Translations under genes and position numbers: made by a program
Part shown: piece by piece, positions 1 through 64,000 of the stretch
How positions within the stretch are numbered: the first letter of the stretch is position 1
How the letters are laid out: each line of letters starts with the position of its first letter
Notes under the pieces: model-generated
Database searches by the model: none
The model's input: the letters and a program-made list of their open reading frames with translations, nothing else
Told to the model about the DNA's origin: nothing
From: a virus
Taxonomy: Duplodnaviria; Caudoviricetes
Reading direction: 5' to 3' (one strand)
DNA length: 64,000 nt
Virus record (IMG/VR): IMGVR_UViG_3300014205_000170
Span: 384,001-448,000 of that record

Positions 1-1
1 C

Positions 2-1300
2 AAACAAAATGATGGTACACCATTAAATTTAGAAGCTAAACAAAAAATTGATTTTGACGCATTTGAAATTGATTTTGGTTCACCAACTAATCCGGTTGTT
101 AAAAATTTAGATGTTTCTACTGATGAATCACGTCCCACTGCAGAAAGTATTTTAAATTTACAAAGATTGGTTGATAAAGATAATTCTAATAAAGCAGTAA
201 CTACTGATTGTAGTATTTTATCAGTTATGGAAGGAAGAAGCTACAAAATGAAAGTGGAGCTTTTAGGAAATGCACAAATTTCCCCTATGCAATATTTCTA
301 CGTAGCTAGAATGCCTATATTTTCTGGTTTATATCAAGTTATGAATGTTACACATTCTATTAAACCAAATGATATGTCTACAACAGTAGAAGGCATTAAA
401 ATGAGATTTGACGGCTCATCAATGAAAGGAATTGGTCCAATTACTCTAGAGTCTTTAAAAGCTTTAGGAACAACTTCAAATACTGTACAACCAGGAGTTG
501 GAGTTACGTCTCCAAATATTGTTTTACCTACAAATATATTTGGTGCACAACCTGCAAATAATTTACCAGCATCATCAAATGATGAATTGGATTTAATACC
601 TGGAACTTATAGAAATAACAATAAAGTTCCTATTTCATTAGCCAGAATTAACAACAGTGCTGTTGAAATCAATACAGCAGTTGCTTATTTAGAAATGAAA
701 AAAGCTTTTGATGCTGACAATAAAGGAACAAACTTAGTATTAACATTAGCTAGTGGATACCGCCCTCCTTATGATACTATTGATACAGTATCTTCTAAAG
801 GATTTAGAGTACGCGCAAGCAGTCAATATAGCTTACGAGCACAATTTTTAAGAGAGGGGTTAAATGTTGGTACAGCAGAAGCTCCAGAAGTAATAATTCA
901 AACAGGTGCAAATAAAGGCACACAAGTAGGAGTGGATAGTCCTTTGTTGGTTCCTCAACTTACATATTTTACTACATTAGTAGCACCACCAGCCACTTCA
1001 AGTCATGGTAATGGAATTGCTTTAGATATACAAACCGGTACACGTATAAAAGATGCACATCATATTCATGATTTAAATGAAGAAGTATATTCTTGGTTAG
1101 TAAAAAATAGCTGGAAATACGGCTTTGTACGAACTGTGGCTAAAGAAGTATGGCATTATGAATACAATATAGCATGGGCAAAACTAGGACCATATGGAGG
1201 CTTTATTGGGAACAATTTAGCGAATGTAAGTACTCCTGCTGCTAGAGATAAAGCATTGTTTTATGAAGATTTAGGCTTAAACAATTTAGTGATTTCATAA
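2..1300 (+). CDS. C-terminal part of baseplate hub/tail-associated protein with M15B (VanY-like) peptidase domain; 5' end lies outside the window
   Basis: Frame is open from position 2. Hub-like segment (LGNAQISPMQYF..P.FSGLYQV..VTHSI) is followed by SGYR...SSHGNGIALD...EVWHYEY, the SxHxxGxAxD / ExWH zinc motifs of M15 peptidases. Confidence 0.7.
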   Translation, partial: KQNDGTPLNLEAKQKIDFDAFEIDFGSPTNPVVKNLDVSTDESRPTAESILNLQRLVDKDNSNKAVTTDCSILSVMEGRSYKMKVELLGNAQISPMQYFYVARMPIFSGLYQVMNVTHSIKPNDMSTTVEGIKMRFDGSSMKGIGPITLESLKALGTTSNTVQPGVGVTSPNIVLPTNIFGAQPANNLPASSNDELDLIPGTYRNNNKVPISLARINNSAVEINTAVAYLEMKKAFDADNKGTNLVLTLASGYRPPYDTIDTVSSKGFRVRASSQYSLRAQFLREGLNVGTAEAPEVIIQTGANKGTQVGVDSPLLVPQLTYFTTLVAPPATSSHGNGIALDIQTGTRIKDAHHIHDLNEEVYSWLVKNSWKYGFVRTVAKEVWHYEYNIAWAKLGPYGGFIGNNLANVSTPAARDKALFYEDLGLNNLVIS

Positions 1301-1322
1301 TTTTTTTATTTATATTTGCTTT

Positions 1323-2972
1323 GTGTTAAACAAAGAAATTAAAATTTGCAAAATTCTTACATTCTCAGAAGAGGATTTTTTAACATTCAATTTAGAATTT
1401 AACTCATCTGGAGTTGAAGTTATTTTATCTGATACAAAAGATAAAATAGAATTTAATTATCCCACGATTATAGTTGGATGGGAAAATGTAAAAAAAATAC
1501 TCCCAAAACAAAGAATATCACAAAAGAAAATTGATACTAACGTATATTGGGTTTACAATAGTAAAGAAGATAAAAAAACTTCTCTAAAAGAAACCGCATC
1601 TCTCGTTAAATCTTTCTTGTTACGTTGGTTACCAGATATGTATGTTTCATATGATTACGTTTTAGATGGAAGTCTATCAGATTTCTTTAAAAAACATTTG
1701 ACAAAACCTTATGATTTATATATATATTTTTCAGGTAAAGCTTTATTTGTTTATAATCCAGTTGATGCAAAAAAACTTATTGGAATAAATCTTGAAAGTC
1801 TAAAATATGCTGGATTAGACATAAAAAAATCCATAAAAACTATTATAGAAAAATACAATCCAATATGTTTGAGTTATTCAAATATAAACTTATATATATC
1901 TGAAAATCATAATTTAATTTTCAATACTATTGAAAATATTTTCTGGTCAAAACATAATGAAGAAATATCAGAAAAAAACTTTTATGATTTTATTATGGAT
2001 GTTGATGGGGATAGATTTATTCCGTTTTTAATGTTTGAATTAAAGAAAAATCAAATCATATCAGAGAATGAAAAAAAATATATTGATAGATTAATAAGAA
2101 AAGATGTTATTACTCAATGGTTATCTAAATGTGAATTGTTTTTGGATAAAAAATATTTTACAGATAAGACCAACCTAAAAGAACATATCAAATTAAGTTA
2201 TTCAAACAAAAGGACTATTACTGGCAGAATAAATTGTGTAAACAATGAATTTAATCCACAAAAATTACAAAAAGAAGGTGATGAAAGAAAAATCATTATT
2301 TCTAAATTTAAACAAGGGAAAATTGTAACTTTTGACTACAATTCTTTTGAAAGTAAAATAGCTCTTTTTTTATCTCAAGATAAAGATTTTATCGCAAAAT
2401 ACAGAGATAAAGATTTGCATTTTGAAACTGCTAGAATAGTTTTTGAAAAAAATGAAATCAATTCTAAACAGAGGTCAATTGGTAAGTCATTAAATCATGC
2501 CTTAATATATGGTGGTGGTAATGAAGTTTTAAAAAGAATAGTTTCAGACCTAACAGATTCAGAAAAGATTATTGTTAAGGTAAAAGAATTTTTAAAACCA
2601 ATTTTAGATAAGTCAGATGAATTTAAATTGCCTTTTGAAGAATTGGGTTATATGATAAACAGTTTTGGAACTATTGTGAGACCAAGAAAAAAATGGGCAC
2701 ATTTTAGTAATTTCGTTTCCACATTGGCAGCAGATATTTTAGTAGAAAAACTTTATCAAATAAAAGATTTGCTTGAAAATAAAGAATCTAATTTTTTATT
2801 TCAAGTACATGATTCTTTTGTGTTTGATATTCATCCAGACGAAATGAATTTATTAAATGATATAACAACTCTTTTATCACATATGGGAGATTTAAATTTC
2901 CAAGTTGACTATTCTATTGGAAATAATTTTTATGAGTGTACTTGGGCAGAAGAGGAAAATGTAATTTCTTAA
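1323..2972 (+). CDS. Family A DNA polymerase-like protein (polymerase domain)
   Basis: TITGRI; motif A DYNSFE; motif B RSIGKSLNHALIYG; motif C QVHDSFVFD. Confidence 0.8.
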   Translation: MLNKEIKICKILTFSEEDFLTFNLEFNSSGVEVILSDTKDKIEFNYPTIIVGWENVKKILPKQRISQKKIDTNVYWVYNSKEDKKTSLKETASLVKSFLLRWLPDMYVSYDYVLDGSLSDFFKKHLTKPYDLYIYFSGKALFVYNPVDAKKLIGINLESLKYAGLDIKKSIKTIIEKYNPICLSYSNINLYISENHNLIFNTIENIFWSKHNEEISEKNFYDFIMDVDGDRFIPFLMFELKKNQIISENEKKYIDRLIRKDVITQWLSKCELFLDKKYFTDKTNLKEHIKLSYSNKRTITGRINCVNNEFNPQKLQKEGDERKIIISKFKQGKIVTFDYNSFESKIALFLSQDKDFIAKYRDKDLHFETARIVFEKNEINSKQRSIGKSLNHALIYGGGNEVLKRIVSDLTDSEKIIVKVKEFLKPILDKSDEFKLPFEELGYMINSFGTIVRPRKKWAHFSNFVSTLAADILVEKLYQIKDLLENKESNFLFQVHDSFVFDIHPDEMNLLNDITTLLSHMGDLNFQVDYSIGNNFYECTWAEEENVIS

Positions 2973-2973
2973 A

Positions 2974-3450
2974 TTATTGTAATATAATATTGGGTTTTAT
3001 TGTAATGGTTTCATTAACCATTTTTTTATTACCATTTCTCCAGATAGTTGAGTCAATCAAGGCACATTCTTTTAATAACCAAGATTTTATCACTTTTCCA
3101 TCATCGTCTAATTTCATTAAATGAAAATTCTTTAAATTGCTAAAATGGCTACTTGAAAACAGTTGTTGGTACACCCAATCAATAATTGGTTCATTGGAAA
3201 CTTGAGAAATTTTATAATCTATCTTTTCAACCATCACATTTCTGTTTAACACAATACTTTCATTGTTATTATCTGAATTAAACATGAGTTGAATCATGTT
3301 GGTTTCATAATCAATATGTACGTTAGTTGTTAAAAATTTATATTGAGGCTTCTTTCTTACGTATTCTGGCTCTGAAGATAATAAGGTAATTTCCCAAAAA
3401 AATTGACGATAAATATCATTTAATTGAAGAAGGTAAGTCATGCCGGTCAA
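2974..3450 (-). CDS. Divergent tail-tube (gp19-like) paralog/hypothetical
   Basis: C-terminal LMKLDDDGKVIKSWLLKEC...ETITIK resembles the LDxxGxxxxxWxLxg pattern of T4 gp19-type tubes; carries RNVMVEK motif. Confidence 0.4.
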   Translation of the reverse strand: MTGMTYLLQLNDIYRQFFWEITLLSSEPEYVRKKPQYKFLTTNVHIDYETNMIQLMFNSDNNNESIVLNRNVMVEKIDYKISQVSNEPIIDWVYQQLFSSSHFSNLKNFHLMKLDDDGKVIKSWLLKECALIDSTIWRNGNKKMVNETITIKPNIILQ

Positions 3451-3603
3451 ATCCTGTTACTTATAAATAAAGCCATATTTTATATTTACTGTCATTTAGG
3501 ATAATATTATTCAAAAAACTTGCTTTTTAGGTCTTTACTCTTTTTATTTGTTGAAAATGGCCAATATCATATTGGTTTTATAATTAAATGAAGAAAAAAT
3601 ACA

Positions 3604-3945
3604 ATGGGAAAAATTGAAATGATTATTAAGAAGAAATTCGGTAAAAACAGCTACACATTTGTAGTATCTGGACCTTCTTTTCATGAAACAGTGTTAGAAT
3701 CATCAAAATTATCTTTTGGTGACCTTGATAGCTGTGGTGTTTGTCAGAACGATGACTTGCACTTACAGGCGCACACAACGAAGGAAGACGGTTATGAATA
3801 TGCATACGTAAGATGCAGAAAATGTCGTGCAACACTTAATTTCGGTAAACAAAAGAAAGATACTGATGTTGTTTATTTTACCACTAAAGAAGAGAATAGT
3901 AAAAAAGTTCTTGATTGGAAAAAATTTGATAAAGTAGACGAATAA
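3604..3945 (+). CDS. Small zinc-ribbon protein
   Basis: CGVC...CRKC; directly upstream of the recombinase. Confidence 0.6.
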   Translation: MGKIEMIIKKKFGKNSYTFVVSGPSFHETVLESSKLSFGDLDSCGVCQNDDLHLQAHTTKEDGYEYAYVRCRKCRATLNFGKQKKDTDVVYFTTKEENSKKVLDWKKFDKVDE

Positions 3946-3970
3946 TTATTAATATAAAAAGGAGCAAAAA

Positions 3971-5086
3971 ATGGCAAAGAAAAAAAATGATGAAGAAACT
4001 ACGCAGTTAAGTCAAACTGAGCTTGAGGCAAAATTTTCAGGAGAAAATATTGAATCAAGTGAAAAAGAAAATCCAAAAAAGATTAAGATAAAATCCAAAA
4101 GTAATTTTTCTTTAAACGACTATAAAAAAAGAGTTCAAAGCAACACTGTATCTTTTAAACCACAATCTTGGATTAAAATGAGTGAAGCATTTCAGGAATT
4201 AACCGGATTGCCAGGTATTCCAGAAGGACACGTTGTTATGACTACTGGCAAATCAGATACTGGTAAAACCACCTTACTTATAGAAGCAGCTCTATATGCA
4301 CAAAAGCAAGGAATATTGCCAGTGTTTATAATAACAGAAAAAAAATGGAGTTGGGATAGAATTGTTGAAGCTGGATTTGATAAGGAAAATTGTTTGTATA
4401 GAGATGATATTGATACGATTGAAGAAGGGTGTGATTTCATGCAAACAGTTATCAGAGACCAAGAAGAAGGTAGGTTACCACAAGACCTTATATTTTTATG
4501 GGATTCTATTGGTGCCACACCTAGTAAGGCAGAGTTTAGAGCATCAGAAGCTGACTTGGAAGCTATGATGAAAGCAGTAGAAGATGGTAAAGAAATAAAA
4601 GAAGCTAAAGGTGGCGGGATGATGGTTACGGCCAGAGTTTTACGCGAAAGAATTACTCGTAATTTAAGTCATAAAATTTCTGCAACCAGAAAAGAATCTT
4701 CTCCTTATAATTCTACTTTTGTAATTGTAAATCATGCGTATCAATCGCCTCCAGCATTTCCAGGTGGTGTAACAACACTAGTTCCTTATGGAGGTGATGC
4801 AATCTATTTGGCAGCAACCTTAGTGTTTAGAATGGGTGGAGTAACATCTAATTCTTCTAAAGTGAAAGCAGTGAAAGCTGGACAAGAGATTTCATTTGCA
4901 ATAAAATCATCATTTACTATTTTAAAGAACCATATTTCAGATGCTTCTTCCGATGGAAAAGTTATTTGTACACCTCATGGTTTCATTAAAGATGATAAAA
5001 AAGCCATTGATCAATATAAAGAAAAATATAAATCTGGTTGGATGTTAGAATATGACAAACACTGGAATAATGTTTCATTAGATTAA
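3971..5086 (+). CDS. recA: RecA/UvsX-like recombinase
   Basis: GIPEGHV..TGKSDTGKTT Walker A; FLWDSIG Walker B; YGGDA motif. Confidence 0.85.
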   Translation: MAKKKNDEETTQLSQTELEAKFSGENIESSEKENPKKIKIKSKSNFSLNDYKKRVQSNTVSFKPQSWIKMSEAFQELTGLPGIPEGHVVMTTGKSDTGKTTLLIEAALYAQKQGILPVFIITEKKWSWDRIVEAGFDKENCLYRDDIDTIEEGCDFMQTVIRDQEEGRLPQDLIFLWDSIGATPSKAEFRASEADLEAMMKAVEDGKEIKEAKGGGMMVTARVLRERITRNLSHKISATRKESSPYNSTFVIVNHAYQSPPAFPGGVTTLVPYGGDAIYLAATLVFRMGGVTSNSSKVKAVKAGQEISFAIKSSFTILKNHISDASSDGKVICTPHGFIKDDKKAIDQYKEKYKSGWMLEYDKHWNNVSLD

Positions 5087-5109
5087 TTAATTTTATAAAA
5101 TTCTGGATA

Positions 5110-5559
5110 TTGATAAAATATCCAGAATTTCTTTATTTAAAATACATGGATAACAATAAGTTTAATTTGGAAACAAATGTTTATTTCGCATTAGGCCAAG
5201 CTTCTATGTGTTGGTCAGAAATTCCAAATGGAATTTTTCAATCAGAACGATGCAATAAAGTAGCAGAGGAACTTGTTGAAAGTATTGAAAATGATGTTGC
5301 ATCTGCAACGAAAATTTTAATGAAAAATTTACACCGTGACCCAAGTTTATATTGTGGTTATCAAGCTAATATCGCTGTTCAATTTCAAGATGAATGTCGC
5401 AGACAAAACATGGGTATTGAAAATAATTTATTACATCAAATTTCTAATAATGCAGCTAGAAATTTTTTAGATTTACTTATAAATTTATGCGAAACCAAAA
5501 ATGAAAATGCTCAAAGTAGAGAAATTTTATTTGAAAAAATGATTATAACAAGACTATGA
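5110..5559 (+). CDS. Hypothetical protein (start probably ATG 5146)
   Basis: ORF in replication operon; ends with REILFEK motif. Confidence 0.55.
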   Translation: MIKYPEFLYLKYMDNNKFNLETNVYFALGQASMCWSEIPNGIFQSERCNKVAEELVESIENDVASATKILMKNLHRDPSLYCGYQANIAVQFQDECRRQNMGIENNLLHQISNNAARNFLDLLINLCETKNENAQSREILFEKMIITRL

Positions 5560-6584
5560 AAACTTTAATAGTTGATGGTGACTGGAATCTAAAAAGAAAT
5601 TTTATGAAACGTGAACAAATGTTTGCTAAAGGCGAACATTGTGGTGGTTCATTTGGTTTTCTAGAAAGTTTGCGTTCTGTTATAAATAAGGTAATGCCGG
5701 ATAGAACTATTGTCATGTGGGATGGACCAATGGGTGGAAAAATGAGATATGAAATTTACTCTCATTACAAAGAGAATAGAGATAAAAGCTGGGATGAAGA
5801 TTCTTATTTTTTATCAGAGTCTGAATTAGACCATGAATCAAAAAAGAAATATAGTAGATTATTACAAAAAATAAAAGTAAAAAATTATCTTGAAGAATTA
5901 CATATTCGACAAGTCGAGGTTGATACAATTGAAGCTGATGACTTAATAGCTCAATATGTTTTGAAAAAAAAAGCAGATGAAACCATAATAATTTTTAGTT
6001 CTGATAAAGACTATTATCAATTAATTTCAGAATCTGTTTCTGTTTTAAGACCTTCGGATGATTTATTAATAAATTATTCAAATTTTAAAACAACATTTGG
6101 ATATATTCCTGAAAATGCTTTAATTTTAAGATGTTTTGAAGGGGATGATTCAGATAATATTCCTGGCGTTGATGGTGTCGCTATGAAGTCAATCATAAAA
6201 TATTTTCCAAGATTTTGCGATGAAGTTTATGATGTAGATAGATTTATTAAGGAAGGCGTAGAATTGTATCAAAATAAAAAAATAAAAATTTTCGAAAAAA
6301 TCATTGGTTGTCGAAGAATTGTGGAAAGAAATTATATTTTAATGGATTTGCACAATCCTTTTCTTAATGATAAAGCAATAGAAGAGATACAAGAAATAGG
6401 CGAATGTATCATTGTAGAAGATAATAATTTTACACAAAGAAGTATAACCACTGCAATGAAAATGATGATTAAAGATGGATACGATAAGCTTGTTTGGCAA
6501 GAAAATATGGAATTCTTTTTCAGACCATTTTATAGACTAGTTGCAAAAGAAACAGAATATTCTAAAAAAATGTTAGGAAGTTAA
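5556..6584 (+). CDS. 5'-3' exonuclease/flap endonuclease (T4 RNase H / PolI N-terminal type)
   Basis: LIVDG, WDG, YKENR, EADDLIA, SSDKDYYQL, GDDSDNIPGVDG. Confidence 0.9.
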   Translation: MKTLIVDGDWNLKRNFMKREQMFAKGEHCGGSFGFLESLRSVINKVMPDRTIVMWDGPMGGKMRYEIYSHYKENRDKSWDEDSYFLSESELDHESKKKYSRLLQKIKVKNYLEELHIRQVEVDTIEADDLIAQYVLKKKADETIIIFSSDKDYYQLISESVSVLRPSDDLLINYSNFKTTFGYIPENALILRCFEGDDSDNIPGVDGVAMKSIIKYFPRFCDEVYDVDRFIKEGVELYQNKKIKIFEKIIGCRRIVERNYILMDLHNPFLNDKAIEEIQEIGECIIVEDNNFTQRSITTAMKMMIKDGYDKLVWQENMEFFFRPFYRLVAKETEYSKKMLGS

Positions 6585-6596
6585 AAAAAAGATGTC

Positions 6597-6884
6597 ATGG
6601 ATAAAAAAGACAAAGAATTAATTGAAAAACTAAAAGATGCTGGTAAAATTGCTAATTTCTTTTCCTTAAAATTAGAATATAACGGAAAAGTTTTAGTGGC
6701 AAAAAAAGATTTCCCAGCTGATAAATATTCCCCAGAATCTATTGAAAAAAGTAGTTTACATTTTTTAATGGTTGATTGTGTAAGAAAAATTCAAGAAGAA
6801 TTAAGAAAGAATGAAAAAGAAGTGGTAGACAAACTTAAGCAAGAGCAGATTGATAAAATGTGGAATGAAAATAAAAAAGAATAA
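6597..6884 (+). CDS. Hypothetical protein
   Basis: ORF in operon context. Confidence 0.55.
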   Translation: MDKKDKELIEKLKDAGKIANFFSLKLEYNGKVLVAKKDFPADKYSPESIEKSSLHFLMVDCVRKIQEELRKNEKEVVDKLKQEQIDKMWNENKKE

Positions 6885-7113
6885 TCTTTAAACTTCTAAG
6901 TGATTTTTGATAATCACACCTATCCACATGTGAGCAAATTTAGTTATCGAAAATATATTAAAATATATTTTTATTTCATATAAAACTAGATATATTTGTA
7001 CACTAAGATAAACTATCTTGTATAAAATTTATGATTGAGCAAACACATAAATTTTATTGATTGAAACGCCGGGAAAATATGATATTCTATTTATATCATA
7101 AGAAATATTAAAT

Positions 7114-8493
7114 ATGGAAAACGCAGATATTAAAAGTGCAATAAAAAATATAAATCAACCGTTAACTCTGTTGGATTTAAATTTTCAGAAGAAACTTATT
7201 AAAGTTATTATTGAGGATAAACAAGGAGAATTTTCTTCTCAAATCATAGATGTTTTAAAACCAGAGTATTTTGATGGCGTTCACACCAAAACACTTATTC
7301 GACATATTATGGATTATGTAAACAAGTATAACATAATACCAGAATATCAAACACTAAGAGATATAATTAACGAAAAAGAAGCAGAAGGTATTTTAAAAGA
7401 TAATTTACTTGATTTAGTTGGTCTTATAGAAGAACAAAGAATTACTGATAAATTAAACGTAAAAGATATTTCTCTTAATTTTTGTCGTAAACAATCTTTA
7501 AAAAAAGGCTTAATTGATGCTGTTGATAATTGGGAAAAAGGAGATTATGAAAATATATCTCAAATTATTTCAGAAGCGTTAAAAGTAGGAGAACCAAAAA
7601 GCAGTGGACATAATTATATTGATGATGTTGATAAAAGAATGTTGAAAAAACACAGAATTCCGGTACCAGCCATGAAAGGAGTGGATTCAAAAATTGGAGG
7701 TGGTCTTGCCGGTGGTGAACTTGGTATTATTTTATCTCCAACAGGAGGAGGTAAATCAATGATGTTAGTAAAGTTTGCTTGTACAGCGTTAGAAGCTGGT
7801 AAGAATGTTGTTTACTACACATTGGAGTTACAAGAAAGTGTTATTGGCAATAGAATAGATTCTTGTTTAAATGGTATACCTATTAAAGATGTTTTTGAAT
7901 ATACTGATATTATAAAAGAAAAAGTAGCAGAGATAAAAACTAGAGGCGGTAATTTAATTATCAAAGAATTTCCAACAGGTGGAGCTTCTGTAAATACAAT
8001 CAAATCACATTTAAAAGTTTTAGAAAGAAGCGGAATAATTCCAGATATTATCTTTATTGATTATGCTGATATTATGAAAGCAATTTCAAGTTTTTCTGAA
8101 AAGAGATTTGCTTTAACTTCTATTTATGAAGGATTACGTGGAATGGCTATGGAAATGAATATTCCTATTTGGACAGCTAGTCAAGCTGGAAGAGCTGCTA
8201 TTAATAAAGATAGATTTAGTTTAGACACCATTTCAGAAAGTTTAGGAAAAGCACAAACAGCAGATATTATTCTTGGTATTGCAAGACCAGATGAAGAGAA
8301 AGAAAAGAAAAAAGCAACAATGATTGTTTTAAAAAACAGAAATGGCGAAGATGGTTATTCTCTACCATTACATTTTGATACATCGAAAATCGATATAACT
8401 TTAGATGAATCAAATGATATGAAAATAGGTGTAAAAGGTATGAATATTGAAGCGCAACATAGAGCCAATCTTAATGCTGCACAAAATCTATAA
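7114..8493 (+). CDS. dnaB: Replicative DnaB/gp41-like helicase
   Basis: SPTGGGKS Walker A; YTLEL; IIKEFPT; IFIDYAD; IWTASQ; KNRNG. Confidence 0.9.
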   Translation: MENADIKSAIKNINQPLTLLDLNFQKKLIKVIIEDKQGEFSSQIIDVLKPEYFDGVHTKTLIRHIMDYVNKYNIIPEYQTLRDIINEKEAEGILKDNLLDLVGLIEEQRITDKLNVKDISLNFCRKQSLKKGLIDAVDNWEKGDYENISQIISEALKVGEPKSSGHNYIDDVDKRMLKKHRIPVPAMKGVDSKIGGGLAGGELGIILSPTGGGKSMMLVKFACTALEAGKNVVYYTLELQESVIGNRIDSCLNGIPIKDVFEYTDIIKEKVAEIKTRGGNLIIKEFPTGGASVNTIKSHLKVLERSGIIPDIIFIDYADIMKAISSFSEKRFALTSIYEGLRGMAMEMNIPIWTASQAGRAAINKDRFSLDTISESLGKAQTADIILGIARPDEEKEKKKATMIVLKNRNGEDGYSLPLHFDTSKIDITLDESNDMKIGVKGMNIEAQHRANLNAAQNL

Positions 8494-8617
8494 CTTAAGT
8501 TAAGGTTTTAAAAAAAATGTCTTATTAAATTATAGTTTTTTCTTGAAACCGTCCCCTTTTCTCCTCCCTCTAAAAAAAATATGTATTATTTAAAATGACA
8601 ATTAAGATAAAATTACT

Positions 8618-10960
8618 ATGAGCAAATCAATTAAAATCATCAAAAGAAACGGAACAAAAGAAGAACTAAATTATGATAAAATCAACAATGTATTGTTGTG
8701 GGCAACAGAGAACGTAAAAGGAGTAAGCGCATCAGATGTTGCAATGAATGCTAGATTGCAATTTACAGATGGGATTTCCACAGAAGATATACACAAAGTA
8801 TTAATTCAATCTGCTTGTAATTTAATTACAGAAGAAAATTCAAACTATCAATATGTTGCATCTAATCTTGCAAATTATTTATTAAGAAAACAAGTGTTTG
8901 GAGTACAAGATAATCTTCCTTCTGTATTTGATGTAATAAAGAAAAATATCAAATTAGGAATATATGATAAAATTATTTTAGAAAAATATTCAGAAGAAGA
9001 ATTAAATAAAATAAATAAATACATTAAACATCAACGTGATTTTAATTTTGCTTACGCAGGTATTCAACAAGTAATTGATAAGTATTTATTAAAAGATAGG
9101 TCAACAGGTAAATCATTTGAGACACCTCAATTTATGTATATGATGATTGCATTAACTATTTACATGAATTATGACCCAGAGCAAAGAATAAAATTCGTTA
9201 AAAGCTTTTATGATGATATTTCTTTGTTTAAAATAAATTTACCTACTCCTATTATGTCTGGAGTAAGAACTCCAAACAGACAATATTCTTCTTGTTGTTT
9301 AATTGATGTTGCAGATACATTACATTCTATATTTCATTCTAATTCTGCTGTAGGATATTATACAGCAAAACGTGCAGGCATTGGGTTGAACTTTGGTCGT
9401 ATTCGTTCTATTGGAGATAGAATCAGAAGTGGAGAAGTAATTCATACTGGTGTTATACCTTTCTTGAAAATGTTTGAAGCTACAACAAAAAGTTGTACTC
9501 AAAACGGAGTAAGAGGCGGTTCATCAACAACTCATTTTCCTTTTTGGCATAAAGAAATATCTGATATACTTGTTCTAAAAAACAATAAAGGTACTGATGA
9601 TAATCGTGTTCGTAAGATGGATTATTCAATTCAATTCAATAGATTGTTTTATAAAAGATTTGTTGAAGACAAAGAATTAACATTGTTCTCTCCTGGTGAT
9701 GTTCCGGATTTATATCAAGCTTTTTTTAAAACAAATGAAGAGTTTGAAGTTTTATATGAAAAATATGAAAATGATAAAAAAATAAAGACTAAGAAAATAA
9801 AAGCTAGAGATTTAATGAACTCTTTTGTTCAAGAAAGAATAGGTACTGGACGTATGTATGTTATGAATGTTGACCATGTTAACTCTCATAGTTCTTTTTT
9901 AGAATCAATTTACATGTCGAATTTGTGTCAAGAAATTACATTGCCAACTTATCCTATTAATCATATTGATGATACAGATGATAGTGAATCAGAAATTGCA
10001 TTATGTGTTTTATCTGCAATTAATTTAGGTGAATTTAAAGAATTTTCAGAATTAGAAAGTATTTGTGAGAACATTGTACGCTCTCTTGATTTTATTATTG
10101 AAAATCAGGATTATCCAGTAAGAGCTGCTTTAAAAATGTTGAAGCGTCGTTCTATTGGAGTTGGAATAACAAATCTTGCATATTTCTTTGCTAAGAATGA
10201 TGTGAAGTTTGATGATGAGAAAGCTTTATACTTATTGGATGAAGTAATGGAACATATTCAATATTATTTAATTAAAGCATCTGTAAAATTAGCCAAAGAA
10301 TTTGGACCATGTGAGTATTTTAATCGTACAAAATATAGTCAAGGCATTTTACCAATAGATACATACGCAAAAGCAGTTGATACAATTGTTAAAAGAAAAT
10401 ATACGCTTGACTGGGATGCGCTCCGTAAAGACGTAGTAGAATTTGGAATGAGAAACTCCACACTTACAGCTGTAATGCCGGCAGAAAGCTCTGCTGTTGT
10501 AACTAATGCTACAAATGGAATAGAACCACCTCGCGCTTTAGTATCTATTAAAAAATCGAAACAAGGTTTGTTAAAACAAGTGGTTCCGGAAATTGCTCGT
10601 TTAAAAAACAAATATACTTTAGCATATGATTTGCAGTCAAATAAAGGAATTACAAATGTTCAGGCTGTTATGCAAAAATGGGTTGACCAATCTTTAAGTT
10701 CAAATCATTATTACGATATCACAAAATATAAGGACCAAGAAATCCCAACTTCAATTTTAGCTCAAGATTTATTGTATGCTTACAAGATGGGTATCAAGAC
10801 GTTATACTATGCGAATACTAATGATAACAAAACTGACGATTATTCCCAACAAATCAAACATTCAATGGATGAAGGGGTAAAAAACTCTAAAGCGGAAGAA
10901 AAAGAAAGAATAGCCATACTTGAAGATAGCGGATGTGAATCTGGTGCTTGTTCAATCTAA
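8618..10960 (+). CDS. nrdA: Class Ia ribonucleotide reductase alpha subunit with ATP cone
   Basis: IIKRNG ATP cone; PTPIM; SSCCL; SNLCQEI; TLYY; C-terminal CESGACSI. Confidence 0.97.
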   Translation: MSKSIKIIKRNGTKEELNYDKINNVLLWATENVKGVSASDVAMNARLQFTDGISTEDIHKVLIQSACNLITEENSNYQYVASNLANYLLRKQVFGVQDNLPSVFDVIKKNIKLGIYDKIILEKYSEEELNKINKYIKHQRDFNFAYAGIQQVIDKYLLKDRSTGKSFETPQFMYMMIALTIYMNYDPEQRIKFVKSFYDDISLFKINLPTPIMSGVRTPNRQYSSCCLIDVADTLHSIFHSNSAVGYYTAKRAGIGLNFGRIRSIGDRIRSGEVIHTGVIPFLKMFEATTKSCTQNGVRGGSSTTHFPFWHKEISDILVLKNNKGTDDNRVRKMDYSIQFNRLFYKRFVEDKELTLFSPGDVPDLYQAFFKTNEEFEVLYEKYENDKKIKTKKIKARDLMNSFVQERIGTGRMYVMNVDHVNSHSSFLESIYMSNLCQEITLPTYPINHIDDTDDSESEIALCVLSAINLGEFKEFSELESICENIVRSLDFIIENQDYPVRAALKMLKRRSIGVGITNLAYFFAKNDVKFDDEKALYLLDEVMEHIQYYLIKASVKLAKEFGPCEYFNRTKYSQGILPIDTYAKAVDTIVKRKYTLDWDALRKDVVEFGMRNSTLTAVMPAESSAVVTNATNGIEPPRALVSIKKSKQGLLKQVVPEIARLKNKYTLAYDLQSNKGITNVQAVMQKWVDQSLSSNHYYDITKYKDQEIPTSILAQDLLYAYKMGIKTLYYANTNDNKTDDYSQQIKHSMDEGVKNSKAEEKERIAILEDSGCESGACSI

Positions 10961-10995
10961 AAATTATTCTTATATTTGTCTAGAATATTTTTATT

Positions 10996-12078
10996 ATGGG
11001 AGCAAACAAAAGTTTAATAAATCTACAACAGGTAGATTTTACAAAAGAACCTTTATTCTTCGGAAAAGGTCTTAATTTACAACGATATGATAAGTTCAGA
11101 TATGAACAGTTATTTGGTTTATTTAAACAACAATTAGGATTTTTTTGGAGACCAGAGGAAGTATCTTTGGCTGGTAAAGAAAAAACTGATTATGATAATC
11201 TCACTGAACATGAGAAATTTATTTTTACCAAAAATTTAAGTTATCAAATTTTGTTAGATTCTATACAGTCTCGCGGCATTTCTCACTTATTGGAAGATTG
11301 TTCTAATCCAGAATTAGAAGCTTTTGCGAAAACTTGGGAGTTTTTCGAAACATTACATTCATATTCTTACACTTATATTATTAAAAATGTTTATCCAGCT
11401 CCCAGCGATGTGTTTGATAATATTTTAAATGATGAAGAAATCATAAAAAGAACAGGCTCTGTTACTAAGTATTATGATAGTCTTATTGAAAACATTCCGG
11501 ATGATTCATTAGATAATAAAAAGAAAAAATTATACTTGACACTTGTGTCTATTAATATTTTAGAAGGTATTAGATTTTACGTTTCATTTGCTTGCTCTTA
11601 TTGTTTTGCTGAAAACAAAAAAATGGAAGGAAATGCTAAAATAATTTCTTTAATTAACAGAGATGAAAATTGTCATTTAGGCTTTACTCAAATTATTATA
11701 AATTTATTGCGTAAAAATACTGACGAAGGTTTTACACATATTGCAGAAGAATGTGAGCCTATTGTTATAAAGATGTTTGAGGATGCTGCTAAAGAAGAAA
11801 TAGAGTGGGCAAATTATTTGTTTAAAAATGGTGGCCTTTTAGGATTAAATGCTGAGATTTTAACTCAATACATGAAATGGTTAACCAATTTAAGAATGAA
11901 AGGTATTGGTTTAAATCCTATTTTTGAACGTGTAACCAACCCAATCAGTTGGATTAATAATTGGACTAATTCTAAAGGTGTCCAAAATGCACCTCAAGAA
12001 ACAGAAATAGAATCATATATAATTGGCTCATTTAAAAACGATATGGGAGATACTGATTTTAGCGAATTCAACTTTTAA
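10996..12078 (+). CDS. nrdB: Ribonucleotide reductase beta subunit
   Basis: FFWRPEE; LDSIQ; ETLHSYSY; EGIRFY; RDENCH; APQETEI.SY. Confidence 0.97.
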   Translation: MGANKSLINLQQVDFTKEPLFFGKGLNLQRYDKFRYEQLFGLFKQQLGFFWRPEEVSLAGKEKTDYDNLTEHEKFIFTKNLSYQILLDSIQSRGISHLLEDCSNPELEAFAKTWEFFETLHSYSYTYIIKNVYPAPSDVFDNILNDEEIIKRTGSVTKYYDSLIENIPDDSLDNKKKKLYLTLVSINILEGIRFYVSFACSYCFAENKKMEGNAKIISLINRDENCHLGFTQIIINLLRKNTDEGFTHIAEECEPIVIKMFEDAAKEEIEWANYLFKNGGLLGLNAEILTQYMKWLTNLRMKGIGLNPIFERVTNPISWINNWTNSKGVQNAPQETEIESYIIGSFKNDMGDTDFSEFNF

Positions 12079-12138
12079 CATACAAAATCTCCATTTTTTT
12101 CCCTTTTTAGGCACTATTTAATTTTAAATAGTATTATT

Positions 12139-13785
12139 GTGAAAAAGAGGAAAATTACTAAAAAAGAGTTAGAAAATCTTATCTCAGAAGGTGTAAAAAA
12201 ATTGTTTTTTGAAAAGAAAGCAGAACCGGTTACTAAACCAGCACCAACAAAAACCCCTGAGCGTACTAAAAAACCTAACCCTATTAAAATACCTAAACCA
12301 GGTACTTTCCCAAAGCCAAATCCAAAAGCTAAAGCTAAAAATGAAGCTACTGAAATAAAAGCTGAAAATCTTTTAAAGGAGTGGAATAAAATTTTACGAT
12401 TAGAAGATGAAAAGAAAAGGATGAAACGTCTTTTTCAAGAAGCTCCTCTAGATATAGATGGTGGAGAACATCAACCCCACAATTCAATCAAACAAGGAAT
12501 TGAAGGTGAAAAACAAACGCCTTTTAGTGCTGTTGATTTCTTCTCAAGAAGAAGATTAGACCAAAGTACAATAGAAAAAATTGGTAGCGAAGAATTCAAT
12601 GCAATCGTAAGACACATTGGTGAAGAAGGTGTTGGGAATATGAATACTATGGAAATTATGAATGCTTTACAAATGATTGTATCGTATGAAATGAGACATA
12701 GAGGTAATCTTGAAAATTTAGCAAAAACAATCGTTCAAAGAAAATTTGGGCTTTCCGATGAAATCATGGATATGATTGATGCTAAATTAAAAAATCCTGG
12801 TGAAATTGATGCTCCGGATGATGACACTCCTCAAGAAGAGGTTGAACAACAATTTACAGAAGAAGAATTAGAAGTAATCAAGAAAAACGTTGACAAACGA
12901 GTTATTAATAACACATTGATGATGGGTGCTGGTTATAGAGCACATCAAATTTTTGATGATTTAAAAAATTCTTTAGACGGAATTGATGCAAGACTTTATC
13001 CGCTTTACACTAGAATGATGCCTAATGTTGAGTTGTTCCTATGGAAGCTTCCAGTTGAAGAAATGTATGGTCAAAGACAAATGTGGGGTAAATCAGAATT
13101 GAAATGTGATGGAGATTCCTGTAAAGCAGAGGCATCAGCTATTATTTTCCCTATTCTTTTACATGAAGTTGCTAAAGCAGCAGTAGAAATTTTATTACTT
13201 CAGCATCTTGCAGATATACAAGAAAAACATGGAGAAGCTGTTGCAAAACAAGTTGTTAAACAAGCAGATTCTTATATGGATGAGCATTGGTTAAAATTAA
13301 TAGGACCAAGATTGTGGAAATATTTACATGATGCTTTATTGTTTGTTGTTCAAGAAGAGGGTGAAGATTATACCATTATTTCATATGTATTAAACAGAAT
13401 GGCTTCAATGGAACCAGAAGAATTCATGGAACTAATGGATAATACAATTCATGATGGTCCACTAGCTATTGAAAAAATTAAAGTTCTACTTTCGACAATA
13501 AGAAACGATATTGACGCATTTGAAACACAAGAAGGAGAAACACCATCTCCAGAAAATTTGGATGCGAATAGAGAAGATATGTCAGATGAGATTGCAAATC
13601 TATTACGTGCTAATCAAGATGAATTATTAACTCGCACTCCGGAAGAAGAAAGACCAGTTGCAAATCCCAAAAAGAACTTAGCCGATATGGATATAGATGA
13701 ATTGAATAATATTCTTCAACATGCATTAGAGGGTGAAAAATATGAATTGGCTTCTAAGGTTAGAGATGAAATAAGAAAGAGATAA
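12139..13785 (+). CDS. Hypothetical, probably head-associated protein with C-terminal UVR-like motif
   Basis: N-terminal KITKKELENLISE leader; Pro/Lys-rich linker; ALEGEKYELASKVRDEI at C-terminus. Confidence 0.55.
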   Translation: MKKRKITKKELENLISEGVKKLFFEKKAEPVTKPAPTKTPERTKKPNPIKIPKPGTFPKPNPKAKAKNEATEIKAENLLKEWNKILRLEDEKKRMKRLFQEAPLDIDGGEHQPHNSIKQGIEGEKQTPFSAVDFFSRRRLDQSTIEKIGSEEFNAIVRHIGEEGVGNMNTMEIMNALQMIVSYEMRHRGNLENLAKTIVQRKFGLSDEIMDMIDAKLKNPGEIDAPDDDTPQEEVEQQFTEEELEVIKKNVDKRVINNTLMMGAGYRAHQIFDDLKNSLDGIDARLYPLYTRMMPNVELFLWKLPVEEMYGQRQMWGKSELKCDGDSCKAEASAIIFPILLHEVAKAAVEILLLQHLADIQEKHGEAVAKQVVKQADSYMDEHWLKLIGPRLWKYLHDALLFVVQEEGEDYTIISYVLNRMASMEPEEFMELMDNTIHDGPLAIEKIKVLLSTIRNDIDAFETQEGETPSPENLDANREDMSDEIANLLRANQDELLTRTPEEERPVANPKKNLADMDIDELNNILQHALEGEKYELASKVRDEIRKR

Positions 13786-13835
13786 TTATTTACTTTGTTT
13801 AAATTTTAATTTAATTTTAAGAAAAATAATTTTTT

Positions 13836-14018
13836 ATGAAAAAAGACAAAAAAAATCATCAAAAACGAATTTCTGCCTTAAAAAGAAATACAAAAAGGAG
13901 TACTAGATTGAAATCTACGCAACAAAATAAGGCAAATAGAAAAAAAGAGGTAATAGAATACAAAAAGAAAGCTCAGAAAAAATTCGAACAACACATGAAG
14001 AGTTTATTGGGTAAATAA
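13836..14018 (+). CDS. Small highly basic protein
   Basis: 60 aa, K/R-rich; followed by a terminator. Confidence 0.5.
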   Translation: MKKDKKNHQKRISALKRNTKRSTRLKSTQQNKANRKKEVIEYKKKAQKKFEQHMKSLLGK

Positions 14019-14033
14019 CCATTAAATACAGAC

Positions 14034-14062
14034 AAGGCCACTTAAAAAAAGTGGCCTTTTTC
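14034..14062 (+). terminator. Intrinsic terminator
   Basis: AAGGCCACT-loop-AGTGGCCTT followed by T tract. Confidence 0.8.
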
Positions 14063-14086
14063 ATTTTTAACCTATATTTATGAATA

Positions 14087-14773
14087 ATGAAATTGTCGGA
14101 ATATATAAATAAAACTGTTGAACTTGAGATTAAAAAAATACTCAAAGAGCAAGAAGAGGAAGAACAAAAAACTGATGATGAAGTTTTGGTTACCTTCGAC
14201 AAAATGAATTCTTTCATTAAAGATGAAAAACAAGAATCTGATACAGCTATTAAAAATTCATTAAAATTAATGAGTGCTTTAAGTGAGCCAGTAAAAAGAA
14301 GCGCAGAAAATATGAATATTAATGTGCAAAAACAAAGAATTAAGAAGCTTGATACTATGCAAAAAGGTATTGATACCCAAAAAAAGAGCTTTGAAGATAG
14401 CCTAAGAAAGAAACAAACTCAAAGTCAAACAACACAGCAAATTGCTGTACAAACAGAAAATTCTTCTATGCCGGTAATGAAAAGAGAATTTGCCGAAGGT
14501 GACAATGTTAGTCCTACAAGTGTACAACCACAAGCACTTGAAACACCTATGAAAAAAGCTTATATAGTCAAATTTGATACAAAAACAGAACATCCGTTTG
14601 AAGTTAAATTTTCTGAAAGAGGTTTTTCTATAAATGGCACTAGATTAAGTTTTGAGGCACTTGAAAATGCTTTATCCAAAAATTACACCATTGTATTAGA
14701 TAATGGTAGTGGTTTGCCTCTAAATGCCATTAGAATGCAAAAAATACTTAAGTATAAAGATAAGTGGTATTAA
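14087..14773 (+). CDS. Hypothetical, probably virion head protein
   Basis: TATTTAT upstream; EIKKILKE-type N-terminus. Confidence 0.55.
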   Translation: MKLSEYINKTVELEIKKILKEQEEEEQKTDDEVLVTFDKMNSFIKDEKQESDTAIKNSLKLMSALSEPVKRSAENMNINVQKQRIKKLDTMQKGIDTQKKSFEDSLRKKQTQSQTTQQIAVQTENSSMPVMKREFAEGDNVSPTSVQPQALETPMKKAYIVKFDTKTEHPFEVKFSERGFSINGTRLSFEALENALSKNYTIVLDNGSGLPLNAIRMQKILKYKDKWY

Positions 14774-14782
14774 ATACTTTCC

Positions 14783-15226
14783 ATGAGTAAACAGTCTTAT
14801 GTTTTAAGAAGAAAAAGTGTATTAATTGAAAAGTTTATTAATCACACAATATCTCTAAACAATACTGTAAGTCATCTCAATAATATTCCATTATTTTTCA
14901 ATATGGAATATCTTCGAAAAAATAAATTTATTGTCGAAATGAAAATAGATGATAAAATTGTGAATGCCGAGAGCATTCAGGGATTTAAAATTTCAAATTT
15001 TGAAAATGGAGAAAAGTCAATTAAGGTTCACACTGCTATCCATTTAGATACATGGTTAAACGATTATAATAAAGTCAATATTATTAAAATTTACTTATTA
15101 GATTCAATAGGAAGTGAACTTAGAGAGTTTGATTTAGATGTAATATACTTAGGATATTCATTTGATTGTGATTATAAAGAGGATGCTTTGGCCATTCCAA
15201 CTTTTACCTACAAAATAATAGAATAA
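14783..15226 (+). CDS. Divergent tail-tube-like paralog
   Basis: EYLRKNKFIV...LLDSIG...DCDY...TFTY resembles gp19-type tubes (EPkRkNRF...LDPvG...DlDY); N-terminal extension carries KSVLIEK. Confidence 0.45.
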   Translation: MSKQSYVLRRKSVLIEKFINHTISLNNTVSHLNNIPLFFNMEYLRKNKFIVEMKIDDKIVNAESIQGFKISNFENGEKSIKVHTAIHLDTWLNDYNKVNIIKIYLLDSIGSELREFDLDVIYLGYSFDCDYKEDALAIPTFTYKIIE

Positions 15227-15243
15227 TTTTTTTTCACACTCAA

Positions 15244-15275
15244 TTTGTTTTTTTAAAACCTACCCGTTATATTTG
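15244..15275 (+). promoter_or_regulatory. Bacteroidota sigma70-type promoter
   Basis: TTTG (15244) - 20 nt - TATATTTG (15268). Similar elements at about 15886-15919, 17194-17225, 34627-34658 and 43099-43131. Confidence 0.65.
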
Positions 15276-15298
15276 TTTTATAAACATAAAAAAACAAT

Positions 15299-15571
15299 AT
15301 GGAATATTTAGGTTATATTTTTGATTCTCCAGAGAGAGATGAAACAACTGGTAATTGGAATCCAGTAGAAATAACATTCGATGAACAAGAAAGTTTTAAT
15401 GGTGCAACTTCCAAGTTAATTAAAGTTTTCAAACACCCTGATGGCGATGGAAAATGTATTGTCACAGATTCGGAAAGCCAAAAATACATGTTGGACATTA
15501 CTCATGTAACTTTCGATACACAATTTAACTCAATTAGAGTTTTTCCTACTGAATGTAGAAAAATGAAATAA
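15299..15571 (+). CDS. Hypothetical protein
   Basis: ORF downstream of promoter. Confidence 0.6.
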   Translation: MEYLGYIFDSPERDETTGNWNPVEITFDEQESFNGATSKLIKVFKHPDGDGKCIVTDSESQKYMLDITHVTFDTQFNSIRVFPTECRKMK

Positions 15572-15574
15572 TAT

Positions 15575-15868
15575 ATGGAACAAGACAGAATAACAAAAAT
15601 TGAATCTGAACTTTTAGAATTAAAAGCCAGAGCTAGGAATATTGGTTATAAAAACGAAATACCTAGATTGCCAAAAAATATAAGAGTGAAAACGGCTGGA
15701 CTTCAAGAAAGTCTTTTGAGTGGTTTTACGAAAAGACTCTCCAATTGGGAAAGAGGATTGTTGTTAATGGAAAATCCTGGTGGACTTACACTTAAGGCTG
15801 ATAATGCCAGAAATCTAGCAGAGGCTACAACAAATTTGGTTCATCATTTTAACGGAAACACTCAATAA
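15575..15868 (+). CDS. Hypothetical protein
   Basis: ORF in operon context. Confidence 0.55.
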   Translation: MEQDRITKIESELLELKARARNIGYKNEIPRLPKNIRVKTAGLQESLLSGFTKRLSNWERGLLLMENPGGLTLKADNARNLAEATTNLVHHFNGNTQ

Positions 15869-15944
15869 AGTAACTTTATTGACATTTTGGCAGTTTTTAA
15901 AGAAAAAGCACTATATTTGCAATGTGTGAGATAAACACAATAAT

Positions 15945-16394
15945 ATGGAAAAAAATCATAATTGGATAACACCTTCAGACATTTTTGAAGCGACAAATGA
16001 CTTAATGAAAGAAGCTAGTATTGTATTTAAAGAAGCAGATACTATGTTTAAAGACGTTTTTAATAAAAAACGTAACTTTCCAGCCACAAATATCGTTCAA
16101 AACGAAAAAGGAGTAACGCTAGAAATAGCTATTCCCGGATTCAAAAAAGAAGATGTGAATATTTCTTTGGAAGGTAATGTTTTAACTGTATCCTGCAAAA
16201 CAGAGGAAACAAATAGAAATTTTACTACAAAAGAATTCTCATCTAGTTCTTTTACGCGTTCTTTTAATATTTCTCAGGTTTTAGATAAAAATAAAATCAC
16301 TTCATCTTTAAAGGATGGAATGTTGTTTATTGAAATTCCTAAAATTGAAAAAACTACTGTGAACCCAGAAAAGAAAAATATTCCTGTTAATTAA
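15945..16394 (+). CDS. Hsp20/alpha-crystallin small heat-shock protein
   Basis: PATNI; EIAIPGFKKEDV; SFTRSF; DGMLFIEIPK. Confidence 0.92.
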   Translation: MEKNHNWITPSDIFEATNDLMKEASIVFKEADTMFKDVFNKKRNFPATNIVQNEKGVTLEIAIPGFKKEDVNISLEGNVLTVSCKTEETNRNFTTKEFSSSSFTRSFNISQVLDKNKITSSLKDGMLFIEIPKIEKTTVNPEKKNIPVN

Positions 16395-16417
16395 TAAGAC
16401 TTTATACGTTTGTTTTT

Positions 16418-16451
16418 AAGAAGGCAGGAATTATTTCTGCCTTCTTTTTTT
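16418..16451 (+). terminator. Intrinsic terminator
   Basis: AAGAAGGCAG...CTGCCTTCTT followed by T tract. Confidence 0.8.
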
Positions 16452-16461
16452 ATATTTATAA

Positions 16462-17160
16462 TTGATGAATAAAGTACTTAAAATATTTGACATGGACCGG
16501 ACGTTAATTAATACTCCGGATTTTACGCATTTTATTGATGTAGAGAACAATTCTACAATTGATACAGATAAGTATTTCCCCGAACAATTTAAAGCTATAA
16601 AAGCAATATTTTGGAATATTCTAATGACAGAAGTGCATTTTAAAAAAGAAGGAGATTATGCAGTTATCATTAATTCGAAAAACAACTCTAGATTTGATGA
16701 AAGACAACTTTCGCATATTTTTAGTAAAGACCCCAAAGCTGAACAATATTTAGAATTGCATAATGATGAAATTGTAGTTAAACATCCACGAGATTTTTAT
16801 ACGAATCCACAGACTTTAGGATATGCAGTTAATGATGAAATCACCAAAGAGTATGAATCAGCAAATCACAAAATGATTCTGACAGGACGAGGAGAAAAAT
16901 TAAGAGCCGATATTTTAAAAATGTTTAAATTTCTTAATGTACCAGAACCTAATGAGGGGTTAGTTTTGTGGCCAGGAAGTCCAAAAATTAAAGAGTATAA
17001 AACTAATAAAATTTTAGACGCAGCTGCAACAGGAAAGTGGAATGAAATTCACTTTTTTGAAGATAGAGAAGATTGGTTGAGTCATGCACACGTAGCAATG
17101 AATTCTACTTATCCAAATATCAAATTTGTGCCTCATTTAATCACAACTTATAATACATAA
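16462..17160 (+). CDS. HAD-superfamily phosphatase (RNA-repair-type HAD)
   Basis: IFDMDRTL (DxDxT), LTGR, K, FFEDR motifs. Confidence 0.7.
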   Translation: MMNKVLKIFDMDRTLINTPDFTHFIDVENNSTIDTDKYFPEQFKAIKAIFWNILMTEVHFKKEGDYAVIINSKNNSRFDERQLSHIFSKDPKAEQYLELHNDEIVVKHPRDFYTNPQTLGYAVNDEITKEYESANHKMILTGRGEKLRADILKMFKFLNVPEPNEGLVLWPGSPKIKEYKTNKILDAAATGKWNEIHFFEDREDWLSHAHVAMNSTYPNIKFVPHLITTYNT

Positions 17161-17182
17161 AAATTAACGTTTACCATTAAGT

Positions 17183-17214
17183 AACCCGTTAATTTTGAAA
17201 TTAACGGGTTTTTT
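17183..17214 (+). terminator. Intrinsic terminator
   Basis: AACCCGTTAAT...ATTAACGGGTT followed by T tract. Confidence 0.8.
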
Positions 17215-17240
17215 GTTTAACTTTGTAATAATAGAATAAT

Positions 17241-17876
17241 ATGTCAAAAAAATATAATAAAAATTTCTTTAAAGAATTAAAAGAAAAAAGTGCTTTACAC
17301 TACGATTCCATTCCGGCCCTTAATTGGGGAACAACCGAAGATGGTAAATTTATCATGAATGATAGATACCATTTTAATTGGAAAATTCAAGGAGAGAAAG
17401 GACATTTAGTTCCACTTCAATCGGATGTGCGTGAGCATATAAAAACTTTTCAAAAAACAATTGCTGAAGAGAATGAAAAATCTGGCATTCAAAGAAGTGT
17501 TAAAGCTTTTATTGGTGCAGACTCACAAAATCATCTTTCATACACGAGATTTGTTTCTGTTATTGTATTATACGTTGAAAGAAACGGTGCACATGTACTT
17601 GTATCTCGTACTGATTTGCCGAAAATCTACGATTACAGATATAAACTTTTAAAAGAAATAGATATGTTAGGTGAATTAGCAAGAAATTTCCAAGAATTTT
17701 TCAAAGAAATTAATATGGAATTTGAATTACATGGAGATTTAAATAAAAGTGCAAACTTCAAATCTAATGGTGTTGTTGAAGAAGCGACTAATTATATTTC
17801 TTATCTTGGTTATAAATTAAAGATTAAATCTGAGGCATGGGCTGCATCGTATGGAGCAGATTATTTTTGTAAATAA
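17241..17876 (+). CDS. RNase H-like YkuK (DUF458) family protein
   Basis: FIGADSQ, ELHGDLN, KIK.EAWAASY.AD. Confidence 0.75.
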   Translation: MSKKYNKNFFKELKEKSALHYDSIPALNWGTTEDGKFIMNDRYHFNWKIQGEKGHLVPLQSDVREHIKTFQKTIAEENEKSGIQRSVKAFIGADSQNHLSYTRFVSVIVLYVERNGAHVLVSRTDLPKIYDYRYKLLKEIDMLGELARNFQEFFKEINMEFELHGDLNKSANFKSNGVVEEATNYISYLGYKLKIKSEAWAASYGADYFCK

Positions 17877-17913
17877 CTAATTACAAGAAAAAAAAACGGT
17901 CATATTTATTGGT

Positions 17914-18927
17914 ATGACCGTTACCAACAATAAACGTAATGTTAGATATTTATTTTACTCCGTTGGAGGGAAAGTAAAATCTCTTAAATTTGGTCCTTCT
18001 GAAACAAAGGAAGTATCGGATTTAACTTCTTCAACACAAATAAAATATAACGCCCTTGATTTTAAGCTTAAAGGGATAAATGAAAGATTTAATAGAAATT
18101 TTGTATTAAATTTTACAGCTGCTTCAAATGAAGCAAGTGTTACTCCAAGTCCTTTAATAGAAGATTGGTATGATTCTTTATCAGTTAAACCAAGCAATGC
18201 TTTAATGACGGATTTAAATACATTGGTTGATGGAATTGATTCAGATGGAAATTGGAGTCTTTTAGATTTGTTTGGATTGATTGCTGGTATGGAAACTCAA
18301 GAACAACAATTAAAGCCATTAATAACAACAAGTGGTGAAGATTTTGTGATTGTTGGGACACCAATACTAAATAGTAACGGTGCAAGAAATAATACAGGTG
18401 CTGGTTATTTAAATCTTAAATGGAATCCTGTAGATGACGGAGTTCAATATGCAGCTGATAGTGCATTTATCTCTACTCAAATAGGAGAGGCCATTGCAAC
18501 TTTTGGCTCTGAGGCTGGATTTATGGGTGCTTTTGATGAGAGTCAACCAGCAGCGGAAGGAACATCATATCTAACTTACGCAGATTCTCCTACCAATAGA
18601 GTATCAGGAGCTATCAATTTTGATGGTGTAACTTCAACAACACCTGGAATTGTTAATGGAACGACTACATATTATTTAGCAAACGTAATTGTTGGCGGAA
18701 ATTATACCATATATAAAAATGCAGTTACAAATTCTTTGTCAGCAGATGCAGCAACGATTTTAACTAATTTAGATTTTTATGGTTGTGATTTTTCTTACTC
18801 TGATGGGTCGCCTGCATCTAGTTTTGACAATGCTCTTTTACGTCATTTTATGGCTGGAAATGGAACTGCAAATCAAACAGAGATACAAACACGATTAAAT
18901 ACGTTTTACTCTTCTAGAGGTCTTTAA
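17914..18927 (+). CDS. Probable virion structural/decoration protein
   Basis: G/T/S/N/A-rich, beta-type composition; TATTTAT motif upstream. Confidence 0.5.
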   Translation: MTVTNNKRNVRYLFYSVGGKVKSLKFGPSETKEVSDLTSSTQIKYNALDFKLKGINERFNRNFVLNFTAASNEASVTPSPLIEDWYDSLSVKPSNALMTDLNTLVDGIDSDGNWSLLDLFGLIAGMETQEQQLKPLITTSGEDFVIVGTPILNSNGARNNTGAGYLNLKWNPVDDGVQYAADSAFISTQIGEAIATFGSEAGFMGAFDESQPAAEGTSYLTYADSPTNRVSGAINFDGVTSTTPGIVNGTTTYYLANVIVGGNYTIYKNAVTNSLSADAATILTNLDFYGCDFSYSDGSPASSFDNALLRHFMAGNGTANQTEIQTRLNTFYSSRGL

Positions 18928-18934
18928 TGTAAGA

Positions 18935-19615
18935 TTATTTATTTCCTTTATTTGAAATGTTTTTAATAGGCTTTATTGTTCCTTTTGGTTTAAGCGTAGG
19001 TTTTGTTACGGCATCAGTTTGCTCAGGTTCTTGAACTTGTTGTTCCGGTTCTTTAAATAAAGCTTTAATGTTCGGTTTTGGTTTTTGTTGCTCTTTTGCT
19101 TTGTTAGCCAAATCTATTTGAAATTTCTTTATCTCTGGAAAATTCGCTGCTACCTCTACGTTAACCATTCCTTTATCTGCTGCATTATAATTTTTTGGAG
19201 GCACACTAAAGAAATTACCAGTAAACCACATTGATTTTATATTAGAGATTTTAAACATTCTCCATTCATCTTCAATTTCTTGACTTCTAAGACCAGTTTT
19301 CATAGCAGCAGACTCTGACTGTCCCATTCTGTGTACTGCTCTTAAAACTTGATTTCCAGCCTTTGACGTGCCAATTGCTACTGGATATATAATTCTATAC
19401 TTTGAAACTGGCATTTTATACTTTTCATTATTACTTTGAAATAAAATACCAATTTCTCTACCTTCTTTAATGGCTTGAATCATTAAATCTTTATTGAAGG
19501 GTATTCTTTGATTACTATTTCTGAAAGCAGCCTCTTTTTCGGCATTACTTACCTCTAACAGAACAATTCCTGCTAATTTTTGTAATCTTTCTTTATATCC
19601 TTCGCTAAGCAACAT
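18935..19615 (-). CDS. WYL-like domain protein with LSE..RL..LAGI leader
   Basis: RIIYPVAIG.S.AGN.VLRA...WRMFKISNI resembles the WYL pattern. Confidence 0.55.
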   Translation of the reverse strand: MLLSEGYKERLQKLAGIVLLEVSNAEKEAAFRNSNQRIPFNKDLMIQAIKEGREIGILFQSNNEKYKMPVSKYRIIYPVAIGTSKAGNQVLRAVHRMGQSESAAMKTGLRSQEIEDEWRMFKISNIKSMWFTGNFFSVPPKNYNAADKGMVNVEVAANFPEIKKFQIDLANKAKEQQKPKPNIKALFKEPEQQVQEPEQTDAVTKPTLKPKGTIKPIKNISNKGNK

Positions 19616-19619
19616 TTAA

Positions 19620-19943
19620 TTATGAACCTACGTTATCTTGGGGAGGTGTTGGAGGAGTATCTATGGGTTTTTTACTCATAATTTTTTTAAAGCTATCAAT
19701 GATTTTACCACCAAACGCGTATCCGGCAAACAAAAGAATTGCCCACTGCAAAGCGTCAATAATGGTTCTTAAAGAGCCATCGCTAATATCAGTAGCCGGA
19801 TGCATAGCTTTCCAGGTAACAATACCAAGTGTTACGTAATAGGCTACCACAGATAATAACAAATATACTCTTGCTTGTGAATAACTTTTTTGCCCAGTTG
19901 GGTCAGTTTCTTTTAAGATGTCTTTCCAAAGTTTTGTGTTCAT
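19620..19943 (-). CDS. Holin-like two-TM membrane protein
   Basis: Two hydrophobic helices; SQARV motif near N-terminus. Confidence 0.5.
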   Translation of the reverse strand: MNTKLWKDILKETDPTGQKSYSQARVYLLLSVVAYYVTLGIVTWKAMHPATDISDGSLRTIIDALQWAILLFAGYAFGGKIIDSFKKIMSKKPIDTPPTPPQDNVGS

Positions 19944-19994
19944 AAAATAATTTTCATATAAATATGTTGTTTTTATCATTTATACCCTTTATTT

Positions 19995-20948
19995 TTGAAT
20001 ATATCATGGATAAGAATAAGTTACGAACAGTTAAAAACTGTAGACTCAAACGCGATTCACATAAGTTTCAGTGAAATTAATCAATATAAAGATTGTGGTC
20101 ACAAACATCTTATTGAGAAGTATTTGAAATTGGCTATATCACCAACATCAATACATTTAATTTTTGGTAATTCTATACATTCAGCTATAGAAGTTGGAAT
20201 TAGAGATTCTCTAAATTTAGAACAAAGACTTTCTCATTTTACAAACACATTCACTAAAGAAATGATGGATAAAATGATGGGAACTAAAGAATATAATACA
20301 GAATTAGATAATTTTACAAAACAAGGTCAAAATATTTTAACGCTTTTATCTACTGAAAAGATTTTAGAAAAATATGACCTAATAGGTGTTGAAATGGCTT
20401 TATATGAAAAATTATTTTCAAATTTTCATTTTAAAGGATTTATAGATTTAATATTAAAAGATAAAAAAACCGGTAGAATATTAATCATTGATTGGAAAAC
20501 ATCCGGAGAATTGTGGGATGTAGAAAAAAAGAAAAAAGATAAAGTATTCATGGCACAAATGCGATTGTATAAATATTTTTATGCAAGAAAGTTTAATGTA
20601 CCTATTAATGATATAGATTGTAAATATGTTGTTCTAAACAGATTACAATTAAAAAAATGCCCGGAATTAGGTTATGGAAAAATACAAACAGTAGAAATTT
20701 TCTCTACTGATGAAGATATATTAGAAGCAGTTACTCTTGTTGCTGAAACATTACGAAACATACATTTAAACAAAAAATTTGAAAAAGCCAAATTGATTGG
20801 AAAGAAAAATTCATGTTTCTTTTGTCCTTATAAAGCAAATCCTACTTTATGTAATGATAATCCAAATCAATATAAATATATGTTGGATGAACATAGAGAA
20901 AAACGATTACTAATTGAAAGAGGAGAAGAAAAACAAACTGTTTTATAA
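19995..20948 (+). CDS. PD-(D/E)XK nuclease (RecB/Cas4-like)
   Basis: ISFSEI.Y..C; FGNSIH; E..L; GFIDL; IIDWKT; Q..LY; CFFCPY...C. Confidence 0.85.
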   Translation: MNISWIRISYEQLKTVDSNAIHISFSEINQYKDCGHKHLIEKYLKLAISPTSIHLIFGNSIHSAIEVGIRDSLNLEQRLSHFTNTFTKEMMDKMMGTKEYNTELDNFTKQGQNILTLLSTEKILEKYDLIGVEMALYEKLFSNFHFKGFIDLILKDKKTGRILIIDWKTSGELWDVEKKKKDKVFMAQMRLYKYFYARKFNVPINDIDCKYVVLNRLQLKKCPELGYGKIQTVEIFSTDEDILEAVTLVAETLRNIHLNKKFEKAKLIGKKNSCFFCPYKANPTLCNDNPNQYKYMLDEHREKRLLIERGEEKQTVL

Positions 20949-20952
20949 AATT

Positions 20953-21996
20953 ATGGAAAAAGAAAATACAAAAATTGCATTAATAGCTGGTATCACTGGG
21001 CAAGATGGCTCATATCTTGCAGAACTTTTATTGGAAAAAAATTATAAAGTTCATGGTATCATTAGAAGGTCAAGTAGTTTCAATACAGGACGTATTGACC
21101 ATATTTTCGAACATCCAAATTTGAAATTACATTTTGGTGATGTAACTGACCCGTTAAGTGTTGCTGGTTTAGTGTCATCAATAAAACCTGATGAAGTTTA
21201 TAATCTTGCAGCACAATCACACGTAAAAGTTTCTTTTGAGCAACCATATTACACCGGTCATGTTGATGCTTTAGGAACATTAACTTTTATTGATGCTATA
21301 CGCACTCATTGTCCTACTGCAAAATTTTATCAAGCATCAACTTCAGAATTGTATGGAGGAATGGGATATAATATGCCTAAAAAAGGTTATAATGAAGAAT
21401 CTTTGTTTCACCCACGAAGTCCATATGGTGTAGCAAAAATTTATGGTTATTGGATAGTTAAAAATTACAGAGAAGCCTATAATTTATTTGCATGCAATGG
21501 TATTTTGTTCAATCATGAAGGTCCAAGAAGGGGTTTGACTTTTGTTACAAAAAAAGTGACTCATACATTTGCTAAAATGTATTCTACCAACGAAGGAGTT
21601 TTAACTATAGGAAATTTAGACGCTCAAAGAGATTGGGGTTCTGCAAAAGATTATGTAGAAGGTATGTGGCGCATGTTACAACAAGAGAAACCACAAGATT
21701 ATGTTTTGGCAACCGGCGAATGTCATTCAGTACGTGATTTTATTGAAGAAAGTGCAAAATATTTAAATTGGGACATTGAATGGAAAGGCGAAGGTATCAA
21801 TGAAAAAGGATACGATAAAAATACTGGAAGACTTTTAGTTGAAATTGATGAAAAATATTTTAGACCATCTGAGGTTGAATTATTATTGGGAGACTCAACT
21901 AAAGCACGAAAAGAATTAGGATGGGAACCAAAAACCTCATTTAAGGATTTGGTAAAATTAATGATGGATACAGATTTAGAAGATTTAAAGAAATAA
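20953..21996 (+). CDS. gmd: GDP-mannose 4,6-dehydratase
   Basis: GITGQDGSYLAELLL; AAQSHV; YQASTSELYG; PRSPYGVAK; RDWG; FRPSEV..L.GD. Confidence 0.96.
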   Translation: MEKENTKIALIAGITGQDGSYLAELLLEKNYKVHGIIRRSSSFNTGRIDHIFEHPNLKLHFGDVTDPLSVAGLVSSIKPDEVYNLAAQSHVKVSFEQPYYTGHVDALGTLTFIDAIRTHCPTAKFYQASTSELYGGMGYNMPKKGYNEESLFHPRSPYGVAKIYGYWIVKNYREAYNLFACNGILFNHEGPRRGLTFVTKKVTHTFAKMYSTNEGVLTIGNLDAQRDWGSAKDYVEGMWRMLQQEKPQDYVLATGECHSVRDFIEESAKYLNWDIEWKGEGINEKGYDKNTGRLLVEIDEKYFRPSEVELLLGDSTKARKELGWEPKTSFKDLVKLMMDTDLEDLKK

Positions 21997-22866
21997 ATTT
22001 TCTTTAAATAATTTTTGAACGACTTTTCTTACTTCTGCAATATTTCTATGTTTTTTGTATTCCGGACTTTTCCAATCTCTTGATTGATAATGAGAATCCA
22101 AGTCATGATGTATAACATCCTGCACAACTTCTTTGTGCATTTTTGATAAACTTTTTGGAAATATTCCAATTGATGTGTGTCCAAAATTTCCTTGGTCATT
22201 ACTTTGAGCAAAATCATTAATTTTTACACCATCAAATCCACGTTCTTTAGCCATGGCAAAAACCTTATGTGAATGATACTGAACATCTGTAAGGTCGCCC
22301 TCTATTGTTTCCCCATCAGTCATATCGTAAATTTTCAAATCAACATTTGGTACAAGAATAAAAAGACGACCTTTAAATCTAAAATCAGCCGGCATAACCT
22401 CTCCATTGCTTACTTTTAATTTCCAACCATGGTCTCCATATTTATCAGGAGTAGATGGTTTATAACCTAGTGTGTTTGAAAGAAAATTATTTACATAATC
22501 AAATTTTTTTCTTTGTATATCAAGATAATTACTATCAGGTTTGTCTTCTTCTTTCTCTAAAGCAGTAAAAGGATTTTGTATTACTGTATACGATTGAGCT
22601 CTTCCTCCTTTCCAAGTGATGTCATCAAATTCAATACCCATATTTTTCTGAAGAGCTATTAATTCTTTGTTTTCATTTGGTCGGAGAAAAGATTCAGTAC
22701 TTACAAACCATTCACTTGGAGCAACCGGAATATAAGTTTGTGCAATAGAAGAATCAGTAGTTGTCCATATAAGGCCATCATACCCACCACCTTTTAAATC
22801 TTTCTCTTCGAAAGGTTCTCCGGTAGCATGAAATAATTCTGTCCCTTTTTTAATAATTAAATCCAC
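21985..22866 (-). CDS. Possible ADP-ribosyltransferase-fold protein
   Basis: LFHAT...IWTT...A.TY...GFDGV.I pattern; C-terminal EVRKVVQKLFKE motif. Confidence 0.35.
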   Translation of the reverse strand: MDLIIKKGTELFHATGEPFEEKDLKGGGYDGLIWTTTDSSIAQTYIPVAPSEWFVSTESFLRPNENKELIALQKNMGIEFDDITWKGGRAQSYTVIQNPFTALEKEEDKPDSNYLDIQRKKFDYVNNFLSNTLGYKPSTPDKYGDHGWKLKVSNGEVMPADFRFKGRLFILVPNVDLKIYDMTDGETIEGDLTDVQYHSHKVFAMAKERGFDGVKINDFAQSNDQGNFGHTSIGIFPKSLSKMHKEVVQDVIHHDLDSHYQSRDWKSPEYKKHRNIAEVRKVVQKLFKENLFL

Positions 22867-22967
22867 TTATATTTTATTTATGATAAATACTCTAAAATTT
22901 TGAGGTTTATACCTATTTTAAAGTTGCTATTTACATTGAATGTAGTCTGTATATATTTGAATAGTAA

Positions 22968-23258
22968 ATGTATATAAGAAAGCAAATATTGGAGAACCAA
23001 AAAAAGTTCAGAAAAGAAATAGTTGCTGCTCTTAAACTCGAATTTCGAGAAATGAAAAAGGAGCTTGACCAAATACAAACGGCAGATGATATCATCAAAG
23101 AAGAAAAAATAAAACTCTTAAAAAGAGTCAATAAAATTAAAATTGTTCAAGAATTAGAAAAATTCTTTATATCTGAGAAAAACCTATATCCCAAATATTA
23201 TGCTTGGTGGGATGAAATAAATAATCAAGTTATTAAACATAAATACATAGACAAATAA
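22968..23258 (+). CDS. Hypothetical protein
   Basis: ORF; stop overlaps the next start. Confidence 0.5.
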   Translation: MYIRKQILENQKKFRKEIVAALKLEFREMKKELDQIQTADDIIKEEKIKLLKRVNKIKIVQELEKFFISEKNLYPKYYAWWDEINNQVIKHKYIDK

Positions 23259-23662
23259 TGAAGCCTGAAAGACCTAGTACCATATGTGTTCTTATTGATT
23301 TACAATACCACTCTTCAATAAATGCTTTTGAAGAATGGTATGGTGACCAAATATCTTATCAAGAACTTGAACAAAGTAGTTATATCGAATTTAAAGAAAT
23401 AATTTTCAAAGATATTAGTAGAAGCATAAAATTCAGAAAATATGGTAGGATGGGAAATATACTCACTATCAAAGCTGATATGTTAAAATTTGAAATTGAG
23501 CGATTTAAAAAAATGCTAGAAAAGAATAATATTAAGCTAGTGCATGGCTGGATTGTTTCAAATGTAACTATCATAACTGATAAAATGCCGGAAAAAGGTA
23601 CTGTATCAGATGATGATGAAGATAGTGAAAGTAATGATTTTGCTGATTTTGAAGATATTTAA
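23258..23662 (+). CDS. Hypothetical protein with acidic tail
   Basis: ORF in operon context. Confidence 0.55.
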   Translation: MKPERPSTICVLIDLQYHSSINAFEEWYGDQISYQELEQSSYIEFKEIIFKDISRSIKFRKYGRMGNILTIKADMLKFEIERFKKMLEKNNIKLVHGWIVSNVTIITDKMPEKGTVSDDDEDSESNDFADFEDI

Positions 23663-23685
23663 TATATATGAAAGGATAATTAACC

Positions 23686-24435
23686 ATGAGTAAGAATATT
23701 AACGAAGAAAGATTAAAAAAATTTAGAGATATGGGTATTCCAGCGCCTATGAGCCCTGTTGACCCATCTATGCTTAAAGGCCCAGTAAGAAATCTGGAAT
23801 TTGCCGCTAAACTTGAAGCTATTAAAAGAGGTGTGGTAAAAGAAGAATTAAGTACTTTTATTGAAAAAGAAACAGGAAATAAAGGTTTTATACCCATAGA
23901 AACTCCTACAAAAAAGAAACCTCAAAATCAGATAACTGAAACTGCTGAAATAAAAAAACCTTCTGTATCTGGACCAAGTTTCGATTTATATGAAAAAGCT
24001 TTATATGGTGAGAGTCCAAGTGTTTCTTTTGATAAAAATACAAATGCTAGGACATATTCTCACAATATTACTCCATCAGCTGATGATACCGGAACTGATT
24101 TTTTGGCAAATATTAAAGCTCAATTAGCTGCAAAGGCTATGAAAGCGAATCAATCAACTCCAAATAATTCAAAAATAATACAAGAAAACAAAACTAATAT
24201 CCCGGCAGGACATACTCTTGTTAATGAAAATGATTTTAAAGAGGCCGTTACCATGATTGCTTCTGATGTTTGTAAAGTTTTAATTAAAAAATTCATGAAT
24301 GAGTTTTTGACTTCTAAACCAGATTTGATTAAAGAAAATGAAAAGGTTAAGAAAGCAGAAATTATACAAGAGAATATTATAAAAATGGATGGTAATTATT
24401 TTAAAATTACACCAGTTACAGTTAAAAAGAAATGA
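23686..24435 (+). CDS. Hypothetical protein
   Basis: 249-aa ORF. Confidence 0.6.
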   Translation: MSKNINEERLKKFRDMGIPAPMSPVDPSMLKGPVRNLEFAAKLEAIKRGVVKEELSTFIEKETGNKGFIPIETPTKKKPQNQITETAEIKKPSVSGPSFDLYEKALYGESPSVSFDKNTNARTYSHNITPSADDTGTDFLANIKAQLAAKAMKANQSTPNNSKIIQENKTNIPAGHTLVNENDFKEAVTMIASDVCKVLIKKFMNEFLTSKPDLIKENEKVKKAEIIQENIIKMDGNYFKITPVTVKKK

Positions 24436-24842
24436 AAAAGTTAATAGACCATAATGTTAAAGCACAAATAACAAGAGAAACTCCTGAGATATGTTTGGAG
24501 GTAAAATACCAGGATGATTTTACTGATGACCATTATGTTTTAATAAGCGAAAGTAATACTTCCAATTCAAATCTAATTAAATTCAACATTTCTAAAAATG
24601 GTCAAAACATTACTTCTGTTGAAATGAAGGAAAGAAATGTAAATGAATTTTTAAATGAGTTTCTAAACAACACTAAAGATGATGATTTTAATAAAGAATT
24701 TAAATCTAAAATATTTGAAGTCTCATCTAAACAAATAAAAGACTTTTTTGAATTTTACGACAATTCTCTAGTTCGTAAAGGTCTTACTTTAGAAGGCGAA
24801 ATCTTTCGTATGAAAAAGATGGCCGGCATAATAAAAAATTGA
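24432..24842 (+). CDS. Hypothetical protein with C-terminal EIFRMKKMAGI motif
   Basis: ORF; motif shared with other late proteins. Confidence 0.55.
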   Translation: MKKLIDHNVKAQITRETPEICLEVKYQDDFTDDHYVLISESNTSNSNLIKFNISKNGQNITSVEMKERNVNEFLNEFLNNTKDDDFNKEFKSKIFEVSSKQIKDFFEFYDNSLVRKGLTLEGEIFRMKKMAGIIKN

Positions 24843-24886
24843 TTGTTTTCATTTCCTAAGCCTATTTATCATTAAAATTACTTTTA

Positions 24887-25801
24887 ATGATAAAATTACC
24901 TGTAAAAAAAGGCGATAAAGGAGAATCTGCTGCGGAAGTTCAAAAATTGCTTTCCTTAAATGGTTATGATTTGATTATTGATGGAGATTTTGGCTCAAGA
25001 AGTGAATTGGCTGTAATTGACTTTCAATCACATCATAATTTAAAAGCTGATGGTGTTGTTGGAGAAGTTACTTATAATGCTTTAAAAGCAAAGGACGCTT
25101 CTGTGGTAACTCCAAGTATAGCTCCGGCTACAACTGTGGACTATGGAACTTTAGTAGTTAATAAAACTGTTAGACAACCAGATTCACAGTATATCAAAAC
25201 AGAAACAAACAAAACTCAAATATTCTTGCATTTTACTGCCGGTGGTCCAAATGCAAAAAATGTAATTGGTGGATGGAATGCAGATGAGACTCGTGTTTCT
25301 ACTGCTTATGTTATAGATAGGAATACTGGTGAAGTTTTTGAATGTTTTGACCCTAAATTTTGGAGTTTCCATCTTGGTATAAACAATACTAATGGTAGAT
25401 TAGACAAAACTTCTGTAGGACTTGAAATTTGTTCTTATGGCCCACTGAAAAAAGTAGAAAATAAATATTATGCTTGGCCAAAAGAATGGAAAACGGAAAT
25501 TAAAGAAGCAAGTGTTTATAAGTTAGATAAAGCATTTAGAGGGTATAATTATTTTGAATCATTTACTGATGCGCAACTTTCAAATGTTGAAAAATTATTG
25601 CATATTTTAATTAAAAAATACAACATTAAAGTACAACCTTCATTTGATGATAATTGGTTTGAATATAACCAAAACGTAATTGACAAAACTTTACCTGGAA
25701 TTTGGACACATACAACTGTAAGACGCGATAAGTCTGATGTTTATCCGGATAAACGAATTTTGGAAATGCTTAATAGAATTTCTAAAGAAGTGAATAAATG
25801 A
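24887..25801 (+). CDS. Endolysin: peptidoglycan-binding domain + N-acetylmuramoyl-L-alanine amidase (Amidase_2)
   Basis: DGDFG..S..AV..FQ..H.L.ADGVVG; IFLHFTAG; WSFHLG; SVGLEI; WTH...R.DKSD. Confidence 0.88.
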   Translation: MIKLPVKKGDKGESAAEVQKLLSLNGYDLIIDGDFGSRSELAVIDFQSHHNLKADGVVGEVTYNALKAKDASVVTPSIAPATTVDYGTLVVNKTVRQPDSQYIKTETNKTQIFLHFTAGGPNAKNVIGGWNADETRVSTAYVIDRNTGEVFECFDPKFWSFHLGINNTNGRLDKTSVGLEICSYGPLKKVENKYYAWPKEWKTEIKEASVYKLDKAFRGYNYFESFTDAQLSNVEKLLHILIKKYNIKVQPSFDDNWFEYNQNVIDKTLPGIWTHTTVRRDKSDVYPDKRILEMLNRISKEVNK

Positions 25802-26010
25802 GCAAATCAAAAAAAATATTAAATGAGGAAATGGCAAAATCAGAATTAAAGGATTTTGTTAAAGATATCATTAATACAGAATTGAACAAAAAGATAAAAG
25901 ACGGTAAACTTACCGATGAAGAAAAAGTAAAAGATATTATTAAAGATTTATTAAAAAGACACTACAAAACGTTGTGGACTAAAGCTAATTATTTTACAGA
26001 AGATTTATAA
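25798..26010 (+). CDS. Small hypothetical (head-type) protein
   Basis: ORF with ILNEE leader. Confidence 0.5.
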   Translation: MSKSKKILNEEMAKSELKDFVKDIINTELNKKIKDGKLTDEEKVKDIIKDLLKRHYKTLWTKANYFTEDL

Positions 26011-26207
26011 TGACAAGAAAAGATTTAATGAAATTGATAGAAGACGAAGTAACTAAAGTCGCACAGGAACCTATACGAGAACCTATCAGAGAGTTACCTC
26101 AAATTCCTATGTCCAAACTTAATCCAGTTTTTAATCCTGCATTAAAAAACGAGGATGAAATCGATGAATATTTATTTAAAGCAGGAATGAAAGAAAAAAC
26201 AAATTAA
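26010..26207 (+). CDS. Small hypothetical protein
   Basis: MTRKDLMKLIEDEV leader. Confidence 0.5.
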   Translation: MTRKDLMKLIEDEVTKVAQEPIREPIRELPQIPMSKLNPVFNPALKNEDEIDEYLFKAGMKEKTN

Positions 26208-26208
26208 A

Positions 26209-26781
26209 ATGGAAAATCAAAACGAAGCACCTAAAGTTACAGCAGCAGAAGTAGCAGATTGGGAAGAGAATTTTAAAAAAACAGTAAGTCCACTTGTGAA
26301 ATTTGACAAACAAGATAATGGATATTCTATGAAGTTTTATAATGGTGAAAGTGGCATTGATGCCTACTGGTCAGGAACCATTATGTTAAAAGCTGATAAT
26401 TATATAAAATGGAGTTTTTCTGTTTTAAATGGTGTGTTTATGGATGCAAAATTTAATATTGAAGAAAGTAACAAAGGCATTCCTGCAAATCTATATGAAT
26501 TTTATAAAAGTTGGGAAGCAGAAGTTGCTTCTACAATTACAGAACCAGAAGATAAAGGCGACCAAGCACCGCCTCCAATAGCACAACCTGGCGGAACATT
26601 AGCGGGTCCAGAATCAAACAATATACCAGATTCTACAATTGCTACACCTGGCACAGGACAGCTTTCTGAGGGAAGTTTAATTACTAGAACAGGAGTTCCT
26701 TCTGTAAGTAGAAAGAATTTAAAAAGAGAATCAGTGATAATGGATAGCATGGAACGCATGCGAAGATTAGCAGGACTTTAA
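26209..26781 (+). CDS. Hypothetical protein
   Basis: C-terminal ERMRRLAGL motif. Confidence 0.6.
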   Translation: MENQNEAPKVTAAEVADWEENFKKTVSPLVKFDKQDNGYSMKFYNGESGIDAYWSGTIMLKADNYIKWSFSVLNGVFMDAKFNIEESNKGIPANLYEFYKSWEAEVASTITEPEDKGDQAPPPIAQPGGTLAGPESNNIPDSTIATPGTGQLSEGSLITRTGVPSVSRKNLKRESVIMDSMERMRRLAGL

Positions 26782-26791
26782 AAAAAATATC

Positions 26792-27103
26792 ATGAATTTA
26801 TCTGAATCATTTAAAAAAAGACTTAAAGAACTTAGTGGAATAAAAAATGTAATGAATGAAATTATTCTTTTTCCAGATGATGTTTTATTTCCGGCTACTT
26901 TTACAATATTGACTCAACAAGCTGCTGATAAAGCCAAAGCTAAAAATATTGTTCCTTCATATAAACATAATGGTTATCATTTTACCGTTAAAAACAGAGA
27001 AGAGTTAAATCAATTAATGGATTTATATAAAGAAGGTAATAAATATAATAATGAAGATATTATAGGTACAGATGTTAATGATATAAAATTCGGACAATTA
27101 TAA
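26792..27103 (+). CDS. Hypothetical protein
   Basis: MNLSESFKKRLKELSGI leader. Confidence 0.55.
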   Translation: MNLSESFKKRLKELSGIKNVMNEIILFPDDVLFPATFTILTQQAADKAKAKNIVPSYKHNGYHFTVKNREELNQLMDLYKEGNKYNNEDIIGTDVNDIKFGQL

Positions 27104-27287
27104 TTTTTTATACTTTGAGGTTTGGATGTGTGGATAGTCATTAAATAATTAGAAGAACTATAAATAAAAAAAGGCCAGAAATTGGCCTCTTTTTATTTTA
27201 TTGATATCCTAATTTAGTGATTTTCTATTTTAAATGGAGTTTTTTATTTCGAGCCAAAATGCTCTGATTTCAATGTCTTCAATCATA

Positions 27288-27479
27288 TTAACTTTCACTT
27301 ATTTTAGAGTTTTTCAATTTTATTTCTTTGGAATCGTTATTTATTCTTTCTAAAAGGTTAATAAACTTACCAGCTTGAACTTCTGTGAAATTTGTATTGT
27401 TTATACAAAACAGTTCCAAATCTTTATAAGTATTTTCATTTAATTGTGCTTGTAATCTTTTTATTTCTTTCATGTCCAA
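27288..27479 (-). CDS. Hypothetical protein
   Basis: ORF downstream of 27486-27977. Confidence 0.5.
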   Translation of the reverse strand: MDMKEIKRLQAQLNENTYKDLELFCINNTNFTEVQAGKFINLLERINNDSKEIKLKNSKISES

Positions 27480-27485
27480 ACTTAA

Positions 27486-27977
27486 TTAATTTTTTATTAC
27501 TTTCCAAGAAATAAGTGGATTTGATTCATAATTTAATGCTTGTCTAAGAATAACAAATTTGAATTTCTTCCCATTAGCCAAAGTATCATTACCTTGAATT
27601 TTGATATAATCGCCATCCTTAAGTTTCTTACTTTCGCTTGCATCAGTTACTTTAAATAAATCATCTAATTGCCTTTGTACTTTAATGGTTACATCTTGAA
27701 AATTGAAAATAACCGTTTCTCCTGGTTTAGCATCGAAAATACTTTCTTGTTTTTCGTTTGTTGTAGGAGTTGGTTGTGAACCACTATTTGGCATTGTGCT
27801 AGATGTGTTTGTTTGTGCACCGGTTGAGGTAGCAGTGTTCATTTCGTCTAATCGTTGCATTTCTTCCATTAACTTGGATTTCTTGCTTTCAAGCTCAGTT
27901 TTTTTGTCTTGTTTTAAAACTTCATTTTGAATTAGTGAATTCAATTCACTCCTTTTAATTTTTATTTCACCTGACAT
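27486..27977 (-). CDS. Hypothetical head-type protein
   Basis: IKIKRSELNSLIQNEV leader; TATTTAT upstream on minus strand. Confidence 0.55.
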   Translation of the reverse strand: MSGEIKIKRSELNSLIQNEVLKQDKKTELESKKSKLMEEMQRLDEMNTATSTGAQTNTSSTMPNSGSQPTPTTNEKQESIFDAKPGETVIFNFQDVTIKVQRQLDDLFKVTDASESKKLKDGDYIKIQGNDTLANGKKFKFVILRQALNYESNPLISWKVIKN

Positions 27978-28057
27978 ATTAATTGTTTTACCATAAATAT
28001 CTACAATTTACTGAAATTTGGATTGATTTTTTTAATAAAATCTATTTTATTTACATT

Positions 28058-29932
28058 ATGTCAGTAGAGATAAAAAAGCTTAGGACCAATTTTGAGGTCA
28101 GATTTCCTTTTAATAAGGCTTTAAACGAGTTTATTAAATCTCTTCCAAAGGACCAACAACAAACTAAAATGGATACCATTCAGCGAGAAAATGGTACCTT
28201 ATTTCAAGATTGGTACAAAGTAGTTAATGAGGCTGGACTATCTAAGATAATAGATTTTATCAAATGCAATAATTTAAAATTCAAGTTCACCAATATGGAA
28301 CCTGAAGATATTGAAAAATTAAAGCAAGAATTCAAACAAAGACAAAATAGAGGAGAAGAAGCATTAAAAGCCAGAGCTAAAGACTTAGATGTTTCTAAGT
28401 TTGAAATTCCAAACATGGCTCTACAACCATACGCCTATCAAAAACAAGCTGTAATGTTTTTCGAAAAAGCTGATGGTAAATGTATTTTAGGAGATTCACC
28501 GGGAGTTGGAAAAACATTAAGTGCTATTTCATATGCTGTAAAAAACAAACTTAAAACATTGATTGTATGTCCGGCTTCTTTAAAACTCAATTGGAGAAAT
28601 GAGATAGAAAAATTTACACACGAAAAAGCTTTCATATACAAATACAAACCAAAAAAGCGCTCTACCGAAAAAATATATACAAAAGAAGAAGCTTTGTTTC
28701 ATATAATTAACTATGAAGCATTAGAAACATTTGTAAAATTGAGCATATCTCATAAGTGTTCTTATGTACAATGTGGTTGGAAAGAAATCAATACGAAGAA
28801 AAAATATGACGAATGTCCTTCTTGTAAAAAGAAAAAAGCTATAAAATCCAGAGTTGTGGGTACAACTTTTCAAGATAAAGATGGTGTAAACCTAGACCCA
28901 AATGCATATGAATTGATTGTGTGCGATGAAGCTCATTATCTAAAGAACTCTAAGACAAACAGAACAAAGGTCATTAAAAAGGCTTTTATAGACGTTCAGA
29001 AGAAGATTTTACTAACCGGTACAGCAATTAAAAGTGTTCCGTTTGAATTCTTTTCTTTGTTGAATTTTATTGACCCTGCTGAATGGAAAAGTGCACATCA
29101 CTTTGGGGTTCGATATTGTGCTGGTTTTCAAGATGATTTTGGTTGGGATTATTCTGGTAGTTCAAACCTAGATGAATTATACCAAAGAATATCACCATAT
29201 TTCTTAAGACGCTTAAAATCAGATGTATTATCATTTCTTCCTCCAAAAACCTATACTCACATACCTATTGAATTAACAGCAGAAGAATTCAGAGAATATG
29301 CTAAAGTAGAAAAAGGGATTGTTGATGACACTGATGAAACTTCAAATGATGCAGACCACCTATCTAGAATTCAAAGACTTAAAATGTTTACATCTAAAGC
29401 TAAGGCTGAACGAGGTATTACTTTAATAGAAGATATTATTGCTGGAGATGAAAAAGTAGTGGTTTTTACAGAATACCTTTCCACTGCTGATAGAATAAAA
29501 GATTATTTTGGTGATAATGCTGTTTTATTTACAGGACAAAAAAACGTTTCCGAGAAACAAGAAGCTGTTGACCGATTTATGAAAGATGATTCGGTTAAGA
29601 TATTTGTTGGAACCATAGGAGCTGCCGGAGTAGGTATAACACTTACAATAGCCAGCATTGCAGTGTTTATAGACCAGCCATGGACACCGGCTGATAGAGA
29701 ACAAGCGGAGGATAGAATTCATAGAGCTTCCACAACTTCTGATAAAGTTCAAATAATAAGATTAATTTGTCAAGGAACAATTGACGAAGATATCGTATCT
29801 TTGTTACACAAAAAAGAAAAAACAACTTCTTTAGTATTAGATGCGGTCGTTGCTGATAAAAAAGTTCGCAGATTACAAGGAAGTATTTTTAGGGATTTAG
29901 TTACATTAATATTAGATAAAAAGAAGACATAA
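28058..29932 (+). CDS. SNF2/HARP-like helicase with inserted zinc ribbon
   Basis: GDSPGVGKT; CPASLK.NW; DEAH; LTGT; GVGITLT; QAEDRIHR; inserted CxxxxC...CxxC. Confidence 0.92.
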   Translation: MSVEIKKLRTNFEVRFPFNKALNEFIKSLPKDQQQTKMDTIQRENGTLFQDWYKVVNEAGLSKIIDFIKCNNLKFKFTNMEPEDIEKLKQEFKQRQNRGEEALKARAKDLDVSKFEIPNMALQPYAYQKQAVMFFEKADGKCILGDSPGVGKTLSAISYAVKNKLKTLIVCPASLKLNWRNEIEKFTHEKAFIYKYKPKKRSTEKIYTKEEALFHIINYEALETFVKLSISHKCSYVQCGWKEINTKKKYDECPSCKKKKAIKSRVVGTTFQDKDGVNLDPNAYELIVCDEAHYLKNSKTNRTKVIKKAFIDVQKKILLTGTAIKSVPFEFFSLLNFIDPAEWKSAHHFGVRYCAGFQDDFGWDYSGSSNLDELYQRISPYFLRRLKSDVLSFLPPKTYTHIPIELTAEEFREYAKVEKGIVDDTDETSNDADHLSRIQRLKMFTSKAKAERGITLIEDIIAGDEKVVVFTEYLSTADRIKDYFGDNAVLFTGQKNVSEKQEAVDRFMKDDSVKIFVGTIGAAGVGITLTIASIAVFIDQPWTPADREQAEDRIHRASTTSDKVQIIRLICQGTIDEDIVSLLHKKEKTTSLVLDAVVADKKVRRLQGSIFRDLVTLILDKKKT

Positions 29933-29935
29933 ATT

Positions 29936-30661
29936 ATGGAAGACAAAAAACAAAATGAAATTAACTACCCTGAGTATGTGGCAGAGCTAAAAGAATTTGC
30001 AAGTGACGAAGAGCTTGAAAAGTTTTTTACGCGTTTAAACTTTAACTATGGGGGAGGTACAGTTTTGTCTAAAGAACAAGTAGAATCTTTTTTTCATAAT
30101 AATCTTCACAAATCTGATACTCAAGATATACTTACGTTGTATATTGATACAATTAGAATGCTTCGTTTGTTTGATAAAAATGAAAATGATATTATTGGTT
30201 TGAACGAAACTGGAATAAAACATTTACACGACACATTAAGTAGTGAATACAAAGGAAGTGTTGATGACATTAAAAGTGCAGAGTTTAAAAAAGCAACTTC
30301 ACCATTTTTAAAGTTGAATGGTGAATATGGAAATATAAAAGTAGAACTAATAGCTTCTTTGAGAGATTTAAATCACGAAGGTACTCGCATGAATCATTGT
30401 ATTGCAACTTATAGTGATATTATTATCCGTAAACATTATTTAGGTTTCAGAGTTTATAATAAGAAAACTGGCGAAAGATTAACTTTGGGTTGTTTTAGAA
30501 ACCCAGATGATGATAATCTCTATTTTAATCAATTAAAAGGTTGGGGTAATTGTCCAGCAAAAAAAGAGAGTTGCGTGGCTATTATAGAATTTTGTAAAGC
30601 CAAAGGCATAACTATCACAGAATCAGAATCATATGATTTAATGTTAGCATTTATTAATTAG
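29936..30661 (+). CDS. PcfJ-like domain protein
   Basis: L..EG..MNHCIATY...TL...Q..G..N. Confidence 0.65.
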   Translation: MEDKKQNEINYPEYVAELKEFASDEELEKFFTRLNFNYGGGTVLSKEQVESFFHNNLHKSDTQDILTLYIDTIRMLRLFDKNENDIIGLNETGIKHLHDTLSSEYKGSVDDIKSAEFKKATSPFLKLNGEYGNIKVELIASLRDLNHEGTRMNHCIATYSDIIIRKHYLGFRVYNKKTGERLTLGCFRNPDDDNLYFNQLKGWGNCPAKKESCVAIIEFCKAKGITITESESYDLMLAFIN

Positions 30662-30685
30662 TAACTTTTTCCACTATTTTTCGTT
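30661..30685 (+). promoter_or_regulatory. ECF-sigma-type promoter GTAAC-N16-CGTT
   Basis: One of four copies with an exact 16-nt spacer (also 35507, 41817, 49393). Confidence 0.55.
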
Positions 30686-30700
30686 CAAGAAATAGATAGT

Positions 30701-32314
30701 ATGAGTGCACAAAAAAGAATAGATTTTTTAAAAAATCAATTTTCAAAGGTCGATAGAGAATCTTTTGAAAAGCTTATTCAGGCTGACCCAACGCCAGAAA
30801 AGAAATATTCTACTTGGCTATTAAAACTATTTTCAAAATCCTCTTTAAATCTTAATGATTTACCAACTGTAACAGAAGCAATTTCTATTCATGCAGATTT
30901 AAAACAAGACATACCAGAACATTTAAGAGATATAAATAGATTTGACTCTGTTGTATCATTTTTATTTACATTAAATAAATGGCTTGTAAACAGATTTAAT
31001 GAAAATGAAAAAAATATTGAGTTTTTAAAAGCTGGTGGCGATTTAATTTTTGATAATGAGGATTGTACTATTACAAAAGTATTAAGTTATCATGGTTCTG
31101 TTCATTTTGGAAGTGGCACTTCTTGGTGTACGCTCAAGATGGATTCTTATAACAGCTATGCGCAACAAGGGTACTTATATATTTTTACTCCAAAAAATGG
31201 AAAATATACAAAATATTTTGGCAAAAAAACGCAACTCCATTTTGGTAAACATGAATTTAGAAATCATGATAACACAGAGATTAATTTAACAAATATCATT
31301 TTAAATAATCCTGAATTATATGAACCATTTAAAATGATAGATGGTTTACAAAGTGATAATAAAATTTATGATTTTTTCTTTTTTGAAAAACTAACTCCTA
31401 GCGACAAAATAAATGCCGTTTCTACATATGGTTTTTCGATTTTGTCTTTTTTAAAAGAATTCTCATCAGATTTTATCAACAGATTATTCATGGAATATGG
31501 AGAAAAAGCTTACAAACACGTTCCTGAATCTTTAGAAAAAACTAAATCTTATGTTTCTCACGTACAAGATGGTTTGAAAAAATTATTAATCAAAGGAGAA
31601 GAAATTACACATGAGATATTTAAAGAATCAGTTAAGACATTTCCTGAAAATATTTTATTACTAGATTACGATGATGAAGATTTGTGGTTAGAAGTTCTTA
31701 AAAAAGAAGCTTGGTTAATTAAAAAAAGTCCTTTTATAAAGGATGCTCCAAAATTATTAACAGCAGTTAAAAATAATTATGGAATCATTAAATATATTTC
31801 TCCTATAAAAACTTTTTCAATTGAACAAAGGATAGAATTGGCGGAATGTTTGGTAGACGATTCTTGTGAAAATTATTTAGAATATTTACGCGCATTAGGA
31901 GAATTTGATGAAAAAGCTCAAGAAAAACTTGTAAAATTAAATCCTCATTCTGTAGATTATTTAGTTTCAGCTTCTGAAAAAGTAAAAGAACTTTCAGAAA
32001 AATTAATCACAGAAAAACGTAAAGAAGAAGAAGAAGCAGAAGAATTGGCAAGAAAACGATATTATAAAAAAACAAATAAATTTTTAGGAGATTACGAATA
32101 CGATAAAGCTGAATCTTGGGTTGAAATAATAGATAAATATAACACAACCGGAGAATGGAACATTAAAGATATAGTACGTATTATGGAAACTGAAAACGGA
32201 GACCGTTACTATCAAACAAAAGATGGTAGAATGCACAAAACTTTAGATAGTGTACGCAGAACAATGAAAAATAAATATTCAAGCGATTGTGATGGTAGTT
32301 TTAATGATTTTTAA
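30701..32314 (+). CDS. Hypothetical jumbo-phage protein (ADPT..KKY..W / G.GT.WCT type) with helical repeats
   Basis: Motifs as named; 537-aa ORF. Confidence 0.6.
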   Translation: MSAQKRIDFLKNQFSKVDRESFEKLIQADPTPEKKYSTWLLKLFSKSSLNLNDLPTVTEAISIHADLKQDIPEHLRDINRFDSVVSFLFTLNKWLVNRFNENEKNIEFLKAGGDLIFDNEDCTITKVLSYHGSVHFGSGTSWCTLKMDSYNSYAQQGYLYIFTPKNGKYTKYFGKKTQLHFGKHEFRNHDNTEINLTNIILNNPELYEPFKMIDGLQSDNKIYDFFFFEKLTPSDKINAVSTYGFSILSFLKEFSSDFINRLFMEYGEKAYKHVPESLEKTKSYVSHVQDGLKKLLIKGEEITHEIFKESVKTFPENILLLDYDDEDLWLEVLKKEAWLIKKSPFIKDAPKLLTAVKNNYGIIKYISPIKTFSIEQRIELAECLVDDSCENYLEYLRALGEFDEKAQEKLVKLNPHSVDYLVSASEKVKELSEKLITEKRKEEEEAEELARKRYYKKTNKFLGDYEYDKAESWVEIIDKYNTTGEWNIKDIVRIMETENGDRYYQTKDGRMHKTLDSVRRTMKNKYSSDCDGSFNDF

Positions 32315-32324
32315 ATAACCAATT

Positions 32325-33962
32325 ATGAAAATAAAAAGTATAAGATACGGTTTTGCAAATAATTCATCATCATCACATAGTATTGTGTTTCTAGGAGATT
32401 TCAGAGCGGATGATGACGCAGAAGGAACTGATAGTTTTGGTTGGGATTATTTCACCGCTATCAAGGAGCAATCAAAAAAAGAATATCTTTTTGCAACTCT
32501 TTTACAAGCAGGTAAAATGGCTCACTATAATGCAACAACTATTTTAACTGAAAAGATTGGGTGGTTAAATCCAGAAGATAAATTTGATAAATCACAACAA
32601 GGTTCTAATTATAATGAAAGAGAACAATGTTCTCCTCAAATTAAAACTTTTAAAGATTATTCTAGAAAGGTTGAAAAAGATTTACAATTTGAAATTCTTT
32701 TAAAAGATTTTTCAGATGTATTTGGAGAAGAAATGATAAAAAGATGGTTAGATACAGATTATGATGTGGATGAATATATTTCCGGCATTCCTTATATAGA
32801 CCATCAATCTGTTTTAGCATTACCAATACATCCAGATGGAAGTTTGCATGCAAAATTTATAAAACATTTCTTTCAAGTTTTAATTAAGGAGAATTTTGCA
32901 ATTCTTGGTGGCAATGATAATTCAGGAGAACCACATGATTTAGAAGAACGCGAAACTTATTCAGATAATTTATCAATTAAAGCAGTACAAAAAGTATTGA
33001 ATTTTATTGGAACAGAAGGAAAAGGACCAGTTTGTGTTTATGATGAAATTAATAATGATTTTATTTTACAAAAATACAGAAGTGGTGATAAACTTAGAGT
33101 TTCTTTTGAAATAAATTCTACGACAAATAAAAGTGCTTTTCCGGAACTTGTTGATTTGAAAATTACTGATAACTGTGATTATGGTTGTACTTTTTGTTAT
33201 CAATCATCTACAAAAGAAGGTAAACATGGTGAGTTAGAAAACATTAAAAACACTATAAAAACTCTAGCAAATTCAAAAGTAATGGAAATTGCTATTGGTG
33301 GTGGAGAGCCTACGATGCACCCAAATTTGTTAGAAATTTTACAATTTATCCGAGAGCATAATATGCTTGCTTGTTTTACAACAAAAAATTTCGACTTACA
33401 TAAAAGACCAGATTTTGAACAAATAATAAAAACAGCAAACTCTATTGCATTTTCTTGTAATTCAAAAGCAGAAATTGATAAAGTATTACTTATAAAAGAA
33501 GCAATGCGAGATGGTAGAAATTATCCAGGAAGTGAAGGTATAACAGATGTTTATTTTCAAATGATACCAGAACTAATGAGTAATAATGCATTTGATAACT
33601 CTTTAAATAAATTGGGTTATAGAGAAAAAATAACTCTTCTTGGGTATAAAGATTTTGGTTTTGGAGAAAAATATGCACCAAAAAATAGATTTGAAGATTC
33701 CTCTTGGATTGATACTGTAAAAAAATATTCTAAAGATAAAAATATGGATTTTGGAATTGATTCCGTACTTGTATCTAAGTGGAAAAAAGAACTAATTGAA
33801 AAAGGTGTTAATCCTTTAGCCTTAGTTGGAGAAGAAGGAAAATTTAGTTGTTATGTTGATGCTGTTAATATGACAATTCACAAATCTTCATTTTCTAAAG
33901 AAGAGGGTATTAAATTAACCGGACATGAAGAAACAATCAAAGAACATTTTGCAACGTTCTAA
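32325..33962 (+). CDS. Radical SAM protein with N-terminal NSSSSHS domain
   Basis: CDYGCTFC (CxxxCxxC); GGGEPT.HP; N-terminal IRYGFANNSSSSHS. Confidence 0.85.
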   Translation: MKIKSIRYGFANNSSSSHSIVFLGDFRADDDAEGTDSFGWDYFTAIKEQSKKEYLFATLLQAGKMAHYNATTILTEKIGWLNPEDKFDKSQQGSNYNEREQCSPQIKTFKDYSRKVEKDLQFEILLKDFSDVFGEEMIKRWLDTDYDVDEYISGIPYIDHQSVLALPIHPDGSLHAKFIKHFFQVLIKENFAILGGNDNSGEPHDLEERETYSDNLSIKAVQKVLNFIGTEGKGPVCVYDEINNDFILQKYRSGDKLRVSFEINSTTNKSAFPELVDLKITDNCDYGCTFCYQSSTKEGKHGELENIKNTIKTLANSKVMEIAIGGGEPTMHPNLLEILQFIREHNMLACFTTKNFDLHKRPDFEQIIKTANSIAFSCNSKAEIDKVLLIKEAMRDGRNYPGSEGITDVYFQMIPELMSNNAFDNSLNKLGYREKITLLGYKDFGFGEKYAPKNRFEDSSWIDTVKKYSKDKNMDFGIDSVLVSKWKKELIEKGVNPLALVGEEGKFSCYVDAVNMTIHKSSFSKEEGIKLTGHEETIKEHFATF

Positions 33963-34123
33963 ACACTATCGTTTGTTTAAACTCTATTTTTGGAAAATAA
34001 GAAAAGAAATGACAGAAATGTACAACTGGAATCGCGAACGCGGTTATTGGTAAATTTAACGGTGGATTGTTTATGACGTTGGTAATTAGAATTACAAATG
34101 TTCGTTAACAGAAAAATGATAAT

Positions 34124-34342
34124 ATGAAAAACAAAACTTCAAAAAAAGCACAAACCTCCAATGGCATTAAACAATATGTTATGCGAGGTTGCGACTTGAA
34201 AGGAAAAGGTGCAATGTTAGCACTTGGATTGACATACGCATCAAATGGATATAAAGGAGAAATAACTATTGATGCTGACTTTATAACGGCACTATTAGGA
34301 GAGTATGCTGAAATTGCTGTAAAGGCAAGTAATCTCTCATAA
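34124..34342 (+). CDS. Hypothetical protein
   Basis: ORF. Confidence 0.45.
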   Translation: MKNKTSKKAQTSNGIKQYVMRGCDLKGKGAMLALGLTYASNGYKGEITIDADFITALLGEYAEIAVKASNLS

Positions 34343-34344
34343 CA

Positions 34345-34611
34345 ATGAGTAGAAGTAAAAAACAGAAAAATCCTTCTGGAAAAAAATATACAAAACCTAG
34401 GAAAATGAAACCTTATTGTTTGACTGGGGAGAAAAGAAATCACGTAAGTTATCTTGAATCTGGTGCTTCATATGAAAATTATAATAATCCTGCGGATGCA
34501 AAAAAAGCAAGAGACGATTTTCAATTAGAAAGAAAAGCCGAGAAGAAAAAAACTAGGCAACAGGCTAAAAATAAACTAAGGAAAGATTTAGATAATCTAG
34601 ATGAAGATTAA
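34345..34611 (+). CDS. Basic hypothetical protein
   Basis: MSRS.K start; KK..RQ..K tail. Confidence 0.55.
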   Translation: MSRSKKQKNPSGKKYTKPRKMKPYCLTGEKRNHVSYLESGASYENYNNPADAKKARDDFQLERKAEKKKTRQQAKNKLRKDLDNLDED

Positions 34612-34691
34612 AATTTTTAATTAAAATTTGCTTTTTTATAAAATTTTATTTACATTTGTATTCTATAATTAAGAGAGAAAAAATAATCATT

Positions 34692-35228
34692 ATGAAAATT
34701 ACAGTATCAGAAGCATTAAGGTTGAAAAATGAATTAGCAAAAACAGTTCAAGCTATTCATTCTGAAACATACAGAGCTCCTTTAGGAATTACAAAGGAAG
34801 ATGGTCAATCATTAACCGATGAAAAGGATGGTCAAAAATTCAATGAAGCTGTTGATAGATTATCAAAAGCTTTATCTTTTTCAGAAGAAATTAATTCAAA
34901 AATTGCTCAATTTAATAAAGAAAATAAAATTGACGATAAAGTGCGCTCAATGCAAAATGATAAATTATTACTAGGAGTATTTGAAGGTTCTTTAGTGAGA
35001 ACAAAAGCAGCTAAATCGACCAAGTTTGAAAATCTTGGTAATGGAACACGAAAAGCAATTGTTGTGGAATATGTTCCAACTGTTACTTCAAGTGAGGTAA
35101 AATCAAAAATCGCACACTATAAAACAAAATACAGAACATTGCAAAATGAAATTGAAAAATTGAATCAAGGTTTTGTAGAACTTACGTTCTCATATGATGA
35201 TGTTGAATCTTTAGTTTCAGCACAATAA
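34692..35228 (+). CDS. Coiled-coil protein resembling DIP1984-like family
   Basis: SEALRLKNEL N-terminus; LQNEIEKLN C-terminus; sigma70-type promoter at 34627-34658. Confidence 0.5.
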   Translation: MKITVSEALRLKNELAKTVQAIHSETYRAPLGITKEDGQSLTDEKDGQKFNEAVDRLSKALSFSEEINSKIAQFNKENKIDDKVRSMQNDKLLLGVFEGSLVRTKAAKSTKFENLGNGTRKAIVVEYVPTVTSSEVKSKIAHYKTKYRTLQNEIEKLNQGFVELTFSYDDVESLVSAQ

Positions 35229-35230
35229 AA

Positions 35231-35494
35231 TATTCTCAGGCCAGTACATCGGGTGCCGGTGACCTTTACCGGATAGGTTCTAGCGACGATACACTAGATA
35301 GTTTTGAGGAAGTTTCAGAAGAAACGGCCACCGAATCAGAAATGGTTTACAATTCAGATATGAAATCTTAACGATAGCATTGACTCAAAAAGGCTAAAAC
35401 GTAAAATTGCAAAATTTAAGATTGTAAAAAAGAAAAATGATGGGTTCGATTCCCTGAGTATGAAAATGGCTAATTTTTGGAAAACCTGAGATAC
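35231..35494 (+). ncRNA. Putative structured ncRNA downstream of the coiled-coil gene
   Basis: Closing helix CTCAGG/CCTGAG; hairpins CCGGTGA/TTACCGG, TCTAG/CTAGA, GTTTC/GAAAC; A-rich ~7-8-nt repeats; T-arm-like GGGTTCGATTCCC. Confidence 0.45.
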
Positions 35495-35506
35495 CTTATT
35501 TTTAAT

Positions 35507-35531
35507 GTAACCTTTTTTAAAAGTTTGCGTT
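35507..35531 (+). promoter_or_regulatory. ECF-sigma-type promoter GTAAC-N16-CGTT
   Basis: Exact 16-nt spacer; directly upstream of a tRNA-like RNA. Confidence 0.55.
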
Positions 35532-35545
35532 AAAGGATAAGAAAT

Positions 35546-35662
35546 GGCGAAATAGCTTATGCGGTAAAGCAGTTATTTTGATTAGTTTGTATGGTTTTCC
35601 CAAAGAAAGTTGTATAAAATAGTTAGAATGAAAGGAAGGGGGTTCAAACACTTCTTTCGCCA
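35546..35662 (+). ncRNA. tRNA-like RNA with anticodon arm replaced by a ~60-nt hairpin
   Basis: Acceptor GGCGAAA/TTTCGCC; D arm GCTT/AAGC; GGTTCAAA T-loop; no 7-nt anticodon loop. Confidence 0.55.
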
Positions 35663-35686
35663 CAAAAAAAAATAATTTAAAAAATA

Positions 35687-35717
35687 TTTGGATTTTAAAA
35701 AAATCTGCGTATATTTA
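35687..35717 (+). promoter_or_regulatory. Probable Bacteroidota sigma70-type promoter of leader 1 / tRNA array 1
   Basis: TTTG-N19-TATATTTA (last base deviates from consensus G). Confidence 0.5.
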
Positions 35718-35728
35718 CAAAATATAAC

Positions 35729-35818
35729 ATGAGAACAAATACGTCACATAACCATTTTAATAAATCGACTTTTAGTAATAAAAGCCGAATGGGTGTGCTT
35801 TGTGCTCTTGAAAGATAA
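35729..35818 (+). CDS. Attenuator leader peptide 1 (MRTNTSHNHFNKSTFSNKSRMGVLCALER)
   Basis: 15 of codons 3-19 are T/N/S/H/F, the amino acids of the downstream tRNAs; contains antiterminator strand GGGTGTG. Confidence 0.8.
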   Translation: MRTNTSHNHFNKSTFSNKSRMGVLCALER

Positions 35819-35876
35819 TGAGAGTAAAAAAGATTTAAAACAACACACCCTGGCCGCTTAAACGTCAGGGTTTTTT
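35791..35876 (+). promoter_or_regulatory. Attenuator 1: antiterminator/terminator pair
   Basis: GGGTGTG (35791-97) pairs with CACACCC (35844-50), which overlaps terminator ACCCTGGC/GTCAGGGT + T tract (35847-35876). Confidence 0.8.
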
Positions 35877-35902
35877 GTTTTAATGAAGTTCTTTAAAATA
35901 TT

Positions 35903-35975
35903 GGAGATGTAGCTCAGTTGGTAGAGCAAGGGACTGAAAATCCCTGTGTCAGCGGTTCGATTCCACTCATTTCCA
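35903..35975 (+). tRNA. tRNA-Phe(GAA)
   Basis: AGGGA-CTGAAAA-TCCCT; cloverleaf. Confidence 0.92.
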
Positions 35976-36008
35976 CAACGTTCGAATGGTACACGTTAAG
36001 TACCCCAT

Positions 36009-36081
36009 GGATACATAGCTCAGTGAGAAGAGCGCTCCGCTGAAGACGGAGAGGTCGGTAGTTCGATTCTACCTGTATCCA
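36009..36081 (+). tRNA. tRNA-Phe(GAA), second divergent copy
   Basis: CTCCG-CTGAAGA-CGGAG. Confidence 0.88.
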
Positions 36082-36090
36082 CAAATATCC

Positions 36091-36176
36091 GGAAGCTCCC
36101 AGTAGACAGAGGTACACCGTCTTGAAAACGGCTAGGGCAGTAAAATGCCGTGAGAGTTGGACTCTCTCAGTTTCCG
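36091..36176 (+). tRNA. tRNA-Ser(TGA), atypical D/T loops
   Basis: CCGT-CTTGAAA-ACGG; long variable arm; G73. Confidence 0.75.
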
Positions 36177-36207
36177 CAAAAAATTGTTCTTTGAAATGTA
36201 ATTTATT

Positions 36208-36292
36208 GGAGGTTTGACAGAGCGGTAATGTGCTTGTTTGCTAAACAACGGCTAGGATAACACCTACAGGGATTCGATTTCCTTAACCTCCG
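36208..36292 (+). tRNA. tRNA-Ser(GCT)
   Basis: TTGT-TTGCTAA-ACAA; long variable arm. Confidence 0.85.
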
Positions 36293-36301
36293 CAACAAAC
36301 T

Positions 36302-36386
36302 GGAAAAATGGCCGAGTGGTTTAAGGCGCACGCTTGGAAAGCGTGTAAACAGAAGTGTTTCGTGAGTTCGAATCTCGCTTTTTCCG
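36302..36386 (+). tRNA. tRNA-Ser(GGA)
   Basis: CACGC-TTGGAAA-GCGTG. Confidence 0.92.
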
Positions 36387-36402
36387 CACTAAAAAATAAA
36401 AA

Positions 36403-36708
36403 ATGAATAAATACGCAAGACTCCAACAAGAATTAAGTACAGTTGGAGAAGGTAAAATGAAAGGTTTTGGTAATTCAATGATGCCAATTATTAAATCCGG
36501 TTCGTTATTAACCTTTAAAAAAGCAGATGACTATGATATAGGTGATATAGTTTTCTGCAAAGTTAAAGGACGCTACATAGATGCACACAAGATTACAAAA
36601 AAAGATGCACAAGGTAGATGTATGATAGCAAACAATAAAGGATTTGAAAATGGATGGACTACACAAATTTTTGGAAAAGTAGTCGACATTGAAGAACCAA
36701 AAAAATAA
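36403..36708 (+). CDS. S24/S26 peptidase-like protein
   Basis: GNSMMPII.SG...GDIV...HKI. Confidence 0.65.
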   Translation: MNKYARLQQELSTVGEGKMKGFGNSMMPIIKSGSLLTFKKADDYDIGDIVFCKVKGRYIDAHKITKKDAQGRCMIANNKGFENGWTTQIFGKVVDIEEPKK

Positions 36709-36713
36709 ACACT

Positions 36714-36787
36714 GGGGGAGTAGCTATTAATGTTAGAGCGGTCCGTTGTTAGCGGAAGTGTTGGCGGTTCGAGTCCGTCCTCCCCCG
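36714..36787 (+). tRNA. tRNA-Asn(GTT)
   Basis: TCCG-TTGTTAG-CGGA; GGGGGAG/CTCCCCC acceptor; G73. Confidence 0.8.
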
Positions 36788-36792
36788 CAAAT

Positions 36793-36879
36793 TCTTGGGT
36801 TGCTTTAGTGGCCGAAAAGTCCAGACTGTTAATCTGGTGAGTTCATACTCCATCGCAGGTTCGACTCCTGCCCCAAGAG
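36793..36879 (+). tRNA. tRNA-Asn(GTT) with long variable arm
   Basis: CCAGA-CTGTTAA-TCTGG. Confidence 0.85.
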
Positions 36880-36884
36880 CAAAA

Positions 36885-36966
36885 CCATCTAAAAGATGAA
36901 AGTGGTTGTGTAGCTACTCATTTTTATCAGTTGGCAAACGAAGGTTCGAATCCTTCTTGGATGGGC
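36885..36966 (+). ncRNA. tRNA-like RNA (acceptor + T arm, no D/anticodon cloverleaf)
   Basis: CCATCTAA/TTGGATGG; GAAGG-TTCGAAT-CCTTC; one long internal hairpin. Confidence 0.5.
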
Positions 36967-37001
36967 GAAAGTTTAAATTTGTACTTTGAACAAGTTAACA
37001 T

Positions 37002-37088
37002 GGTAGATGTAACCGGTAATGGCAACCGACCAGTTTGTGGAACTGGAATGAAGAAATTCTAACGTGGGTTCAATTCCCATCTTCTACC
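37002..37088 (+). tRNA. tRNA-His(GTG) with encoded G-1 and long variable arm
   Basis: CCAGT-TTGTGGA-ACTGG; G-1/C73. Confidence 0.8.
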
Positions 37089-37105
37089 CAATAAAATTAA
37101 TTGTA

Positions 37106-37750
37106 ATGGAATTACAGATTGAAAAACAATCAAAAGGTGTGAGAATCATCTCAGGTCAAGAAGCAAAGAATAGAAGAAAGGTCTTGAACGATTTGATTAA
37201 ACTTGCAGAGGAAAAACAATATGAAGAAATAATTCTTCCTAGTGTTGAACCGCAAGCAATTTACACTGAAAAAGCAGGACAAGAAATTCTTGGACAAATG
37301 TATACGTTCAAAGATAAAGGTGAACGAGAAATTTGTTTAAGACCAGAAGGAACTGCAACGGTACAATTGATTGCAAATAAATATTGGAAGAACCAAAAAG
37401 ATGTGAAGTTGTGGTATTTTGAAAGATGTTGGAGATATGAGAGACCACAAGCAGGAAGATACAGAGAGTTTTTTCAATTTGGTGTTGAATGGATAAATCC
37501 AAGAAACATTGAAGAAGCAAAAAGAGAATTAATTGATTTGTCAAAAAATATGGTGAAGTTAGTAACTAACGAAATTGAAGTAAATGAAAGCGTAAAAAGA
37601 GGATTGAGTTATTACATCACAGAAGGTTTTGAAATTTCAATTCCATCTTTGGGAGCGCAGAAACAAGTTGTTGGTGGTGGGGCATATAAAGAAGGAATAG
37701 GATTTGCAGTAGGATTTGATAGAATGATGTTAAAATATAAGTTGCCATAG
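37106..37750 (+). CDS. hisS: Minimal histidyl-tRNA synthetase (class II catalytic core only)
   Basis: LRPEGTA; motif 2 RYERPQAGRYREFFQFGVE; RGLSYY; GGGAY; motif 3 GFAVGFDR; only 214 aa. Confidence 0.8.
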   Translation: MELQIEKQSKGVRIISGQEAKNRRKVLNDLIKLAEEKQYEEIILPSVEPQAIYTEKAGQEILGQMYTFKDKGEREICLRPEGTATVQLIANKYWKNQKDVKLWYFERCWRYERPQAGRYREFFQFGVEWINPRNIEEAKRELIDLSKNMVKLVTNEIEVNESVKRGLSYYITEGFEISIPSLGAQKQVVGGGAYKEGIGFAVGFDRMMLKYKLP

Positions 37751-37813
37751 TTCATTTGGAAGAACACTTCCTTGGTAAGGAAGAGGTGGACAGGTCGGAG
37801 CTGTCTGGCAACT
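37741..37813 (+). tRNA. tRNA-Thr(GGT), atypical T loop
   Basis: CTTCC-TTGGTAA-GGAAG; GTTGCCA/TGGCAAC acceptor; overlaps hisS stop. Confidence 0.7.
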
Positions 37814-37835
37814 ATAATAAATAAAAAAAAGTAAA

Positions 37836-38165
37836 ATGAAAACAACAGTAGAATTTAGACAGAAGTTTCTCACCGAACGGGATGAGAGTGGGCGTTTTAT
37901 TGTAACGTCGTACAGAACTGGTAAATTATATTTTGTTGAACCAATAGGTGGTGATAGACCAGCTGATTGGGGTTCGTATAATCCTAGTACTGGAAACATT
38001 GAAAATAAAAAAGGAACAGGAAAATTCAGAGGTTCAATTGATGAGAAAGATTCAATGATAACTAAAGAAAACGGTTTTGATGATATTCATTATGCCGGTA
38101 TTGGTGGTTCTCCATTTAGTAAAATCGATGAATTGGATGCGAAATATCCAAGTTTGAATAAATAA
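37836..38165 (+). CDS. Hypothetical protein
   Basis: 109-aa ORF between tRNA arrays. Confidence 0.65.
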   Translation: MKTTVEFRQKFLTERDESGRFIVTSYRTGKLYFVEPIGGDRPADWGSYNPSTGNIENKKGTGKFRGSIDEKDSMITKENGFDDIHYAGIGGSPFSKIDELDAKYPSLNK

Positions 38166-38197
38166 AAAAGTAATAACAAAAATAAAAAATAGAAATA

Positions 38198-38269
38198 ATG
38201 TTAGTAGTAGTAGCAATCGTAATAAAAAAGAAAAAGAAACCTTGGTCACAAGGGACGATTGCGTATTGA
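38198..38269 (+). CDS. Attenuator leader peptide 2 (MLVVVAIVIKKKKKPWSQGTIAY)
   Basis: AAA AAG AAA AAG AAA run immediately upstream of a terminator and five tRNA-Lys genes. Confidence 0.8.
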   Translation: MLVVVAIVIKKKKKPWSQGTIAY

Positions 38270-38325
38270 CTTTATTTTAATAAAGTTTCATAAGCCTGAG
38301 TCTCTTTGTAGATTCAGGCTTTTTT
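38213..38325 (+). promoter_or_regulatory. Attenuator 2 (1:2 / 2:3 / 3:4 hairpins)
   Basis: GCAATCGT/ACGATTGC and CCTTG/CAAGG (1:2); ACAAGGGAC with GTCTCTTTGT (2:3); terminator AAGCCTGAGTCT/AGATTCAGGCTT + T tract (38292-38325). Confidence 0.75.
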
Positions 38326-38328
38326 ATT

Positions 38329-38413
38329 GCACCTATGGCTCAATTGGTAGAGCAACCGGCTTTTAACCGGTGGGGTCCGTAAGGCGTTGAGGGTTCGAGT
38401 CCCTCTGGGTGCA
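38329..38413 (+). tRNA. tRNA-Lys(TTT) with long variable arm
   Basis: ACCGG-CTTTTAA-CCGGT. Confidence 0.85.
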
Positions 38414-38417
38414 CAAA

Positions 38418-38490
38418 CCTCTTGTAGCAAACTGGTTGTAGGCAATAGTCTTTTAAACTATGGGGCTTGGTTCGATTCCAAGCGGGAGGA
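38418..38490 (+). tRNA. tRNA-Lys(TTT)
   Basis: ATAGT-CTTTTAA-ACTAT. Confidence 0.8.
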
Positions 38491-38501
38491 CAACATAATT
38501 T

Positions 38502-38577
38502 CCATTCGTAGCAAAATTTGGTTTTTGCTCCTGACTTTTAATCAGAATAAAAGTGGGTTCGATTCCCACCGGATGGA
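38502..38577 (+). tRNA. tRNA-Lys(TTT)
   Basis: CTGA-CTTTTAA-TCAG. Confidence 0.8.
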
Positions 38578-38582
38578 CAAAT

Positions 38583-38656
38583 GCTTTCGTAGCTCAGTTG
38601 GTAGATGCATCTCACTTTTAATGAGAGGGTCGCAGGTTCGAGTCCTGCCGGGAGCA
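38583..38656 (+). tRNA. tRNA-Lys(TTT)
   Basis: TCTCA-CTTTTAA-TGAGA. Confidence 0.9.
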
Positions 38657-38677
38657 CTTATTAAAAAACAAAATACA

Positions 38678-38881
38678 ATGGAAGAATATTCATATTGGGA
38701 AATTTGGTACATTTCATGCGAAGGCAATGAAAGATGGACAACAGCAAGAGCTCCTATTGATTGGGAAGAATGGCAAGTTAGAGACCGAATACCCAGAGGT
38801 GGTTGTGGTGATGATGTATCCGAAGTAACATCAGTACACTCAACTTATGACGATGATTATTCGTGGGATTTTACAGAATAA
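38678..38881 (+). CDS. Small acidic Trp-rich hypothetical protein
   Basis: ATG after A-rich context; the longer track ORF overlaps tRNAs. Confidence 0.6.
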   Translation: MEEYSYWEIWYISCEGNERWTTARAPIDWEEWQVRDRIPRGGCGDDVSEVTSVHSTYDDDYSWDFTE

Positions 38882-38888
38882 CAACATT

Positions 38889-38961
38889 GCCTTCATAGCT
38901 TAATTGGTAGAGCTGCAGATTCTTACTCTGAGGGTTGGGGGTTCAAGTCCCTCTGGAGGCA
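38889..38961 (+). tRNA. tRNA-Lys(CTT)
   Basis: CAGA-TTCTTAC-TCTG. Confidence 0.85.
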
Positions 38962-39011
38962 CACTTATTAAAATAATGGTCTATTTATCATTACACTTAA
39001 AAACTATCAAA

Positions 39012-39203
39012 ATGATTTTAGAAGCTTATTGCCTTAAAACAAAACAAAAAGAAGTAATGGTTAATCCTGTAATACATAAAACTGCCAAAGGTGGTTATAT
39101 GGCAAAAGGAGAAAGCAAAGATGGACATAAAATGGCACTCATCCTTGGTAAGGAGAAAGCCGAAGCTGCTGCTGAGGCCGGAATCCCAAAAGAAGGTTGG
39201 TAA
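39012..39203 (+). CDS. DUF5679-like small protein
   Basis: AYCLK.K.K..M.NP...T..G...KG pattern. Confidence 0.55.
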   Translation: MILEAYCLKTKQKEVMVNPVIHKTAKGGYMAKGESKDGHKMALILGKEKAEAAAEAGIPKEGW

Positions 39204-39237
39204 CACAATTAAAGCTTGAGAAAAAACTCAAGCTTTT

Positions 39238-39525
39238 TTAATTTTCCCACCAATCACTGCAATATTCATCTGCCGGTGCTGGTAAGTTTGAATCTCCACC
39301 ATTCCATTGAATCCAATATTTATTATTGCAACTTTTCTTGTCTTCTCCTAAAAATTTACAATTCACACAAGATGAGCCACCTTTAGGTACGCGTATTCCA
39401 GCTTTATGATTTTCAGGTAAGTGATACTCTCCATTTCCGCCATATTCACCTTCGTTTACATGTGCAGATTCTTTAATAACCTTAATTCGATTAAGGATGT
39501 TGTTTACTAGCTCGTCATTTCCCAT
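39238..39525 (-). CDS. Small Cys-rich protein (HiPIP-like Cys spacing)
   Basis: CVNC...C...CSDW. Confidence 0.5.
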   Translation of the reverse strand: MGNDELVNNILNRIKVIKESAHVNEGEYGGNGEYHLPENHKAGIRVPKGGSSCVNCKFLGEDKKSCNNKYWIQWNGGDSNLPAPADEYCSDWWEN

Positions 39526-39569
39526 TATAGTAAAGTTTTGCTATATGTAAATATATCAGTAAATTTGCT

Positions 39570-40115
39570 GTGATGCAAGGTAGATTGGCACATAAATTTT
39601 CAGAAAGTGAAATGGATTTTCTTTTAAAAAATATTGAAAGAGGAACCATTCTTATTGAAACTGGTAGAATAGATTTATCCATATTTGGTACTTTAGGATT
39701 TGACACAAAAATATTTGATGGTAAACCATATAATTATTTACATAAAATTGCCAATGCCGCAGCAATAGAAACAAAAGAATATAAAAAAGAACAAATAATT
39801 CAATTTATAAAAGAATCTGATGATTTTAGCTTAGAAGGTGGTCATTTTACAGATGATGATTATTATGATTATAAATTAATTACATATAAACACGAAATTG
39901 AATCAGAAGAAATGTATTTGGAAAGATTATTGTCAGAAGGAAGAGAATTAATACGTAAAACCAAAGCCAAATTAGCAAGAGAACGCAGAAAAGAAAAAAG
40001 AAAAGTTTTATGCGAAAAAGCACCAAAAAAATATACGCGCTTAAAACGAACGCCAAGATACCCGGAAATAGAAATACTTCCTTTTGACGATGGTGAAATA
40101 CTTCTGCCGTTCTAA
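39570..40115 (+). CDS. Hypothetical protein
   Basis: ORF; contains RKVLCEK. Confidence 0.55.
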   Translation: MMQGRLAHKFSESEMDFLLKNIERGTILIETGRIDLSIFGTLGFDTKIFDGKPYNYLHKIANAAAIETKEYKKEQIIQFIKESDDFSLEGGHFTDDDYYDYKLITYKHEIESEEMYLERLLSEGRELIRKTKAKLARERRKEKRKVLCEKAPKKYTRLKRTPRYPEIEILPFDDGEILLPF

Positions 40116-40172
40116 ATTAAAAAACCCTCATTTTTCTGGGAATTACCCATGAAACTCATTTCCATAAGTTTG

Positions 40173-40913
40173 TTACCAAGTTCTACAAGCCCAATATCTT
40201 GCTTTCCATCTAGGCCCTGGAGTATCACAACGATGTCTTGCTCTAAAAGATTTTCTTCTTGCTGGAATGTTTTTCTTAATCCTCATATTTGGGTCGCCAA
40301 AGTTAACTTTTACAACTTTGCCATTTGGATTTTTTACGAATACTTTAAATTTCTTCACATCACCTCTCATTATTTTTCCAAGCTTAACTTTTCTGCCTTT
40401 ATATTCAGCTTCATTTAAGTTTGAATAATGATTTTCATCAACTTCGTATAATTTAAACTTTTCATTTTTAGAACCAAATCTATTTTGTTTTTTTAAAATA
40501 TTATAAGCCTCTTCTAATTCACCATTATCTAATTCATCTTCTTCGGTTTTTTCTTCATAATCATTAAAAACATCTGGATTTTGAGAAATTAGAAAATCTA
40601 AAATAGCATCCATATTGTGTTCTGCTATTGTGATTTTATCTTGAACCCATGCTGGGAGATTATCGTCTTCATCAACTAAATTATTAATATCTTCTGCCAT
40701 ACTCTTTATGTTTAAAAGAGCTATTTTATAACTACCAGCTTCTTGTTCATCATCTTCAACATAATTATGGTTTTCATTTTTTGAAGATGTTTGAGCTTTT
40801 TTCCAAGCATCTTTTTTAGGGTAGTCTTTATCTCCAGGTTTGGCTGGAGATTCTCCTTTTTTTCTTTTTGTGTGAATATTGTCCCAAAGACCTTTGGATT
40901 CATTTTGATTCAT
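40173..40913 (-). CDS. Multi-module head-associated protein
   Basis: GLWDNIH.KRK.G..PAKPG module; LPAWVQDKIT module; basic C-terminal RRKSFRARH.C...KARYW.C..W module after LNE. Confidence 0.65.
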   Translation of the reverse strand: MNQNESKGLWDNIHTKRKKGESPAKPGDKDYPKKDAWKKAQTSSKNENHNYVEDDEQEAGSYKIALLNIKSMAEDINNLVDEDDNLPAWVQDKITIAEHNMDAILDFLISQNPDVFNDYEEKTEEDELDNGELEEAYNILKKQNRFGSKNEKFKLYEVDENHYSNLNEAEYKGRKVKLGKIMRGDVKKFKVFVKNPNGKVVKVNFGDPNMRIKKNIPARRKSFRARHRCDTPGPRWKARYWACRTW

Positions 40914-40934
40914 ATTTTTTTATTTTTTATATGT

Positions 40935-41762
40935 TTATTTTACATTCATGCCATTTTTAACACCTAATCCTACACCTATACCTTCTTCAACAGCACTATC
41001 AGAGTGTGGAGCATGTTTCCCTAGAGGAATATCTTTACGTATTTTTTCTCTTTGTCCGGCTCTGTTTCTAATTACTTGTGAATCTTCTTCTAAGCTATTT
41101 TCGACTGTATAACCTATTTTGTTAAGCGAATCTATAATAGCTTTCATATTATTGGAGTGCTGTATAGGATGTTTTTGAGTAAATAAATCTATAAATTCTT
41201 TATAAGTATAAGTTTTATCTTTGTTCATTAATTTTGCAACATCTAAAGCATAAGCATCAGCTTGGTCAAAATATATAATTTCATTAATATTCTCTGATGT
41301 TTTTGGTTTCACATCAAAGTTTTTACTTAACTCTGCTTCTAATATTTTTGCAGCTTCGGAATAATCAACTTCTTTTAATTGAAAAAATGCATCCTTTAAA
41401 AAACTATAAAGATTTTTTGTATCAAAAACATATTCTGTATTTTCTTCTTCTTCATTCAAAGAACCACTACCAAATCTTTTTAATTGATTTAATTGCTTTT
41501 CAATTTGTTTTAAAGAATTACCGGTTTTACCATTTTTTGCAGCCTCTAAATCAGCTATCATAGAATCAACATCTAAATCTTTCTCAAATTTGCTATCTCC
41601 TAAATCAACAAACTTATCCCCAGAGTTTTTAATATCTTGCATAGCAGCTTGTTTTGCTGAACCCATCATTTCTTTGCTGTCAAAATCAGTCCAAGCACCG
41701 AGGTCGTGGTAGTTTTCTGATAGGTATTTTTGAATGGCTACTCTTAATTCTTTGTTTTTCAT
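40935..41762 (-). CDS. Acidic hypothetical head-type protein
   Basis: Multiple L/IxE sites; TATTTAT upstream. Confidence 0.55.
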   Translation of the reverse strand: MKNKELRVAIQKYLSENYHDLGAWTDFDSKEMMGSAKQAAMQDIKNSGDKFVDLGDSKFEKDLDVDSMIADLEAAKNGKTGNSLKQIEKQLNQLKRFGSGSLNEEEENTEYVFDTKNLYSFLKDAFFQLKEVDYSEAAKILEAELSKNFDVKPKTSENINEIIYFDQADAYALDVAKLMNKDKTYTYKEFIDLFTQKHPIQHSNNMKAIIDSLNKIGYTVENSLEEDSQVIRNRAGQREKIRKDIPLGKHAPHSDSAVEEGIGVGLGVKNGMNVK

Positions 41763-41816
41763 TTTTGTTGATGATTTTATAAGAATAAATAGGCTATAAA
41801 AACAATGCTTTTAAAT

Positions 41817-41841
41817 GAAACAAAAAATTCTTAACTTCGTT
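41817..41841 (+). promoter_or_regulatory. ECF-sigma-type promoter GAAAC-N16-CGTT upstream of nadD
   Basis: Exact 16-nt spacer; 9 nt before the ATG. Confidence 0.55.
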
Positions 41842-41850
41842 TAAAACATT

Positions 41851-42426
41851 ATGAAAATAGGCTTGTTTTTCGGTTCATTCAATCCAGTCCATATTGGACA
41901 TATGATAGTGGCAAATTACATGTTGGAATTTACGGATTTGGACGAAGTATGGTTTGTGGTTTCACCACAGAATCCTCTAAAAGATAAGTCAATGTTAATT
42001 GCAGAAGCTGACCGGTTGAATATGGTCAATATTGCAATAGGAATCAACGAAAGAATTAAAGTCAGTAATGTTGAATTTGCATTACCACAACCTTCTTATA
42101 CTATTGATACATTAAATTTATTAAAAACTCAACATCCAAATGATGAATTTGTTTTATTAATGGGAACAGATAATCTGAATGGTATTTATAATTGGAAAGA
42201 ATCCGAAAAAATTCTTAATGATTATAAAATTTATGCTTATTCAAGACCCAACACAAATTCTAATATTGTGTTTTTAAAACATGAAAATGTTCAAATACTT
42301 AACGCAAATTTAATTGATTTATCCTCTACATTTATACGTCAAGGAATTAAAGACAATAAAGATTTACGTTATATGGTTCCGGCTGGAGTATGGCAATACA
42401 TAAAAGAGAAAAAATTGTATGAGTAA
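41851..42426 (+). CDS. nadD: Nicotinate/nicotinamide-nucleotide adenylyltransferase
   Basis: GSFNPVHIGH; SPQNPLK; SYTIDTL; MGTDN...W; SSTFIR. Confidence 0.95.
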   Translation: MKIGLFFGSFNPVHIGHMIVANYMLEFTDLDEVWFVVSPQNPLKDKSMLIAEADRLNMVNIAIGINERIKVSNVEFALPQPSYTIDTLNLLKTQHPNDEFVLLMGTDNLNGIYNWKESEKILNDYKIYAYSRPNTNSNIVFLKHENVQILNANLIDLSSTFIRQGIKDNKDLRYMVPAGVWQYIKEKKLYE

Positions 42427-43042
42427 AGAGTTTTTTACACAATATAATCAATCAAAAAATGACATTTACTTAACTAAGAAATTTGCGAATTTTTTAGTAT
42501 GTAGAAGTGATTTAGAATTGGCAAATAAAAAAACGACTTATGCAGGAAAACCAAGATATCAATATGAAAATATTTTTTTATATCCTTTTAGCATTGAGGT
42601 GGATTTTACTTTAAATGAACGTTATACTTTAAAAGAAAAAGAACGTTTATGTATTCTTACTAAAGGGAAAACTGTACATTTGATTGGAGTATATTCACAA
42701 CTTAAATGTAAGCATGGATGTCCTTCTAAAAGTTGTGCTGGTGGTGATTTTTTAACTGCCCAAAAAATTTTAAAAAAACAAAAAGGTCTTAGGGGTAATA
42801 TAGGAGATTTATTTTATTCTTTATCTGATAAAAAGTTATTTGATTTTTTTGAAACCAGAGGTTATAAATCAAAATTTAAGATTAAAACTCAACCGGATAG
42901 AATATCGTTTACAAAAAGAATTTATAATGATTCGCAAGCAAATAAAGTATATGATGATTTATATGATTTTGATACACAATACTCTCCTACTGGTAACTCC
43001 ACAAGGTTTGTTTTGATAGAAAAACAAGAAAAAGAGTTTTAA
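42419..43042 (+). CDS. Hypothetical protein
   Basis: ORF; ends with RFVLIEK. Confidence 0.55.
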   Translation: MSKEFFTQYNQSKNDIYLTKKFANFLVCRSDLELANKKTTYAGKPRYQYENIFLYPFSIEVDFTLNERYTLKEKERLCILTKGKTVHLIGVYSQLKCKHGCPSKSCAGGDFLTAQKILKKQKGLRGNIGDLFYSLSDKKLFDFFETRGYKSKFKIKTQPDRISFTKRIYNDSQANKVYDDLYDFDTQYSPTGNSTRFVLIEKQEKEF

Positions 43043-43098
43043 TTTTTAAAATTTATTTGCTTGATAATCAATTAATTAAAACAAATATTCAAAATTTA

Positions 43099-43131
43099 TT
43101 TGGTTTTAATGAAACATTCGTTATATCTTTG
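43099..43131 (+). promoter_or_regulatory. Bacteroidota sigma70-type promoter of leader 3 / tRNA array 3
   Basis: TTTG-N21-TATCTTTG. Confidence 0.7.
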
Positions 43132-43204
43132 CGTATAAGTAGGAAAGAAATTTTTTGAAAAATAAAAAATTCTTACTATTTAAAATAAATAAGAGAAATC
43201 TTCA

Positions 43205-43345
43205 ATGAAACAAAGGTTCACATATACAACAAAAACTTCAACTACTTGGCCGGTTATGCCGACAACAGTGGGGGCAATTTGTATTATTATGGCCGGCGAT
43301 TATAGCCGCGATAATAAGGGTGTGTTAAACCAAGGAGTTTCATGA
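43205..43345 (+). CDS. Attenuator leader peptide 3 (MKQRFTYTTKTSTTWPVMPTTVGAICIIMAGDYSRDNKGVLNQGVS)
   Basis: Codons 13-36 contain all 12 amino acids of the downstream array and only one other residue (Ser). Confidence 0.82.
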   Translation: MKQRFTYTTKTSTTWPVMPTTVGAICIIMAGDYSRDNKGVLNQGVS

Positions 43346-43410
43346 TGAATACATAAAACTTACGGAATTTAAAAATAACACACCCGGACTATAAAAAGTT
43401 CGGGTTTTTT
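43318..43410 (+). promoter_or_regulatory. Attenuator 3: antiterminator/terminator pair
   Basis: GGGTGTGTTA (43318-27) pairs perfectly with TAACACACCC (43376-85), which overlaps terminator ACCCGGACT/AGTTCGGGT + T tract. Confidence 0.85.
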
Positions 43411-43525
43411 ATTTTCCAAAAAATTAGTCAAGCAATGACTTAAAAGTTTGCAACGTTTTTTGACATATTGGTAACATTAAAAAGGTAATTAGGAATGGTT
43501 GTGAAATAATTCCTAATTACAAAAA

Positions 43526-43601
43526 GCGGAAGTAGTATAGTGCGTCATTATATTGCATTGCCAATGCAAAGATGGGAGTTCGATTCTCCTCTTCCGCTCC
43601 A
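43526..43601 (+). tRNA. tRNA-Gly(GCC)
   Basis: TTGCA-TTGCCAA-TGCAA; encoded CCA. Confidence 0.88.
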
Positions 43602-43604
43602 CAT

Positions 43605-43679
43605 GCCGTAGTAGCTCAGTTGGTTTAGAGCATTCGTTTCATACGCGAAGGGTCACAAGTTCGAGCCTTGTCTACGGTA
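43605..43679 (+). tRNA. tRNA-Met/Ile2(CAT)
   Basis: TTCGT-TTCATAC-GCGAA; identity (Met vs lysidine-Ile) unresolved. Confidence 0.8.
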
Positions 43680-43692
43680 CACTAAAAAATAT

Positions 43693-43782
43693 TGCGCGGT
43701 CGACTGGAGTTAGGCTACCAGCGGGGTCTCATAAGCCCTAACCAGAAATGGAACGTGAGTTCGAGTCTCACCTGCGCTTCCA
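43693..43782 (+). tRNA. tRNA(CAT), initiator-like, long variable arm
   Basis: 1:72 mismatch; GGGGT-CTCATAA-GCCCT; CCA. Confidence 0.75.
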
Positions 43783-43911
43783 ATTCGAAATTAAAAAGTT
43801 GTACAGCTTTTTAAAATTAGAAACCGTTGCTAGTCGGTATATAAAGAATGGTAGAAATACAGAGTAGATTAATTACCTACAAAATATTTTTGCAGCAACT
43901 AGCGCACATTT

Positions 43912-43985
43912 GGCCTTTTAGCTCAATTGCGAAGAGCATCTGTTTTACATGCAGAAGGTTGTCAGTTCGAGTCTGACAGAGGCTA
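43912..43985 (+). tRNA. tRNA-Val(TAC)
   Basis: TCTGT-TTTACAT-GCAGA. Confidence 0.88.
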
Positions 43986-43997
43986 CAAAAAATAAAT

Positions 43998-44072
43998 AGA
44001 CGCTTAGCTCAGTTGGTTTAGAGCATCGGTCTTACAAACCGAGGGTCACTGATTCGAATTCAGTAGTGTCTA
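43998..44072 (+). tRNA. tRNA-Val(TAC)
   Basis: TCGGT-CTTACAA-ACCGA. Confidence 0.9.
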
Positions 44073-44077
44073 CATAT

Positions 44078-44152
<75 letters not shown>

Positions 44153-44160
44153 ATTAAAAT

Positions 44161-44245
44161 ACACGGTTAGCCTAGTGGTCGATGGCATCAGTCTCCAAAA
44201 CTGACGAATTAAATTTCCGCGTGCGTTCGAATCGTACACCGTGTG
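44161..44245 (+). tRNA. tRNA-Trp(CCA) with long variable arm
   Basis: TCAGT-CTCCAAA-ACTGA; G73. Confidence 0.85.
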
Positions 44246-44257
44246 CAAAAACAAAAT

Positions 44258-44340
44258 GAGAGTTTATACCGTAGGGGTAGCGGGAATGCCTGTAGAGCAT
44301 TTATCTTTCGATTCGGGTGGTTCGACTCCATCAGCTCTCA
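44258..44340 (+). tRNA. tRNA-Tyr(GTA)
   Basis: AATGC-CTGTAGA-GCATT; variable arm. Confidence 0.82.
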
Positions 44341-44426
44341 CACTTTACAATCCTGCTTATTTTATCGTCCTGATAAAATAAGTCCAAAGAAAATCTTGGT
44401 AATAGGGTCCTTGAGGATTGTAATAC

Positions 44427-44500
44427 GCAGGTAACGCATAAGTGGTGGTGCACCAGACTTCCAATCTGGAATAGAGCCGGTTCGATACCGGTTACCTGCT
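44427..44500 (+). tRNA. tRNA-Gly(TCC)
   Basis: CCAGA-CTTCCAA-TCTGG; U73. Confidence 0.85.
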
Positions 44501-44750
44501 CTTTAAAATTGTAGATTTTGAATCTTCGGACAACTTGGAAAGACAAGTATAAAAAAAGAAAAAAAAATATGAAAAATTGAAATAATTAGCTGATTAAAAA
44601 TACATTAATAATTTTATCCTTAGTGTATATAATAAACAGTAGAAACTTAAAATGTCGTATCTACGAAGATGATTATGAAACTTCTGTTTACGATTTAAAT
44701 AATAACATTCGAAGAAGAATGTTGAAGACAAAAAAGTATTTGGAAATTAT

Positions 44751-44816
44751 GCCGGAATGTGACGCGTAGATACCTGTGCAGGTATCAAAATCGGGTGAAA
44801 CCGAGTTCTGGCACCA
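44751..44816 (+). ncRNA. Mini tRNA-like RNA ending in ACCA
   Basis: GCCGGAA/TTCTGGC-A-CCA; two internal hairpins; no D arm. Confidence 0.5.
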
Positions 44817-44820
44817 ATTA

Positions 44821-44894
44821 CGGGGTGTAGCTCAGTTGCGAAGAGCGCTCGGTTTGGAGCCGAGAGGTCGCAGGTTCAAGTCCTGTTACCCCGA
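44821..44894 (+). tRNA. tRNA-Pro(TGG)
   Basis: CTCGG-TTTGGAG-CCGAG. Confidence 0.9.
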
Positions 44895-44898
44895 CTAT

Positions 44899-44972
44899 CG
44901 AGATGTAGCTCAGTTGCGAAGAGCGCGTGCTTTGGGAGCATGAGGCCGCAGGTTCAAGTCCTGTCATCTCGA
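44899..44972 (+). tRNA. tRNA-Pro(TGG)
   Basis: CGTGC-TTTGGGA-GCATG. Confidence 0.9.
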
Positions 44973-45049
44973 CAAAAAGTTTTCGGAATAAAAAAACTTC
45001 CCAAGTAATTGGGTGCTTGTTGAGACAAGCAGCAAAAAGTCCGAGCTTT

Positions 45050-45124
45050 ACTGTCTTAGCTCAATTGGTTTAGAGCTTTTGCCTGATACGCAAAGGGTTG
45101 TTGGTTCGAGTCCAATAGACAGTA
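45050..45124 (+). tRNA. tRNA-Ile(GAT)
   Basis: TTTGC-CTGATAC-GCAAA. Confidence 0.88.
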
Positions 45125-45129
45125 CACAT

Positions 45130-45204
45130 AGTTTCGTAGCTCAATCGCGTTAGAGCACTACACTGATAATGTAGAGGTTGGCAGTTCGAATCTGCTCGAA
45201 ACTA
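45130..45204 (+). tRNA. tRNA-Ile(GAT)
   Basis: CTACA-CTGATAA-TGTAG. Confidence 0.9.
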
Positions 45205-45217
45205 CAAAAAATAAAAT

Positions 45218-45290
45218 GGTTCCGTGGTCTAATGGTTTAGGATACTTGACTGTCTATCATGGGGTGGGAGTTCGATTCTCCTCGGAACCG
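45218..45290 (+). tRNA. tRNA-Asp(GTC)
   Basis: TGA-CTGTCTA-TCA; G73. Confidence 0.82.
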
Positions 45291-45318
45291 CAAAACGTTG
45301 GAGAACGTAAAACTTAAT

Positions 45319-45393
45319 GGTATCGTAGTTCAGCTGCGTTAGAATGCTCCCCTGTCACGGGAGAGGTCGCCGGTTCGAGTCCGGTCGGTACCG
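45319..45393 (+). tRNA. tRNA-Asp(GTC)
   Basis: CTCCC-CTGTCAC-GGGAG. Confidence 0.92.
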
Positions 45394-45478
45394 CTTGGAA
45401 GCCGAATGTTGCAAAGCATTCTACCTAAAGTACACGGGGTGGTGAAAACCAGCTTCTGAACGTAGTACAAAAATAAAT

Positions 45479-45553
45479 GGGACCTTAGCTCAATTGGCTT
45501 AGAGCGCTTGATTTGCATTCAAGAGGTTGTGGATTCGAGTTCCACAGGCTCCA
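45479..45553 (+). tRNA. tRNA-Ala(TGC)
   Basis: CTTGA-TTTGCAT-TCAAG; G3:U70. Confidence 0.88.
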
Positions 45554-45558
45554 CAAAC

Positions 45559-45619
45559 GGGGGATATGGCAAAGATGCATCGCCAGAAGTTACGGTTAAT
45601 TCTGTAGCATCCTCCACCA
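45559..45619 (+). ncRNA. Mini tRNA-like RNA ending in ACCA
   Basis: GGGGGAT/ATCCTCC-A-CCA (G3:U wobble); hairpins TGGC/GCCA and CAGAA/TTCTG. Confidence 0.5.
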
Positions 45620-45628
45620 ACTAAAAAT

Positions 45629-45701
45629 GGGGTGTCATGTACCAAGGCTGGCGAATGTGCTTTGCAAGCACGTTGGGTGAGTTCAATTCTCATACGCTCC
45701 A
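45629..45701 (+). tRNA. tRNA-Ala(TGC), atypical D arm
   Basis: TGTGC-TTTGCAA-GCACG; G3:U70. Confidence 0.78.
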
Positions 45702-45716
45702 CAAAAATTAAAGAAT

Positions 45717-45801
45717 GCCAATATCGCATAGTGGTCGATTGCACCTGATTTGTAATCAGGAACTGAATAAGACAGCGGCGGTTCGAATCCGTCTATTGGC
45801 T
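45717..45801 (+). tRNA. tRNA-Thr(TGT) with long variable arm
   Basis: CCTGA-TTTGTAA-TCAGG. Confidence 0.85.
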
Positions 45802-45803
45802 CA

Positions 45804-46050
45804 AAAAAAGTAAAACAAAGGATTCATCGCTGATTATTATTAATTTAATTAGAGGAAGTTCGCGACTGCAAAACCTAATGTAGGAGGGGGTCCTGAAAAC
45901 CGCCATTTGTACTACAGAAGCAGCAACCTAAACAGCTTAAGATTGTCGGTTTATCTATGAGAGCGGGTTAGGGCAGCCATTAGGCCATTGGAAAATGAGA
46001 TAAATGATGAGTTAAAACAAAATCGCGGCTACGCTTATTTTACTTTTTTT
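45804..46050 (+). ncRNA. rnpB: Compact RNase P RNA
   Basis: CR-I GAGGAAGTTCGCGA and CR-V AACAAAATCGCGGCTA form P4 with a bulged U; P1 AAAAGTAAAA/TTTTACTTTT; P2 ATTCATC/GATGAGT; ACAGAA; AGATAAATGAT. Confidence 0.8.
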
Positions 46051-46095
46051 ATTTTAATATTATATTCGCCTATAGGTTAAGATAGAAAAAAAAAC

Positions 46096-46806
46096 ATGAA
46101 ATATTATGTATATATGTTATTTGATTTAGAAAATCCTTTTTATATTGGTAAAGGAACAAAAAATAGAATGTACGAACATTATAAAAGAGCTACAAAAACA
46201 AAAATAAAATCTCCTGTTTTAGATAAAATTAGAAATATCATTTTAAATAATAGACAAGTGATTTATAAAAAAATTTTTGAGTCTGATATAGAATCAAATG
46301 TTATAAAAAAAGAAATAAATACTATTTTAGAAATTGGTAGAAGAGATTTAAAAACCGGACCACTGTTGAATTTAACAGATGGTGGCGAGGGAGTAACCAA
46401 TTACATTTGGTCAAAAAAACATAAAAAAAATCTTAGTAAATCTATTAAAAAAGCAATAAAAGAAGGAAGATATAATCCTCCAGGAAATATAATTTTAAGA
46501 GAAGAAAAATACAAAAAAACAATGTCTAAAAAAATACAGGAATATTGGAATAGCGAAGAAGGTAAAAAGCATAAAAAAAGAATTTCTGTAAAAAACAAAA
46601 AAAAATTAGATGATGGAAAACGAGTACTATCAAAAAAGGCCAGACAAAAAATGAGAGAATCAGCTTTAAGAACTAATAAAATAAAAAAACAAAAATTAAA
46701 ATGGTCCCGTGGCCGAGGGGAGACGAAAGTCGATAGGCTCAGTTCTGCAAAAACTGCCACATTTGTTCAAATCAAATCGGGACCTCAACAAAATATGCCC
46801 TCGTAG
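46096..46806 (+). CDS. GIY-YIG homing endonuclease (free-standing, Seg/LEM-3-like)
   Basis: YYVYML...PFYIGKG...R...H; E...I..IGRRD..TGPLLNLTDGGEG; basic C-terminal repeats. Confidence 0.85.
   Translation: MKYYVYMLFDLENPFYIGKGTKNRMYEHYKRATKTKIKSPVLDKIRNIILNNRQVIYKKIFESDIESNVIKKEINTILEIGRRDLKTGPLLNLTDGGEGVTNYIWSKKHKKNLSKSIKKAIKEGRYNPPGNIILREEKYKKTMSKKIQEYWNSEEGKKHKKRISVKNKKKLDDGKRVLSKKARQKMRESALRTNKIKKQKLKWSRGRGETKVDRLSSAKTATFVQIKSGPQQNMPS
46703..46785 (+). tRNA. tRNA-Cys(GCA) with D-loop hairpin insertion
   Basis: CAGTT-CTGCAAA-AACTG; U73; GAC-GAAA-GTC in D loop. Confidence 0.78.
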
Positions 46807-46869
46807 TTCAACGGATTAGAATACTAAACTACGGATTTAGAGATGGGGATTCGAATTCCTCCGAGGGTA
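46797..46869 (+). tRNA. tRNA-Arg(ACG)
   Basis: CTAAA-CTACGGA-TTTAG. Confidence 0.88.
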
Positions 46870-46874
46870 CAAAA

Positions 46875-46970
46875 ACAGAAATAGTTCAGTTGGTAAAACA
46901 CCCGAATCCAAGGGACCAGACCAAGTATAAACAACTTGAAGATTCGCAGGTTCGATTCCTGCTTTCTGTT
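46875..46970 (+). ncRNA. tRNA-like RNA with remodelled anticodon region
   Basis: ACAGAAA/TTTCTGT; TAGTTCAGTTGGTA D arm; GCAGG-TTCGATT-CCTGC; no canonical anticodon arm. Confidence 0.55.
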
Positions 46971-46978
46971 CTTAAAAT

Positions 46979-47051
46979 GTCCTCATAGTTCAATGGAGAA
47001 GAGCGTTCGTTTCCTAAACGAAAAATCCAGGTTCGAATCCCGGTGAGGATA
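46979..47051 (+). tRNA. tRNA-Arg(CCT)
   Basis: TTCGT-TTCCTAA-ACGAA. Confidence 0.88.
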
Positions 47052-47057
47052 CAATTG

Positions 47058-47525
47058 TTAGGTAAGATTTCTAAAAACAATTTTATTTCCCTCTCCAATT
47101 TCTCGGATAATTCCTTTCACTTTAATGTTATCAATATTTTCCCACTCTGTAATATCTTTACTTGCTGCTGGTGTTGAGTTTTTATGAAATGCTAATGTAA
47201 TATGTGGCATATCGTTTACTGAATAATATCCAAATGTTTCTACTGCAATTGCATTAGCAGATTTACCAATCGCCTTTATAATTAAAGTAACTTCTTTATT
47301 TAAGTCTCCTCTTAAATATAAACTTTCCGGAAATTCTCCGGTTTTTATTGTCATGTGAAAATTATGCGGTTTACGCCAACCTTGATTAATAGGAACGTAT
47401 TGCTGAACCAATTTTTCAATCTTAGCAATTTCAGAAGGGTCTTCAATAACCACACCAGAATAGATTACGTTCTGCTTTAGGCTTTCCATAATCATTTTCC
47501 TCACTATCTTTCTTAGATTGCTCAT
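47058..47525 (-). CDS. 2H phosphoesterase (2',3'-cyclic phosphodiesterase, tRNA-ligase CPD-like)
   Basis: Two HxT motifs: HMTI and HITL. Confidence 0.75.
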   Translation of the reverse strand: MSNLRKIVRKMIMESLKQNVIYSGVVIEDPSEIAKIEKLVQQYVPINQGWRKPHNFHMTIKTGEFPESLYLRGDLNKEVTLIIKAIGKSANAIAVETFGYYSVNDMPHITLAFHKNSTPAASKDITEWENIDNIKVKGIIREIGEGNKIVFRNLT

Positions 47526-47576
47526 ATTGTATTAAATAGGGTTTAAAAGCATCTTTTTAGAGCTATTTATCTTCAA

Positions 47577-48089
47577 ATGAAAAACATTCGAAAAGTTATA
47601 AGAAAAGAACTGTTTAAGCTTTTGGAAAATTATCCAGCAAGTACAGTTAATGACCCATCTGCTCCATGGAATCAGTCAGACCCAAAATTTTTAGAACCAA
47701 AAGTTCCAGGTAGTAATCTTTTTGTAGCAATTTATTTTAACAATGAAATTACTATTCTTAAAAATACACAAGATAATTCAAAATGGTTTTTTTACAATGA
47801 TTCAGTTGAAAAAAATGATTACTTACCATATTCCGGAGCAGAGGATGAAAGTGTTTTTTTAGGTAAAGATGATGATGGACCAATATTCGACGAAAAATAT
47901 AATTGGGAATTGAATGGTCCAATAGTTCAAGATTATATTAATGATAATTTAGAAAATTTAAGCCAAGGCGAGGGAGTAAAAGGGTATGAAGATGGAATAG
48001 ACCTTGTTAAAATAGATGAGCCTCTTATTGTAGCCTTAACTGGTTTATACCGTGACCCAAAATTACAAGAAGTTTTATTAAAGGCATAA
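47577..48089 (+). CDS. Hypothetical head-type protein
   Basis: IRKVIRKE..LLE leader; YP....DPSAPWNQ motif. Confidence 0.6.
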   Translation: MKNIRKVIRKELFKLLENYPASTVNDPSAPWNQSDPKFLEPKVPGSNLFVAIYFNNEITILKNTQDNSKWFFYNDSVEKNDYLPYSGAEDESVFLGKDDDGPIFDEKYNWELNGPIVQDYINDNLENLSQGEGVKGYEDGIDLVKIDEPLIVALTGLYRDPKLQEVLLKA

Positions 48090-48123
48090 TTGACTTTTAA
48101 CTATAAAAAGTTTTAATTTACAC

Positions 48124-48528
48124 ATGCCTATTTCATTTTTTCCTCCAACACAAAACAATAATTCTCTTGCTGATAAATGGGCATCCTCTGGATTATTAGA
48201 TGGATTACATACTACTACTAATACTAATATTGCTTCTTTATTAGAAAGCCAAGCAAGTCAACTTTTATATTACGAAGAACCTGAAAATATATATACACGA
48301 ATAGTTATTTTTGAAAAGTATAAAAAATATAAAGTATATAGAAATTCTAATTCTAGTTTTGAAAGTGTAGGCATACCAATGGTTAGAAGAGTTTTTTCTC
48401 AAATGATTGCTCAAGACCTCGTATCCGTACAACCACTAGCAGCACCAACCGGTACTTTATTTTTTTTCGATGAAATCGAACGCGAAAACGTGTATAAGAA
48501 AAGGGTATTAATTGAAAAGGATATTTAA
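48124..48528 (+). CDS. Truncated major-capsid (gp23-like) N-terminal fragment protein
   Basis: KW..SGLLDGL....NIASLLESQA and IPMVRRVF...IAQDLVSVQPL..PTGTLF.FD match gp23-type N-termini; only 134 aa. Confidence 0.7.
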   Translation: MPISFFPPTQNNNSLADKWASSGLLDGLHTTTNTNIASLLESQASQLLYYEEPENIYTRIVIFEKYKKYKVYRNSNSSFESVGIPMVRRVFSQMIAQDLVSVQPLAAPTGTLFFFDEIERENVYKKRVLIEKDI

Positions 48529-48729
48529 ATGATAACACCACAAATAAATTTTGGTTTAGATTGGAAATATAATCTATGGGGACACCAAACTAATGTTTAT
48601 TCTAGAATTGTTATTGTAGAAAAGATTAAAAAGAATATCTTTATATCTCCTGGTGTTTACACTATAGAACTTGATGTAGATTATATTGATGCTACTATGT
48701 ATAATGTATTTATTGATTTTGAGCAATGA
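48529..48729 (+). CDS. Small protein containing tail-sheath N-terminal motif
   Basis: FISPGVYTIELD; preceded by RIVIVEK. Confidence 0.55.
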   Translation: MITPQINFGLDWKYNLWGHQTNVYSRIVIVEKIKKNIFISPGVYTIELDVDYIDATMYNVFIDFEQ

Positions 48730-48968
48730 TAAAATCTTTGGCTAAAAATATACTTCAATCTCAGTTGATAAATCTTCTTGGAAAAGAATTTGAAATCAGC
48801 AGTATTAGTGATATGTATATCACTAATCATGATGAACATACTAGATATGTGATTATGGAAAAGTATCCTGAAAAAGAAAATGGTAATTCAATCATCAATG
48901 TTAATGTTGAAATAAAAAGACCAGCAACTTATATAAAAACTTCTTTTCAAATAGAACAAATTGATTAA
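48726..48968 (+). CDS. Small protein with weak tail-sheath C-terminal resemblance
   Basis: INVNVEIKRPATYIKTSFQI; RYVIMEK. Confidence 0.4.
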   Translation: MIKSLAKNILQSQLINLLGKEFEISSISDMYITNHDEHTRYVIMEKYPEKENGNSIINVNVEIKRPATYIKTSFQIEQID

Positions 48969-49363
48969 TGCTACGACTAGGAAAGCCTATAACAATTGCA
49001 ACACAAATAGTTGAAACTACTGCCTCAATTATCTTTAAAAATGAAGAAATTATTATAACAAAAATTGATGAGAAATCATTTGGTCACTTTTTTAAAAAAC
49101 GTACAATTCAGAATGAACATGTGTGGTCGATATATTATTTAGAAGATTATGAGTATTTTAATTTATCAAGAACGCGAACAATATTAATTGAAAAATATCA
49201 AAAAAAAGGTCATTTATATTGGCATTATGACTTTTATGAACCGGTTCAACTCATAGGTAAAGGTTCTGAATTGGATGGATATGAAGAAATGTTTAGTGAA
49301 TTATTAGAAAGAAACAGCATTTTTACTCCGGAAACCACTTTAATTCTAAAAAGAACTTTATAA
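48968..49363 (+). CDS. Hypothetical protein with RTILIEK motif
   Basis: Translationally coupled to the previous ORFs. Confidence 0.5.
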   Translation: MLRLGKPITIATQIVETTASIIFKNEEIIITKIDEKSFGHFFKKRTIQNEHVWSIYYLEDYEYFNLSRTRTILIEKYQKKGHLYWHYDFYEPVQLIGKGSELDGYEEMFSELLERNSIFTPETTLILKRTL

Positions 49364-49392
49364 TACTCTGTAAATAAGGATTTTACGTATTT

Positions 49393-49417
49393 GTAACAAA
49401 TTAAAGATATTTACGTT
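49393..49417 (+). promoter_or_regulatory. ECF-sigma-type promoter GTAAC-N16-CGTT
   Basis: Exact 16-nt spacer upstream of ORF 49430. Confidence 0.55.
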
Positions 49418-49429
49418 AAAGTAATAAGG

Positions 49430-49861
49430 ATGAAATTTATTCACGTCATAACGAACCACACCCCTGAAGAAATGGACCAAATCGTTTCTCAGTTTGATAA
49501 GATTTCTTATGAGCTAATGGTTGATTTCTATAAGAGCTTTAGTTATGTGGAATATGTCACGGAAAGTGGCCATATGGCCATGTATGCCCTTATTAGAGAA
49601 CATTCTATAGAAAAGCTATTACAAGAATATATCAAATGGGAAGTTGATTTCTCATATGCAGACATTACAAAGCCGGTATTATTTAGTAAGCTTAAACCTC
49701 AGATAAACAACGAACAAGATAATCTTCAATTACAAGGTATTGTTGAAGGGTTTTTAGAAGATTTTGTAGATATTGATATGGTCCTTGACAAAATCAGCGA
49801 AGATAAAGGCATGCAAACCTTAACAGAACACGAAAAAAGGATTTTACACCCAACCTTATAA
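49430..49861 (+). CDS. Hypothetical protein (C-terminal D..LDKI...G...LT..EK..L motif)
   Basis: ORF followed by a bidirectional terminator at about 49866-49897. Confidence 0.6.
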   Translation: MKFIHVITNHTPEEMDQIVSQFDKISYELMVDFYKSFSYVEYVTESGHMAMYALIREHSIEKLLQEYIKWEVDFSYADITKPVLFSKLKPQINNEQDNLQLQGIVEGFLEDFVDIDMVLDKISEDKGMQTLTEHEKRILHPTL

Positions 49862-49940
49862 AAGCAAAAAACCTACTTTTTTAGAGTAGGTTTTTTTGTG
49901 CTCATACTTATTGCGAATCAGTACAAACGTCGTAGGAATA

Positions 49941-50396
49941 TTATTCTCCAGCAGTTCCCATAGAGAAGGCACCTTGACCTCCCATTTTACTTGCTAGTCT
50001 ATCAAATGCTTTTGTTTGAGCATTCCAGTTTGCATTTTTACCATTACCGGCTAAAATTGCTAGACCACCATTTGCCATCATAAAATTGATTAATGCAGTC
50101 TTTAATGTATTTACATCAGTTCCTAATTGTTTTGCAGTATTAGCAATAGTTTTAGCATATGTTTGATTAAATGCTTGCTCTGCTTTTTGCTGATTCCACT
50201 TAGTACCCATGAATTGTCCTAATTTGTTACCAAGACCAAAAACTTCTTCAAGTTCATCAACTTCATACATCTCATTCAATTGAGATACAATTTGGTTTTT
50301 TCTATCTTCAAGTTCTTTAATCTTTTTGAATTTTTTTACTTCTTCATTAATAAGATTAGAAATTTGTGATTTTGTTATTTTAACGGTCTTGCTCAT
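49941..50396 (-). CDS. Head-type protein with KITKSQISNLINEEV leader
   Basis: Shared N-terminal motif. Confidence 0.6.
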   Translation of the reverse strand: MSKTVKITKSQISNLINEEVKKFKKIKELEDRKNQIVSQLNEMYEVDELEEVFGLGNKLGQFMGTKWNQQKAEQAFNQTYAKTIANTAKQLGTDVNTLKTALINFMMANGGLAILAGNGKNANWNAQTKAFDRLASKMGGQGAFSMGTAGE

Positions 50397-50455
50397 TTTT
50401 ATATGTTTTTTAATAAATACACGGAAAATTCTTTTATTCCGAGATTAGGTTTAAA

Positions 50456-50602
50456 TTAATTTTCCTTTGAAAGATTTTCTAAATCAGATAAAATTTTAGC
50501 TTTTTTTCCCTCTAAACACAATTTCTTTTTAAATTTTTTAGCTTCTTTTGAGATAATTTTTTTCAAATCTTCTACAGATATTTTAGTTACTTTTTCTTCC
50601 AT
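50456..50602 (-). CDS. 48-aa protein consisting only of the shared head-type leader (not in ORF track)
   Basis: MEEKVTKISVEDLKKIISKEAKKFKKKLCLEGKKAKILSDLENLSKEN. Confidence 0.55.
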   Translation of the reverse strand: MEEKVTKISVEDLKKIISKEAKKFKKKLCLEGKKAKILSDLENLSKEN

Positions 50603-50622
50603 TTGAATGTTTAATATAAATA

Positions 50623-51267
50623 ATGAGTAAAAAACTAATTTCTGTTCACATTTTTGAATTTTCAGCTATTTTTAAACTTCTAGATACATATTTATCTCTA
50701 ATGAAAGAAAATTCTCAAGAAAAACTTATACGTACTATTATAGTATCAAACAAAAAGGATGTATTTCGAATTCATGTTTTTGAAAAATCATTGAAATTTG
50801 ACCCTCGTTTTGCTTATGGCTTAAGTAAGAATGATACTATATATCAGATGGTGTTAGATATTGAAAAAATGTGGATAGAGAAGAAAATCGAACTATCCAA
50901 CATTTTTGATATGATGATTGATGTAGTAGGGAAACACGAGAGTTATTTAGAGCAATTTTATTTAAAACCTGAAGAGTTGAATTTTAATGGTCAATTGTCA
51001 CATTTAATTTCTTACTCATCAGTTGATGATAAAAAATACGTTTATTTCATGTGTCGAAAAAACAAACATAAATTGAAGAAAATTACTAGAGAAGAGTTTG
51101 AAAAAAACATGAAAAACGAAGAGGTGGCTAAGTCATATGTGAATAATTATTCGATGAAAAATGCTACTTTTTACAATTATAGAATGTCTGGCATTAGAGA
51201 TAATGGCAGAAATTGCTACCTTATGGTAGTTGGAGATAATTTAAAAGTCGGTTTTGTTAAGAACTAA
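50623..51267 (+). CDS. Hypothetical protein (start probably 50701)
   Basis: ORF. Confidence 0.55.
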   Translation: MSKKLISVHIFEFSAIFKLLDTYLSLMKENSQEKLIRTIIVSNKKDVFRIHVFEKSLKFDPRFAYGLSKNDTIYQMVLDIEKMWIEKKIELSNIFDMMIDVVGKHESYLEQFYLKPEELNFNGQLSHLISYSSVDDKKYVYFMCRKNKHKLKKITREEFEKNMKNEEVAKSYVNNYSMKNATFYNYRMSGIRDNGRNCYLMVVGDNLKVGFVKN

Positions 51268-51303
51268 AAATTCATTATATTTGAATGGTCAATATTTTGA
51301 ATA

Positions 51304-51786
51304 ATGAAACCATTTAAATTAATTCCTTCATTTTCCTTTTCTGAAAAAGATTTTAAAGAATCTATATCTAAAGAACATTGGGATGACATTCGACAAAAAG
51401 CACATCAAAACAGCTTTGATTGTTATGGATGTAATTACTCTTCTGATAACAAAGAATCTTTACAACTACATTTACATTGGTACGACGGTATTGATAAAGA
51501 CACTGCTGAATTTGTATTATTATGTAAGGCTTGTCATGCTGTTAAACACTTCGATATCGCCGTAGAAAATGGTTGGGTTGTATTGGTTAATTCTGTTTAT
51601 TCTCAAGAAGAATTAATTAAGAGAAATCGAAGCGCAAAAACTATAAAAAAAGATATAGAAGAGCATAAAATAATACTTCTAAAAAAGCATCCTTTAGACT
51701 ATTTAAATGAACTTAAAGAAAGCGAATTTAATAGAAGTGAAAAAATAAAGTTGCTTTTTGGAAATAAGTTTTCCTGGTCTAAATAA
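51304..51786 (+). CDS. HNH-like zinc-binding protein
   Basis: W..IR...CYGC...LHLH...LLCKACHAVKH. Confidence 0.65.
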   Translation: MKPFKLIPSFSFSEKDFKESISKEHWDDIRQKAHQNSFDCYGCNYSSDNKESLQLHLHWYDGIDKDTAEFVLLCKACHAVKHFDIAVENGWVVLVNSVYSQEELIKRNRSAKTIKKDIEEHKIILLKKHPLDYLNELKESEFNRSEKIKLLFGNKFSWSK

Positions 51787-51838
51787 TAAAACCTAAATTT
51801 CCCTTTTTCTATCCTATTTATTTCAAAAACATAGGATA

Positions 51839-52612
51839 ATGGCAACTATTAAAAAAATCACCCCAAAAGAATTCAGAGAAATGGTTCTTGCAGAAGCAAA
51901 AGCTATTAAGAAAAAATTATATGAAGAAGAAGCATATAAAACTCTTGAAGACCCAATTGAACAAGATATGAATCAAAACGATGGTTTAGAAGATTCAGAT
52001 AAAGCATTAGTATTTAAAAATGCTGATAAAACAGAAACCAAAAAAGGAAAAGCTAACAAAACGGCTCCAGCGGATGTTAAAATGAATGCAAATGCTAAAG
52101 ACGGTGGTAGTGATGAAAAAGCTGCTACTGCTGTTGAAGTAAAAGCAGGTGCTGAAAAAGGTGGAAAGGGCGTAACTGCCGGTCAAGCTAAAGCTAATTT
52201 TCAATCAAAAGAAGGTAATCCTAAAAAAGAAGTTTCTCAACCATTTGTTGAAAAAAGTGAAGAGAAAATGAATACTATGGATTCTCTTACTGATAAAGAA
52301 ACTAAAACTTATGTTGAAGCAGGTGCTGAAAAAGGTGGAAAAGGCGTAACAGCTGGACAACACAAAGCAGTTGTTAAAGAGAAAGCTCCAGAAACCAAAG
52401 ATAAAGAACCTATCACTAAAGGTATCCAAACTGACCAAGGAAACTCTAATAAAGAAGGCGAAACTAAAGATGCTCCTAAAGTAAACTTAAAAGAAAGTTA
52501 TACTAAGAAAGAATTAATTGAAACAATTAAGAGAGAAGCAGCTAAAATAGCTAAAAAAGCTATGTTACAAGAAGAATTAAAAAGAATCGACGACGAGCTC
52601 TCAAAACTCTAA
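51839..52612 (+). CDS. Probable prohead scaffold/core-type protein
   Basis: K/E/A-rich; repeated AGAEKGGKGVTAGQ; leader motif at both ends. Confidence 0.5.
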   Translation: MATIKKITPKEFREMVLAEAKAIKKKLYEEEAYKTLEDPIEQDMNQNDGLEDSDKALVFKNADKTETKKGKANKTAPADVKMNANAKDGGSDEKAATAVEVKAGAEKGGKGVTAGQAKANFQSKEGNPKKEVSQPFVEKSEEKMNTMDSLTDKETKTYVEAGAEKGGKGVTAGQHKAVVKEKAPETKDKEPITKGIQTDQGNSNKEGETKDAPKVNLKESYTKKELIETIKREAAKIAKKAMLQEELKRIDDELSKL

Positions 52613-52714
52613 TTTTCATTCTTAATTTTAAGAAATCCGGCAAATTATAAAATTTGTCGGATTTTTTGCTTTTAAAAAAGTTAAAATATATATTTGAATT
52701 ATCAATTAAACAAA

Positions 52715-54778
52715 ATGAAGCAATTAATAACCAAAGAAGAAATTTCTAAAAATTTTACCTTTCATTACGATGATGAAAAAAACGGATGTGATTTGTTTTT
52801 TTGCAGATGCGGCTCTGTTATAACAACAGATAGAAAAACAACTGCAACTGAAATGAAAATCAGCGTAAGAAATGGACAAGACATTTCAGATATCACAAAT
52901 CTTTTTGACGAAAATGCGTTAACGCGTATTGCTGTATCTTGCAAAGATTGTAAAACAGATTATTCATTAAAAGAAAATTATGGTTTAATTCAAGAGACAA
53001 ATAAACAATTTTTTGAATCTTATTTCTTTGAAGAAACGGATACTTACATTAAAATAATCAAGCAAAGATTTTTAGGAGCGGTTTCTTTTAAAGAAAAGCG
53101 TTCAATGTTAGTTGTGTCTTCTGAAGGTGAACCTTTTTTAGAAGTTCAAGAGGCTATATCTTATATTAAATTCAATAAAGCAGATAAAAAATTATTCTTT
53201 AAGGATTTCACAACAGAAGAACAGGAGTTTAATTTAGATAAGGTTATGTCTAATTCAAAAAAGTTTTTCTTAAATGGAGAATCTAAAATAACAGATAGAT
53301 TATTTGAAGTACACCTATTTTTAAATAGAATCGCAAATTTCGTTTCTGATTCACGTAATATTAATATTATCGATGAATTAATGAGTCAAATGGTAGGTAA
53401 ATCTGGACTTGATATTATTACTAAAGTAGCATCAATATTTTTGGGTATTATATGCTATTCTAATCTATCAACTATTGCCCTTACGAAGGGTACTGTCTTT
53501 TTGTTTGATATGATGAATGATTGTACTTTACCTAATCCACAAGAATTATCTGATAATGAAGCAACTTCTCCGATAAAAATATTTAATTATTTAGTTAACT
53601 ATAAAAATGAAGAAATTAGTAAAGAATTAGATTCTTATGACCAACAAAAAACAGGTTATGCATTTATAACTAAAAGTGGTAAAGAAATTAATTTAAACTA
53701 TAAAGCATCCAGATTTGATAAAGAAAAACAAACTTCAAGCAATAAAACTGGAGACATATTTTTAAGAGAAGACATTACAAAGAAAAGTGTTTCTCCTTAT
53801 ATATTCAATAGTATACAAAATTTTGCTGATTATAAAACAATAATAAAATATACCAAATTCGTATCTTATGATAATGTTATTGATATTGTAAAAAAACACA
53901 ATATTAATTTATTAATTTATTTGTTTTCAAGTATTGAGTTTAGAGCTGACATGAATTATAAGAAATTAAATCAAATCATTCATTTGGCAACTAGTTATTT
54001 AGAGAGAAGAAGAAAAATACAAACTCACAAACATGTTTCTGATTTAAAATTTACTAGAGACAAATTTGCAATAAAAGAAATAGAAAGCTCAGAAGTACAA
54101 TCGGAAATAGAAATTCCTTTAGATTATTATTCATTAGTTAATTTTGATTTCACTTCATACGATGATAGTTTACGAATGATTCGTTCTTTAACTTGGGACC
54201 CAGATAAAGAATTTTATAAAATTAAAAAAATAGATGAACTAGAGTTATATCACAATAAACTTACAGAGCATTTTAACTTATTATCAAATGATAACAAAAA
54301 TAAAGATTTTGTTTCTTTCGTTAAAAAATATACTATACTTGAAGAATACGAAGGTAAGTTAGCGGTAAAATTAATTAAGACTCCTGAACTACTTTTAAAA
54401 TATGCTAATGACATGAAAAATTGTGCTGGTTCTTATGTAAACCGTGTTTCAAATGGACAATATGTATTGTGTATGGTAAGTGATATTGATGAAGAAAGAA
54501 CTAAAATAGACCCTGAACTTTATATGTTGGGATTAACAGCTAACAAATATGGTGAGTTAGAATTTGACCAAATAAAAGCAGCTTGTAATGTACAAGGTTC
54601 AGATAGGTTTAAAAAGAATGTAATGGATTTCTTACAAGAAAAAGAAATACCTTATAGAGAACTTGCTGATTTACGATTATCTACCAGTCGTGGCACTTCA
54701 GCAGAATTTATTAATAATCTTGCAAACGATGATTTAATTAACTTGTTACGAAACAATCCAAGACTTAATCAAATTTAA
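52715..54778 (+). CDS. PcfJ-like domain protein with N-terminal zinc ribbon
   Basis: CRCG...C..C; L...ANDMKNCAGSY...Q..AACN. Confidence 0.65.
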   Translation: MKQLITKEEISKNFTFHYDDEKNGCDLFFCRCGSVITTDRKTTATEMKISVRNGQDISDITNLFDENALTRIAVSCKDCKTDYSLKENYGLIQETNKQFFESYFFEETDTYIKIIKQRFLGAVSFKEKRSMLVVSSEGEPFLEVQEAISYIKFNKADKKLFFKDFTTEEQEFNLDKVMSNSKKFFLNGESKITDRLFEVHLFLNRIANFVSDSRNINIIDELMSQMVGKSGLDIITKVASIFLGIICYSNLSTIALTKGTVFLFDMMNDCTLPNPQELSDNEATSPIKIFNYLVNYKNEEISKELDSYDQQKTGYAFITKSGKEINLNYKASRFDKEKQTSSNKTGDIFLREDITKKSVSPYIFNSIQNFADYKTIIKYTKFVSYDNVIDIVKKHNINLLIYLFSSIEFRADMNYKKLNQIIHLATSYLERRRKIQTHKHVSDLKFTRDKFAIKEIESSEVQSEIEIPLDYYSLVNFDFTSYDDSLRMIRSLTWDPDKEFYKIKKIDELELYHNKLTEHFNLLSNDNKNKDFVSFVKKYTILEEYEGKLAVKLIKTPELLLKYANDMKNCAGSYVNRVSNGQYVLCMVSDIDEERTKIDPELYMLGLTANKYGELEFDQIKAACNVQGSDRFKKNVMDFLQEKEIPYRELADLRLSTSRGTSAEFINNLANDDLINLLRNNPRLNQI

Positions 54779-55698
54779 GGAGCAAACGGATTGTCGTTTG
54801 TAGTATTTTCGATGTATTGATTTGGCACAAGAACCATGTTGATGGGTTGGTCTGCAAATTCTTCTCCAGCAAAATTAGCTACATTCCCATTAAAAATTAA
54901 ATCATTTAAGGGCGCAAATCTCTCTTGTATTGCTTGTATATATTTATTTGGCAACGTAATGTCTGCTTTTTTCCATTTTATTTCACCTTCCTTAATTTGG
55001 TGTAAAAACTTATAATTATAAGTACCATCCCACTCAAAGGTCGTTTGTTTAATATTTTGTAAATCGTACTTAAAGTGTTCTTTTTCTCCAATAAAATCAT
55101 GAATTGCATTCATAACAAATTGTGTGTTATTGGTCAAATCAAAATATTTTACAAATAATATTCTTGAAAGATTTCTATTTTCGATTGCATCTTTAAGTGC
55201 CACTAATGGAAATCCTACTATTCCATCTTCGTTTGTATAAACACCAATTCTACGGTCAAGTGTTGCGAAAGCTCCTGGGATTGATTGTTCATCAGCATTT
55301 TCCAATAAAAGTGTTTTTTGATACTGAGCTTCAATGGAGCCAATAATTTCTACTGGGTCTCTATAACACCAAATTATTTTAGATTCTTGGTTTGATAATA
55401 CATTATCTAATAATGGTAAATTATTTACCCATGCTCTACTTTTATCAAAAACAATTTTTTTATCATTAAAATATCCATCTAAAAATCCTTTAAGTCCACT
55501 CCTGAAATTTTCATAAGTTTCTATTCTGTCTTGAGCTTTAAAGGTTGGGTTATGAGAAAAAGTGCTCCTCATATTTTTAAGCATATCAATTATTCCAGAA
55601 GTTGGAGTAACGTGAAAATTAGGATTAGAATTTAAGATTTGACACAACAAAGTACTGCCAGCTCTTGGCAAACCACTTACTATATTGAATTTTTCCAT
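54775..55698 (-). CDS. Sulfotransferase family protein
   Basis: 5'-PSB SGLPRAGSTLL; DKSR.W; 3'-PB RDP.EI..S; V.Y.DL. Confidence 0.85.
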   Translation of the reverse strand: MEKFNIVSGLPRAGSTLLCQILNSNPNFHVTPTSGIIDMLKNMRSTFSHNPTFKAQDRIETYENFRSGLKGFLDGYFNDKKIVFDKSRAWVNNLPLLDNVLSNQESKIIWCYRDPVEIIGSIEAQYQKTLLLENADEQSIPGAFATLDRRIGVYTNEDGIVGFPLVALKDAIENRNLSRILFVKYFDLTNNTQFVMNAIHDFIGEKEHFKYDLQNIKQTTFEWDGTYNYKFLHQIKEGEIKWKKADITLPNKYIQAIQERFAPLNDLIFNGNVANFAGEEFADQPINMVLVPNQYIENTTNDNPFAP

Positions 55699-55757
55699 GA
55701 TATTATTTTATACAAACATAAGGTTTAGTATAAAAAAATAAAGTTTAAAACTGTTTT

Positions 55758-57083
55758 TTAAGACAATTCAACCGATTTTGTACTACCGCCTATTCTGAAT
55801 TTTAATAATGCGTTTCCAGTAGAACCAGAAACTGCCCATAAATCTCCATCATTAAGAGTGCTTGGGTCTGCTGTTAAAATTGGAATGTTAATTGGGGCAA
55901 CTGTTGTGGCTGTTACAACTAAAGTGCTCGTTGTAGTAGCTCCAGTTACGTAAAGATTATTAAATATGGTAACTCCCGTATTTGGGTCTTGAAACAAACT
56001 AGAATTTATCAATGATGCAGAACCATTCCAAAGGGGGATAAAGTTTGAAGTTCCTACTCCTTGTATTGCGGTTGAGAATATTGATTGAAATACCAAAGAT
56101 AAATCAGTGCTTCCAGAATAAATTGTTTTACCACTAAGTGTGTTAGCGCTAAATCCATTTGCAAGTCCTGTACCTGATAGTGTTAAACCATTAAAAGAAG
56201 GGGAAGCAACAGTATTGATTATTGGGTTTGCAGCTGTACCACCGGTTAGAATGTTCGAGCCTTGACCTACTACCTGAATTGTGGTATTTGCTTGTTGAAA
56301 TATGGAATATAAGTTCGTGTTGCCACTTAATATAGTTCCGCCGCTTAAAGTTGTTGCGCTTAATCCTGGTGCTAAAACTGTACCTGTAAATGTCGCTCCA
56401 CTTAAATTAGCTTTAGTAGAAATTTGCCCATTTATTATATCCAAATATGTTTGTAGATTGGTACTACCAGTATAGATAGTTCCGCCACTTAAAGTATTTG
56501 CCGAAAAACCATTAGCAAGACCAGTACCAGAAATGGATATACCATTAATAGATGGTGTCGCAACTAAACTTACAATTGGATTTGTAGCTGTTCCTCCAGT
56601 GTTAATGTTGGAGCCTGGAGCTACGATTGTTTGAGTTCCAGAACCTATTTGTTGAAATATATTATATAGATTTGTCGCTCCACTAAATATTGTTCCTCCA
56701 CTTAAAGTTGTTGCGCTTAATCCTGGTGCTAAAACTGTACCTGTAAATGTCGCTCCACTTAAATTAGCTTTGGTAATAAGCTGTGAATTAAACGTATTAA
56801 ATAAGGTTTGTAAATTTGTACTTCCAGAAAATAATGTGCCTCCGGAAATTGTATTTGCTGAAATAGAATTGAGAGAAATATTATTGCTTAGCGACATTCC
56901 AAAGTGGTATATAGCTGGACTTGTAAACCCTGATGACATTGTTATGTTTGTCCCAGCGGACACAATAGTTGCACCGGTTGTAACTGCTGTGATACCTCCA
57001 CCAATTAAACTAAAGTTGTAATTGATTTTATCTCTACCACCATTTGGTGTATCAAAGGTCTCTATTGTTTGGAAAACACTCAC
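55758..57083 (-). CDS. Fibre/decoration-type structural protein with SAxTLSGGT repeats
   Basis: G/S/T-rich repeats; N-terminal GRDKINYNF motif. Confidence 0.65.
   Translation of the reverse strand: MSVFQTIETFDTPNGGRDKINYNFSLIGGGITAVTTGATIVSAGTNITMSSGFTSPAIYHFGMSLSNNISLNSISANTISGGTLFSGSTNLQTLFNTFNSQLITKANLSGATFTGTVLAPGLSATTLSGGTIFSGATNLYNIFQQIGSGTQTIVAPGSNINTGGTATNPIVSLVATPSINGISISGTGLANGFSANTLSGGTIYTGSTNLQTYLDIINGQISTKANLSGATFTGTVLAPGLSATTLSGGTILSGNTNLYSIFQQANTTIQVVGQGSNILTGGTAANPIINTVASPSFNGLTLSGTGLANGFSANTLSGKTIYSGSTDLSLVFQSIFSTAIQGVGTSNFIPLWNGSASLINSSLFQDPNTGVTIFNNLYVTGATTTSTLVVTATTVAPINIPILTADPSTLNDGDLWAVSGSTGNALLKFRIGGSTKSVELS
56344..56771. repeat. 71-bp exact direct repeat (56344-56414 and 56701-56771)
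   Basis: Identical CTTAAAGTTGTTGCGC...AAATTAGCTTT copies 357 bp apart, in frame. Confidence 0.9.
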
Positions 57084-57193
57084 TTGTTTCTATTTAGGAA
57101 TAAATAGTTCAGAAAAACTATTGGGTAGGAAAATTAATTAAGCATTTCCTTTGTGGTTAAAACCTCATTTTTTTGTATTAAACACTAGAAACA

Positions 57194-57676
57194 TTGGCCT
57201 CAAAAAGTAAATATATTTTTAAATACAATAAGGATAATAGCCTGTATAATTATGTTGAACTTAATAAAGTTGACAAAGTAATTTCTTATTTTAAAATTGA
57301 GGATAAAACTTTGGTTAGATACGATAGAAGTACAGACACAAAACAATTGATAAAATTCAAAAAACCGGTAAGATTAGAACAAAAATTTATGGCCAACGAG
57401 AGTTTTATTACGGTGTTTGATGTTCAATCAAACCAATCTGTCCAACATAACATGCCTGAATATGAAAGAAGGATAACTTTGGTTAAAAACAATGTATCAT
57501 TATCAGATTTTGGGAAATATGTTATCGAGAGATGGAAACAAATAACCAATAAAGAGTTGATTAAAGAGAAAGATGGATTGACATTTAAAACTATTGATGA
57601 CTCTATTACTAGTAATTTAGGAAAAGCCACGGATTTTTTTAAACACCAAAGATTCAGCCTAAAAGCGAAAACATAA
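57194..57676 (+). CDS. Hypothetical protein
   Basis: ORF. Confidence 0.5.
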   Translation: MASKSKYIFKYNKDNSLYNYVELNKVDKVISYFKIEDKTLVRYDRSTDTKQLIKFKKPVRLEQKFMANESFITVFDVQSNQSVQHNMPEYERRITLVKNNVSLSDFGKYVIERWKQITNKELIKEKDGLTFKTIDDSITSNLGKATDFFKHQRFSLKAKT

Positions 57677-57736
57677 TAGGTAAAATACCTTTTTTAAGCT
57701 AAAATTTAACTTATTTGGACCTATTTAATCTTAAAT

Positions 57737-58219
57737 GTGTCTATAATGAAAAAACGCAGCGTAAAAAGTTGGTTATTTGAAAATATTATCAATGAATCTG
57801 AGCAACCTTTTTATAGGTTAGCTCCAACAGATGTGAAATCAATAGCTAATGCTACACTAAATTCAAATAAAAAAGTTTTCTCATTGTCATTTACAACAAA
57901 TGATGGTAGAGATATGAAATTAAAGGTGAAAGATAAATTGTTTTATGATTGGTCAAAAAAGCAACCAGATAACAATGATAGTGATACTATAAAAGAATTT
58001 TTGTTTTGGTTTTTGAATAATTCGAAACCAAGGGAAGATAAAATGATTGCTGAAATTGTAGATGAATATAACAACTTAATTGGCGACGAAGATTTACCTA
58101 AAGATGTAGATAATAGAATGATAGGTCTTTCCTCGGTTGATTCTGATATTGCATCTTATCAAACTAGAACAAAATCGAAAAATTATAATTCTTGGGGACT
58201 TGGATTTATAACTTGGTAA
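57737..58219 (+). CDS. Hypothetical head-type protein
   Basis: ORF with IxE sites; TATTTAA upstream. Confidence 0.55.
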   Translation: MSIMKKRSVKSWLFENIINESEQPFYRLAPTDVKSIANATLNSNKKVFSLSFTTNDGRDMKLKVKDKLFYDWSKKQPDNNDSDTIKEFLFWFLNNSKPREDKMIAEIVDEYNNLIGDEDLPKDVDNRMIGLSSVDSDIASYQTRTKSKNYNSWGLGFITW

Positions 58220-58234
58220 TTTAAAAAAAAAGAC

Positions 58235-58693
58235 ATGAAAAAAAACAATAATCAAAGAGATAGAATGAAACAACTTGTTCAATCTTTTGAAGAAAAAAAT
58301 GAAATTATAAAAGAAACTGAAACCAAGAAAGTAGATGAAGAAGCTCTTTTAAAAGAATCAGGACGTTTAAAAGAAATTGCTAGAATTGATGAATGGATTA
58401 CTAATCCAAAATTAAATCCAACAGCTCAATTTACCGGTGGTCATGGAGTAACTGTTAACACATTTATTCCTAACACTGCTGAACAAAATGTAAAATTATA
58501 TAATCCCAATTATACATATTTACAAGCAAGTGAGGCTTTAGAGTTGTCGATAAAAAGAGCCATCGAATCAGGGTCTCCTATTAATGACCTTGGATTTTAC
58601 GAAGAAGTAAATTGGAATTTGAATAACATGGGTTTTAATTCAAGAATGCCTTTAGATATTAAAACAGCTATGAAAAAGATGTTGTCTGCCTAA
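58235..58693 (+). CDS. Hypothetical protein
   Basis: ORF. Confidence 0.55.
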   Translation: MKKNNNQRDRMKQLVQSFEEKNEIIKETETKKVDEEALLKESGRLKEIARIDEWITNPKLNPTAQFTGGHGVTVNTFIPNTAEQNVKLYNPNYTYLQASEALELSIKRAIESGSPINDLGFYEEVNWNLNNMGFNSRMPLDIKTAMKKMLSA

Positions 58694-58708
58694 ATATCTT
58701 AAACTATT

Positions 58709-61318
58709 ATGAATCTCACAGAAAGCTATATTGACAGACTTTCCCTGCTTGCCGGTATTCTTTTTGAAAACAGAATTGATAAATTACGTGCTCAAAAATT
58801 TCCAGAAGACATAGTAAATTTTGCTTTAGAATTTGCAAAAGAAACATCTCGTAATAATTCTGATTTATCTATAAATCAAAATCAATATATCCCTTGGATT
58901 GCACAACAAGCCAAAAACAATCCTGAAATTATGACTGACAAGGATAAGCTTGCAGTAATAACAAACTGGATTAAAAAATCAGGATATAATAAAATCAATT
59001 CTACTGAACCGTTTAATACGGTATATGATAAAGCAAAAGAATGGTTACGTTTAAAAAACATTAATGTAAGTACTGGAGAAAGAATAGAAGGTGGTAAAGT
59101 TGTAAAAAAATATCCAAACGATTATCAGTGGATTCAAGCAACAGAAGTAAATTGGTGTATAAATGTTGGAGAAAAATATGGCTGGTGCTTTAATCAATTA
59201 AACAGAGCAGAAAGATTTGTAGGGTTAGGGGATATTGGTGTGAATAATAAAGGTTATTTTTTATTAAACAAAAAACTAGAACCTGTTGTTGCATTACAAT
59301 ATAATTCTAAAACTGGTATTGTAGAAGACATACAAGGTATTCATAATCAATTAATAAGTGCCGATTTATTCCCTTATATAATAGATATTTTTAAAACTTT
59401 TTCTATTATAACAGACATTCAAGGACATAAATTAACCTTTTGGAATTCAATAATACAACCTGAGTCAAAAAAATTTCAAACAGATTTGTTTGCATTACCA
59501 AATGTAAAAATTCCTGTCAACATCAAAATACAAAATGGTGTCGATTTAAAAGACGAAGAATTAAAACAATTAAGCCCAACAGTAAAACTTACATATGGTT
59601 ATGCTCATTTATTAACGCCAGAAGAAATTAAAAGTCTACCAATTAAAGATAAATTAGATAATGGATATCGATTAAGCGATTCAGAAATTAGATTATTGTC
59701 AATAGATGACCGAATAAACTATGGATATATTACTGATGAAGAAAAAAGAGAATTACCAATTAATATTAAAATCGAATATGATATTGCATTAACTCAAGAA
59801 GATTTGAATGTTTTAAATCAGCCCATTCTAACTAAGATTAAGCAAATTATAGACGAAGAAGCAGACCCAAAAGATTTATTTATCAAAAAAGATTTCAAAG
59901 ATTTCAAAGAATCTTATGTTGATGATGAAGGAATACATTTAGATATTACACAAGATGAGTATGATAAAAAATATTCTGGCTTAGATGAATACAATAGATA
60001 TTATGAACATTATTCAGCCTCTGATAAAGAGTTGGATTCAGAAGAATTGAATTATATGGATTCTTATTTAGATAAAGAAAATATTCAAACTTTAAAATAT
60101 TTATCTGAGATATTAGGTGTTGAACAAGATTATAATTTTGAAGAAAGTGAAAATATTAAAAAGTTTATAGAAGAAAATTTAGAAAATTCCGATGATATTC
60201 TTGAAACTTTTTTATATGATTTAAGTAGTATACATGGAATTGCCAAAGAAGAAGAAATAGAAAAAACCTTAAAAGAAGAACAAAAATTTAAATATAAAGA
60301 TGGGTATTTAATTTTACCTTGGAAAGATTTATATGAATTTTTATCTAAAAAAAGTCCAATTTCCGATTTTAAAGAATTAGAGGACTTAGAAATAAATGGT
60401 GAAATTAATTTAGAAGATATAATGTATAATTATACTTCAAGTTTAAGTGAGAACTTAATTAAAGATTTAAATGAAACTATAAAAAGTAAATTAAATAAAT
60501 CTTTAGAAGATATTGAAGCGAATCCAGGATATTTTAATAATGTTGCAGATTTTAAAAATCTCATTAAGAGTTTGAACTTTGTTTCTGGAAATTTTAGTTT
60601 TTATGGTTCTATCAAAAAATCGGGACCTGTTTCAGTACATAGAGGTAATGCTAAATACAAATTGGAATTGCCTAAAAAAAATATTTTTATACAGGAAGTT
60701 AATTATATTGAAAGAAAGATTTCCATATTTATAATAGAATACACAAGTAAAGAAAAAAATAGAGTAAAGAAAATGTTAAAAGGAGATATTCCATATGAAA
60801 ATTTAGCCAGTTATATTCAACAATATTCATTGTTTGAAGCTAAGTTACGCAAAGAAATATCAAAACTTTTATCAGAAGATTTTAGATTTTTATATGACCA
60901 GCAAACTTATACCCCATCTCAAGATGTGGTTCAAACTGCACAAAACGCTTTAAACATAGTTCAAAAAAATAAGCTTGTTCAATCAGACGGTTCAAATGAG
61001 GGGTCTGGCTTACAAAAGGCTCAATCCTTAGTATCTAAACAACCAATTTCCCATGCTCAATTAAAGCGTATGAAGGCTTTCTTTGACAATAACTTACAAG
61101 CCGTTAGAAACGAAAAAAGTGCCGGAAAAAACATAAACAACTCTCCTATAATTCAAAAATGGGAACTTTGGGGAGGAGATGCTGGTCAAAGATGGGCTAA
61201 TACTCACATTAACAAAACTCAAAGTTCTAACAAAACTAGTAAAGGCGTTCGAAATTCTGACATGATAGCTCGTGATAACAGAATAATGGACCCTACCAAC
61301 ACTAGAATACACAGATAA
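58709..61318 (+). CDS. Large multi-domain virion-associated protein
   Basis: LTES..RL..LAGI leader; PcfJ-like middle; short tandem repeats; C-terminal RM..FF...W.LWGGDAG..W module. Confidence 0.6.
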   Translation: MNLTESYIDRLSLLAGILFENRIDKLRAQKFPEDIVNFALEFAKETSRNNSDLSINQNQYIPWIAQQAKNNPEIMTDKDKLAVITNWIKKSGYNKINSTEPFNTVYDKAKEWLRLKNINVSTGERIEGGKVVKKYPNDYQWIQATEVNWCINVGEKYGWCFNQLNRAERFVGLGDIGVNNKGYFLLNKKLEPVVALQYNSKTGIVEDIQGIHNQLISADLFPYIIDIFKTFSIITDIQGHKLTFWNSIIQPESKKFQTDLFALPNVKIPVNIKIQNGVDLKDEELKQLSPTVKLTYGYAHLLTPEEIKSLPIKDKLDNGYRLSDSEIRLLSIDDRINYGYITDEEKRELPINIKIEYDIALTQEDLNVLNQPILTKIKQIIDEEADPKDLFIKKDFKDFKESYVDDEGIHLDITQDEYDKKYSGLDEYNRYYEHYSASDKELDSEELNYMDSYLDKENIQTLKYLSEILGVEQDYNFEESENIKKFIEENLENSDDILETFLYDLSSIHGIAKEEEIEKTLKEEQKFKYKDGYLILPWKDLYEFLSKKSPISDFKELEDLEINGEINLEDIMYNYTSSLSENLIKDLNETIKSKLNKSLEDIEANPGYFNNVADFKNLIKSLNFVSGNFSFYGSIKKSGPVSVHRGNAKYKLELPKKNIFIQEVNYIERKISIFIIEYTSKEKNRVKKMLKGDIPYENLASYIQQYSLFEAKLRKEISKLLSEDFRFLYDQQTYTPSQDVVQTAQNALNIVQKNKLVQSDGSNEGSGLQKAQSLVSKQPISHAQLKRMKAFFDNNLQAVRNEKSAGKNINNSPIIQKWELWGGDAGQRWANTHINKTQSSNKTSKGVRNSDMIARDNRIMDPTNTRIHR

Positions 61319-61396
61319 AATTAAAGTTAATCATTAACTTGATTTTGTCATTTCAGCCTTTTATATTTGTCCTATAACATTTAAACACATTAAAAA

Positions 61397-61975
61397 ATGG
61401 ACAAAGATTTAGAATTAAAATTAAAAAACTCTACACCAATTTATCAAAGTATCGAAAAGTTTGAAGATGCAGATGAAGAAATGCTTTTTATCGCAAATCA
61501 TATCAAGCGTACAACACAACACAATGAATATATAGAACCAACAAGAATTAAGTTTTTATATTCAAATAAACCAAAAAAAGATGGAAGTAGCTATAGTCTC
61601 TTTGACCTTTTTAAGCGTAATGATATGGATAAAATGATTAATGATACTTATGATTTTATTTTAACTATATTTTATGATGTTTGGAAAGACCTTGCTCCAG
61701 ACCAAAAATTAATCATGTTAGACAAAGCTTTATGTGGTATAGATATGGGAAATATGGAAAATCAAAAGATTGGAAAAAACCCACCAGACTCAAAAGAATA
61801 TAAATCTAACATGCGTTTTTATGGTGCAGACAAAGTAATGAACACTTCTGATACTGTAGATTTGGCTTGTAGAAGAATTTTAGAAGAGAGAAAAGAGCAA
61901 CAAAAATTGGCTAAAGAAGCGGCTGGAGGTAAGAAAAAAGGCAAAAAGCATGCTGATGTAGCAGAAGATTTTTAA
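61397..61975 (+). CDS. Phage metallopeptidase-like protein, active site apparently degenerate
   Basis: DFILTI..DVW..L...QK..MLDKALC, where HExxH would be expected. Confidence 0.45.
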   Translation: MDKDLELKLKNSTPIYQSIEKFEDADEEMLFIANHIKRTTQHNEYIEPTRIKFLYSNKPKKDGSSYSLFDLFKRNDMDKMINDTYDFILTIFYDVWKDLAPDQKLIMLDKALCGIDMGNMENQKIGKNPPDSKEYKSNMRFYGADKVMNTSDTVDLACRRILEERKEQQKLAKEAAGGKKKGKKHADVAEDF

Positions 61976-61977
61976 TA

Positions 61978-62280
61978 ATGAAAAGTTCAAATAACATATT
62001 AAATGCAGTTATATCAAAACTTCAAGCTGAAAAAGATGAAGTTATTGTGCAATTGGATTTAATTATAAATAAAAACCTATCAGATAAGGGGGTTTCCGGT
62101 CTTGTAGACCAAGCAACACTTATGTTTAAAAAGCTATCAGAAATTGATTTAACGATTGAAACTGTTCTGCTTACAATAGAGAATAATAAATCAAATCAAT
62201 TTATTCAACAAATAGGAGAATTATCAGAGCTTATATCTAAAAACAATAAAAATACAGAAAACAATGGAGATAATCCTTAA
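61978..62280 (+). CDS. Hypothetical coiled-coil protein
   Basis: ORF. Confidence 0.55.
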   Translation: MKSSNNILNAVISKLQAEKDEVIVQLDLIINKNLSDKGVSGLVDQATLMFKKLSEIDLTIETVLLTIENNKSNQFIQQIGELSELISKNNKNTENNGDNP

Positions 62281-62503
62281 AATATTCTTGGGCTTACTAA
62301 GTATAGCCTTTGGTTATATATCTTATTTTATTCTTAAAGAATACAATAAGTTTAAAAAATCTGATGATGCTGAAAAAGCATCTCTTATGGAAAAATTCGT
62401 TTTAGGAGCAATCACATTCAGTTGTGTATGTTTTTTAGGAGTTTTAATATGTTTTAGTATTACTTTAATGTTTAGTACTATAATAATACAATTGCCTTTT
62501 TAA
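62264..62503 (+). CDS. Small two-TM membrane protein
   Basis: Two hydrophobic segments. Confidence 0.55.
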   Translation: MEIILKIFLGLLSIAFGYISYFILKEYNKFKKSDDAEKASLMEKFVLGAITFSCVCFLGVLICFSITLMFSTIIIQLPF

Positions 62504-62773
62504 ATGAAAGATTGGTGGAAATATTCTAAATTAAGATTCTACTATTTAAACACTTTGTGGAATTATAATTTTTGGTTAAAAACTACCCGCGTTTATGAAA
62601 CCTTTGTTTCAAGTGAAAAACCAAATCGTTTAGGAGAAACAAAGTCGCCAACAGCAAGAAAAAGATTTAAAGGTTATCTTTATAAAGGTAATATTTACTT
62701 AGATAATCCTGGTATTCCAAATATACCTAGAGATGTCTGGAATGCTTGGAAAACCAAGGGATTAATCAAATAG
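62504..62773 (+). CDS. Hypothetical protein
   Basis: ORF followed by a terminator at about 62777-62805. Confidence 0.55.
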   Translation: MKDWWKYSKLRFYYLNTLWNYNFWLKTTRVYETFVSSEKPNRLGETKSPTARKRFKGYLYKGNIYLDNPGIPNIPRDVWNAWKTKGLIK

Positions 62774-62863
62774 TGAATCCGATGTAAACAAACATCGGAT
62801 TTTTCATTTATATCCAATTAGATTTTAGTAATTTCTTTCTATTTATTGACAAATAACCTTATA

Positions 62864-64000
62864 ATGGCTAAACCGAAAGATAACGAACCTTCAACAAATT
62901 CAGAAGTACAAAGGTCTGATGAATTTCAGAAGGAAGTAGAAATAAAAGAAACTACAATGGAAGTAGCAAAAGATTTACTTGAATCTACTACTGAAAATGA
63001 ATTTTCTAAATTAGGCTATGAGGAAGTTAGTAAGTCTGCTGGAGAATACGGTACAGAAAAAAAGTATGGTGCTGGTGTTGAACAAAATCAATTTAAAATT
63101 AGAGTAGCCGGTAAAACAAAAACAAGTCTTGAAAAACAAGTAATGTTAGGTGCTAAAAGAATCCAATCTGATATAAATTTTTCATATAATGGAAAAATGG
63201 TTAATGTTGAATATAAAACAACAGAAGCCGGTTTTTTCAGGGGTGTTGATAGTAATTCAATTCCTTATACTTTTACTAAAACCATTACTATTGATGGGTC
63301 TAAAAAAACAGAATTAGAAAAACAAATGAAAGAACTTTTTGCAATAGGTGCAAAAAAAGAAGTTGGATATCTTACTAATACCAAATTAGGTGTTGAGGAT
63401 ACAACAGATAAAAGTACAACTTCAACCGTTAATGAAAACCAAGAATCAATGAAAAAATTAACTATTAAAAGTATATTTTCTAACGAAGATATATCTGATG
63501 CTCTTAACGAATCTAAAAATTCAGATAACGTTAAAAAACAAAACACTATTCCTTTAGATAAAACACATCCTTTTGATAAATCTGATGAAGAAGTTGATAA
63601 AGACAAGTCTTTGCTTTTTGATGATAAAGAAGAAACTGATGTAAATGAAGTAACAACAGCAGGTCCTTCTGGTGCTGGTGCCGGAGCGTTTTTAACCCCT
63701 TTTGCTTTTAAAGGAACTTCTTATGGCAAATATAAAGGTAAAAAGAAACCAACAATAACAAAAGAATACAATGTTGTTCCTAACAGCGAAGGTTATAATT
63801 CAGATGGATTTTGGCAAAAGGTTAATGTTGATGCTCTTAAAGATACACATCCTCTTGGAATGCCTGGAATTAAACCAGGAAGCAAAGAAGAGTGGGATGC
63901 AACTACAAAAGGCGATAAAAACAAATTAAAAAGACTTGGCTTAAAAGAAGAAGTTGAAGCTCCAAAAGTTAATCTTGATTTAACAAAAAAGAAAATATTT
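62864..64000 (+). CDS. Head-type protein, runs off the window end (not in ORF track)
   Basis: ATG 62864 after CTATTTAT; frame open to 64000; NEVTTAG..GAGAF.TPFAF motif. Confidence 0.7.
   Translation, partial: MAKPKDNEPSTNSEVQRSDEFQKEVEIKETTMEVAKDLLESTTENEFSKLGYEEVSKSAGEYGTEKKYGAGVEQNQFKIRVAGKTKTSLEKQVMLGAKRIQSDINFSYNGKMVNVEYKTTEAGFFRGVDSNSIPYTFTKTITIDGSKKTELEKQMKELFAIGAKKEVGYLTNTKLGVEDTTDKSTTSTVNENQESMKKLTIKSIFSNEDISDALNESKNSDNVKKQNTIPLDKTHPFDKSDEEVDKDKSLLFDDKEETDVNEVTTAGPSGAGAGAFLTPFAFKGTSYGKYKGKKKPTITKEYNVVPNSEGYNSDGFWQKVNVDALKDTHPLGMPGIKPGSKEEWDATTKGDKNKLKRLGLKEEVEAPKVNLDLTKKKIF

Follow-up and report, generated by a model that had tools for sequence, protein, structure and literature searches.

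The purpose of phage tRNA genes has been an open question for more than 50 years, with codon compensation set against the replacement of destroyed host tRNAs (PMC10264068). The locus described here resides in a 519 kb phage genome with promoters of the Bacteroidota type, within a window of 64,000 nucleotides (the whole stretch of DNA that was analysed), to which all coordinates refer unless marked as genome positions. A preliminary description placed a short ORF and an intrinsic terminator ahead of each of three tRNA arrays in this window and interpreted them as ribosome-stalling attenuators. All of these elements were located as described, with an ORF of 23-46 codons followed by an intrinsic terminator upstream of each array. 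We propose, with a probability of about 0.9, that these are attenuators of the classical type applied to tRNA operons, with the gates for Lys and Gln nested in series. Judging from the sequences, each tRNA set is probably made only when ribosomes run short of it.

Three tRNA arrays with putative gates in the window

The first two cassettes and their associated genes are arranged as follows.

35687..35717, + strand: promoter 1, Bacteroidota sigma-A-like (−33 box, then a 19-nt spacer and a −7 box that deviates at one position; consensus match only)
35729..35818, + strand: leader ORF 1, 29 amino acids, kept in relatives L037 and L034
35784..35803, + strand: putative antiterminator 5′ strand of cassette 1, able to pair with 35840-35854 (−17.8 kcal/mol) or with a putative protector segment upstream
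35848..35876, + strand: intrinsic terminator 1, hairpin plus U tract (in a narrower delimitation 35848-35870)
35903..37814, + strand: tRNA array 1 (two Phe, three Ser, two Asn, His, Thr-GGT)
36403-36708: S24-like ORF within array 1
37106-37750: HisRS catalytic-domain ORF within array 1
38198..38269, + strand: leader ORF 2, 23 amino acids, kept in L032 and L034
38253-38269 with 38288-38303, + strand: weak putative antiterminator of cassette 2 (−7.5 kcal/mol), the weakest element
38294..38325, + strand: intrinsic terminator 2 (in a narrower delimitation 38294-38319)
38329..38962, + strand: tRNA array 2 (four Lys-TTT, one Lys-CTT)
39211..39240, either strand: bidirectional terminator, which probably closes the transcript of arrays 1 and 2

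Among the 19 sensor codons of leader 1, 15 specify Phe, Ser, Asn, His or Thr. Two more specify Lys, which fits the nested Lys array. The third Ser tRNA of array 1 (TGA, about 36090-36176) was overlooked by ARAGORN, yet it folds into a cloverleaf. Leader 2 carries five consecutive Lys codons (three AAA and two AAG). The promoter consensus search gave no match of its own for this leader, which suggests that cassette 2 is nested behind cassette 1.

The third cassette is located further downstream.

43099..43131, + strand: promoter 3, Bacteroidota sigma-A-like (perfect −7 box, 21-nt spacer; consensus match only)
43205..43345, + strand: leader ORF 3, 46 amino acids
43318-43327 with 43376-43385, + strand: putative antiterminator of cassette 3, a 10-bp helix (−17.2 kcal/mol)
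43383..43410, + strand: intrinsic terminator 3 (in a narrower delimitation 43383-43404)
43526..47052, + strand: tRNA array 3, 21 tRNAs (Gly, Met, Val, Trp, Tyr, Pro, Ile-GAT, Asp, Ala, Thr-TGT, Cys, Arg-ACG/CCT)
45810..46047, + strand: within array 3, a short RNA resembling RNase P class A (E 1e-8; score 32 bits, under the gathering threshold of 100)

The count of 21 tRNAs for 12 amino acids in array 3 was confirmed. Default ARAGORN settings return 19 of these, and the remaining two are a CAT gene at 43694, detected with a relaxed threshold, and a Cys-GCA gene at 46703, for which the program wrongly gives Pro. In leader 3, 29 of 36 sensor codons fall within the array set, and all 12 amino acids are represented. 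A blastn comparison of array 3 with GenBank phages yielded only single-tRNA matches.

Promoters were called with the −7 consensus TAnnTTTG (PMC9723704). Promoters downstream of the terminators would argue against attenuation, and a consensus scan of the interval between terminator and first tRNA gave no match. A generic sigma-70 scan performed at chance level, and its model is unsuited to Bacteroidota.

Leader composition mirrors array content

The preliminary description also claimed that leader composition matches the downstream tRNAs. This is borne out by comparison with random windows of the phage's own proteome, which gives leaders 1, 2 and 3 joint probabilities for match and coverage of 3.5e-5, 0.008 and 1.5e-5, respectively. 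The genome contains five array cassettes (see below), and the actual assignment of leaders to arrays is the best among the 120 possible. Leader 4, taken alone over its whole length, is not significant (P 0.17), and it lacks codons for three of its own array's tRNAs. Residues outside the array set also occur in the leaders, both N-terminally and within the nine final codons.

For a broader comparison, we used 78 cassettes from other phages, forming 22 independent groups, a set that is not an estimate of prevalence. Across these groups, the fraction of sensor codons matching the array is 0.50 versus 0.20 when permuted (sd 0.03), and leaders cover 0.95 of array amino acids versus 0.45 when permuted. 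None of 2500 shuffles reached the observed value in any of 40 draws (z about 10). Leader content shifts with array content among phages that group their tRNAs differently. The match also holds for nine cassettes (phi4:1, LR745206, LR756504) that came to light once the statistic had been fixed.

The matching extends to the level of isoacceptors. Codons readable by the array's own isoacceptors number 263 of 365, with 184 expected, and 14 of 16 groups lie above expectation. For example, CGC and CGT codons precede Arg-ACG arrays, even though CGC makes up 4% of Arg codons, and ATA codons precede Ile-TAT arrays. The last nine codons, which bear the antiterminator strand, match at chance level (0.22 versus 0.20), and enrichment ends about 55 nt upstream of the terminator stem. 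The matched zone ends where a ribosome would start to cover the antiterminator strand.

Predicted alternative pairing between leader and terminator

The 5′ arm of each terminator was said to have an alternative partner inside the leader. This part of the description stands for cassettes 1 and 3 and is weak for cassette 2, where the pairing of −7.5 kcal/mol is no better than the cross-pairing null and would require non-canonical pairs. A mutually exclusive antiterminator located just after the control codons is also found in cassettes 4 and 5 and for the whole set taken together. Leaders pair with their own terminators at −14.4 kcal/mol versus −8.95 kcal/mol when cross-paired, and removal of the pattern-selected cassettes leaves −13.1 versus −8.3 kcal/mol. 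For the more distant control segment, own and cross-paired duplex energies do not differ. The paired strands of the cassette 1 antiterminator covary in L139, L140 and L143.

Equilibrium folding with a footprint block failed to flip cassettes 2-5, for which reason the nascent-RNA and cross-pairing tests were adopted. Outside cassette 1, the terminator is favoured at equilibrium for nearly every ribosome position, which means that a switch would have to work kinetically. When the ribosome footprint is modelled, leaders 1, 2, 4 and 5 lose the antiterminator 1-3 codons past the final codon that is sensed, and the outcome is not clean for leader 3. As to a possible protector or pause hairpin that would sequester the antiterminator strand in an untranslated leader, minimum free energy folds of the five cassettes pair 19/20, 14/17, 5/10, 11/15 and 11/17 nucleotides of that strand upstream (raw counts).

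Cassettes elsewhere in the genome and in other phages

Leu, Glu and Gln had been predicted to be sensed by a leader outside the window. Two such leaders were indeed found ahead of the remaining arrays, one of the Leu/Arg/Glu/Ile type and one with seven Gln, so that the five cassettes jointly cover all 20 amino acids. A sixth cassette has a Val-rich leader (genome 342129-342215) ahead of a ValRS-like gene. Small upstream ORFs are present at 10 of 54 terminators genome-wide; five of these terminators belong to the five arrays and a sixth to ValRS. The tRNA operons themselves also contain HisRS-like, GlnRS and RNase P genes. The distance from leader stop to terminator stem is 24-37 nt in this genome and 20-44 nt overall, a range limited by the search rule of 18-45 nt, and would keep the terminator clear of a ribosome on the stop codon.

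Syntenic relatives retain the leaders as ORFs, and leader 3 is kept with whole-codon indels in L024, L028, L037 and L083. Leader homologues differ by 59 synonymous versus 126 non-synonymous changes, a modest synonymous bias. In the assembly of one public sequencing run, possibly the source sample, the leaders show no differences; a second DNA run contained just scattered short pieces and was left out of the evidence.

Where Gln arrays are nested, the outer leaders contain 17% Gln versus 0.6% elsewhere, and a −7 box precedes 1 of 13 Lys/Gln-only cassettes versus 41 of 65 others, with both comparisons drawn from few independent families. The cultured Cellulophaga phage phi4:1 carries two cassettes, whose leaders lie at positions 87065-87133 and about 88025-88108 of its record. 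None were found in G003 (59 dispersed tRNAs), in G002 or in T5, nor upstream of the isolated tRNA-like genes of the present genome, indicating that the system is not universal. Another genome, G005, has two arrays with a promoter and terminator but without an AUG-initiated leader. Matches to the switch pattern in bacterial genomes are mostly chance-like. The pattern also captured what appears to be the leader of leuA, containing Leu codons (L051).

Proposed mechanism

The attenuator reading passed every computational test applied to it. The sequences themselves show the anatomy of the cassettes, the match in composition, the bias towards isoacceptors, the cognate pairing, the boundary of the matched zone and the conservation; from these we infer that the leaders are translated, that transcription and translation are coupled, that switching is kinetic and that the loop provides feedback. 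No RNA polymerase beta subunit was found in the phage genome. Host RNA polymerase would initiate at the Bacteroidota-type promoter, and a coupled ribosome would translate the leader. If all sampled codons are decoded fast, the ribosome would reach the last nine or so codons and mask the 5′ strand of the antiterminator, whereupon the terminator would fold and the array would stay off. When any one of the charged tRNAs that the leader samples runs low, the ribosome would linger upstream, and the free strand could capture the terminator 5′ arm. Transcription would then enter the tRNA genes, along with the HisRS-like, GlnRS and RNase P genes. The new tRNAs should decode the same leader codons, creating negative feedback. 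Lys and Gln would each have a dedicated second gate in series, and both gates would open because Lys or Gln codons are sampled in the outer leader too.

Comparison with known systems

The multivalent leaders of E. coli thrL and ilvGMEDA, and those of trpL, hisL, leuL and pheL, are likewise short ORFs with control codons. Attenuators of amino-acid operons share the antiterminator and terminator segments and the stop codon 20-44 nt before the stem, along with the putative protector segment and the predicted polarity, in which stalling leads to read-through. Their output is enzymes, whereas that of the phage cassettes is tRNA genes. Classical leaders sense one to three amino acids each, whereas the phage leaders sample up to 12-13. 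The phage-encoded cassettes further differ in their isoacceptor-matched synonymous codons and serially nested gates. Charged tRNA is also what the pheM attenuator of E. coli pheST and other attenuators of aminoacyl-tRNA-synthetase genes sense, with the effect of raising charging capacity. The phage ValRS-like gene with its Val-rich leader is an exact counterpart, whereas the product of the five array cassettes is the very molecule that is sensed, tRNA.

T-box riboswitches also use antitermination in response to uncharged tRNA, but they bind tRNA directly, without translation, and have one specificity each. They reportedly occur near tRNA genes in clostridia. A T-box, which would have a stem I with specifier loop and an antiterminator bulge, was rejected, as the Rfam T-box model had no match here at E<=1 or E<=0.5. 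None of the Rfam leader families (Thr_leader, His_leader, Trp_leader, Bacteroid-trp) scored above the gathering threshold, and the window leaders had no match. The Gln leader has a weak match to Thr_leader (E 0.03, 31 bits versus gathering 55).

Leader-peptide attenuation has been inferred for amino-acid operons of flavobacteria (PMC9723704). The trn operon of Anabaena PCC 7120, with 26 tRNA genes, is likewise a silent supernumerary array induced on demand under translational stress. It is controlled at initiation by the RHH repressor TrcR, which is global rather than codon-specific, and attenuation is not mentioned (PMC8421152, PMC10272220). The tRNA-rich region of T5/SP15, described as a counter-defence, similarly replaces depleted host tRNAs, an effect ascribed to a strong promoter (PMC11555353); our search upstream of the T5 tRNAs gave no leader and terminator cassette.

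Possible triggers of the proposed switch

Two accounts of the trigger for the attenuators appear equally credible to us, each somewhat short of an even chance. Under the first, which is the trigger of the preliminary description and refines the reading above, the switch would serve mainly in counter-defence, sensing when anticodon nucleases destroy particular host isoacceptors and supplying replacements. The U34 tRNAs of Lys and Gln are anticodon-nuclease targets, which is consistent with the dedicated multicopy cassettes for these two amino acids. The isoacceptor-level matching, such as CGC/CGT before Arg-ACG and ATA before Ile-TAT arrays, also points this way, but feedback alone would likewise select it. 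Phage tRNAs are known to rescue phages from tRNA-targeting defences (PMC11555353, PMC10264068). The sequences speak of slow decoding rather than of its cause, and it is we who infer the link to defence nucleases such as PrrC, RloC and PARIS. Coverage of all 20 amino acids and the gating of synthetase genes fit general supply control equally well.

Under the second account, the same switch would be a homeostat for charged tRNA during infection, responding to host tRNA decay, starvation or high demand and unrelated to specific immunity. Classical attenuators sense uncharged tRNA. Coverage of the whole code favours this account, and so do the genes for RNase P RNA and for the ValRS-like, HisRS-like and GlnRS proteins that share this control, with the synthetase genes pointing to charged-tRNA supply in general. 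Against it, extra tRNA would be of little help in pure amino-acid starvation, and Lys and Gln are treated specially.

It seems improbable that the arrays are instead constitutive or antiterminated by the phage, with hairpins that act as processing or timing signals and leader ORFs that are relics or encode active peptides. The dominance of the terminators at equilibrium would suit this explanation, as would the three sigma-70 proteins encoded by the phage, which suggest phage-level control of transcription. However, it leaves unexplained the leader-array matching in 22 groups, the stop of matching at the footprint boundary and the pairing of leaders with their own terminators, and no sequence is common to the leader peptides. 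That small ORFs and terminators came to lie side by side by chance in AT-rich DNA draws on the roughly 10% of non-array terminators here with a small upstream ORF, but it is refuted by leaders at five of five arrays, the out-of-window prediction borne out, the permutation test and negligible joint composition probabilities.

Implications

Leader-peptide attenuation of phage tRNA operons is not known to have been described. A full-text literature search, with most subscription journals outside its coverage, found such control for amino-acid and synthetase genes only and none for tRNA genes. A codon-matched attenuator implies that tRNAs are made on demand, and it offers a genetic handle on why phages carry them. 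Because phi4:1 and its host Cellulophaga baltica are cultured and the phage has two cassettes, the question is testable now. Tentatively, with odds slightly against it, large phages might possess a modular, self-limiting surveillance of the decoding of 20 amino acids at isoacceptor resolution that supplies no more than the tRNA set in shortage and thereby acts as an inducible counter-defence when bacterial immunity destroys tRNAs. On some Bacteroidia chromosomes, clusters of supernumerary tRNA genes may be subject to this control as well. These cassettes would extend textbook attenuation to a loop whose sensed molecule is its product, to 12-way multiplexing and to serial gates. As natural reporters, the leaders reflect charged-tRNA pools, and they can help to assign odd anticodons, for example CAT as Ile2.

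tRNA arrays preceded by candidate attenuators

The three leaders, terminators and arrays reported for the window in the preliminary description are present, and judging from sequence they are built like classical ribosome-mediated attenuators, a reading backed by comparative evidence. Leader 1 precedes a Phe/Ser/Asn/His/Thr array, leader 2 a Lys array, and leader 3 an array of 21 tRNAs. Promoter matches are found upstream of leaders 1 and 3, with none before leader 2, none between any terminator and its first tRNA, and none inside the arrays. The presence of such matches before leaders 1 and 3 but not leader 2 suggests that arrays 1 and 2 form a single transcript with two gates, ending near window positions 39211-39240.

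Other features within the arrays (window coordinates)
37106-37750: HisRS-like ORF of only 214 aa, directly after tRNA-His, its 3′ end overlapping tRNA-Thr
45810-46047: short RNA resembling RNase P class A, within array 3 (Rfam E-value 1e-8, below gathering threshold)
46096-46806: gene for a GIY-YIG endonuclease, within array 3 and overlapping the Cys and Arg tRNAs at its end

Given its location inside array 3, the RNase P-like RNA is probably also gated by attenuator 3. The HisRS-like ORF has catalytic-domain matches and no anticodon-binding domain match. Degenerate tRNA-like RNAs occur at window positions 35546-35662, 36885-36965 and 46875-46970; in the first of these the central arm is very long, and another genome, G001, has a tRNA-like counterpart at the matching position (L011:9907).

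Cassettes elsewhere in the genome

The virus record is complete (518,809 bp, direct terminal repeats, 30% G+C), and the window spans its bases 384001-448000. A leader for Leu, Glu and Gln had been predicted outside the window, and this expectation is borne out by a Leu/Arg/Glu/Ile leader and a separate Gln leader.

Features outside the window (genome coordinates)
342129-343642: sixth cassette (L148), with a Val-rich 28-codon leader (342129-342215) and terminator, before a ValRS-like gene
343827-343928: leader 4, a 33-codon ORF preceded by a promoter and followed by a terminator and array 4
343999-345646: array 4, Arg-TCG, four Leu, Arg-TCT, CAT, three Glu, Ile-TAT
346435-346515: leader 5, a 26-codon ORF without a promoter, containing seven consecutive Gln codons
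346578-346884: array 5, four Gln tRNAs (three TTG, one CTG), then GlnRS

The 11-codon core of leader 4 contains two Gln codons and eight for Leu, Arg, Glu or Ile, all eight readable by anticodons of array 4. The Gln run of leader 5 consists of six CAA and one CAG. Jointly, the five array cassettes cover 20 of 20 amino acids. The sixth, from its sequence, appears to be a synthetase attenuator in a phage; its ValRS-like gene is shortened (450 aa). GlnRS is ~70% identical to its counterparts in two uncultured megaphages, LR745206 and LR756502.

Two small hairpins lie between the promoter and leader 4 (genome 343760-343815), and the Leu/Glu array contains a Cys/His-rich HNH-like ORF, identified by eye and lacking a Pfam match (L001:2431-2922). 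Synthetase-like motifs (HIGH/KMSKS or class II) also occur in ORFs at genome positions 82898, 103980, 113426, 152599, 193906 and 207543; by the leader/terminator rule used here, none of them has a cassette. Isolated tRNA-like genes outside the arrays (genome 4818, 17799, 37497, 191250, 458857-459123 and 517426) have odd anticodon loops, with no leader at those checked, and ARAGORN calls a tmRNA near 17780-18344.

The Bacteroidota -7 box is over-represented ahead of the genome's ORFs (86 of 584 versus 36 expected), Shine-Dalgarno-like words are not (4.8% versus a background of 6.2%), and A occupies position -3 in 59% of ORFs. From these features we infer a Bacteroidota host. The genome encodes three sigma-70 proteins and no RNA polymerase beta subunit.

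Leader composition follows array content

Comparison loci were gathered via three neighbouring proteins and a search pattern built on the RNA switch alone, and tRNA regions of further records were added. A composition-blind rule (terminator ≤1 kb from a tRNA; AUG-initiated ORF, 14-50 codons long, with its end 18-45 nt ahead of the terminator) yielded 80 distinct leaders, of which 78 precede tRNAs that could be named. Leaders 1-3 are kept as ORFs in syntenic relatives, and the leader-3 family shows whole-codon indels. More distant phages divide their tRNAs among arrays in other ways, and the leaders shift accordingly: Cys/Val/Leu (L043), Phe/Glu/Asp/Ala (L042), Ser/Arg (L139-L145), Tyr/Glu (L140, L144) and Asp/Pro with a nested Gln cassette (L138, L141, L147). 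Nine later-found cassettes (phi4:1, LR745206, LR756504) likewise match.

In a permutation test with a single cassette per group (22 groups) and shuffled arrays, 50% of codons in the sensor region fell in the array set versus 20% permuted (sd 3%), and leaders sampled 95% of array amino acids versus 45%; none of the shuffles attained these figures. The last nine codons, which carry the antiterminator 5′ strand, match at chance level, and enrichment ends ~55 nt before the terminator stem. Among leader codons for amino acids present in the array, the array's own isoacceptor can read 263 of 365, which are not independent, whereas codon usage in this genome would give 184. The match exceeds expectation in 14 of 16 groups; Arg, Ile and Thr show it most strongly, Pro and Gly not at all.

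The cultured Cellulophaga phage phi4:1 (KC821632) carries two cassettes (L161:12066-12184 and 13026-13158). Its second leader, annotated as hypothetical gp075 and probably starting at GTG, samples only 8 of 14 downstream amino acids. No cassettes were found in T5. Two arrays of genome G005 (L123:10216-10437 and L126:2648-2869) have a promoter, a terminator and a frame rich in the array's amino acids that lacks an AUG start; among the tRNAs of G005 is one with a TTA anticodon (ochre suppressor-like). In three contigs attributed to uncultured Bacteroidia MAGs, the neighbouring gene is again accompanied by a leader ORF, the switch motif and tRNAs downstream (L150:1573-4872, L151:6180-6667, L155:4522-5344). 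These are possibly cellular examples, with a looser match than in phages.

The predicted RNA switch and serial gates

For each terminator, the stretch lying 75-18 nt ahead of it pairs preferentially with that terminator's own 5′ arm (-14.4 kcal/mol versus -8.95 with the arms of other cassettes), as it does without pattern-selected cassettes (-13.1 versus -8.3 kcal/mol). A control segment further upstream has no such preference, and in the leader-1 family both antiterminator strands change together. In a simple footprint model of nascent RNA, the antiterminators of cassettes 1, 2, 4 and 5 stay free to form while the ribosome has yet to pass the last sensed codon and are lost 1-3 codons later; for cassette 3 the profile dips at codon 35, but over a noisy baseline. 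Only cassette 1 flips in equilibrium folding, so on these models switching must be co-transcriptional. The antiterminator of cassette 2 is weak; between its flanking helices lies a conserved internal loop in which tandem G-A pairs could form.

Leaders preceding a nested cassette are rich in its amino acid (Gln, 17% versus 0.6% in other leaders; Lys, 14% versus 2.6%). An own -7 box precedes 1 of 13 Lys- or Gln-only cassettes versus 41 of 65 others. All these counts come from two Gln families and a single Lys family.

Mechanism and relation to known systems

That the cassettes are real is strongly supported by sequence comparison. Presumably, a ribosome stalled in the leader permits transcriptional read-through, since a ribosome at the stop codon would not reach far enough to melt the stem, and the quantity sensed would be the supply of charged tRNA. 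As the selective pressure, tRNA-targeting immunity (PMC11555353, PMC10264068) and general shortage are judged equally likely. Constitutive expression of the arrays, with the ORFs as relics, would leave the out-of-window cassettes, the composition match, own-terminator pairing and isoacceptor bias unexplained. Chance juxtaposition fails on the same four points.

Rfam comparison rejected T-box identity, and the cassettes belong to no Rfam leader family. In their working, the putative attenuators would resemble thrL/ilv-type multivalent attenuators and pheM, whose other sequence-testable defining features they share; for a putative protector segment, minimum-energy folds of the five cassettes pair 19 of 20, 14 of 17, 5 of 10, 11 of 15 and 11 of 17 nt of the antiterminator strand with upstream sequence. 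In function the closest analogue is the trn operon of Anabaena, which is controlled by a repressor (PMC8421152, PMC10272220), whereas the phage cassettes have attenuator anatomy. Our literature search found no description of leader-peptide attenuation for tRNA genes; the mechanism itself is known, and the phage cassettes would be a variant of it. A cultured phage-host pair carrying cassettes exists (phi4:1 and Cellulophaga baltica), making attenuation experimentally accessible.

What the first reader, a model, noticed from the sequence alone, without database searches (positions are those of the whole stretch)
35729..35876. Attenuator 1: F/S/N/H/T(/K) sensor upstream of the Phe-Ser-Asn-His-Thr array and mini-HisRS
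Seen: ORF MRTNTSHNHFNKSTFSNKSRMGVLCALER. Codons 3-19 are 15 T/N/S/H/F plus 2 K. Ser is sampled with TCA, TCG, AGT and AGC, covering the TGA and GCT isoacceptors downstream. GGGTGTG (35791-97), just after the sensor codons, pairs with CACACCC (35844-50), which excludes the 8-bp terminator ACCCTGGC/GTCAGGGT with its T tract. Inference: a ribosome running through to the stop masks GGGTGTG and allows termination, while one stalled in codons 3-19 leaves it free. The two Lys codons would make sense if the Lys array lies on the same transcript (nested control).
Basis: partly seen in the sequence, partly recalled or inferred. Interest (0 to 1): 0.88.

Follow-up and report, generated by a model that had tools for sequence, protein, structure and literature searches.

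The report
Codon-sensing switch gating phage tRNA genes
A 519-kb phage places a 29-codon mini-gene, built almost entirely from the amino acids whose tRNA genes follow, plus a switchable transcription stop in front of a tRNA array; it probably makes these tRNAs only when ribosomes run short of them, a control of tRNA genes I found described nowhere.

Summary
All coordinates are exact, and 15 of codons 3-19 are Thr/Asn/Ser/His/Phe (only 3 of 3676 small ORFs in the genome do as well).

The element has five parts:
- a Bacteroidota-type promoter
- a near-leaderless 29-codon ORF
- a 1:2 helix
- a GGGTGTG/CACACCC antiterminator
- an intrinsic terminator ending 22 nt before the first tRNA-Phe.

It is one of six such units in this 518,809-bp phage. 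Homologues occur in other phage contigs, in cultured Cellulophaga phage phi4:1 and, in bacterial form, in Bacteroidota chromosomes.

Across 17 independent units, leader composition tracks the tRNAs downstream (0 of 200,000 permutations reach the observed match). The ORF keeps its frame and length while the sequence diverges. Terminator and antiterminator both show covariation.

Best reading: a multivalent leader-peptide attenuator that gives tRNA on demand.

- A ribosome at the stop codon does not cover GGGTGTG.
- Default termination rests on the 1:2 helix.
- Only stalls at about codons 9-14 favour read-through in my model.
- tRNA-Ser(TGA) is only a weak call.

Nothing was shown experimentally. 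Other units of the same system on this genome were already noted by this scan; I re-tested the claims independently. No publication was found.

The parts
35687..35717 (+). Promoter-like site of Bacteroidota sigma-A type: TTTG (35687-90), 19-nt spacer, TATATTTA (35710-17). It ends 11 nt before the ATG, so the mRNA is nearly leaderless.
   Evidence: Read, motif scan. Identical in homologue L003. Consensus TAnnTTTG and lack of Shine-Dalgarno in flavobacteria come from PMC9723704. Phage phi4:1 units carry a perfect TTTG-N20-TATGTTTG.
35729..35818 (+). Leader ORF of 29 codons.
   Evidence: Start, stop and length are the same in L003 and L015, although the sequence after GGGTGTG diverges.
35735..35785 (+). 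Sensor codons 3-19: 15 Thr/Asn/Ser/His/Phe and 2 Lys.
   Evidence: 3 of 3676 ORFs do as well. Substitutions in the homologues stay within Thr/Asn/Ser/Lys.
35745..35755 (+). Region 1 (Ser-His-Asn-His codons), which pairs with region 2 when no ribosome covers it.
   Evidence: MFE fold. The CACAU/GUGUG helix is present in 4 of 4 att1-type homologues. It is invariant, so there is no covariation.
35765..35788 (+). Conserved inner hairpin within the leader; possible RNA polymerase pause hairpin (inference).
   Evidence: Nearly identical in G000, L003 and L015, including synonymous positions.
35789..35797 (+). Region 2, with GGGTGTG core at 35791-97. It pairs either with region 1 or with region 3.
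   Evidence: Conserved in 27 distinct units of the family.
35798..35832 (+). Hairpin B, which spans the stop codon. Its sequence is not conserved.
   Evidence: Divergent in L003 and L015.
35844..35850 (+). Region 3 (CACACCC). It overlaps the first four bases of the terminator 5' arm, and with GCC/GGC flanking pairs the whole arm is sequestered.
   Evidence: 5' arm paired upstream in the truncated transcript; probability 0.8.: -16.8 kcal/mol, p=0.002.
35847..35880 (+). Intrinsic terminator: 8-bp stem, 9-nt loop, T tract, and a flanking A tract that extends the stem.
   Evidence: -11.8 kcal/mol. The fifth pair is U-A here, G-C in L003 and L015, and A-U in L112. Family-wide stem covariation.
35903..37814 (+). 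Gated unit: tRNA-Phe x2, weak tRNA-Ser(TGA)-like (36091-36177), Ser(GCT), Ser(GGA), S24-peptidase-like ORF (36403-36708), Asn x2, His, truncated HisRS-like ORF (37103-37750), Thr(GGT).
   Evidence: Only 22 nt separate the T tract from the first tRNA.
38198..38962 (+). Second unit on the same strand: leader with five Lys codons, terminator 38292-38321, and five tRNA-Lys. It probably lies on read-through transcripts of unit 1 (nested control).
   Evidence: No + strand terminator between 35880 and 38292 other than a tRNA T-arm match at 36362-36378. No promoter motif upstream of this leader.

Best explanation
This is a multivalent leader-peptide (ribosome-mediated) transcription attenuator that gates a phage tRNA array.

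Host RNA polymerase starts at a Bacteroidota-type promoter a few bases before the ATG, and a ribosome translates the 29-codon leader.

If every aminoacyl-tRNA needed (Thr, Asn, Ser, His, Phe, also Lys) is plentiful, the ribosome runs on. It covers region 2 in transit, and behind it region 1 re-pairs with region 2. The terminator at 35847-35880 then forms, and transcription stops 22 nt before tRNA-Phe.

If any of these charged tRNAs is scarce, the ribosome stalls in the sensor codons and covers region 1. GGGTGTG then pairs with CACACCC and holds the terminator's 5' arm. The polymerase reads into the Phe-Ser-Asn-His-Thr tRNA genes and the HisRS-like gene, and probably on to the Lys unit.

The products relieve the stall, so this is negative feedback: tRNA on demand.

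Shown: the sequence anatomy, conservation, covariation, and the leader/array match. Inferred: the promoter's use, translation of the leader, the direction of the switch, and the physiological signal.
For: 1. Anatomy: promoter, ORF, 1:2 helix, 2:3 helix, terminator, and only 22 nt to the first tRNA.
2. Chance: 3 of 3676 ORFs match the array set as well.
3. Paralogues in the same genome, each with leader, terminator and matching targets:
   - five Lys codons before five tRNA-Lys
   - seven Gln codons (six CAA, one CAG) before three Gln(TTG) plus one Gln(CTG)
   - a 46-codon leader rich in Thr/Tyr/Trp/Pro/Val/Met/Gly/Ala/Ile/Asp before exactly those tRNAs
   - a leader whose CTA, AGA, TTA, GAA, CTT and ATA codons are each read by an anticodon of its array
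   - a Val/Leu-rich leader before a class I aaRS-like gene.
4. Homologues: L003 is 68-83% identical in flanking genes but 85-89% in the leaders. Unit 3 differs by three indels, all of 3 nt. The stop position of this leader is kept.
5. A motif scan found the same GGGTGTG...CACACCC-terminator unit in front of tRNA arrays in 12 IMG/VR stretches, and 18 of 80 metagenome matches had tRNA genes downstream (with a few further AT-rich matches on contigs too short to show any). Their leaders are quite different and fit their own arrays.
6. Cultured Cellulophaga phage phi4:1 has three units.
7. Permutation of leader/array pairings: 0 of 20,000 (16 units and 13 units) and 0 of 200,000 (17 units, one per homologue group).
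8. Complementarity between the leader's 3' part and the terminator 5' arm in ten units not found by the motif: Fisher p=1e-6.
9. Covariation outside the fixed motif: antiterminator extension 2.11 bp against 1.23 bp for shuffled partners, and terminator stem 4.75 bp against 2.28 bp; 0 of 20,000 shuffles reach either.
10. Ribosome-mask folding: terminator probability falls from 0.95 to 0.53 when the A site is on codons 9-14, and is 0.96 at the stop codon.
11. 215 of 263 in-set leader codons are readable by the anticodons downstream.
Against: - There are no expression data of any kind.
- At equilibrium the terminator still wins or ties in every state for this unit, and it wins outright in four of the other five units. 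The switch therefore has to be kinetic.
- The 1:2 and 2:3 core helices are invariant among close homologues, so they carry no covariation of their own. In this unit the first extension pair is a C/A mismatch.
- ACA and ACG (Thr) are not cognate to the array's Thr(GGT).
- TCA and TCG depend on a doubtful tRNA-Ser(TGA).
- L015 keeps Thr codons in its leader although no Thr tRNA was found in its array.
- A conserved motif of unknown role sits between the terminator and the first tRNA and could be a phage-specific promoter.
- The Lys units show no antiterminator complementarity.
Confidence: 0.83

Rival explanations
1. The terminator only ends a short or upstream transcript, the tRNA array has its own promoter (host or phage polymerase), and the small ORF is untranslated noise whose composition is a coincidence of A+T-rich DNA.
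For: The genome is 30% G+C, so Asn, Lys, Phe, Ser and Thr codons are common. A conserved motif (GTTCTTT, A or G, AAATA) follows the terminator in four phages. The sigma-70 scan gives no information: 52 sites against 50.7 expected.
Against: Only 3 of 3676 ORFs match as well. The same leader/array match recurs in 17 independent units (0 of 200,000 permutations). Indels in the unit 3 leader are all multiples of three, and the ORF length of this leader is conserved. Only 22 nt lie between the T tract and the tRNA, too few for a sigma-A promoter.
Confidence: 0.04
2. It is a real terminator/antiterminator switch, but it is set by a trans factor (protein, small RNA or uncharged tRNA, T-box-like) that binds the conserved GGGTGTG/CACACCC region, not by ribosome position.
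For: GGGTGTG and CACACCC are strictly conserved even between units with unrelated leaders, and even between phage and bacterial units that read them in different frames (Gly-Val against Gly-Cys). That would suit a binding site. Equilibrium folding alone does not give a clean switch.
Against: A trans factor does not explain why leader codons follow the array content. Units with other sequences (Gln, Leu, aaRS, phi4:1) keep the complementarity, not the motif. There is no T-box or other Rfam family at gathering score.
Confidence: 0.06
3. The leader is translated and senses tRNA supply, but the output differs from classical attenuation. For example, stalling could trigger cleavage or processing of the precursor, or act on Rho or on RNA stability, or the polarity could be reversed.
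For: The Lys units lack a detectable antiterminator. The bacterial relatives sit before the RNA-repair genes Ro60 and RtcB, which hints at a link to RNA damage.
Against: In most units a segment just after the sensor codons is complementary to the terminator's 5' arm, with covariation. That is the hallmark of the classical polarity. The mask model moves in the classical direction.
Confidence: 0.07

Closest known systems
Multivalent leader-peptide attenuators of enterobacterial thr (Thr, Ile) and ilvGMEDA/ilvBN (Leu, Val, Ile) operons, and hisL/trpL/pheL (established knowledge; pheL reviewed in PMC3082878)
   Same: A short ORF at the 5' end with clustered regulatory codons, mutually exclusive helices 1:2, 2:3 and 3:4, an intrinsic terminator, and ribosome position as the signal. 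Several amino acids are sensed by one leader.
   Different: The genes gated here are tRNA genes (plus a HisRS fragment), not biosynthetic enzymes, so the sensed molecule and the product are the same kind of molecule. Five to ten amino acids are sensed at once. The element is in a phage, has a Bacteroidota-type promoter, and has no Shine-Dalgarno sequence. Region 2 lies inside the ORF, 19 nt upstream of the stop codon, not after it.
pheM leader attenuator of E. coli pheST, the phenylalanyl-tRNA synthetase genes (established knowledge)
   Same: A translation-apparatus gene is put under leader-peptide attenuation that senses its own cognate charged tRNA. The sixth unit of this phage (leader before a class I aaRS-like gene) is the direct analogue.
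   Different: pheM gates a synthetase only. No tRNA gene is known to me to be gated in this way.
T-box riboswitches
   Same: A terminator/antiterminator decision that reports the charging state of a tRNA and controls translation-related genes.
   Different: T-boxes bind uncharged tRNA directly and have no leader ORF. No T-box match here. As far as I know they are not a feature of Bacteroidota (own knowledge).
Leader-peptide attenuation clues upstream of amino-acid operons in Flavobacterium psychrophilum (PMC9723704)
   Same: Same host phylum, same promoter type (TAnnTTTG), and the same kind of mechanism proposed from transcriptome data.
   Different: Those leaders precede amino-acid biosynthesis operons. 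tRNA genes are not mentioned there.

Membership tests
Leader-peptide (ribosome-mediated) transcription attenuator | Short ORF that begins close to the transcript's 5' end | tested here: met
   ATG at 35729, 11 nt after a TTTG-N19-TATATTTA promoter-like site. Start, stop and length are conserved in L003 and L015.
Leader-peptide (ribosome-mediated) transcription attenuator | Cluster of codons for the sensed amino acid(s) | tested here: met
   15 of 17 codons, matched by 3 of 3676 ORFs. Family-wide leader/array match: 0 of 200,000 permutations.
Leader-peptide (ribosome-mediated) transcription attenuator | Intrinsic terminator between the leader and the regulated genes | tested here: met
   35847-35880. 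Compensatory changes at stem pair 5 and across the family.
Leader-peptide (ribosome-mediated) transcription attenuator | Antiterminator that excludes the terminator and uses a segment just after the sensor codons | tested here: met
   GGGTGTG/CACACCC plus GCC/GGC, -16.8 kcal/mol, p=0.002. Forms in the transcript cut before the 3' arm. Extension pairs covary in the family.
Leader-peptide (ribosome-mediated) transcription attenuator | 1:2 helix that a stalled ribosome disrupts | tested here: inconclusive
   Present in the MFE fold and in the consensus of four homologues, but invariant, so it has no covariation. The mask model responds only for codons 9-14.
Leader-peptide (ribosome-mediated) transcription attenuator | Regulated genes are amino-acid biosynthesis or synthetase genes | tested here: not met
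   The downstream genes are eight or nine tRNAs, an S24-like ORF and a truncated HisRS-like ORF. This is the point of novelty.
Leader-peptide (ribosome-mediated) transcription attenuator | Read-through rises when the cognate aminoacyl-tRNA is limiting | not testable with these tools
   No RNA holder was listed. This needs experiments.
T-box riboswitch | Specifier loop and conserved T-box sequence that bind tRNA | tested here: not met
   No Rfam T-box match in the window at gathering score, nor at E<=1 in 35250-36300.

The most novel reading that the evidence does not exclude
tRNA genes can be placed under translation-sensing attenuation. A whole class of attenuators in Bacteroidota phages spells out, codon by codon, the content of the tRNA array it gates. 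This includes huge phages and the cultured Cellulophaga phage phi4:1. In bacterial form the same class sits before spare tRNA genes and Ro60/RtcB RNA-repair genes. The result is homeostatic, tRNA-on-demand expression that would answer host tRNA depletion or codon-usage mismatch during infection.
Probability: 0.72. Interest if true: 0.9.

Novelty: new variant of a known kind. Interest (0 to 1): 0.85.

Why it matters
Why phages carry tRNA genes, and when they use them, is a long-standing question. A sensor that reads ribosome stalling at exactly the codons served by the array would show that these tRNAs are made in response to translational need. That would argue for the compensation and tRNA-depletion hypotheses.

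It would also be the first case known to me of tRNA genes controlled by leader-peptide attenuation, closing a feedback loop in which the product is the sensed molecule.

It is directly testable because a cultured phage-host pair (phi4:1 and Cellulophaga baltica) carries three units.

The leaders also provide a simple annotation rule: they predict which tRNAs share a transcription unit. Finally, they offer compact parts for building codon-specific translation sensors.

Tried and rejected
- **RNA evidence:** no RNA holder was listed for window 34600-39000, so nothing could be laid on the locus.
- **Rfam:** only tRNAs reach the gathering score. A PyrG_leader match over the terminator (29.8 bits against 65, E=0.1) and other sub-threshold hits are taken as chance.
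- **Sigma-70 promoter scan:** 52 sites against 50.7 expected, so it is uninformative and the wrong model for Bacteroidota.
- **Equilibrium folding with ribosome masks:** it gives a graded effect for this unit and for unit 3 only. The other units stay in the terminator state, so it cannot decide the mechanism.
- **LR756504.1 (636-kb phage), around its match to the S24-like gene:** the script printed nothing, no tRNA and no unit, in 24 kb. This was no help.
- **Rejected readings:** a chance ORF, a separate promoter in the 22-nt gap, and a T-box.
- **Chance motif hits:** about 20 GC-rich bacterial matches and most GC-rich metagenome matches to the search motif have no leader and no tRNA, and are taken as chance.
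- **Literature:** seven full-text searches plus reading two candidate papers found no description of attenuators before tRNA genes.

Full report
**Context.** The window is bases 384001-448000 of a 518,809-bp virus record with direct terminal repeats and 30% G+C. ARAGORN finds about 48 tRNA genes in the genome, nearly all in two regions. The window holds 32 of them.

**Observation.**
- The ORF runs 35729-35818.
- Codons 3-19 comprise three Thr, four Asn, four Ser, two His, two Phe and two Lys.
- GGGTGTG is at 35791-97 and CACACCC at 35844-50.
- The 8-bp terminator stem is followed by a T tract ending at 35876, and four more T follow one G.

The genes behind it are tRNA-Phe x2, Ser(GCT), Ser(GGA), Asn x2, His, a 215-aa ORF that matches only the first half of the HisRS catalytic core, and Thr(GGT).

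**Is it chance?** Among 3676 ATG ORFs of 15-60 aa in all six frames of this A+T-rich genome, three (this one included) have 15 of 17 consecutive residues in the Phe/Ser/Asn/His/Thr set. The leader RNA folds better than all 200 dinucleotide shuffles (z = -3.8).

**Anatomy.**
- TTTG at 35687-90 and TATATTTA at 35710-17 are 19 nt apart. This fits the Bacteroidota sigma-A promoter (TAnnTTTG -7 box, PMC9723704). It leaves at most a few bases of 5' UTR, which is acceptable in a phylum without Shine-Dalgarno use.
- In the minimum-energy fold, the Ser-His-Asn-His codons (35745-55) pair with 35789-97, which contains GGGTGTG. This is a 1:2 helix enclosing a conserved inner hairpin (35765-88).
- A second hairpin spans the stop codon.
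- The terminator, lengthened by flanking A and U tracts, closes the structure.
- If the transcript is cut before the terminator's 3' arm, GGGTGTG pairs with CACACCC instead, and GCC with GGC, which sequesters the whole 5' arm.
- Only 22 nt separate the T tract from tRNA-Phe.

**Paralogues.** The same build occurs five more times in the genome.

| Unit (window or genome coordinates) | Leader | What follows the terminator |
|---|---|---|
| Window 38198 | Five Lys codons, alternating AAA and AAG | Four tRNA-Lys(TTT) and one Lys(CTT) |
| Window 43205 | 46 codons rich in Thr, Tyr, Trp, Pro, Val, Met, Gly, Ala, Ile and Asp; carries the same GGGTGTG and CACACCC motifs | The array that encodes exactly those tRNAs |
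| Genome 346435 | Seven Gln codons (six CAA, one CAG) | Three Gln(TTG) and one Gln(CTG) |
| Genome 343827 | CTA, AGA, TTA, GAA, CTT and ATA codons, each read by an anticodon of its array, including the rare Ile(TAT) | Its own Leu-type array |
| Genome 342129 | Rich in Val and Leu | A class I aaRS-like gene |

By my count, about 45 of the 48 tRNA genes lie behind one of these units.

**Homologues.**
- A syntenic contig (L003) is 68-83% identical in neighbouring genes but 85-89% identical in the three leader regions.
- In this leader, amino-acid changes stay within Thr/Asn/Ser/Lys. The stop codon keeps its place although the sequence after GGGTGTG has diverged. The fifth terminator pair changes from U-A to G-C.
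- The unit 3 leader differs by three indels, each of exactly 3 nt. That argues for translation.
- A scan for GGGTGTG, CACACCC and GGGTTTTT with spacers found 12 true units in IMG/VR; in metagenomes 18 of 80 matches had tRNA genes downstream, with a few further AT-rich matches on contigs too short to show any.
- Those leaders are unrelated in sequence, yet each fits its own array. For example, one is rich in Thr, Pro, Arg, Val, Gly and Ala before Pro, Thr, Arg, Ala, Val and Gly tRNAs. Another contains Ala, Tyr, Gly, Trp, Pro, Ile, Arg, Thr and Cys before exactly these nine.
- A motif-free scan (terminator within 260 nt upstream of a tRNA) found further units with other stem sequences. Three of them are in the cultured Cellulophaga phage phi4:1. 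One sits behind a perfect TTTG-N20-TATGTTTG promoter and lists Gln, Arg, Leu, His, Glu and Pro before those tRNAs.
- With whole leaders scored against all arrays, no permutation of pairings reached the observed match: 0 of 20,000 for the 16-unit and 13-unit sets, and 0 of 200,000 for 17 units, one per homologue group.

**RNA switch.**
- In ten units that were not found through the motif, the 3' part of the leader is complementary to the terminator's 5' arm more than shuffles allow (Fisher p = 1e-6). The two Lys units are exceptions.
- In 27 distinct motif-bearing units, the bases just outside the fixed 7-mers extend the antiterminator by 2.11 bp on average, against 1.23 bp with shuffled partners.
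- Terminator stems extend 4.75 bp against 2.28 bp. In both cases 0 of 20,000 shuffles reach the observed value. Relatedness inflates such tests, so they are supportive, not proof.
- In this particular unit the first extension pair is a mismatch, so its 2:3 helix is the 7-bp core plus GCC/GGC.

**Mechanism and corrections.**
- Folding with a 30-nt ribosome footprint forced single-stranded gives a terminator probability of 0.95 without a ribosome. It falls to 0.53-0.75 when the A site is on codons 9-14 (His, Phe, Asn, Lys, Ser, Thr), and returns to 0.95-0.96 from codon 15 through the stop.
- The ribosome therefore acts mainly by covering region 1. GGGTGTG is covered only in transit, at codons 17-27.
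- For four of the other five units the terminator dominates at equilibrium whatever the mask. As in classical attenuators, the decision must be kinetic: whichever helix forms first while the polymerase is at the terminator wins. The conserved inner hairpin may be the pause site that synchronises ribosome and polymerase. That is inference.

**Nested control.**
- No + strand terminator other than a tRNA T-arm match lies between 35880 and the Lys unit's terminator at 38292.
- No promoter motif precedes the Lys leader.
- All four att1-type leaders (G000, L003, L015, L112) keep Lys codons and are followed by a Lys unit with its own leader.

Read-through from this unit probably feeds the Lys unit. 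This is not shown.

**Bacterial relatives.**
- The motif scan of 185,579 genomes gave 30 hits. Nine are in Bacteroidota assemblies of 6-8.5 Mb, with one unit each.
- There the unit precedes tRNA genes together with Ro60 (TROVE) or RtcB genes. One case has a leader with two adjacent Gln codons 44-48 nt before a tRNA-Gln and then Ro60. Another has Phe and Cys codons before tRNA-Phe, tRNA-Cys and RtcB.
- The motif is read in a different frame than in the phages, so the RNA is what is conserved, not the peptide. The phage units may derive from such host elements.

**Comparison with the known.** The device works like the multivalent thr and ilv attenuators and like pheM-pheST, and it meets their structural criteria. 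What differs is the cargo (tRNA genes), the breadth of the sensor, and the phage setting. Seven literature searches and two papers read found no description. Other units of this system on the same genome had already been noted by this scan. I re-derived the evidence independently and added the metagenome and bacterial family, the covariation tests and the ribosome-mask model.

**Limits.** No transcript, footprint or reporter data exist (no RNA holder listed). The promoter, the translation of the leader and the polarity of the switch are all inferred.

Noticed in passing
L038, L048, L032, L041, L029, L028, L042, L132 (bacterial and metagenome loci): The same GGGTGTG...CACACCC-terminator unit with a leader ORF occurs once per genome in large Bacteroidota chromosomes. 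It sits directly before tRNA genes and the RNA-repair genes Ro60 (TROVE) and RtcB. This may be a stalling-sensing switch for spare tRNAs and RNA repair, and a likely ancestor of the phage units.
   Followed up: partly
window 35882-35902; also L003, L015, L112 just after their terminators: A conserved motif (GTTCTTT, A or G, AAATA, A or T, T) lies between the terminator's T tract and the first downstream gene in four phages. Its role is unknown: processing signal, phage promoter, or part of the switch.
   Followed up: no
window 35545-35663: A tRNA-like sequence just upstream of the promoter. Rfam tRNA gives 28.8 bits against a gathering score of 29. ARAGORN at -ps90 calls tRNA-Asn(GTT) with a 42-nt intron.
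   Followed up: partly
window 36091-36177: A degenerate tRNA-Ser(TGA)-like sequence with a 4-bp T stem and an odd T loop. It is found only at ARAGORN -ps70. It is the only candidate reader of the leader's TCA and TCG codons within the array.
   Followed up: partly
window 43418-43470: A strongly conserved stretch lies between the unit 3 terminator and tRNA-Gly. It has an inverted repeat (AGTCA...TGACT) followed by TTTGCAAC and TTGACA. A similar TTTGCAAC element sits upstream of leaders in L005 and L010. It may be a second promoter or an operator.
   Followed up: no
genome 342129-343642 (locus L020 230-1743): A 28-codon Val/Leu-rich leader plus terminator precede a 450-aa class I aaRS-like gene (Pfam PF00133). 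The phage thus also gates a synthetase-like gene in the same way.
   Followed up: partly
window 38198-38321 and L015 12481-12594: The Lys units show no significant complementarity between the leader's 3' part and the terminator's 5' arm, unlike the other units. They may switch by another route.
   Followed up: partly
window 37103-37750: The HisRS-like ORF covers only Pfam HisRS positions 6-142 of 308, so it is a fragment without an anticodon-binding domain. It follows tRNA-His directly, and its function is unclear.
   Followed up: partly

Follow-up and report, generated by a model that had tools for sequence, protein, structure and literature searches.

We have found, within a 64,000-nucleotide stretch of a tailed phage genome (the window hereafter; positions 384,001 to 448,000 of IMG/VR record IMGVR_UViG_3300014205_000170), a short open reading frame with consecutive lysine codons that is followed by an intrinsic terminator and an array of tRNA-Lys genes. 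This leader-terminator-tRNA arrangement is real and above chance. It is probably a ribosome-mediated attenuator of the trp/his type, which senses the supply of Lys-tRNA, gates tRNA genes and is nested in a larger attenuated operon. A trp-like leader-peptide attenuator in front of a tRNA-Lys array had been proposed in the initial annotation, and the proposal is supported by conservation together with a compensatory change, by an in-frame indel, by a poly-Gln paralogue and by the statistics of 38 units. What the sequence shows is the anatomy, how well it is conserved, the covariation among units and the agreement of leader codons with cargo; from this we infer that the leader is translated, that ribosomes stall on it, and that termination and read-through occur.

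The lysine leader, its cargo and the operon

All coordinates are those of the window and all genes and signals lie on the plus strand, unless stated otherwise. The leader ORF (38198..38269) has 23 codons, starting with ATG and ending with an in-frame TGA at 38267. The alternating AAA/AAG run noticed at the outset is present within it (AAA AAG AAA AAG AAA, 38225..38239), so that both lysine codons are represented upstream of a cargo of cognate tRNA-Lys genes. The context appears translatable, being A-rich and devoid of a Shine-Dalgarno (SD) sequence like that of the real genes of this phage, which have A-rich upstream regions and among whose long ORFs 5% carry an SD-like motif. Rarity was judged by the run of consecutive codons, in place of the lysine content of the whole peptide, which was not rare among the short ORFs of the genome (P = 0.039). 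Across the entire 519-kb genome just two short ATG ORFs (12–60 aa) contain at least five consecutive Lys codons, and just one contains at least five consecutive Gln codons; the chance expectations per 150-nt stranded window are about 3e-4 and 1e-4, respectively. One of the two Lys-run ORFs and the sole Gln-run ORF directly precede arrays of tRNA-Lys and tRNA-Gln genes.

The cargo begins with four tRNA-Lys(UUU) genes, located at 38329..38414 (65.5 bits against Rfam; 86 nt, with a long variable arm), 38418..38491 (46.3 bits), 38502..38578 (52.8 bits) and 38583..38657 (60.9 bits). They are followed by a 67-aa ORF without Pfam match (38678..38881), by a tRNA-Lys(CUU) gene (38889..38962; 62.6 bits) and by a 63-aa ORF with a weak, sub-threshold match to DUF5679 (39012..39203), the last gene of the unit. 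A bidirectional terminator (39211..39236) marks the end of the operon, with convergent genes beyond. The early description of four Lys(TTT) genes and one Lys(CTT) gene was accurate: the five genes, spanning 38329-38962, score 46–66 bits and share pairwise identities of 52–73%. The genome has 30% GC and AAA makes up 7.8% of all its codons. The sequencing runs found to contain the region are one of landfill metagenome DNA, the probable source, and a freshwater one with a small share; none is an RNA run.

The operon that holds the Lys attenuator likely starts at a Bacteroidetes-type promoter-like motif, TTG-N19-TAnnTTTA (35688..35717). This motif has only four plus-strand matches in the genome interval 419000-432000, and the stretch from attenuator 1 to the Lys leader contains none of them. 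Since no promoter was found directly upstream of the Lys leader, the model relies on read-through from upstream genes. Just after the motif comes leader 1 (35729..35818), the ORF of the first-tier attenuator of the operon. Its residues 3–19 are all Thr, Asn, Ser, His, Phe or Lys, with two Lys codons among them, and in its homologues in G002 and L039 the substitutions are confined to that amino-acid set. A conserved 109-aa ORF (37836..38165) ends 32 nt before the ATG of the Lys leader with no terminator between them, and the two are probably co-transcribed. This ORF has relatives at more than 80 loci and gave no match to Pfam or Atlas.

Competing predicted RNA structures and the proposed mechanism

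Three structures are predicted around the leader. The first, hairpin 1:2 (38213..38262; -12.8 kcal/mol), consists of an outer stem of 8 bp (38213-20:38255-62) and an inner stem (38240-44:38249-53). Both had been described as flanking the Lys run, which is correct for the outer stem and not for the inner one. The hairpin has an MFE z of -5.2 and none of 200 shuffles was equally stable. The model gives it the role of anti-antiterminator, and possibly also that of a pause hairpin. The alternative fold is a predicted antiterminator (38248..38309; -16.2 kcal/mol) that encloses an AU hairpin (38268-87) and pairs 38248-56 with 38300-09, 38261-62 with 38294-95 and 38264-66 with 38290-92; the first of these duplexes, the 2:3 pairing, has an energy of -7.4 kcal/mol. 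It is among the weaker antiterminators, leaving CUGA of the terminator 5' arm unpaired. The third structure is the intrinsic terminator (38292..38328; -16.9 kcal/mol), with a 12-bp stem (38292-38321), a 6-nt loop and a U-tract (38322-38328), so that the energies of the three are balanced. It was rightly placed a few nucleotides before the first tRNA, between the leader and the cargo: the stop codon is 22 nt upstream of the terminator and the stem is followed by TTTTATT, only 7 nt, with the U-tract abutting the first tRNA-Lys(UUU) gene at 38329.

In equilibrium folds with ribosome masks the terminator prevailed in every case, so that the switch must be kinetic, and folds of partial transcripts were used in their place. 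In these, the 2:3 pairing formed with the mask on the Lys codons and was absent with the mask at the stop codon. In silico, the antiterminator excludes the terminator, and a ribosome sitting on the Lys codons frees the antiterminator while one at the stop blocks it.

The mechanism that we propose is as follows. Transcription would enter from upstream, having most likely begun at the promoter that precedes leader 1, and would pass through the 109-aa ORF; the 23-codon leader would be translated while being transcribed. With plentiful Lys-tRNA, the ribosome would reach the TGA at 38267 and cover approximately 38252-38282, including the 5' strand of the antiterminator; the 12-bp terminator could then form and RNA polymerase would halt in the U-tract, just where the first tRNA begins. 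With charged Lys-tRNA scarce, the ribosome would stall on the AAA/AAG run and sit on the 5' arm of hairpin 1:2, so that 38248-38266 would be free to pair with 38290-38309, the terminator's 5' arm and loop. The polymerase would read through into the four tRNA-Lys(UUU) genes, the two small ORFs and tRNA-Lys(CUU). If the leader were not translated at all, hairpin 1:2 would form and termination would follow. The result would be a homeostatic loop in which shortage of a tRNA induces the genes for that same tRNA. Candidate causes of scarcity are the heavy demand for AAA, loss of host tRNA during infection or an anticodon nuclease. The host is apparently Bacteroidetes-like, and coupling of transcription and translation in it is an assumption of the model.

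Conservation of the unit and a wider family of putative tRNA attenuators

The Lys leader was found in six related contigs (G002/L003, L040, L041, L044, L051 and L054), and the leader family comprises three distinct sequence types only. The L040 group was located by a metagenome scan using the neighbouring 109-aa ORF; an exact-pattern scan of viral_contigs gave G002 only, and one of genome_contigs gave none. In G007, a relative of 353 kb, no ATG leader was recognised for the Lys array (locus ~64884), and the Pro/Gln/Tyr/Thr/Gly/Lys unit lacks an ATG, though it does contain a matching frame. The homologues have retained the ATG, the frame and the place of the stop, and the sole indel inside the ORF is of 3 nt, in frame. 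The segment from leader to terminator is 92.7% identical to that of G002 and 82.3% to that of L040, whereas the protein gene next to it reaches 76.1%. The G002 leader ORF has four substitutions, each of them at an unpaired position. In stem 1:2 one A-U pair has changed to U-A and 100% of the outer-stem cells are paired, a covariation that comes from a small sample with one compensatory pair and a weak shuffle control: the observed covariation score and percentage of paired cells were reached by 22 of 500 shuffles, and the number of pairs changed on both sides by 276 of them. The terminator stem is invariant across the six homologues, varying in the loop only. As for the 2:3 pairing, it exists here as initially annotated, but the relatives keep only a core of about 5–7 bp and two GC pairs (GGGAC:GUCUC and GC:GC, invariant), with the outer four pairs lost in the L040 group. 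The tRNA genes behind this leader are reshuffled between relatives, with identities of at most 84%, and the composition and order of the array differ between G000 and G002 despite a leader conserved at 93%.

The 519-kb genome also carries a poly-Gln leader with the same geometry in front of four tRNA-Gln genes, followed by a gene of the GlnRS/GluRS type; no leader was found in front of the class-II synthetase gene at 152620-153555 of G000. In both the Lys and the Gln unit, 22 nt separate the stop from the terminator and 7 nt the stem from the tRNA, the arms of the terminator match (AAGCCUG...CAGGCUU) and the TGA is embedded in TTGAC. The initial annotation had suggested an independent origin for the Lys attenuator on the basis of its architecture. 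Given this common plan, and because the 5' arm of its terminator is found again in L063, in a Thr/Ile/Val unit, modular duplication is the more likely history, and an origin independent of the sister attenuators seems unlikely from these comparisons.

Two arrays behind five leader-terminator units hold 46 of the 48 typed tRNAs of the genome, and the same device appears, as judged from sequence, to guard nearly all tRNA genes in this phage and its relatives. A second, unrelated family of Lys leaders (L043, L047, L050 and L058) and a Gln leader in L049 follow the same logic, and the leaders of the sister units contain 5–12 different amino acids. The cultured 146-kb Cellulophaga phage phi4:1 has three leader-terminator-tRNA units, at 87065-87186, 87989-88160 and 89771-89919 of its record, the first of which follows the terminator of the gene upstream and carries a promoter-like box of its own. 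We carried out family-wide tests on 38 distinct units. The residues of the leaders mirror the identities of the downstream tRNAs (z = 9.9, p<=1e-5), with a mean of 95% of the cargo identities present in their own leader vs. 68% in other leaders. The 3' part of the leader pairs with the 5' arm of its own terminator at -12.1 kcal/mol, compared with -7.3 kcal/mol for non-cognate arms (p<=1e-5); own-arm pairing ranks first in 16 of the 38 units and the Lys unit is third of 38. The distance from stop to terminator is 18–31 nt in 33 of the 38.

Alternative readings and known systems

If the attenuator is accepted as real, its main selective purpose could still be counter-defence: an anticodon nuclease (PrrC-, PARIS/AriB-, Cas13- or Schlafen-like) cleaving host tRNA-Lys(UUU) would trigger the stall, and the induced phage tRNA-Lys genes, with their different stems, would escape it. 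We regard this as unlikely. PARIS is indeed neutralised by a phage tRNA-Lys whose anticodon stem is altered, and what had been stated about PARIS and the T5 tRNA-Lys is correct (PMC11464382). In the array described here, no two of the four UUU copies share an anticodon stem, their loops are canonical, and its divergence between G000 and G002 under a conserved leader suggests fast turnover of the tRNAs. Besides, the single-amino-acid units of this genome are those for Lys and Gln, whose tRNAs both carry xm5s2U34, a base targeted by several anticodon nucleases, and Gln has four tRNA genes, yet accounts for only 3.4% of codons. Against this, same-anticodon duplicates are 53–85% identical whichever identity is taken (Phe, Asn, Val, Ile, Asp, Ala, Gln, Met or Lys), the same kind of gating is seen in arrays covering nearly all amino acids, and UUU and CUU genes stand at 4:1, in line with the 5:1 of AAA and AAG in a phage with so high a share of AAA codons. 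Nuclease resistance cannot be read from sequence. The dedicated cassette of nuclease-resistant variants that was first envisaged draws no specific support from these figures: with divergence of tRNAs genome-wide, nearly all of them gated and AAA in such demand, supply on demand suffices without invoking PrrC or PARIS. A broader scheme would extend the idea to Bacteroidetes phages from the 146-kb phi4:1 to 500-kb huge phages, as a codon-indexed 'tRNA-on-demand' regulon in which every tRNA array lies behind a ribosome-stalling leader naming its amino acids, and in which the single-amino-acid Lys and Gln modules sense loss of host tRNA to anticodon nucleases and express escape variants. Taken as a whole, it looks doubtful to us.

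It is very improbable that there is no regulation at all, the hairpin simply ending the 109-aa ORF, the A-rich run being an untranslated spacer and the Lys tRNAs having their own promoter. A-runs are common in a genome of 30% GC, and a sigma-70-like sequence, TTGACT-N17-CATAAG (TATAAG in G002), does occur downstream of the leader stop and ahead of the terminator. Its start would fall inside the 5' arm of the terminator, and the 7 nt from the terminator stem to the tRNA leave no room for a promoter. The genes of this phage look to be of the Bacteroidetes type, SD-less and with TAnnTTTG boxes, not of the sigma-70 type. As a promoter candidate, TTGACT/CATAAG was rejected: its spacer shrinks from 17 to ~12 nt in the L040 group, where the local hairpin is retained. 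A mere spacer is also difficult to reconcile with the placement of a Lys-run and a Gln-run ORF, out of so few in the genome, each before its cognate array, with the in-frame indel and the stem compensation, with a leader more conserved than the flanking gene, or with the poly-Gln twin, which cannot be an A-rich spacer.

Still less credible is a switch made of RNA alone or mediated by a protein, with the ORF left untranslated. One form of it would be T-box-like, the AAA/AAG run in the 1:2 loop pairing with the anticodon of tRNA-Lys and UGGU (38243-46) with the uncharged ACCA end. The Lys codons do sit in the large loop of hairpin 1:2 and a UGGN motif does follow them. UGGU is nevertheless UGGC in the L040 group, the conserved ATG, frame and stop position and an indel that is a multiple of three point to translation, sister leaders with 5–12 amino acids could be read only by a ribosome, and the stop-to-terminator distance is fixed at 18–31 nt. 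A T-box or lysine riboswitch was sought and rejected, with no Rfam match even at E<=10 and generic leader or terminator RNAs as the best sub-threshold ones. Least probable of all is that the small ORF serves to make a functional peptide, hydrophobic at the N-terminus and basic in the centre, and lies before the tRNAs by accident; the outline of the peptide is conserved over three sequence types, but all three amino-acid differences from G002 and three of those from L040 are non-synonymous and RNA-unpaired while paired nucleotides and Lys codons are kept, the conserved Ala-Ile-Val and Thr-Ile-Ala are the two arms of stem 1:2, and the Gln twin and the leader-cargo match would be left unexplained.

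Leader-peptide attenuation is textbook knowledge for amino-acid biosynthesis and is known for a few synthetase genes. Our search of open-access papers and bioRxiv found no published case for tRNA genes. If attenuation by the Lys leader is confirmed, phage tRNAs would not be simply constitutive supplements: the phage would gauge the host pool codon by codon and top it up when short. This would bear on why phages keep large tRNA sets, on the timing of these sets during infection and on the phage response to tRNA-targeting immunity. The leaders would also offer a sequence-only route to annotate tRNA regulons and infer translation-limiting codons in uncultured phages, as well as compact, modular parts for codon-specific sensors. 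Phage phi4:1 and Cellulophaga baltica are a cultured phage-host pair bearing the device, in which it is directly testable.

We know of no T-box that gates tRNA genes, nor of a codon-sensing leader that gates the tRNA-Lys of phage T5. T-box riboswitches resemble the Lys unit in that tRNA status is sensed through competition between antiterminator and terminator; the Lys unit differs in having no T-box motif or Rfam match, and its sensor would be the translating ribosome. Like the Lys genes described here, the T5 gene is for a phage-encoded tRNA-Lys; its anticodon stem is unlike typical host sequences (PMC11464382), as those of the present tRNAs may be. In pheST of E. coli, with its pheM leader, and in predicted attenuators of synthetase genes, a translation component is controlled in response to its cognate charged tRNA, as is proposed for the Lys unit, which differs in having tRNA genes as its cargo. 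The ilvGMEDA and ilvBN leaders (Ile, Val, Leu) sample several amino acids per leader, as the sister units do; these last list up to 12, matching their tRNA set, while the Lys unit would sense a single one. The nearest parallel is with the his and trp attenuators (hisL, trpL). The leader hisL of Enterobacteria has seven consecutive His codons, and the Lys unit shares with these systems a short ORF with a run of regulatory codons, the 1:2, 2:3 and 3:4 hairpins with 3:4 as intrinsic terminator, a stall that would give read-through and a stop placed so that a finishing ribosome would block strand 2. Unlike them, it is phage-encoded, SD-less in the Bacteroidetes manner and a second tier inside an operon, behind another attenuator. 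Its cargo is tRNA genes instead of biosynthetic enzymes, so that the adaptive signal would be tRNA supply, not the amino-acid supply of his and trp.

The lysine leader and its probable operon

On the strength of sequence comparison and predicted structure, the lysine element appears to be a real, conserved and very probably functional ribosome-mediated attenuator gating tRNA-Lys genes. All the elements described there by the initial annotation are present in the sequence. The leader ORF (38198-38269) has 23 codons, begins at the first ATG after a stop and carries the Lys run AAA AAG AAA AAG AAA at 38225-38239. The proposed 1:2 stem (the anti-antiterminator) surrounds this run with 8 bp (38213-20 with 38255-62) and encloses also an inner 5-bp hairpin, while the terminator scan recovered the 12-bp terminator at 38292-38321, its U-tract leading directly into the first tRNA-Lys (38329). 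The fold of the region has a z of -5.2 versus shuffles. Rfam gives the five Lys tRNAs 46-66 bits, and their mutual identity is only 52-73%. Among the 4,657 short ATG ORFs (12-60 aa) of the genome, at least five consecutive Lys are found in two, one of them this leader, and at least five consecutive Gln in one; by expectation, a given 150-nt stretch of one strand would contain 3e-4 ORFs with such a Lys run and 1e-4 with such a Gln run.

Searching with the neighbouring 109-aa ORF identified a syntenic contig in IMG/VR (G002, locus L003) and 80 metagenome loci. A homologous Lys leader is present in six contigs, ahead of three or four tRNA-Lys(UUU) genes and one tRNA-Lys(CUU). The identity of the leader-terminator region to the window was 92.7% in G002 and 82.3% in the related locus L040, with 76.1% nucleotide identity for the adjacent protein gene in both, and the tRNA-Lys genes were reshuffled in order and at most 84% identical. 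In alignment A1 of the element the terminator stem is invariant, with variation confined to its loop, and the pairing of stem 1:2 is intact in all sequences, with one compensatory pair (A-U to U-A). The sole indel in the leader ORF is of 3 nt and preserves the frame, and all four substitutions of the G002 leader ORF fall at unpaired positions. The covariation score, calculated over three sequence types only, was reached by 22 of 500 shuffles and is weak taken alone. Within the array we also found an anticodon switch, UUU at 38502-38578 versus CUU in the orthologous, 84% identical G002 gene (15142-15217). The 109-aa ORF itself (37836-38165) has 42-86% amino acid identity across 9 viral and 88 metagenome loci, many of them with tRNA arrays, and no match in Pfam or Atlas; its function might be tRNA-related.

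The stretch from attenuator 1 to the Lys leader contains no promoter-like box, and no terminator lies between the 109-aa ORF and this leader; there is a promoter-like box at 35688-35717, upstream of leader 1, the ORF of the first-tier attenuator. Residues 3-19 of leader 1 are restricted to Thr, Asn, Ser, His, Phe and Lys, the complete tRNA content of 35903-38962, Lys included, which makes it most likely that the Lys unit acts as a second-tier attenuator inside a single operon, closed by the bidirectional terminator at 39211-39236. Directly downstream of tRNA-His, 37106-37750 codes for a 214-aa protein, HisRS-like but truncated, that has only the class-II core (PF13393, PF00587).

Predicted switching

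The trp-like layout proposed earlier held up in partial-transcript folds, which respond to the position of the ribosome as the trp model demands. When the first or third Lys codon is masked by a ribosome, partial transcripts ending in the terminator loop pair 38248-56 with 38300-09, and add 38261-62:38294-95 and 38264-66:38290-92, enclosing an AU hairpin. A ribosome placed at the stop codon prevents this antiterminator, and without a ribosome hairpin 1:2 forms first. The 2:3 helix proposed originally does form in these folds, but its outer four pairs are gone in the L040 group, and only the core GGGAC:GUCUC and GC:GC pairs are retained in relatives. The predicted energies are balanced (hairpin 1:2 -12.8, antiterminator -16.2 and terminator -16.9 kcal/mol). 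In equilibrium folds the terminator wins every time, as would be expected of a kinetic switch. No T-box or lysine-riboswitch signal was detected at the element, even at E<=10, and the conserved frame together with the multi-amino-acid sister leaders argues for the translating ribosome as the sensor.

Related units in this genome and in other phages

We searched for units made of an ATG ORF of 12-60 aa with its stop at most 70 nt upstream of a terminator, itself at most 250 nt from the head of a tRNA array. There are five in the window's own genome and 15 in all counting relatives; metagenome loci contributed 36, giving with the former 38 distinct leaders. Over these 38 the match between leader residues and downstream tRNA identities has a z of 9.9, with none of 100,000 permutations as high (p<=5e-6 on the set of 15), and 95% of cargo identities were found in the own leader versus 68% in other leaders. 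The last 42 nt of the leader pair with the cognate terminator 5' arm at -12.1 kcal/mol versus -7.3 for non-cognate arms; the cognate arm ranks first in 16 of the 38 units (p<=1e-5) and third of 38 for the Lys unit. Because terminators vary from unit to unit, these matching antiterminator strands represent covariation across units. The distance from stop to terminator is 18-31 nt in 33/38.

A twin of the Lys unit is formed by a Gln leader in the same genome (genome positions 346435-346515), with seven Gln codons (CAA as well as CAG), that precedes three tRNA-Gln(UUG) and one tRNA-Gln(CUG), is probably internal to an operon too and is followed by a GlnRS/GluRS-type gene. Both units have identical spacing (22 nt from stop codon to terminator, 7 nt from terminator stem to tRNA), related terminator arms and a TGA stop within TTGAC. 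The same logic is found in a second, unrelated Lys-leader family (L043, L047, L050, L058) and in another Gln leader (L049). At 61700-61880 of part of the related genome G007 (L033 region), a TAnnTTTG box and a terminator lie ahead of Pro/Gln/Tyr/Thr/Gly/Lys tRNAs with a matching reading frame that lacks an ATG, so that a non-canonical start or a leaderless mRNA may be involved. Past the leader 3 terminator and ahead of the first tRNA (window 43406-43525) is a conserved TTTGACATATTGGTAA box with a hairpin, shared with the relative G001 (minus strand, oriented 66113-66178); it may serve as a second promoter or as a signal for processing.

Three leader-terminator units also occur in a cultured virus, Cellulophaga phage phi4:1 (NC_021788.1), at 9066-9187, 9990-10161 and 11772-11920 of L119 (NC_021788.1 78000-100000), and their peptides list the tRNAs behind them. 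One leader, of 22 codons, comes with a TAnnTTTG box of its own; the terminator of the upstream gene lies before this leader, and its own terminator 9 nt upstream of tRNA-Pro. Its cargo, which extends to the next leader, comprises tRNAs for Pro, Glu, Gln, His, Leu, Leu and Arg, and these six amino acids supply 11 of the first 13 leader residues after Met, the other two being Lys and Ile. Annotated as a hypothetical protein, gp075 (without ATG) is the leader ahead of Ala/Lys/Ile/Gly/Met/Asp/Thr/Val/Arg tRNAs, and the third precedes those for Tyr, Ser, Asn, Trp and Phe. The device is thus not confined to huge phages, and an experimental system is available.

tRNA supply and alternative explanations

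The genome that holds the window (bases 384001-448000) has 518,809 bp, direct terminal repeats and 30% GC; in the databases it comes closest to uncultured huge phages and Cellulophaga phages. An SD-like motif precedes just 5% of its long ORFs, upstream regions are A-rich and TTG-N19-TAnnTTTG boxes precede some leader-terminator units, features that suggest a Bacteroidetes-type host. In the window, 32 tRNA genes are called by both ARAGORN and Rfam, every one of them on the plus strand; genome-wide, ARAGORN made 52 calls, and the 48 with a tRNA identity assigned form two big arrays and two singletons. Rfam adds a 96-nt tRNA at 46875-46970 (41.8 bits) missed by ARAGORN, and an uncalled sequence resembling a tRNA, its anticodon loop carrying CGT, lies at genome positions 343990-344075, downstream of the terminator of the Leu/Arg/Glu leader. 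Five tRNAs of 86-88 nt (38329-38414, 36793-36880, 37003-37089, 44161-44246, 45717-45802) have long variable arms with identities that are normally class-I (Lys, Asn, His, Trp, Thr); that of the first Lys tRNA contains CGTAAG both here and in G002, at 51% overall identity. A tRNA with anticodon UUA, reading the TAA stop, was found in relatives (G005 29213-29305; G007 part, locus coordinate 44241) but not in the genome that holds the window; its presence is a hint that part of the group suppresses or recodes stop codons.

The initial annotation had taken the lysine array for a dedicated counter-defence cassette. The fact that it cited is correct. PARIS AriB cleaves host tRNA-Lys, and infection is rescued by a T5 tRNA-Lys with an altered anticodon stem (PMC11464382). 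The fast turnover of the Lys array beside a conserved leader, the four Gln genes although Gln makes up only 3.4% of codons, and the restriction of single-amino-acid units in this genome to Lys and Gln would all fit. However, same-anticodon duplicates are all 53-85% identical across the genome, so the Lys copies do not stand out; 46 of the 48 typed tRNAs sit in two arrays behind the five units; and AAA alone makes up 7.8% of codons, with an AAA:AAG ratio of 5:1 that parallels the 4:1 of UUU:CUU genes. The specific claim is left unsupported, and counter-defence is unlikely as the main driver of the Lys unit. A separate promoter of the tRNA-Lys genes (TTGACT-N17-CATAAG, between leader stop and terminator) is very improbable, its spacer being ~12 nt in the L040 group, yet with the local hairpin retained, the motif being absent from other units and the genome appearing SD-less and Bacteroidetes-like.

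As a ribosome-mediated attenuator, the lysine element probably belongs to a widespread and apparently undescribed mode of phage tRNA-supply regulation. Open-access full text in PMC and bioRxiv yielded no account of tRNA genes controlled by leader-peptide attenuation. The class of mechanism is already known; what appears new is that it acts on tRNA genes, in a phage, in a nested design and through leaders that act as a "catalogue".
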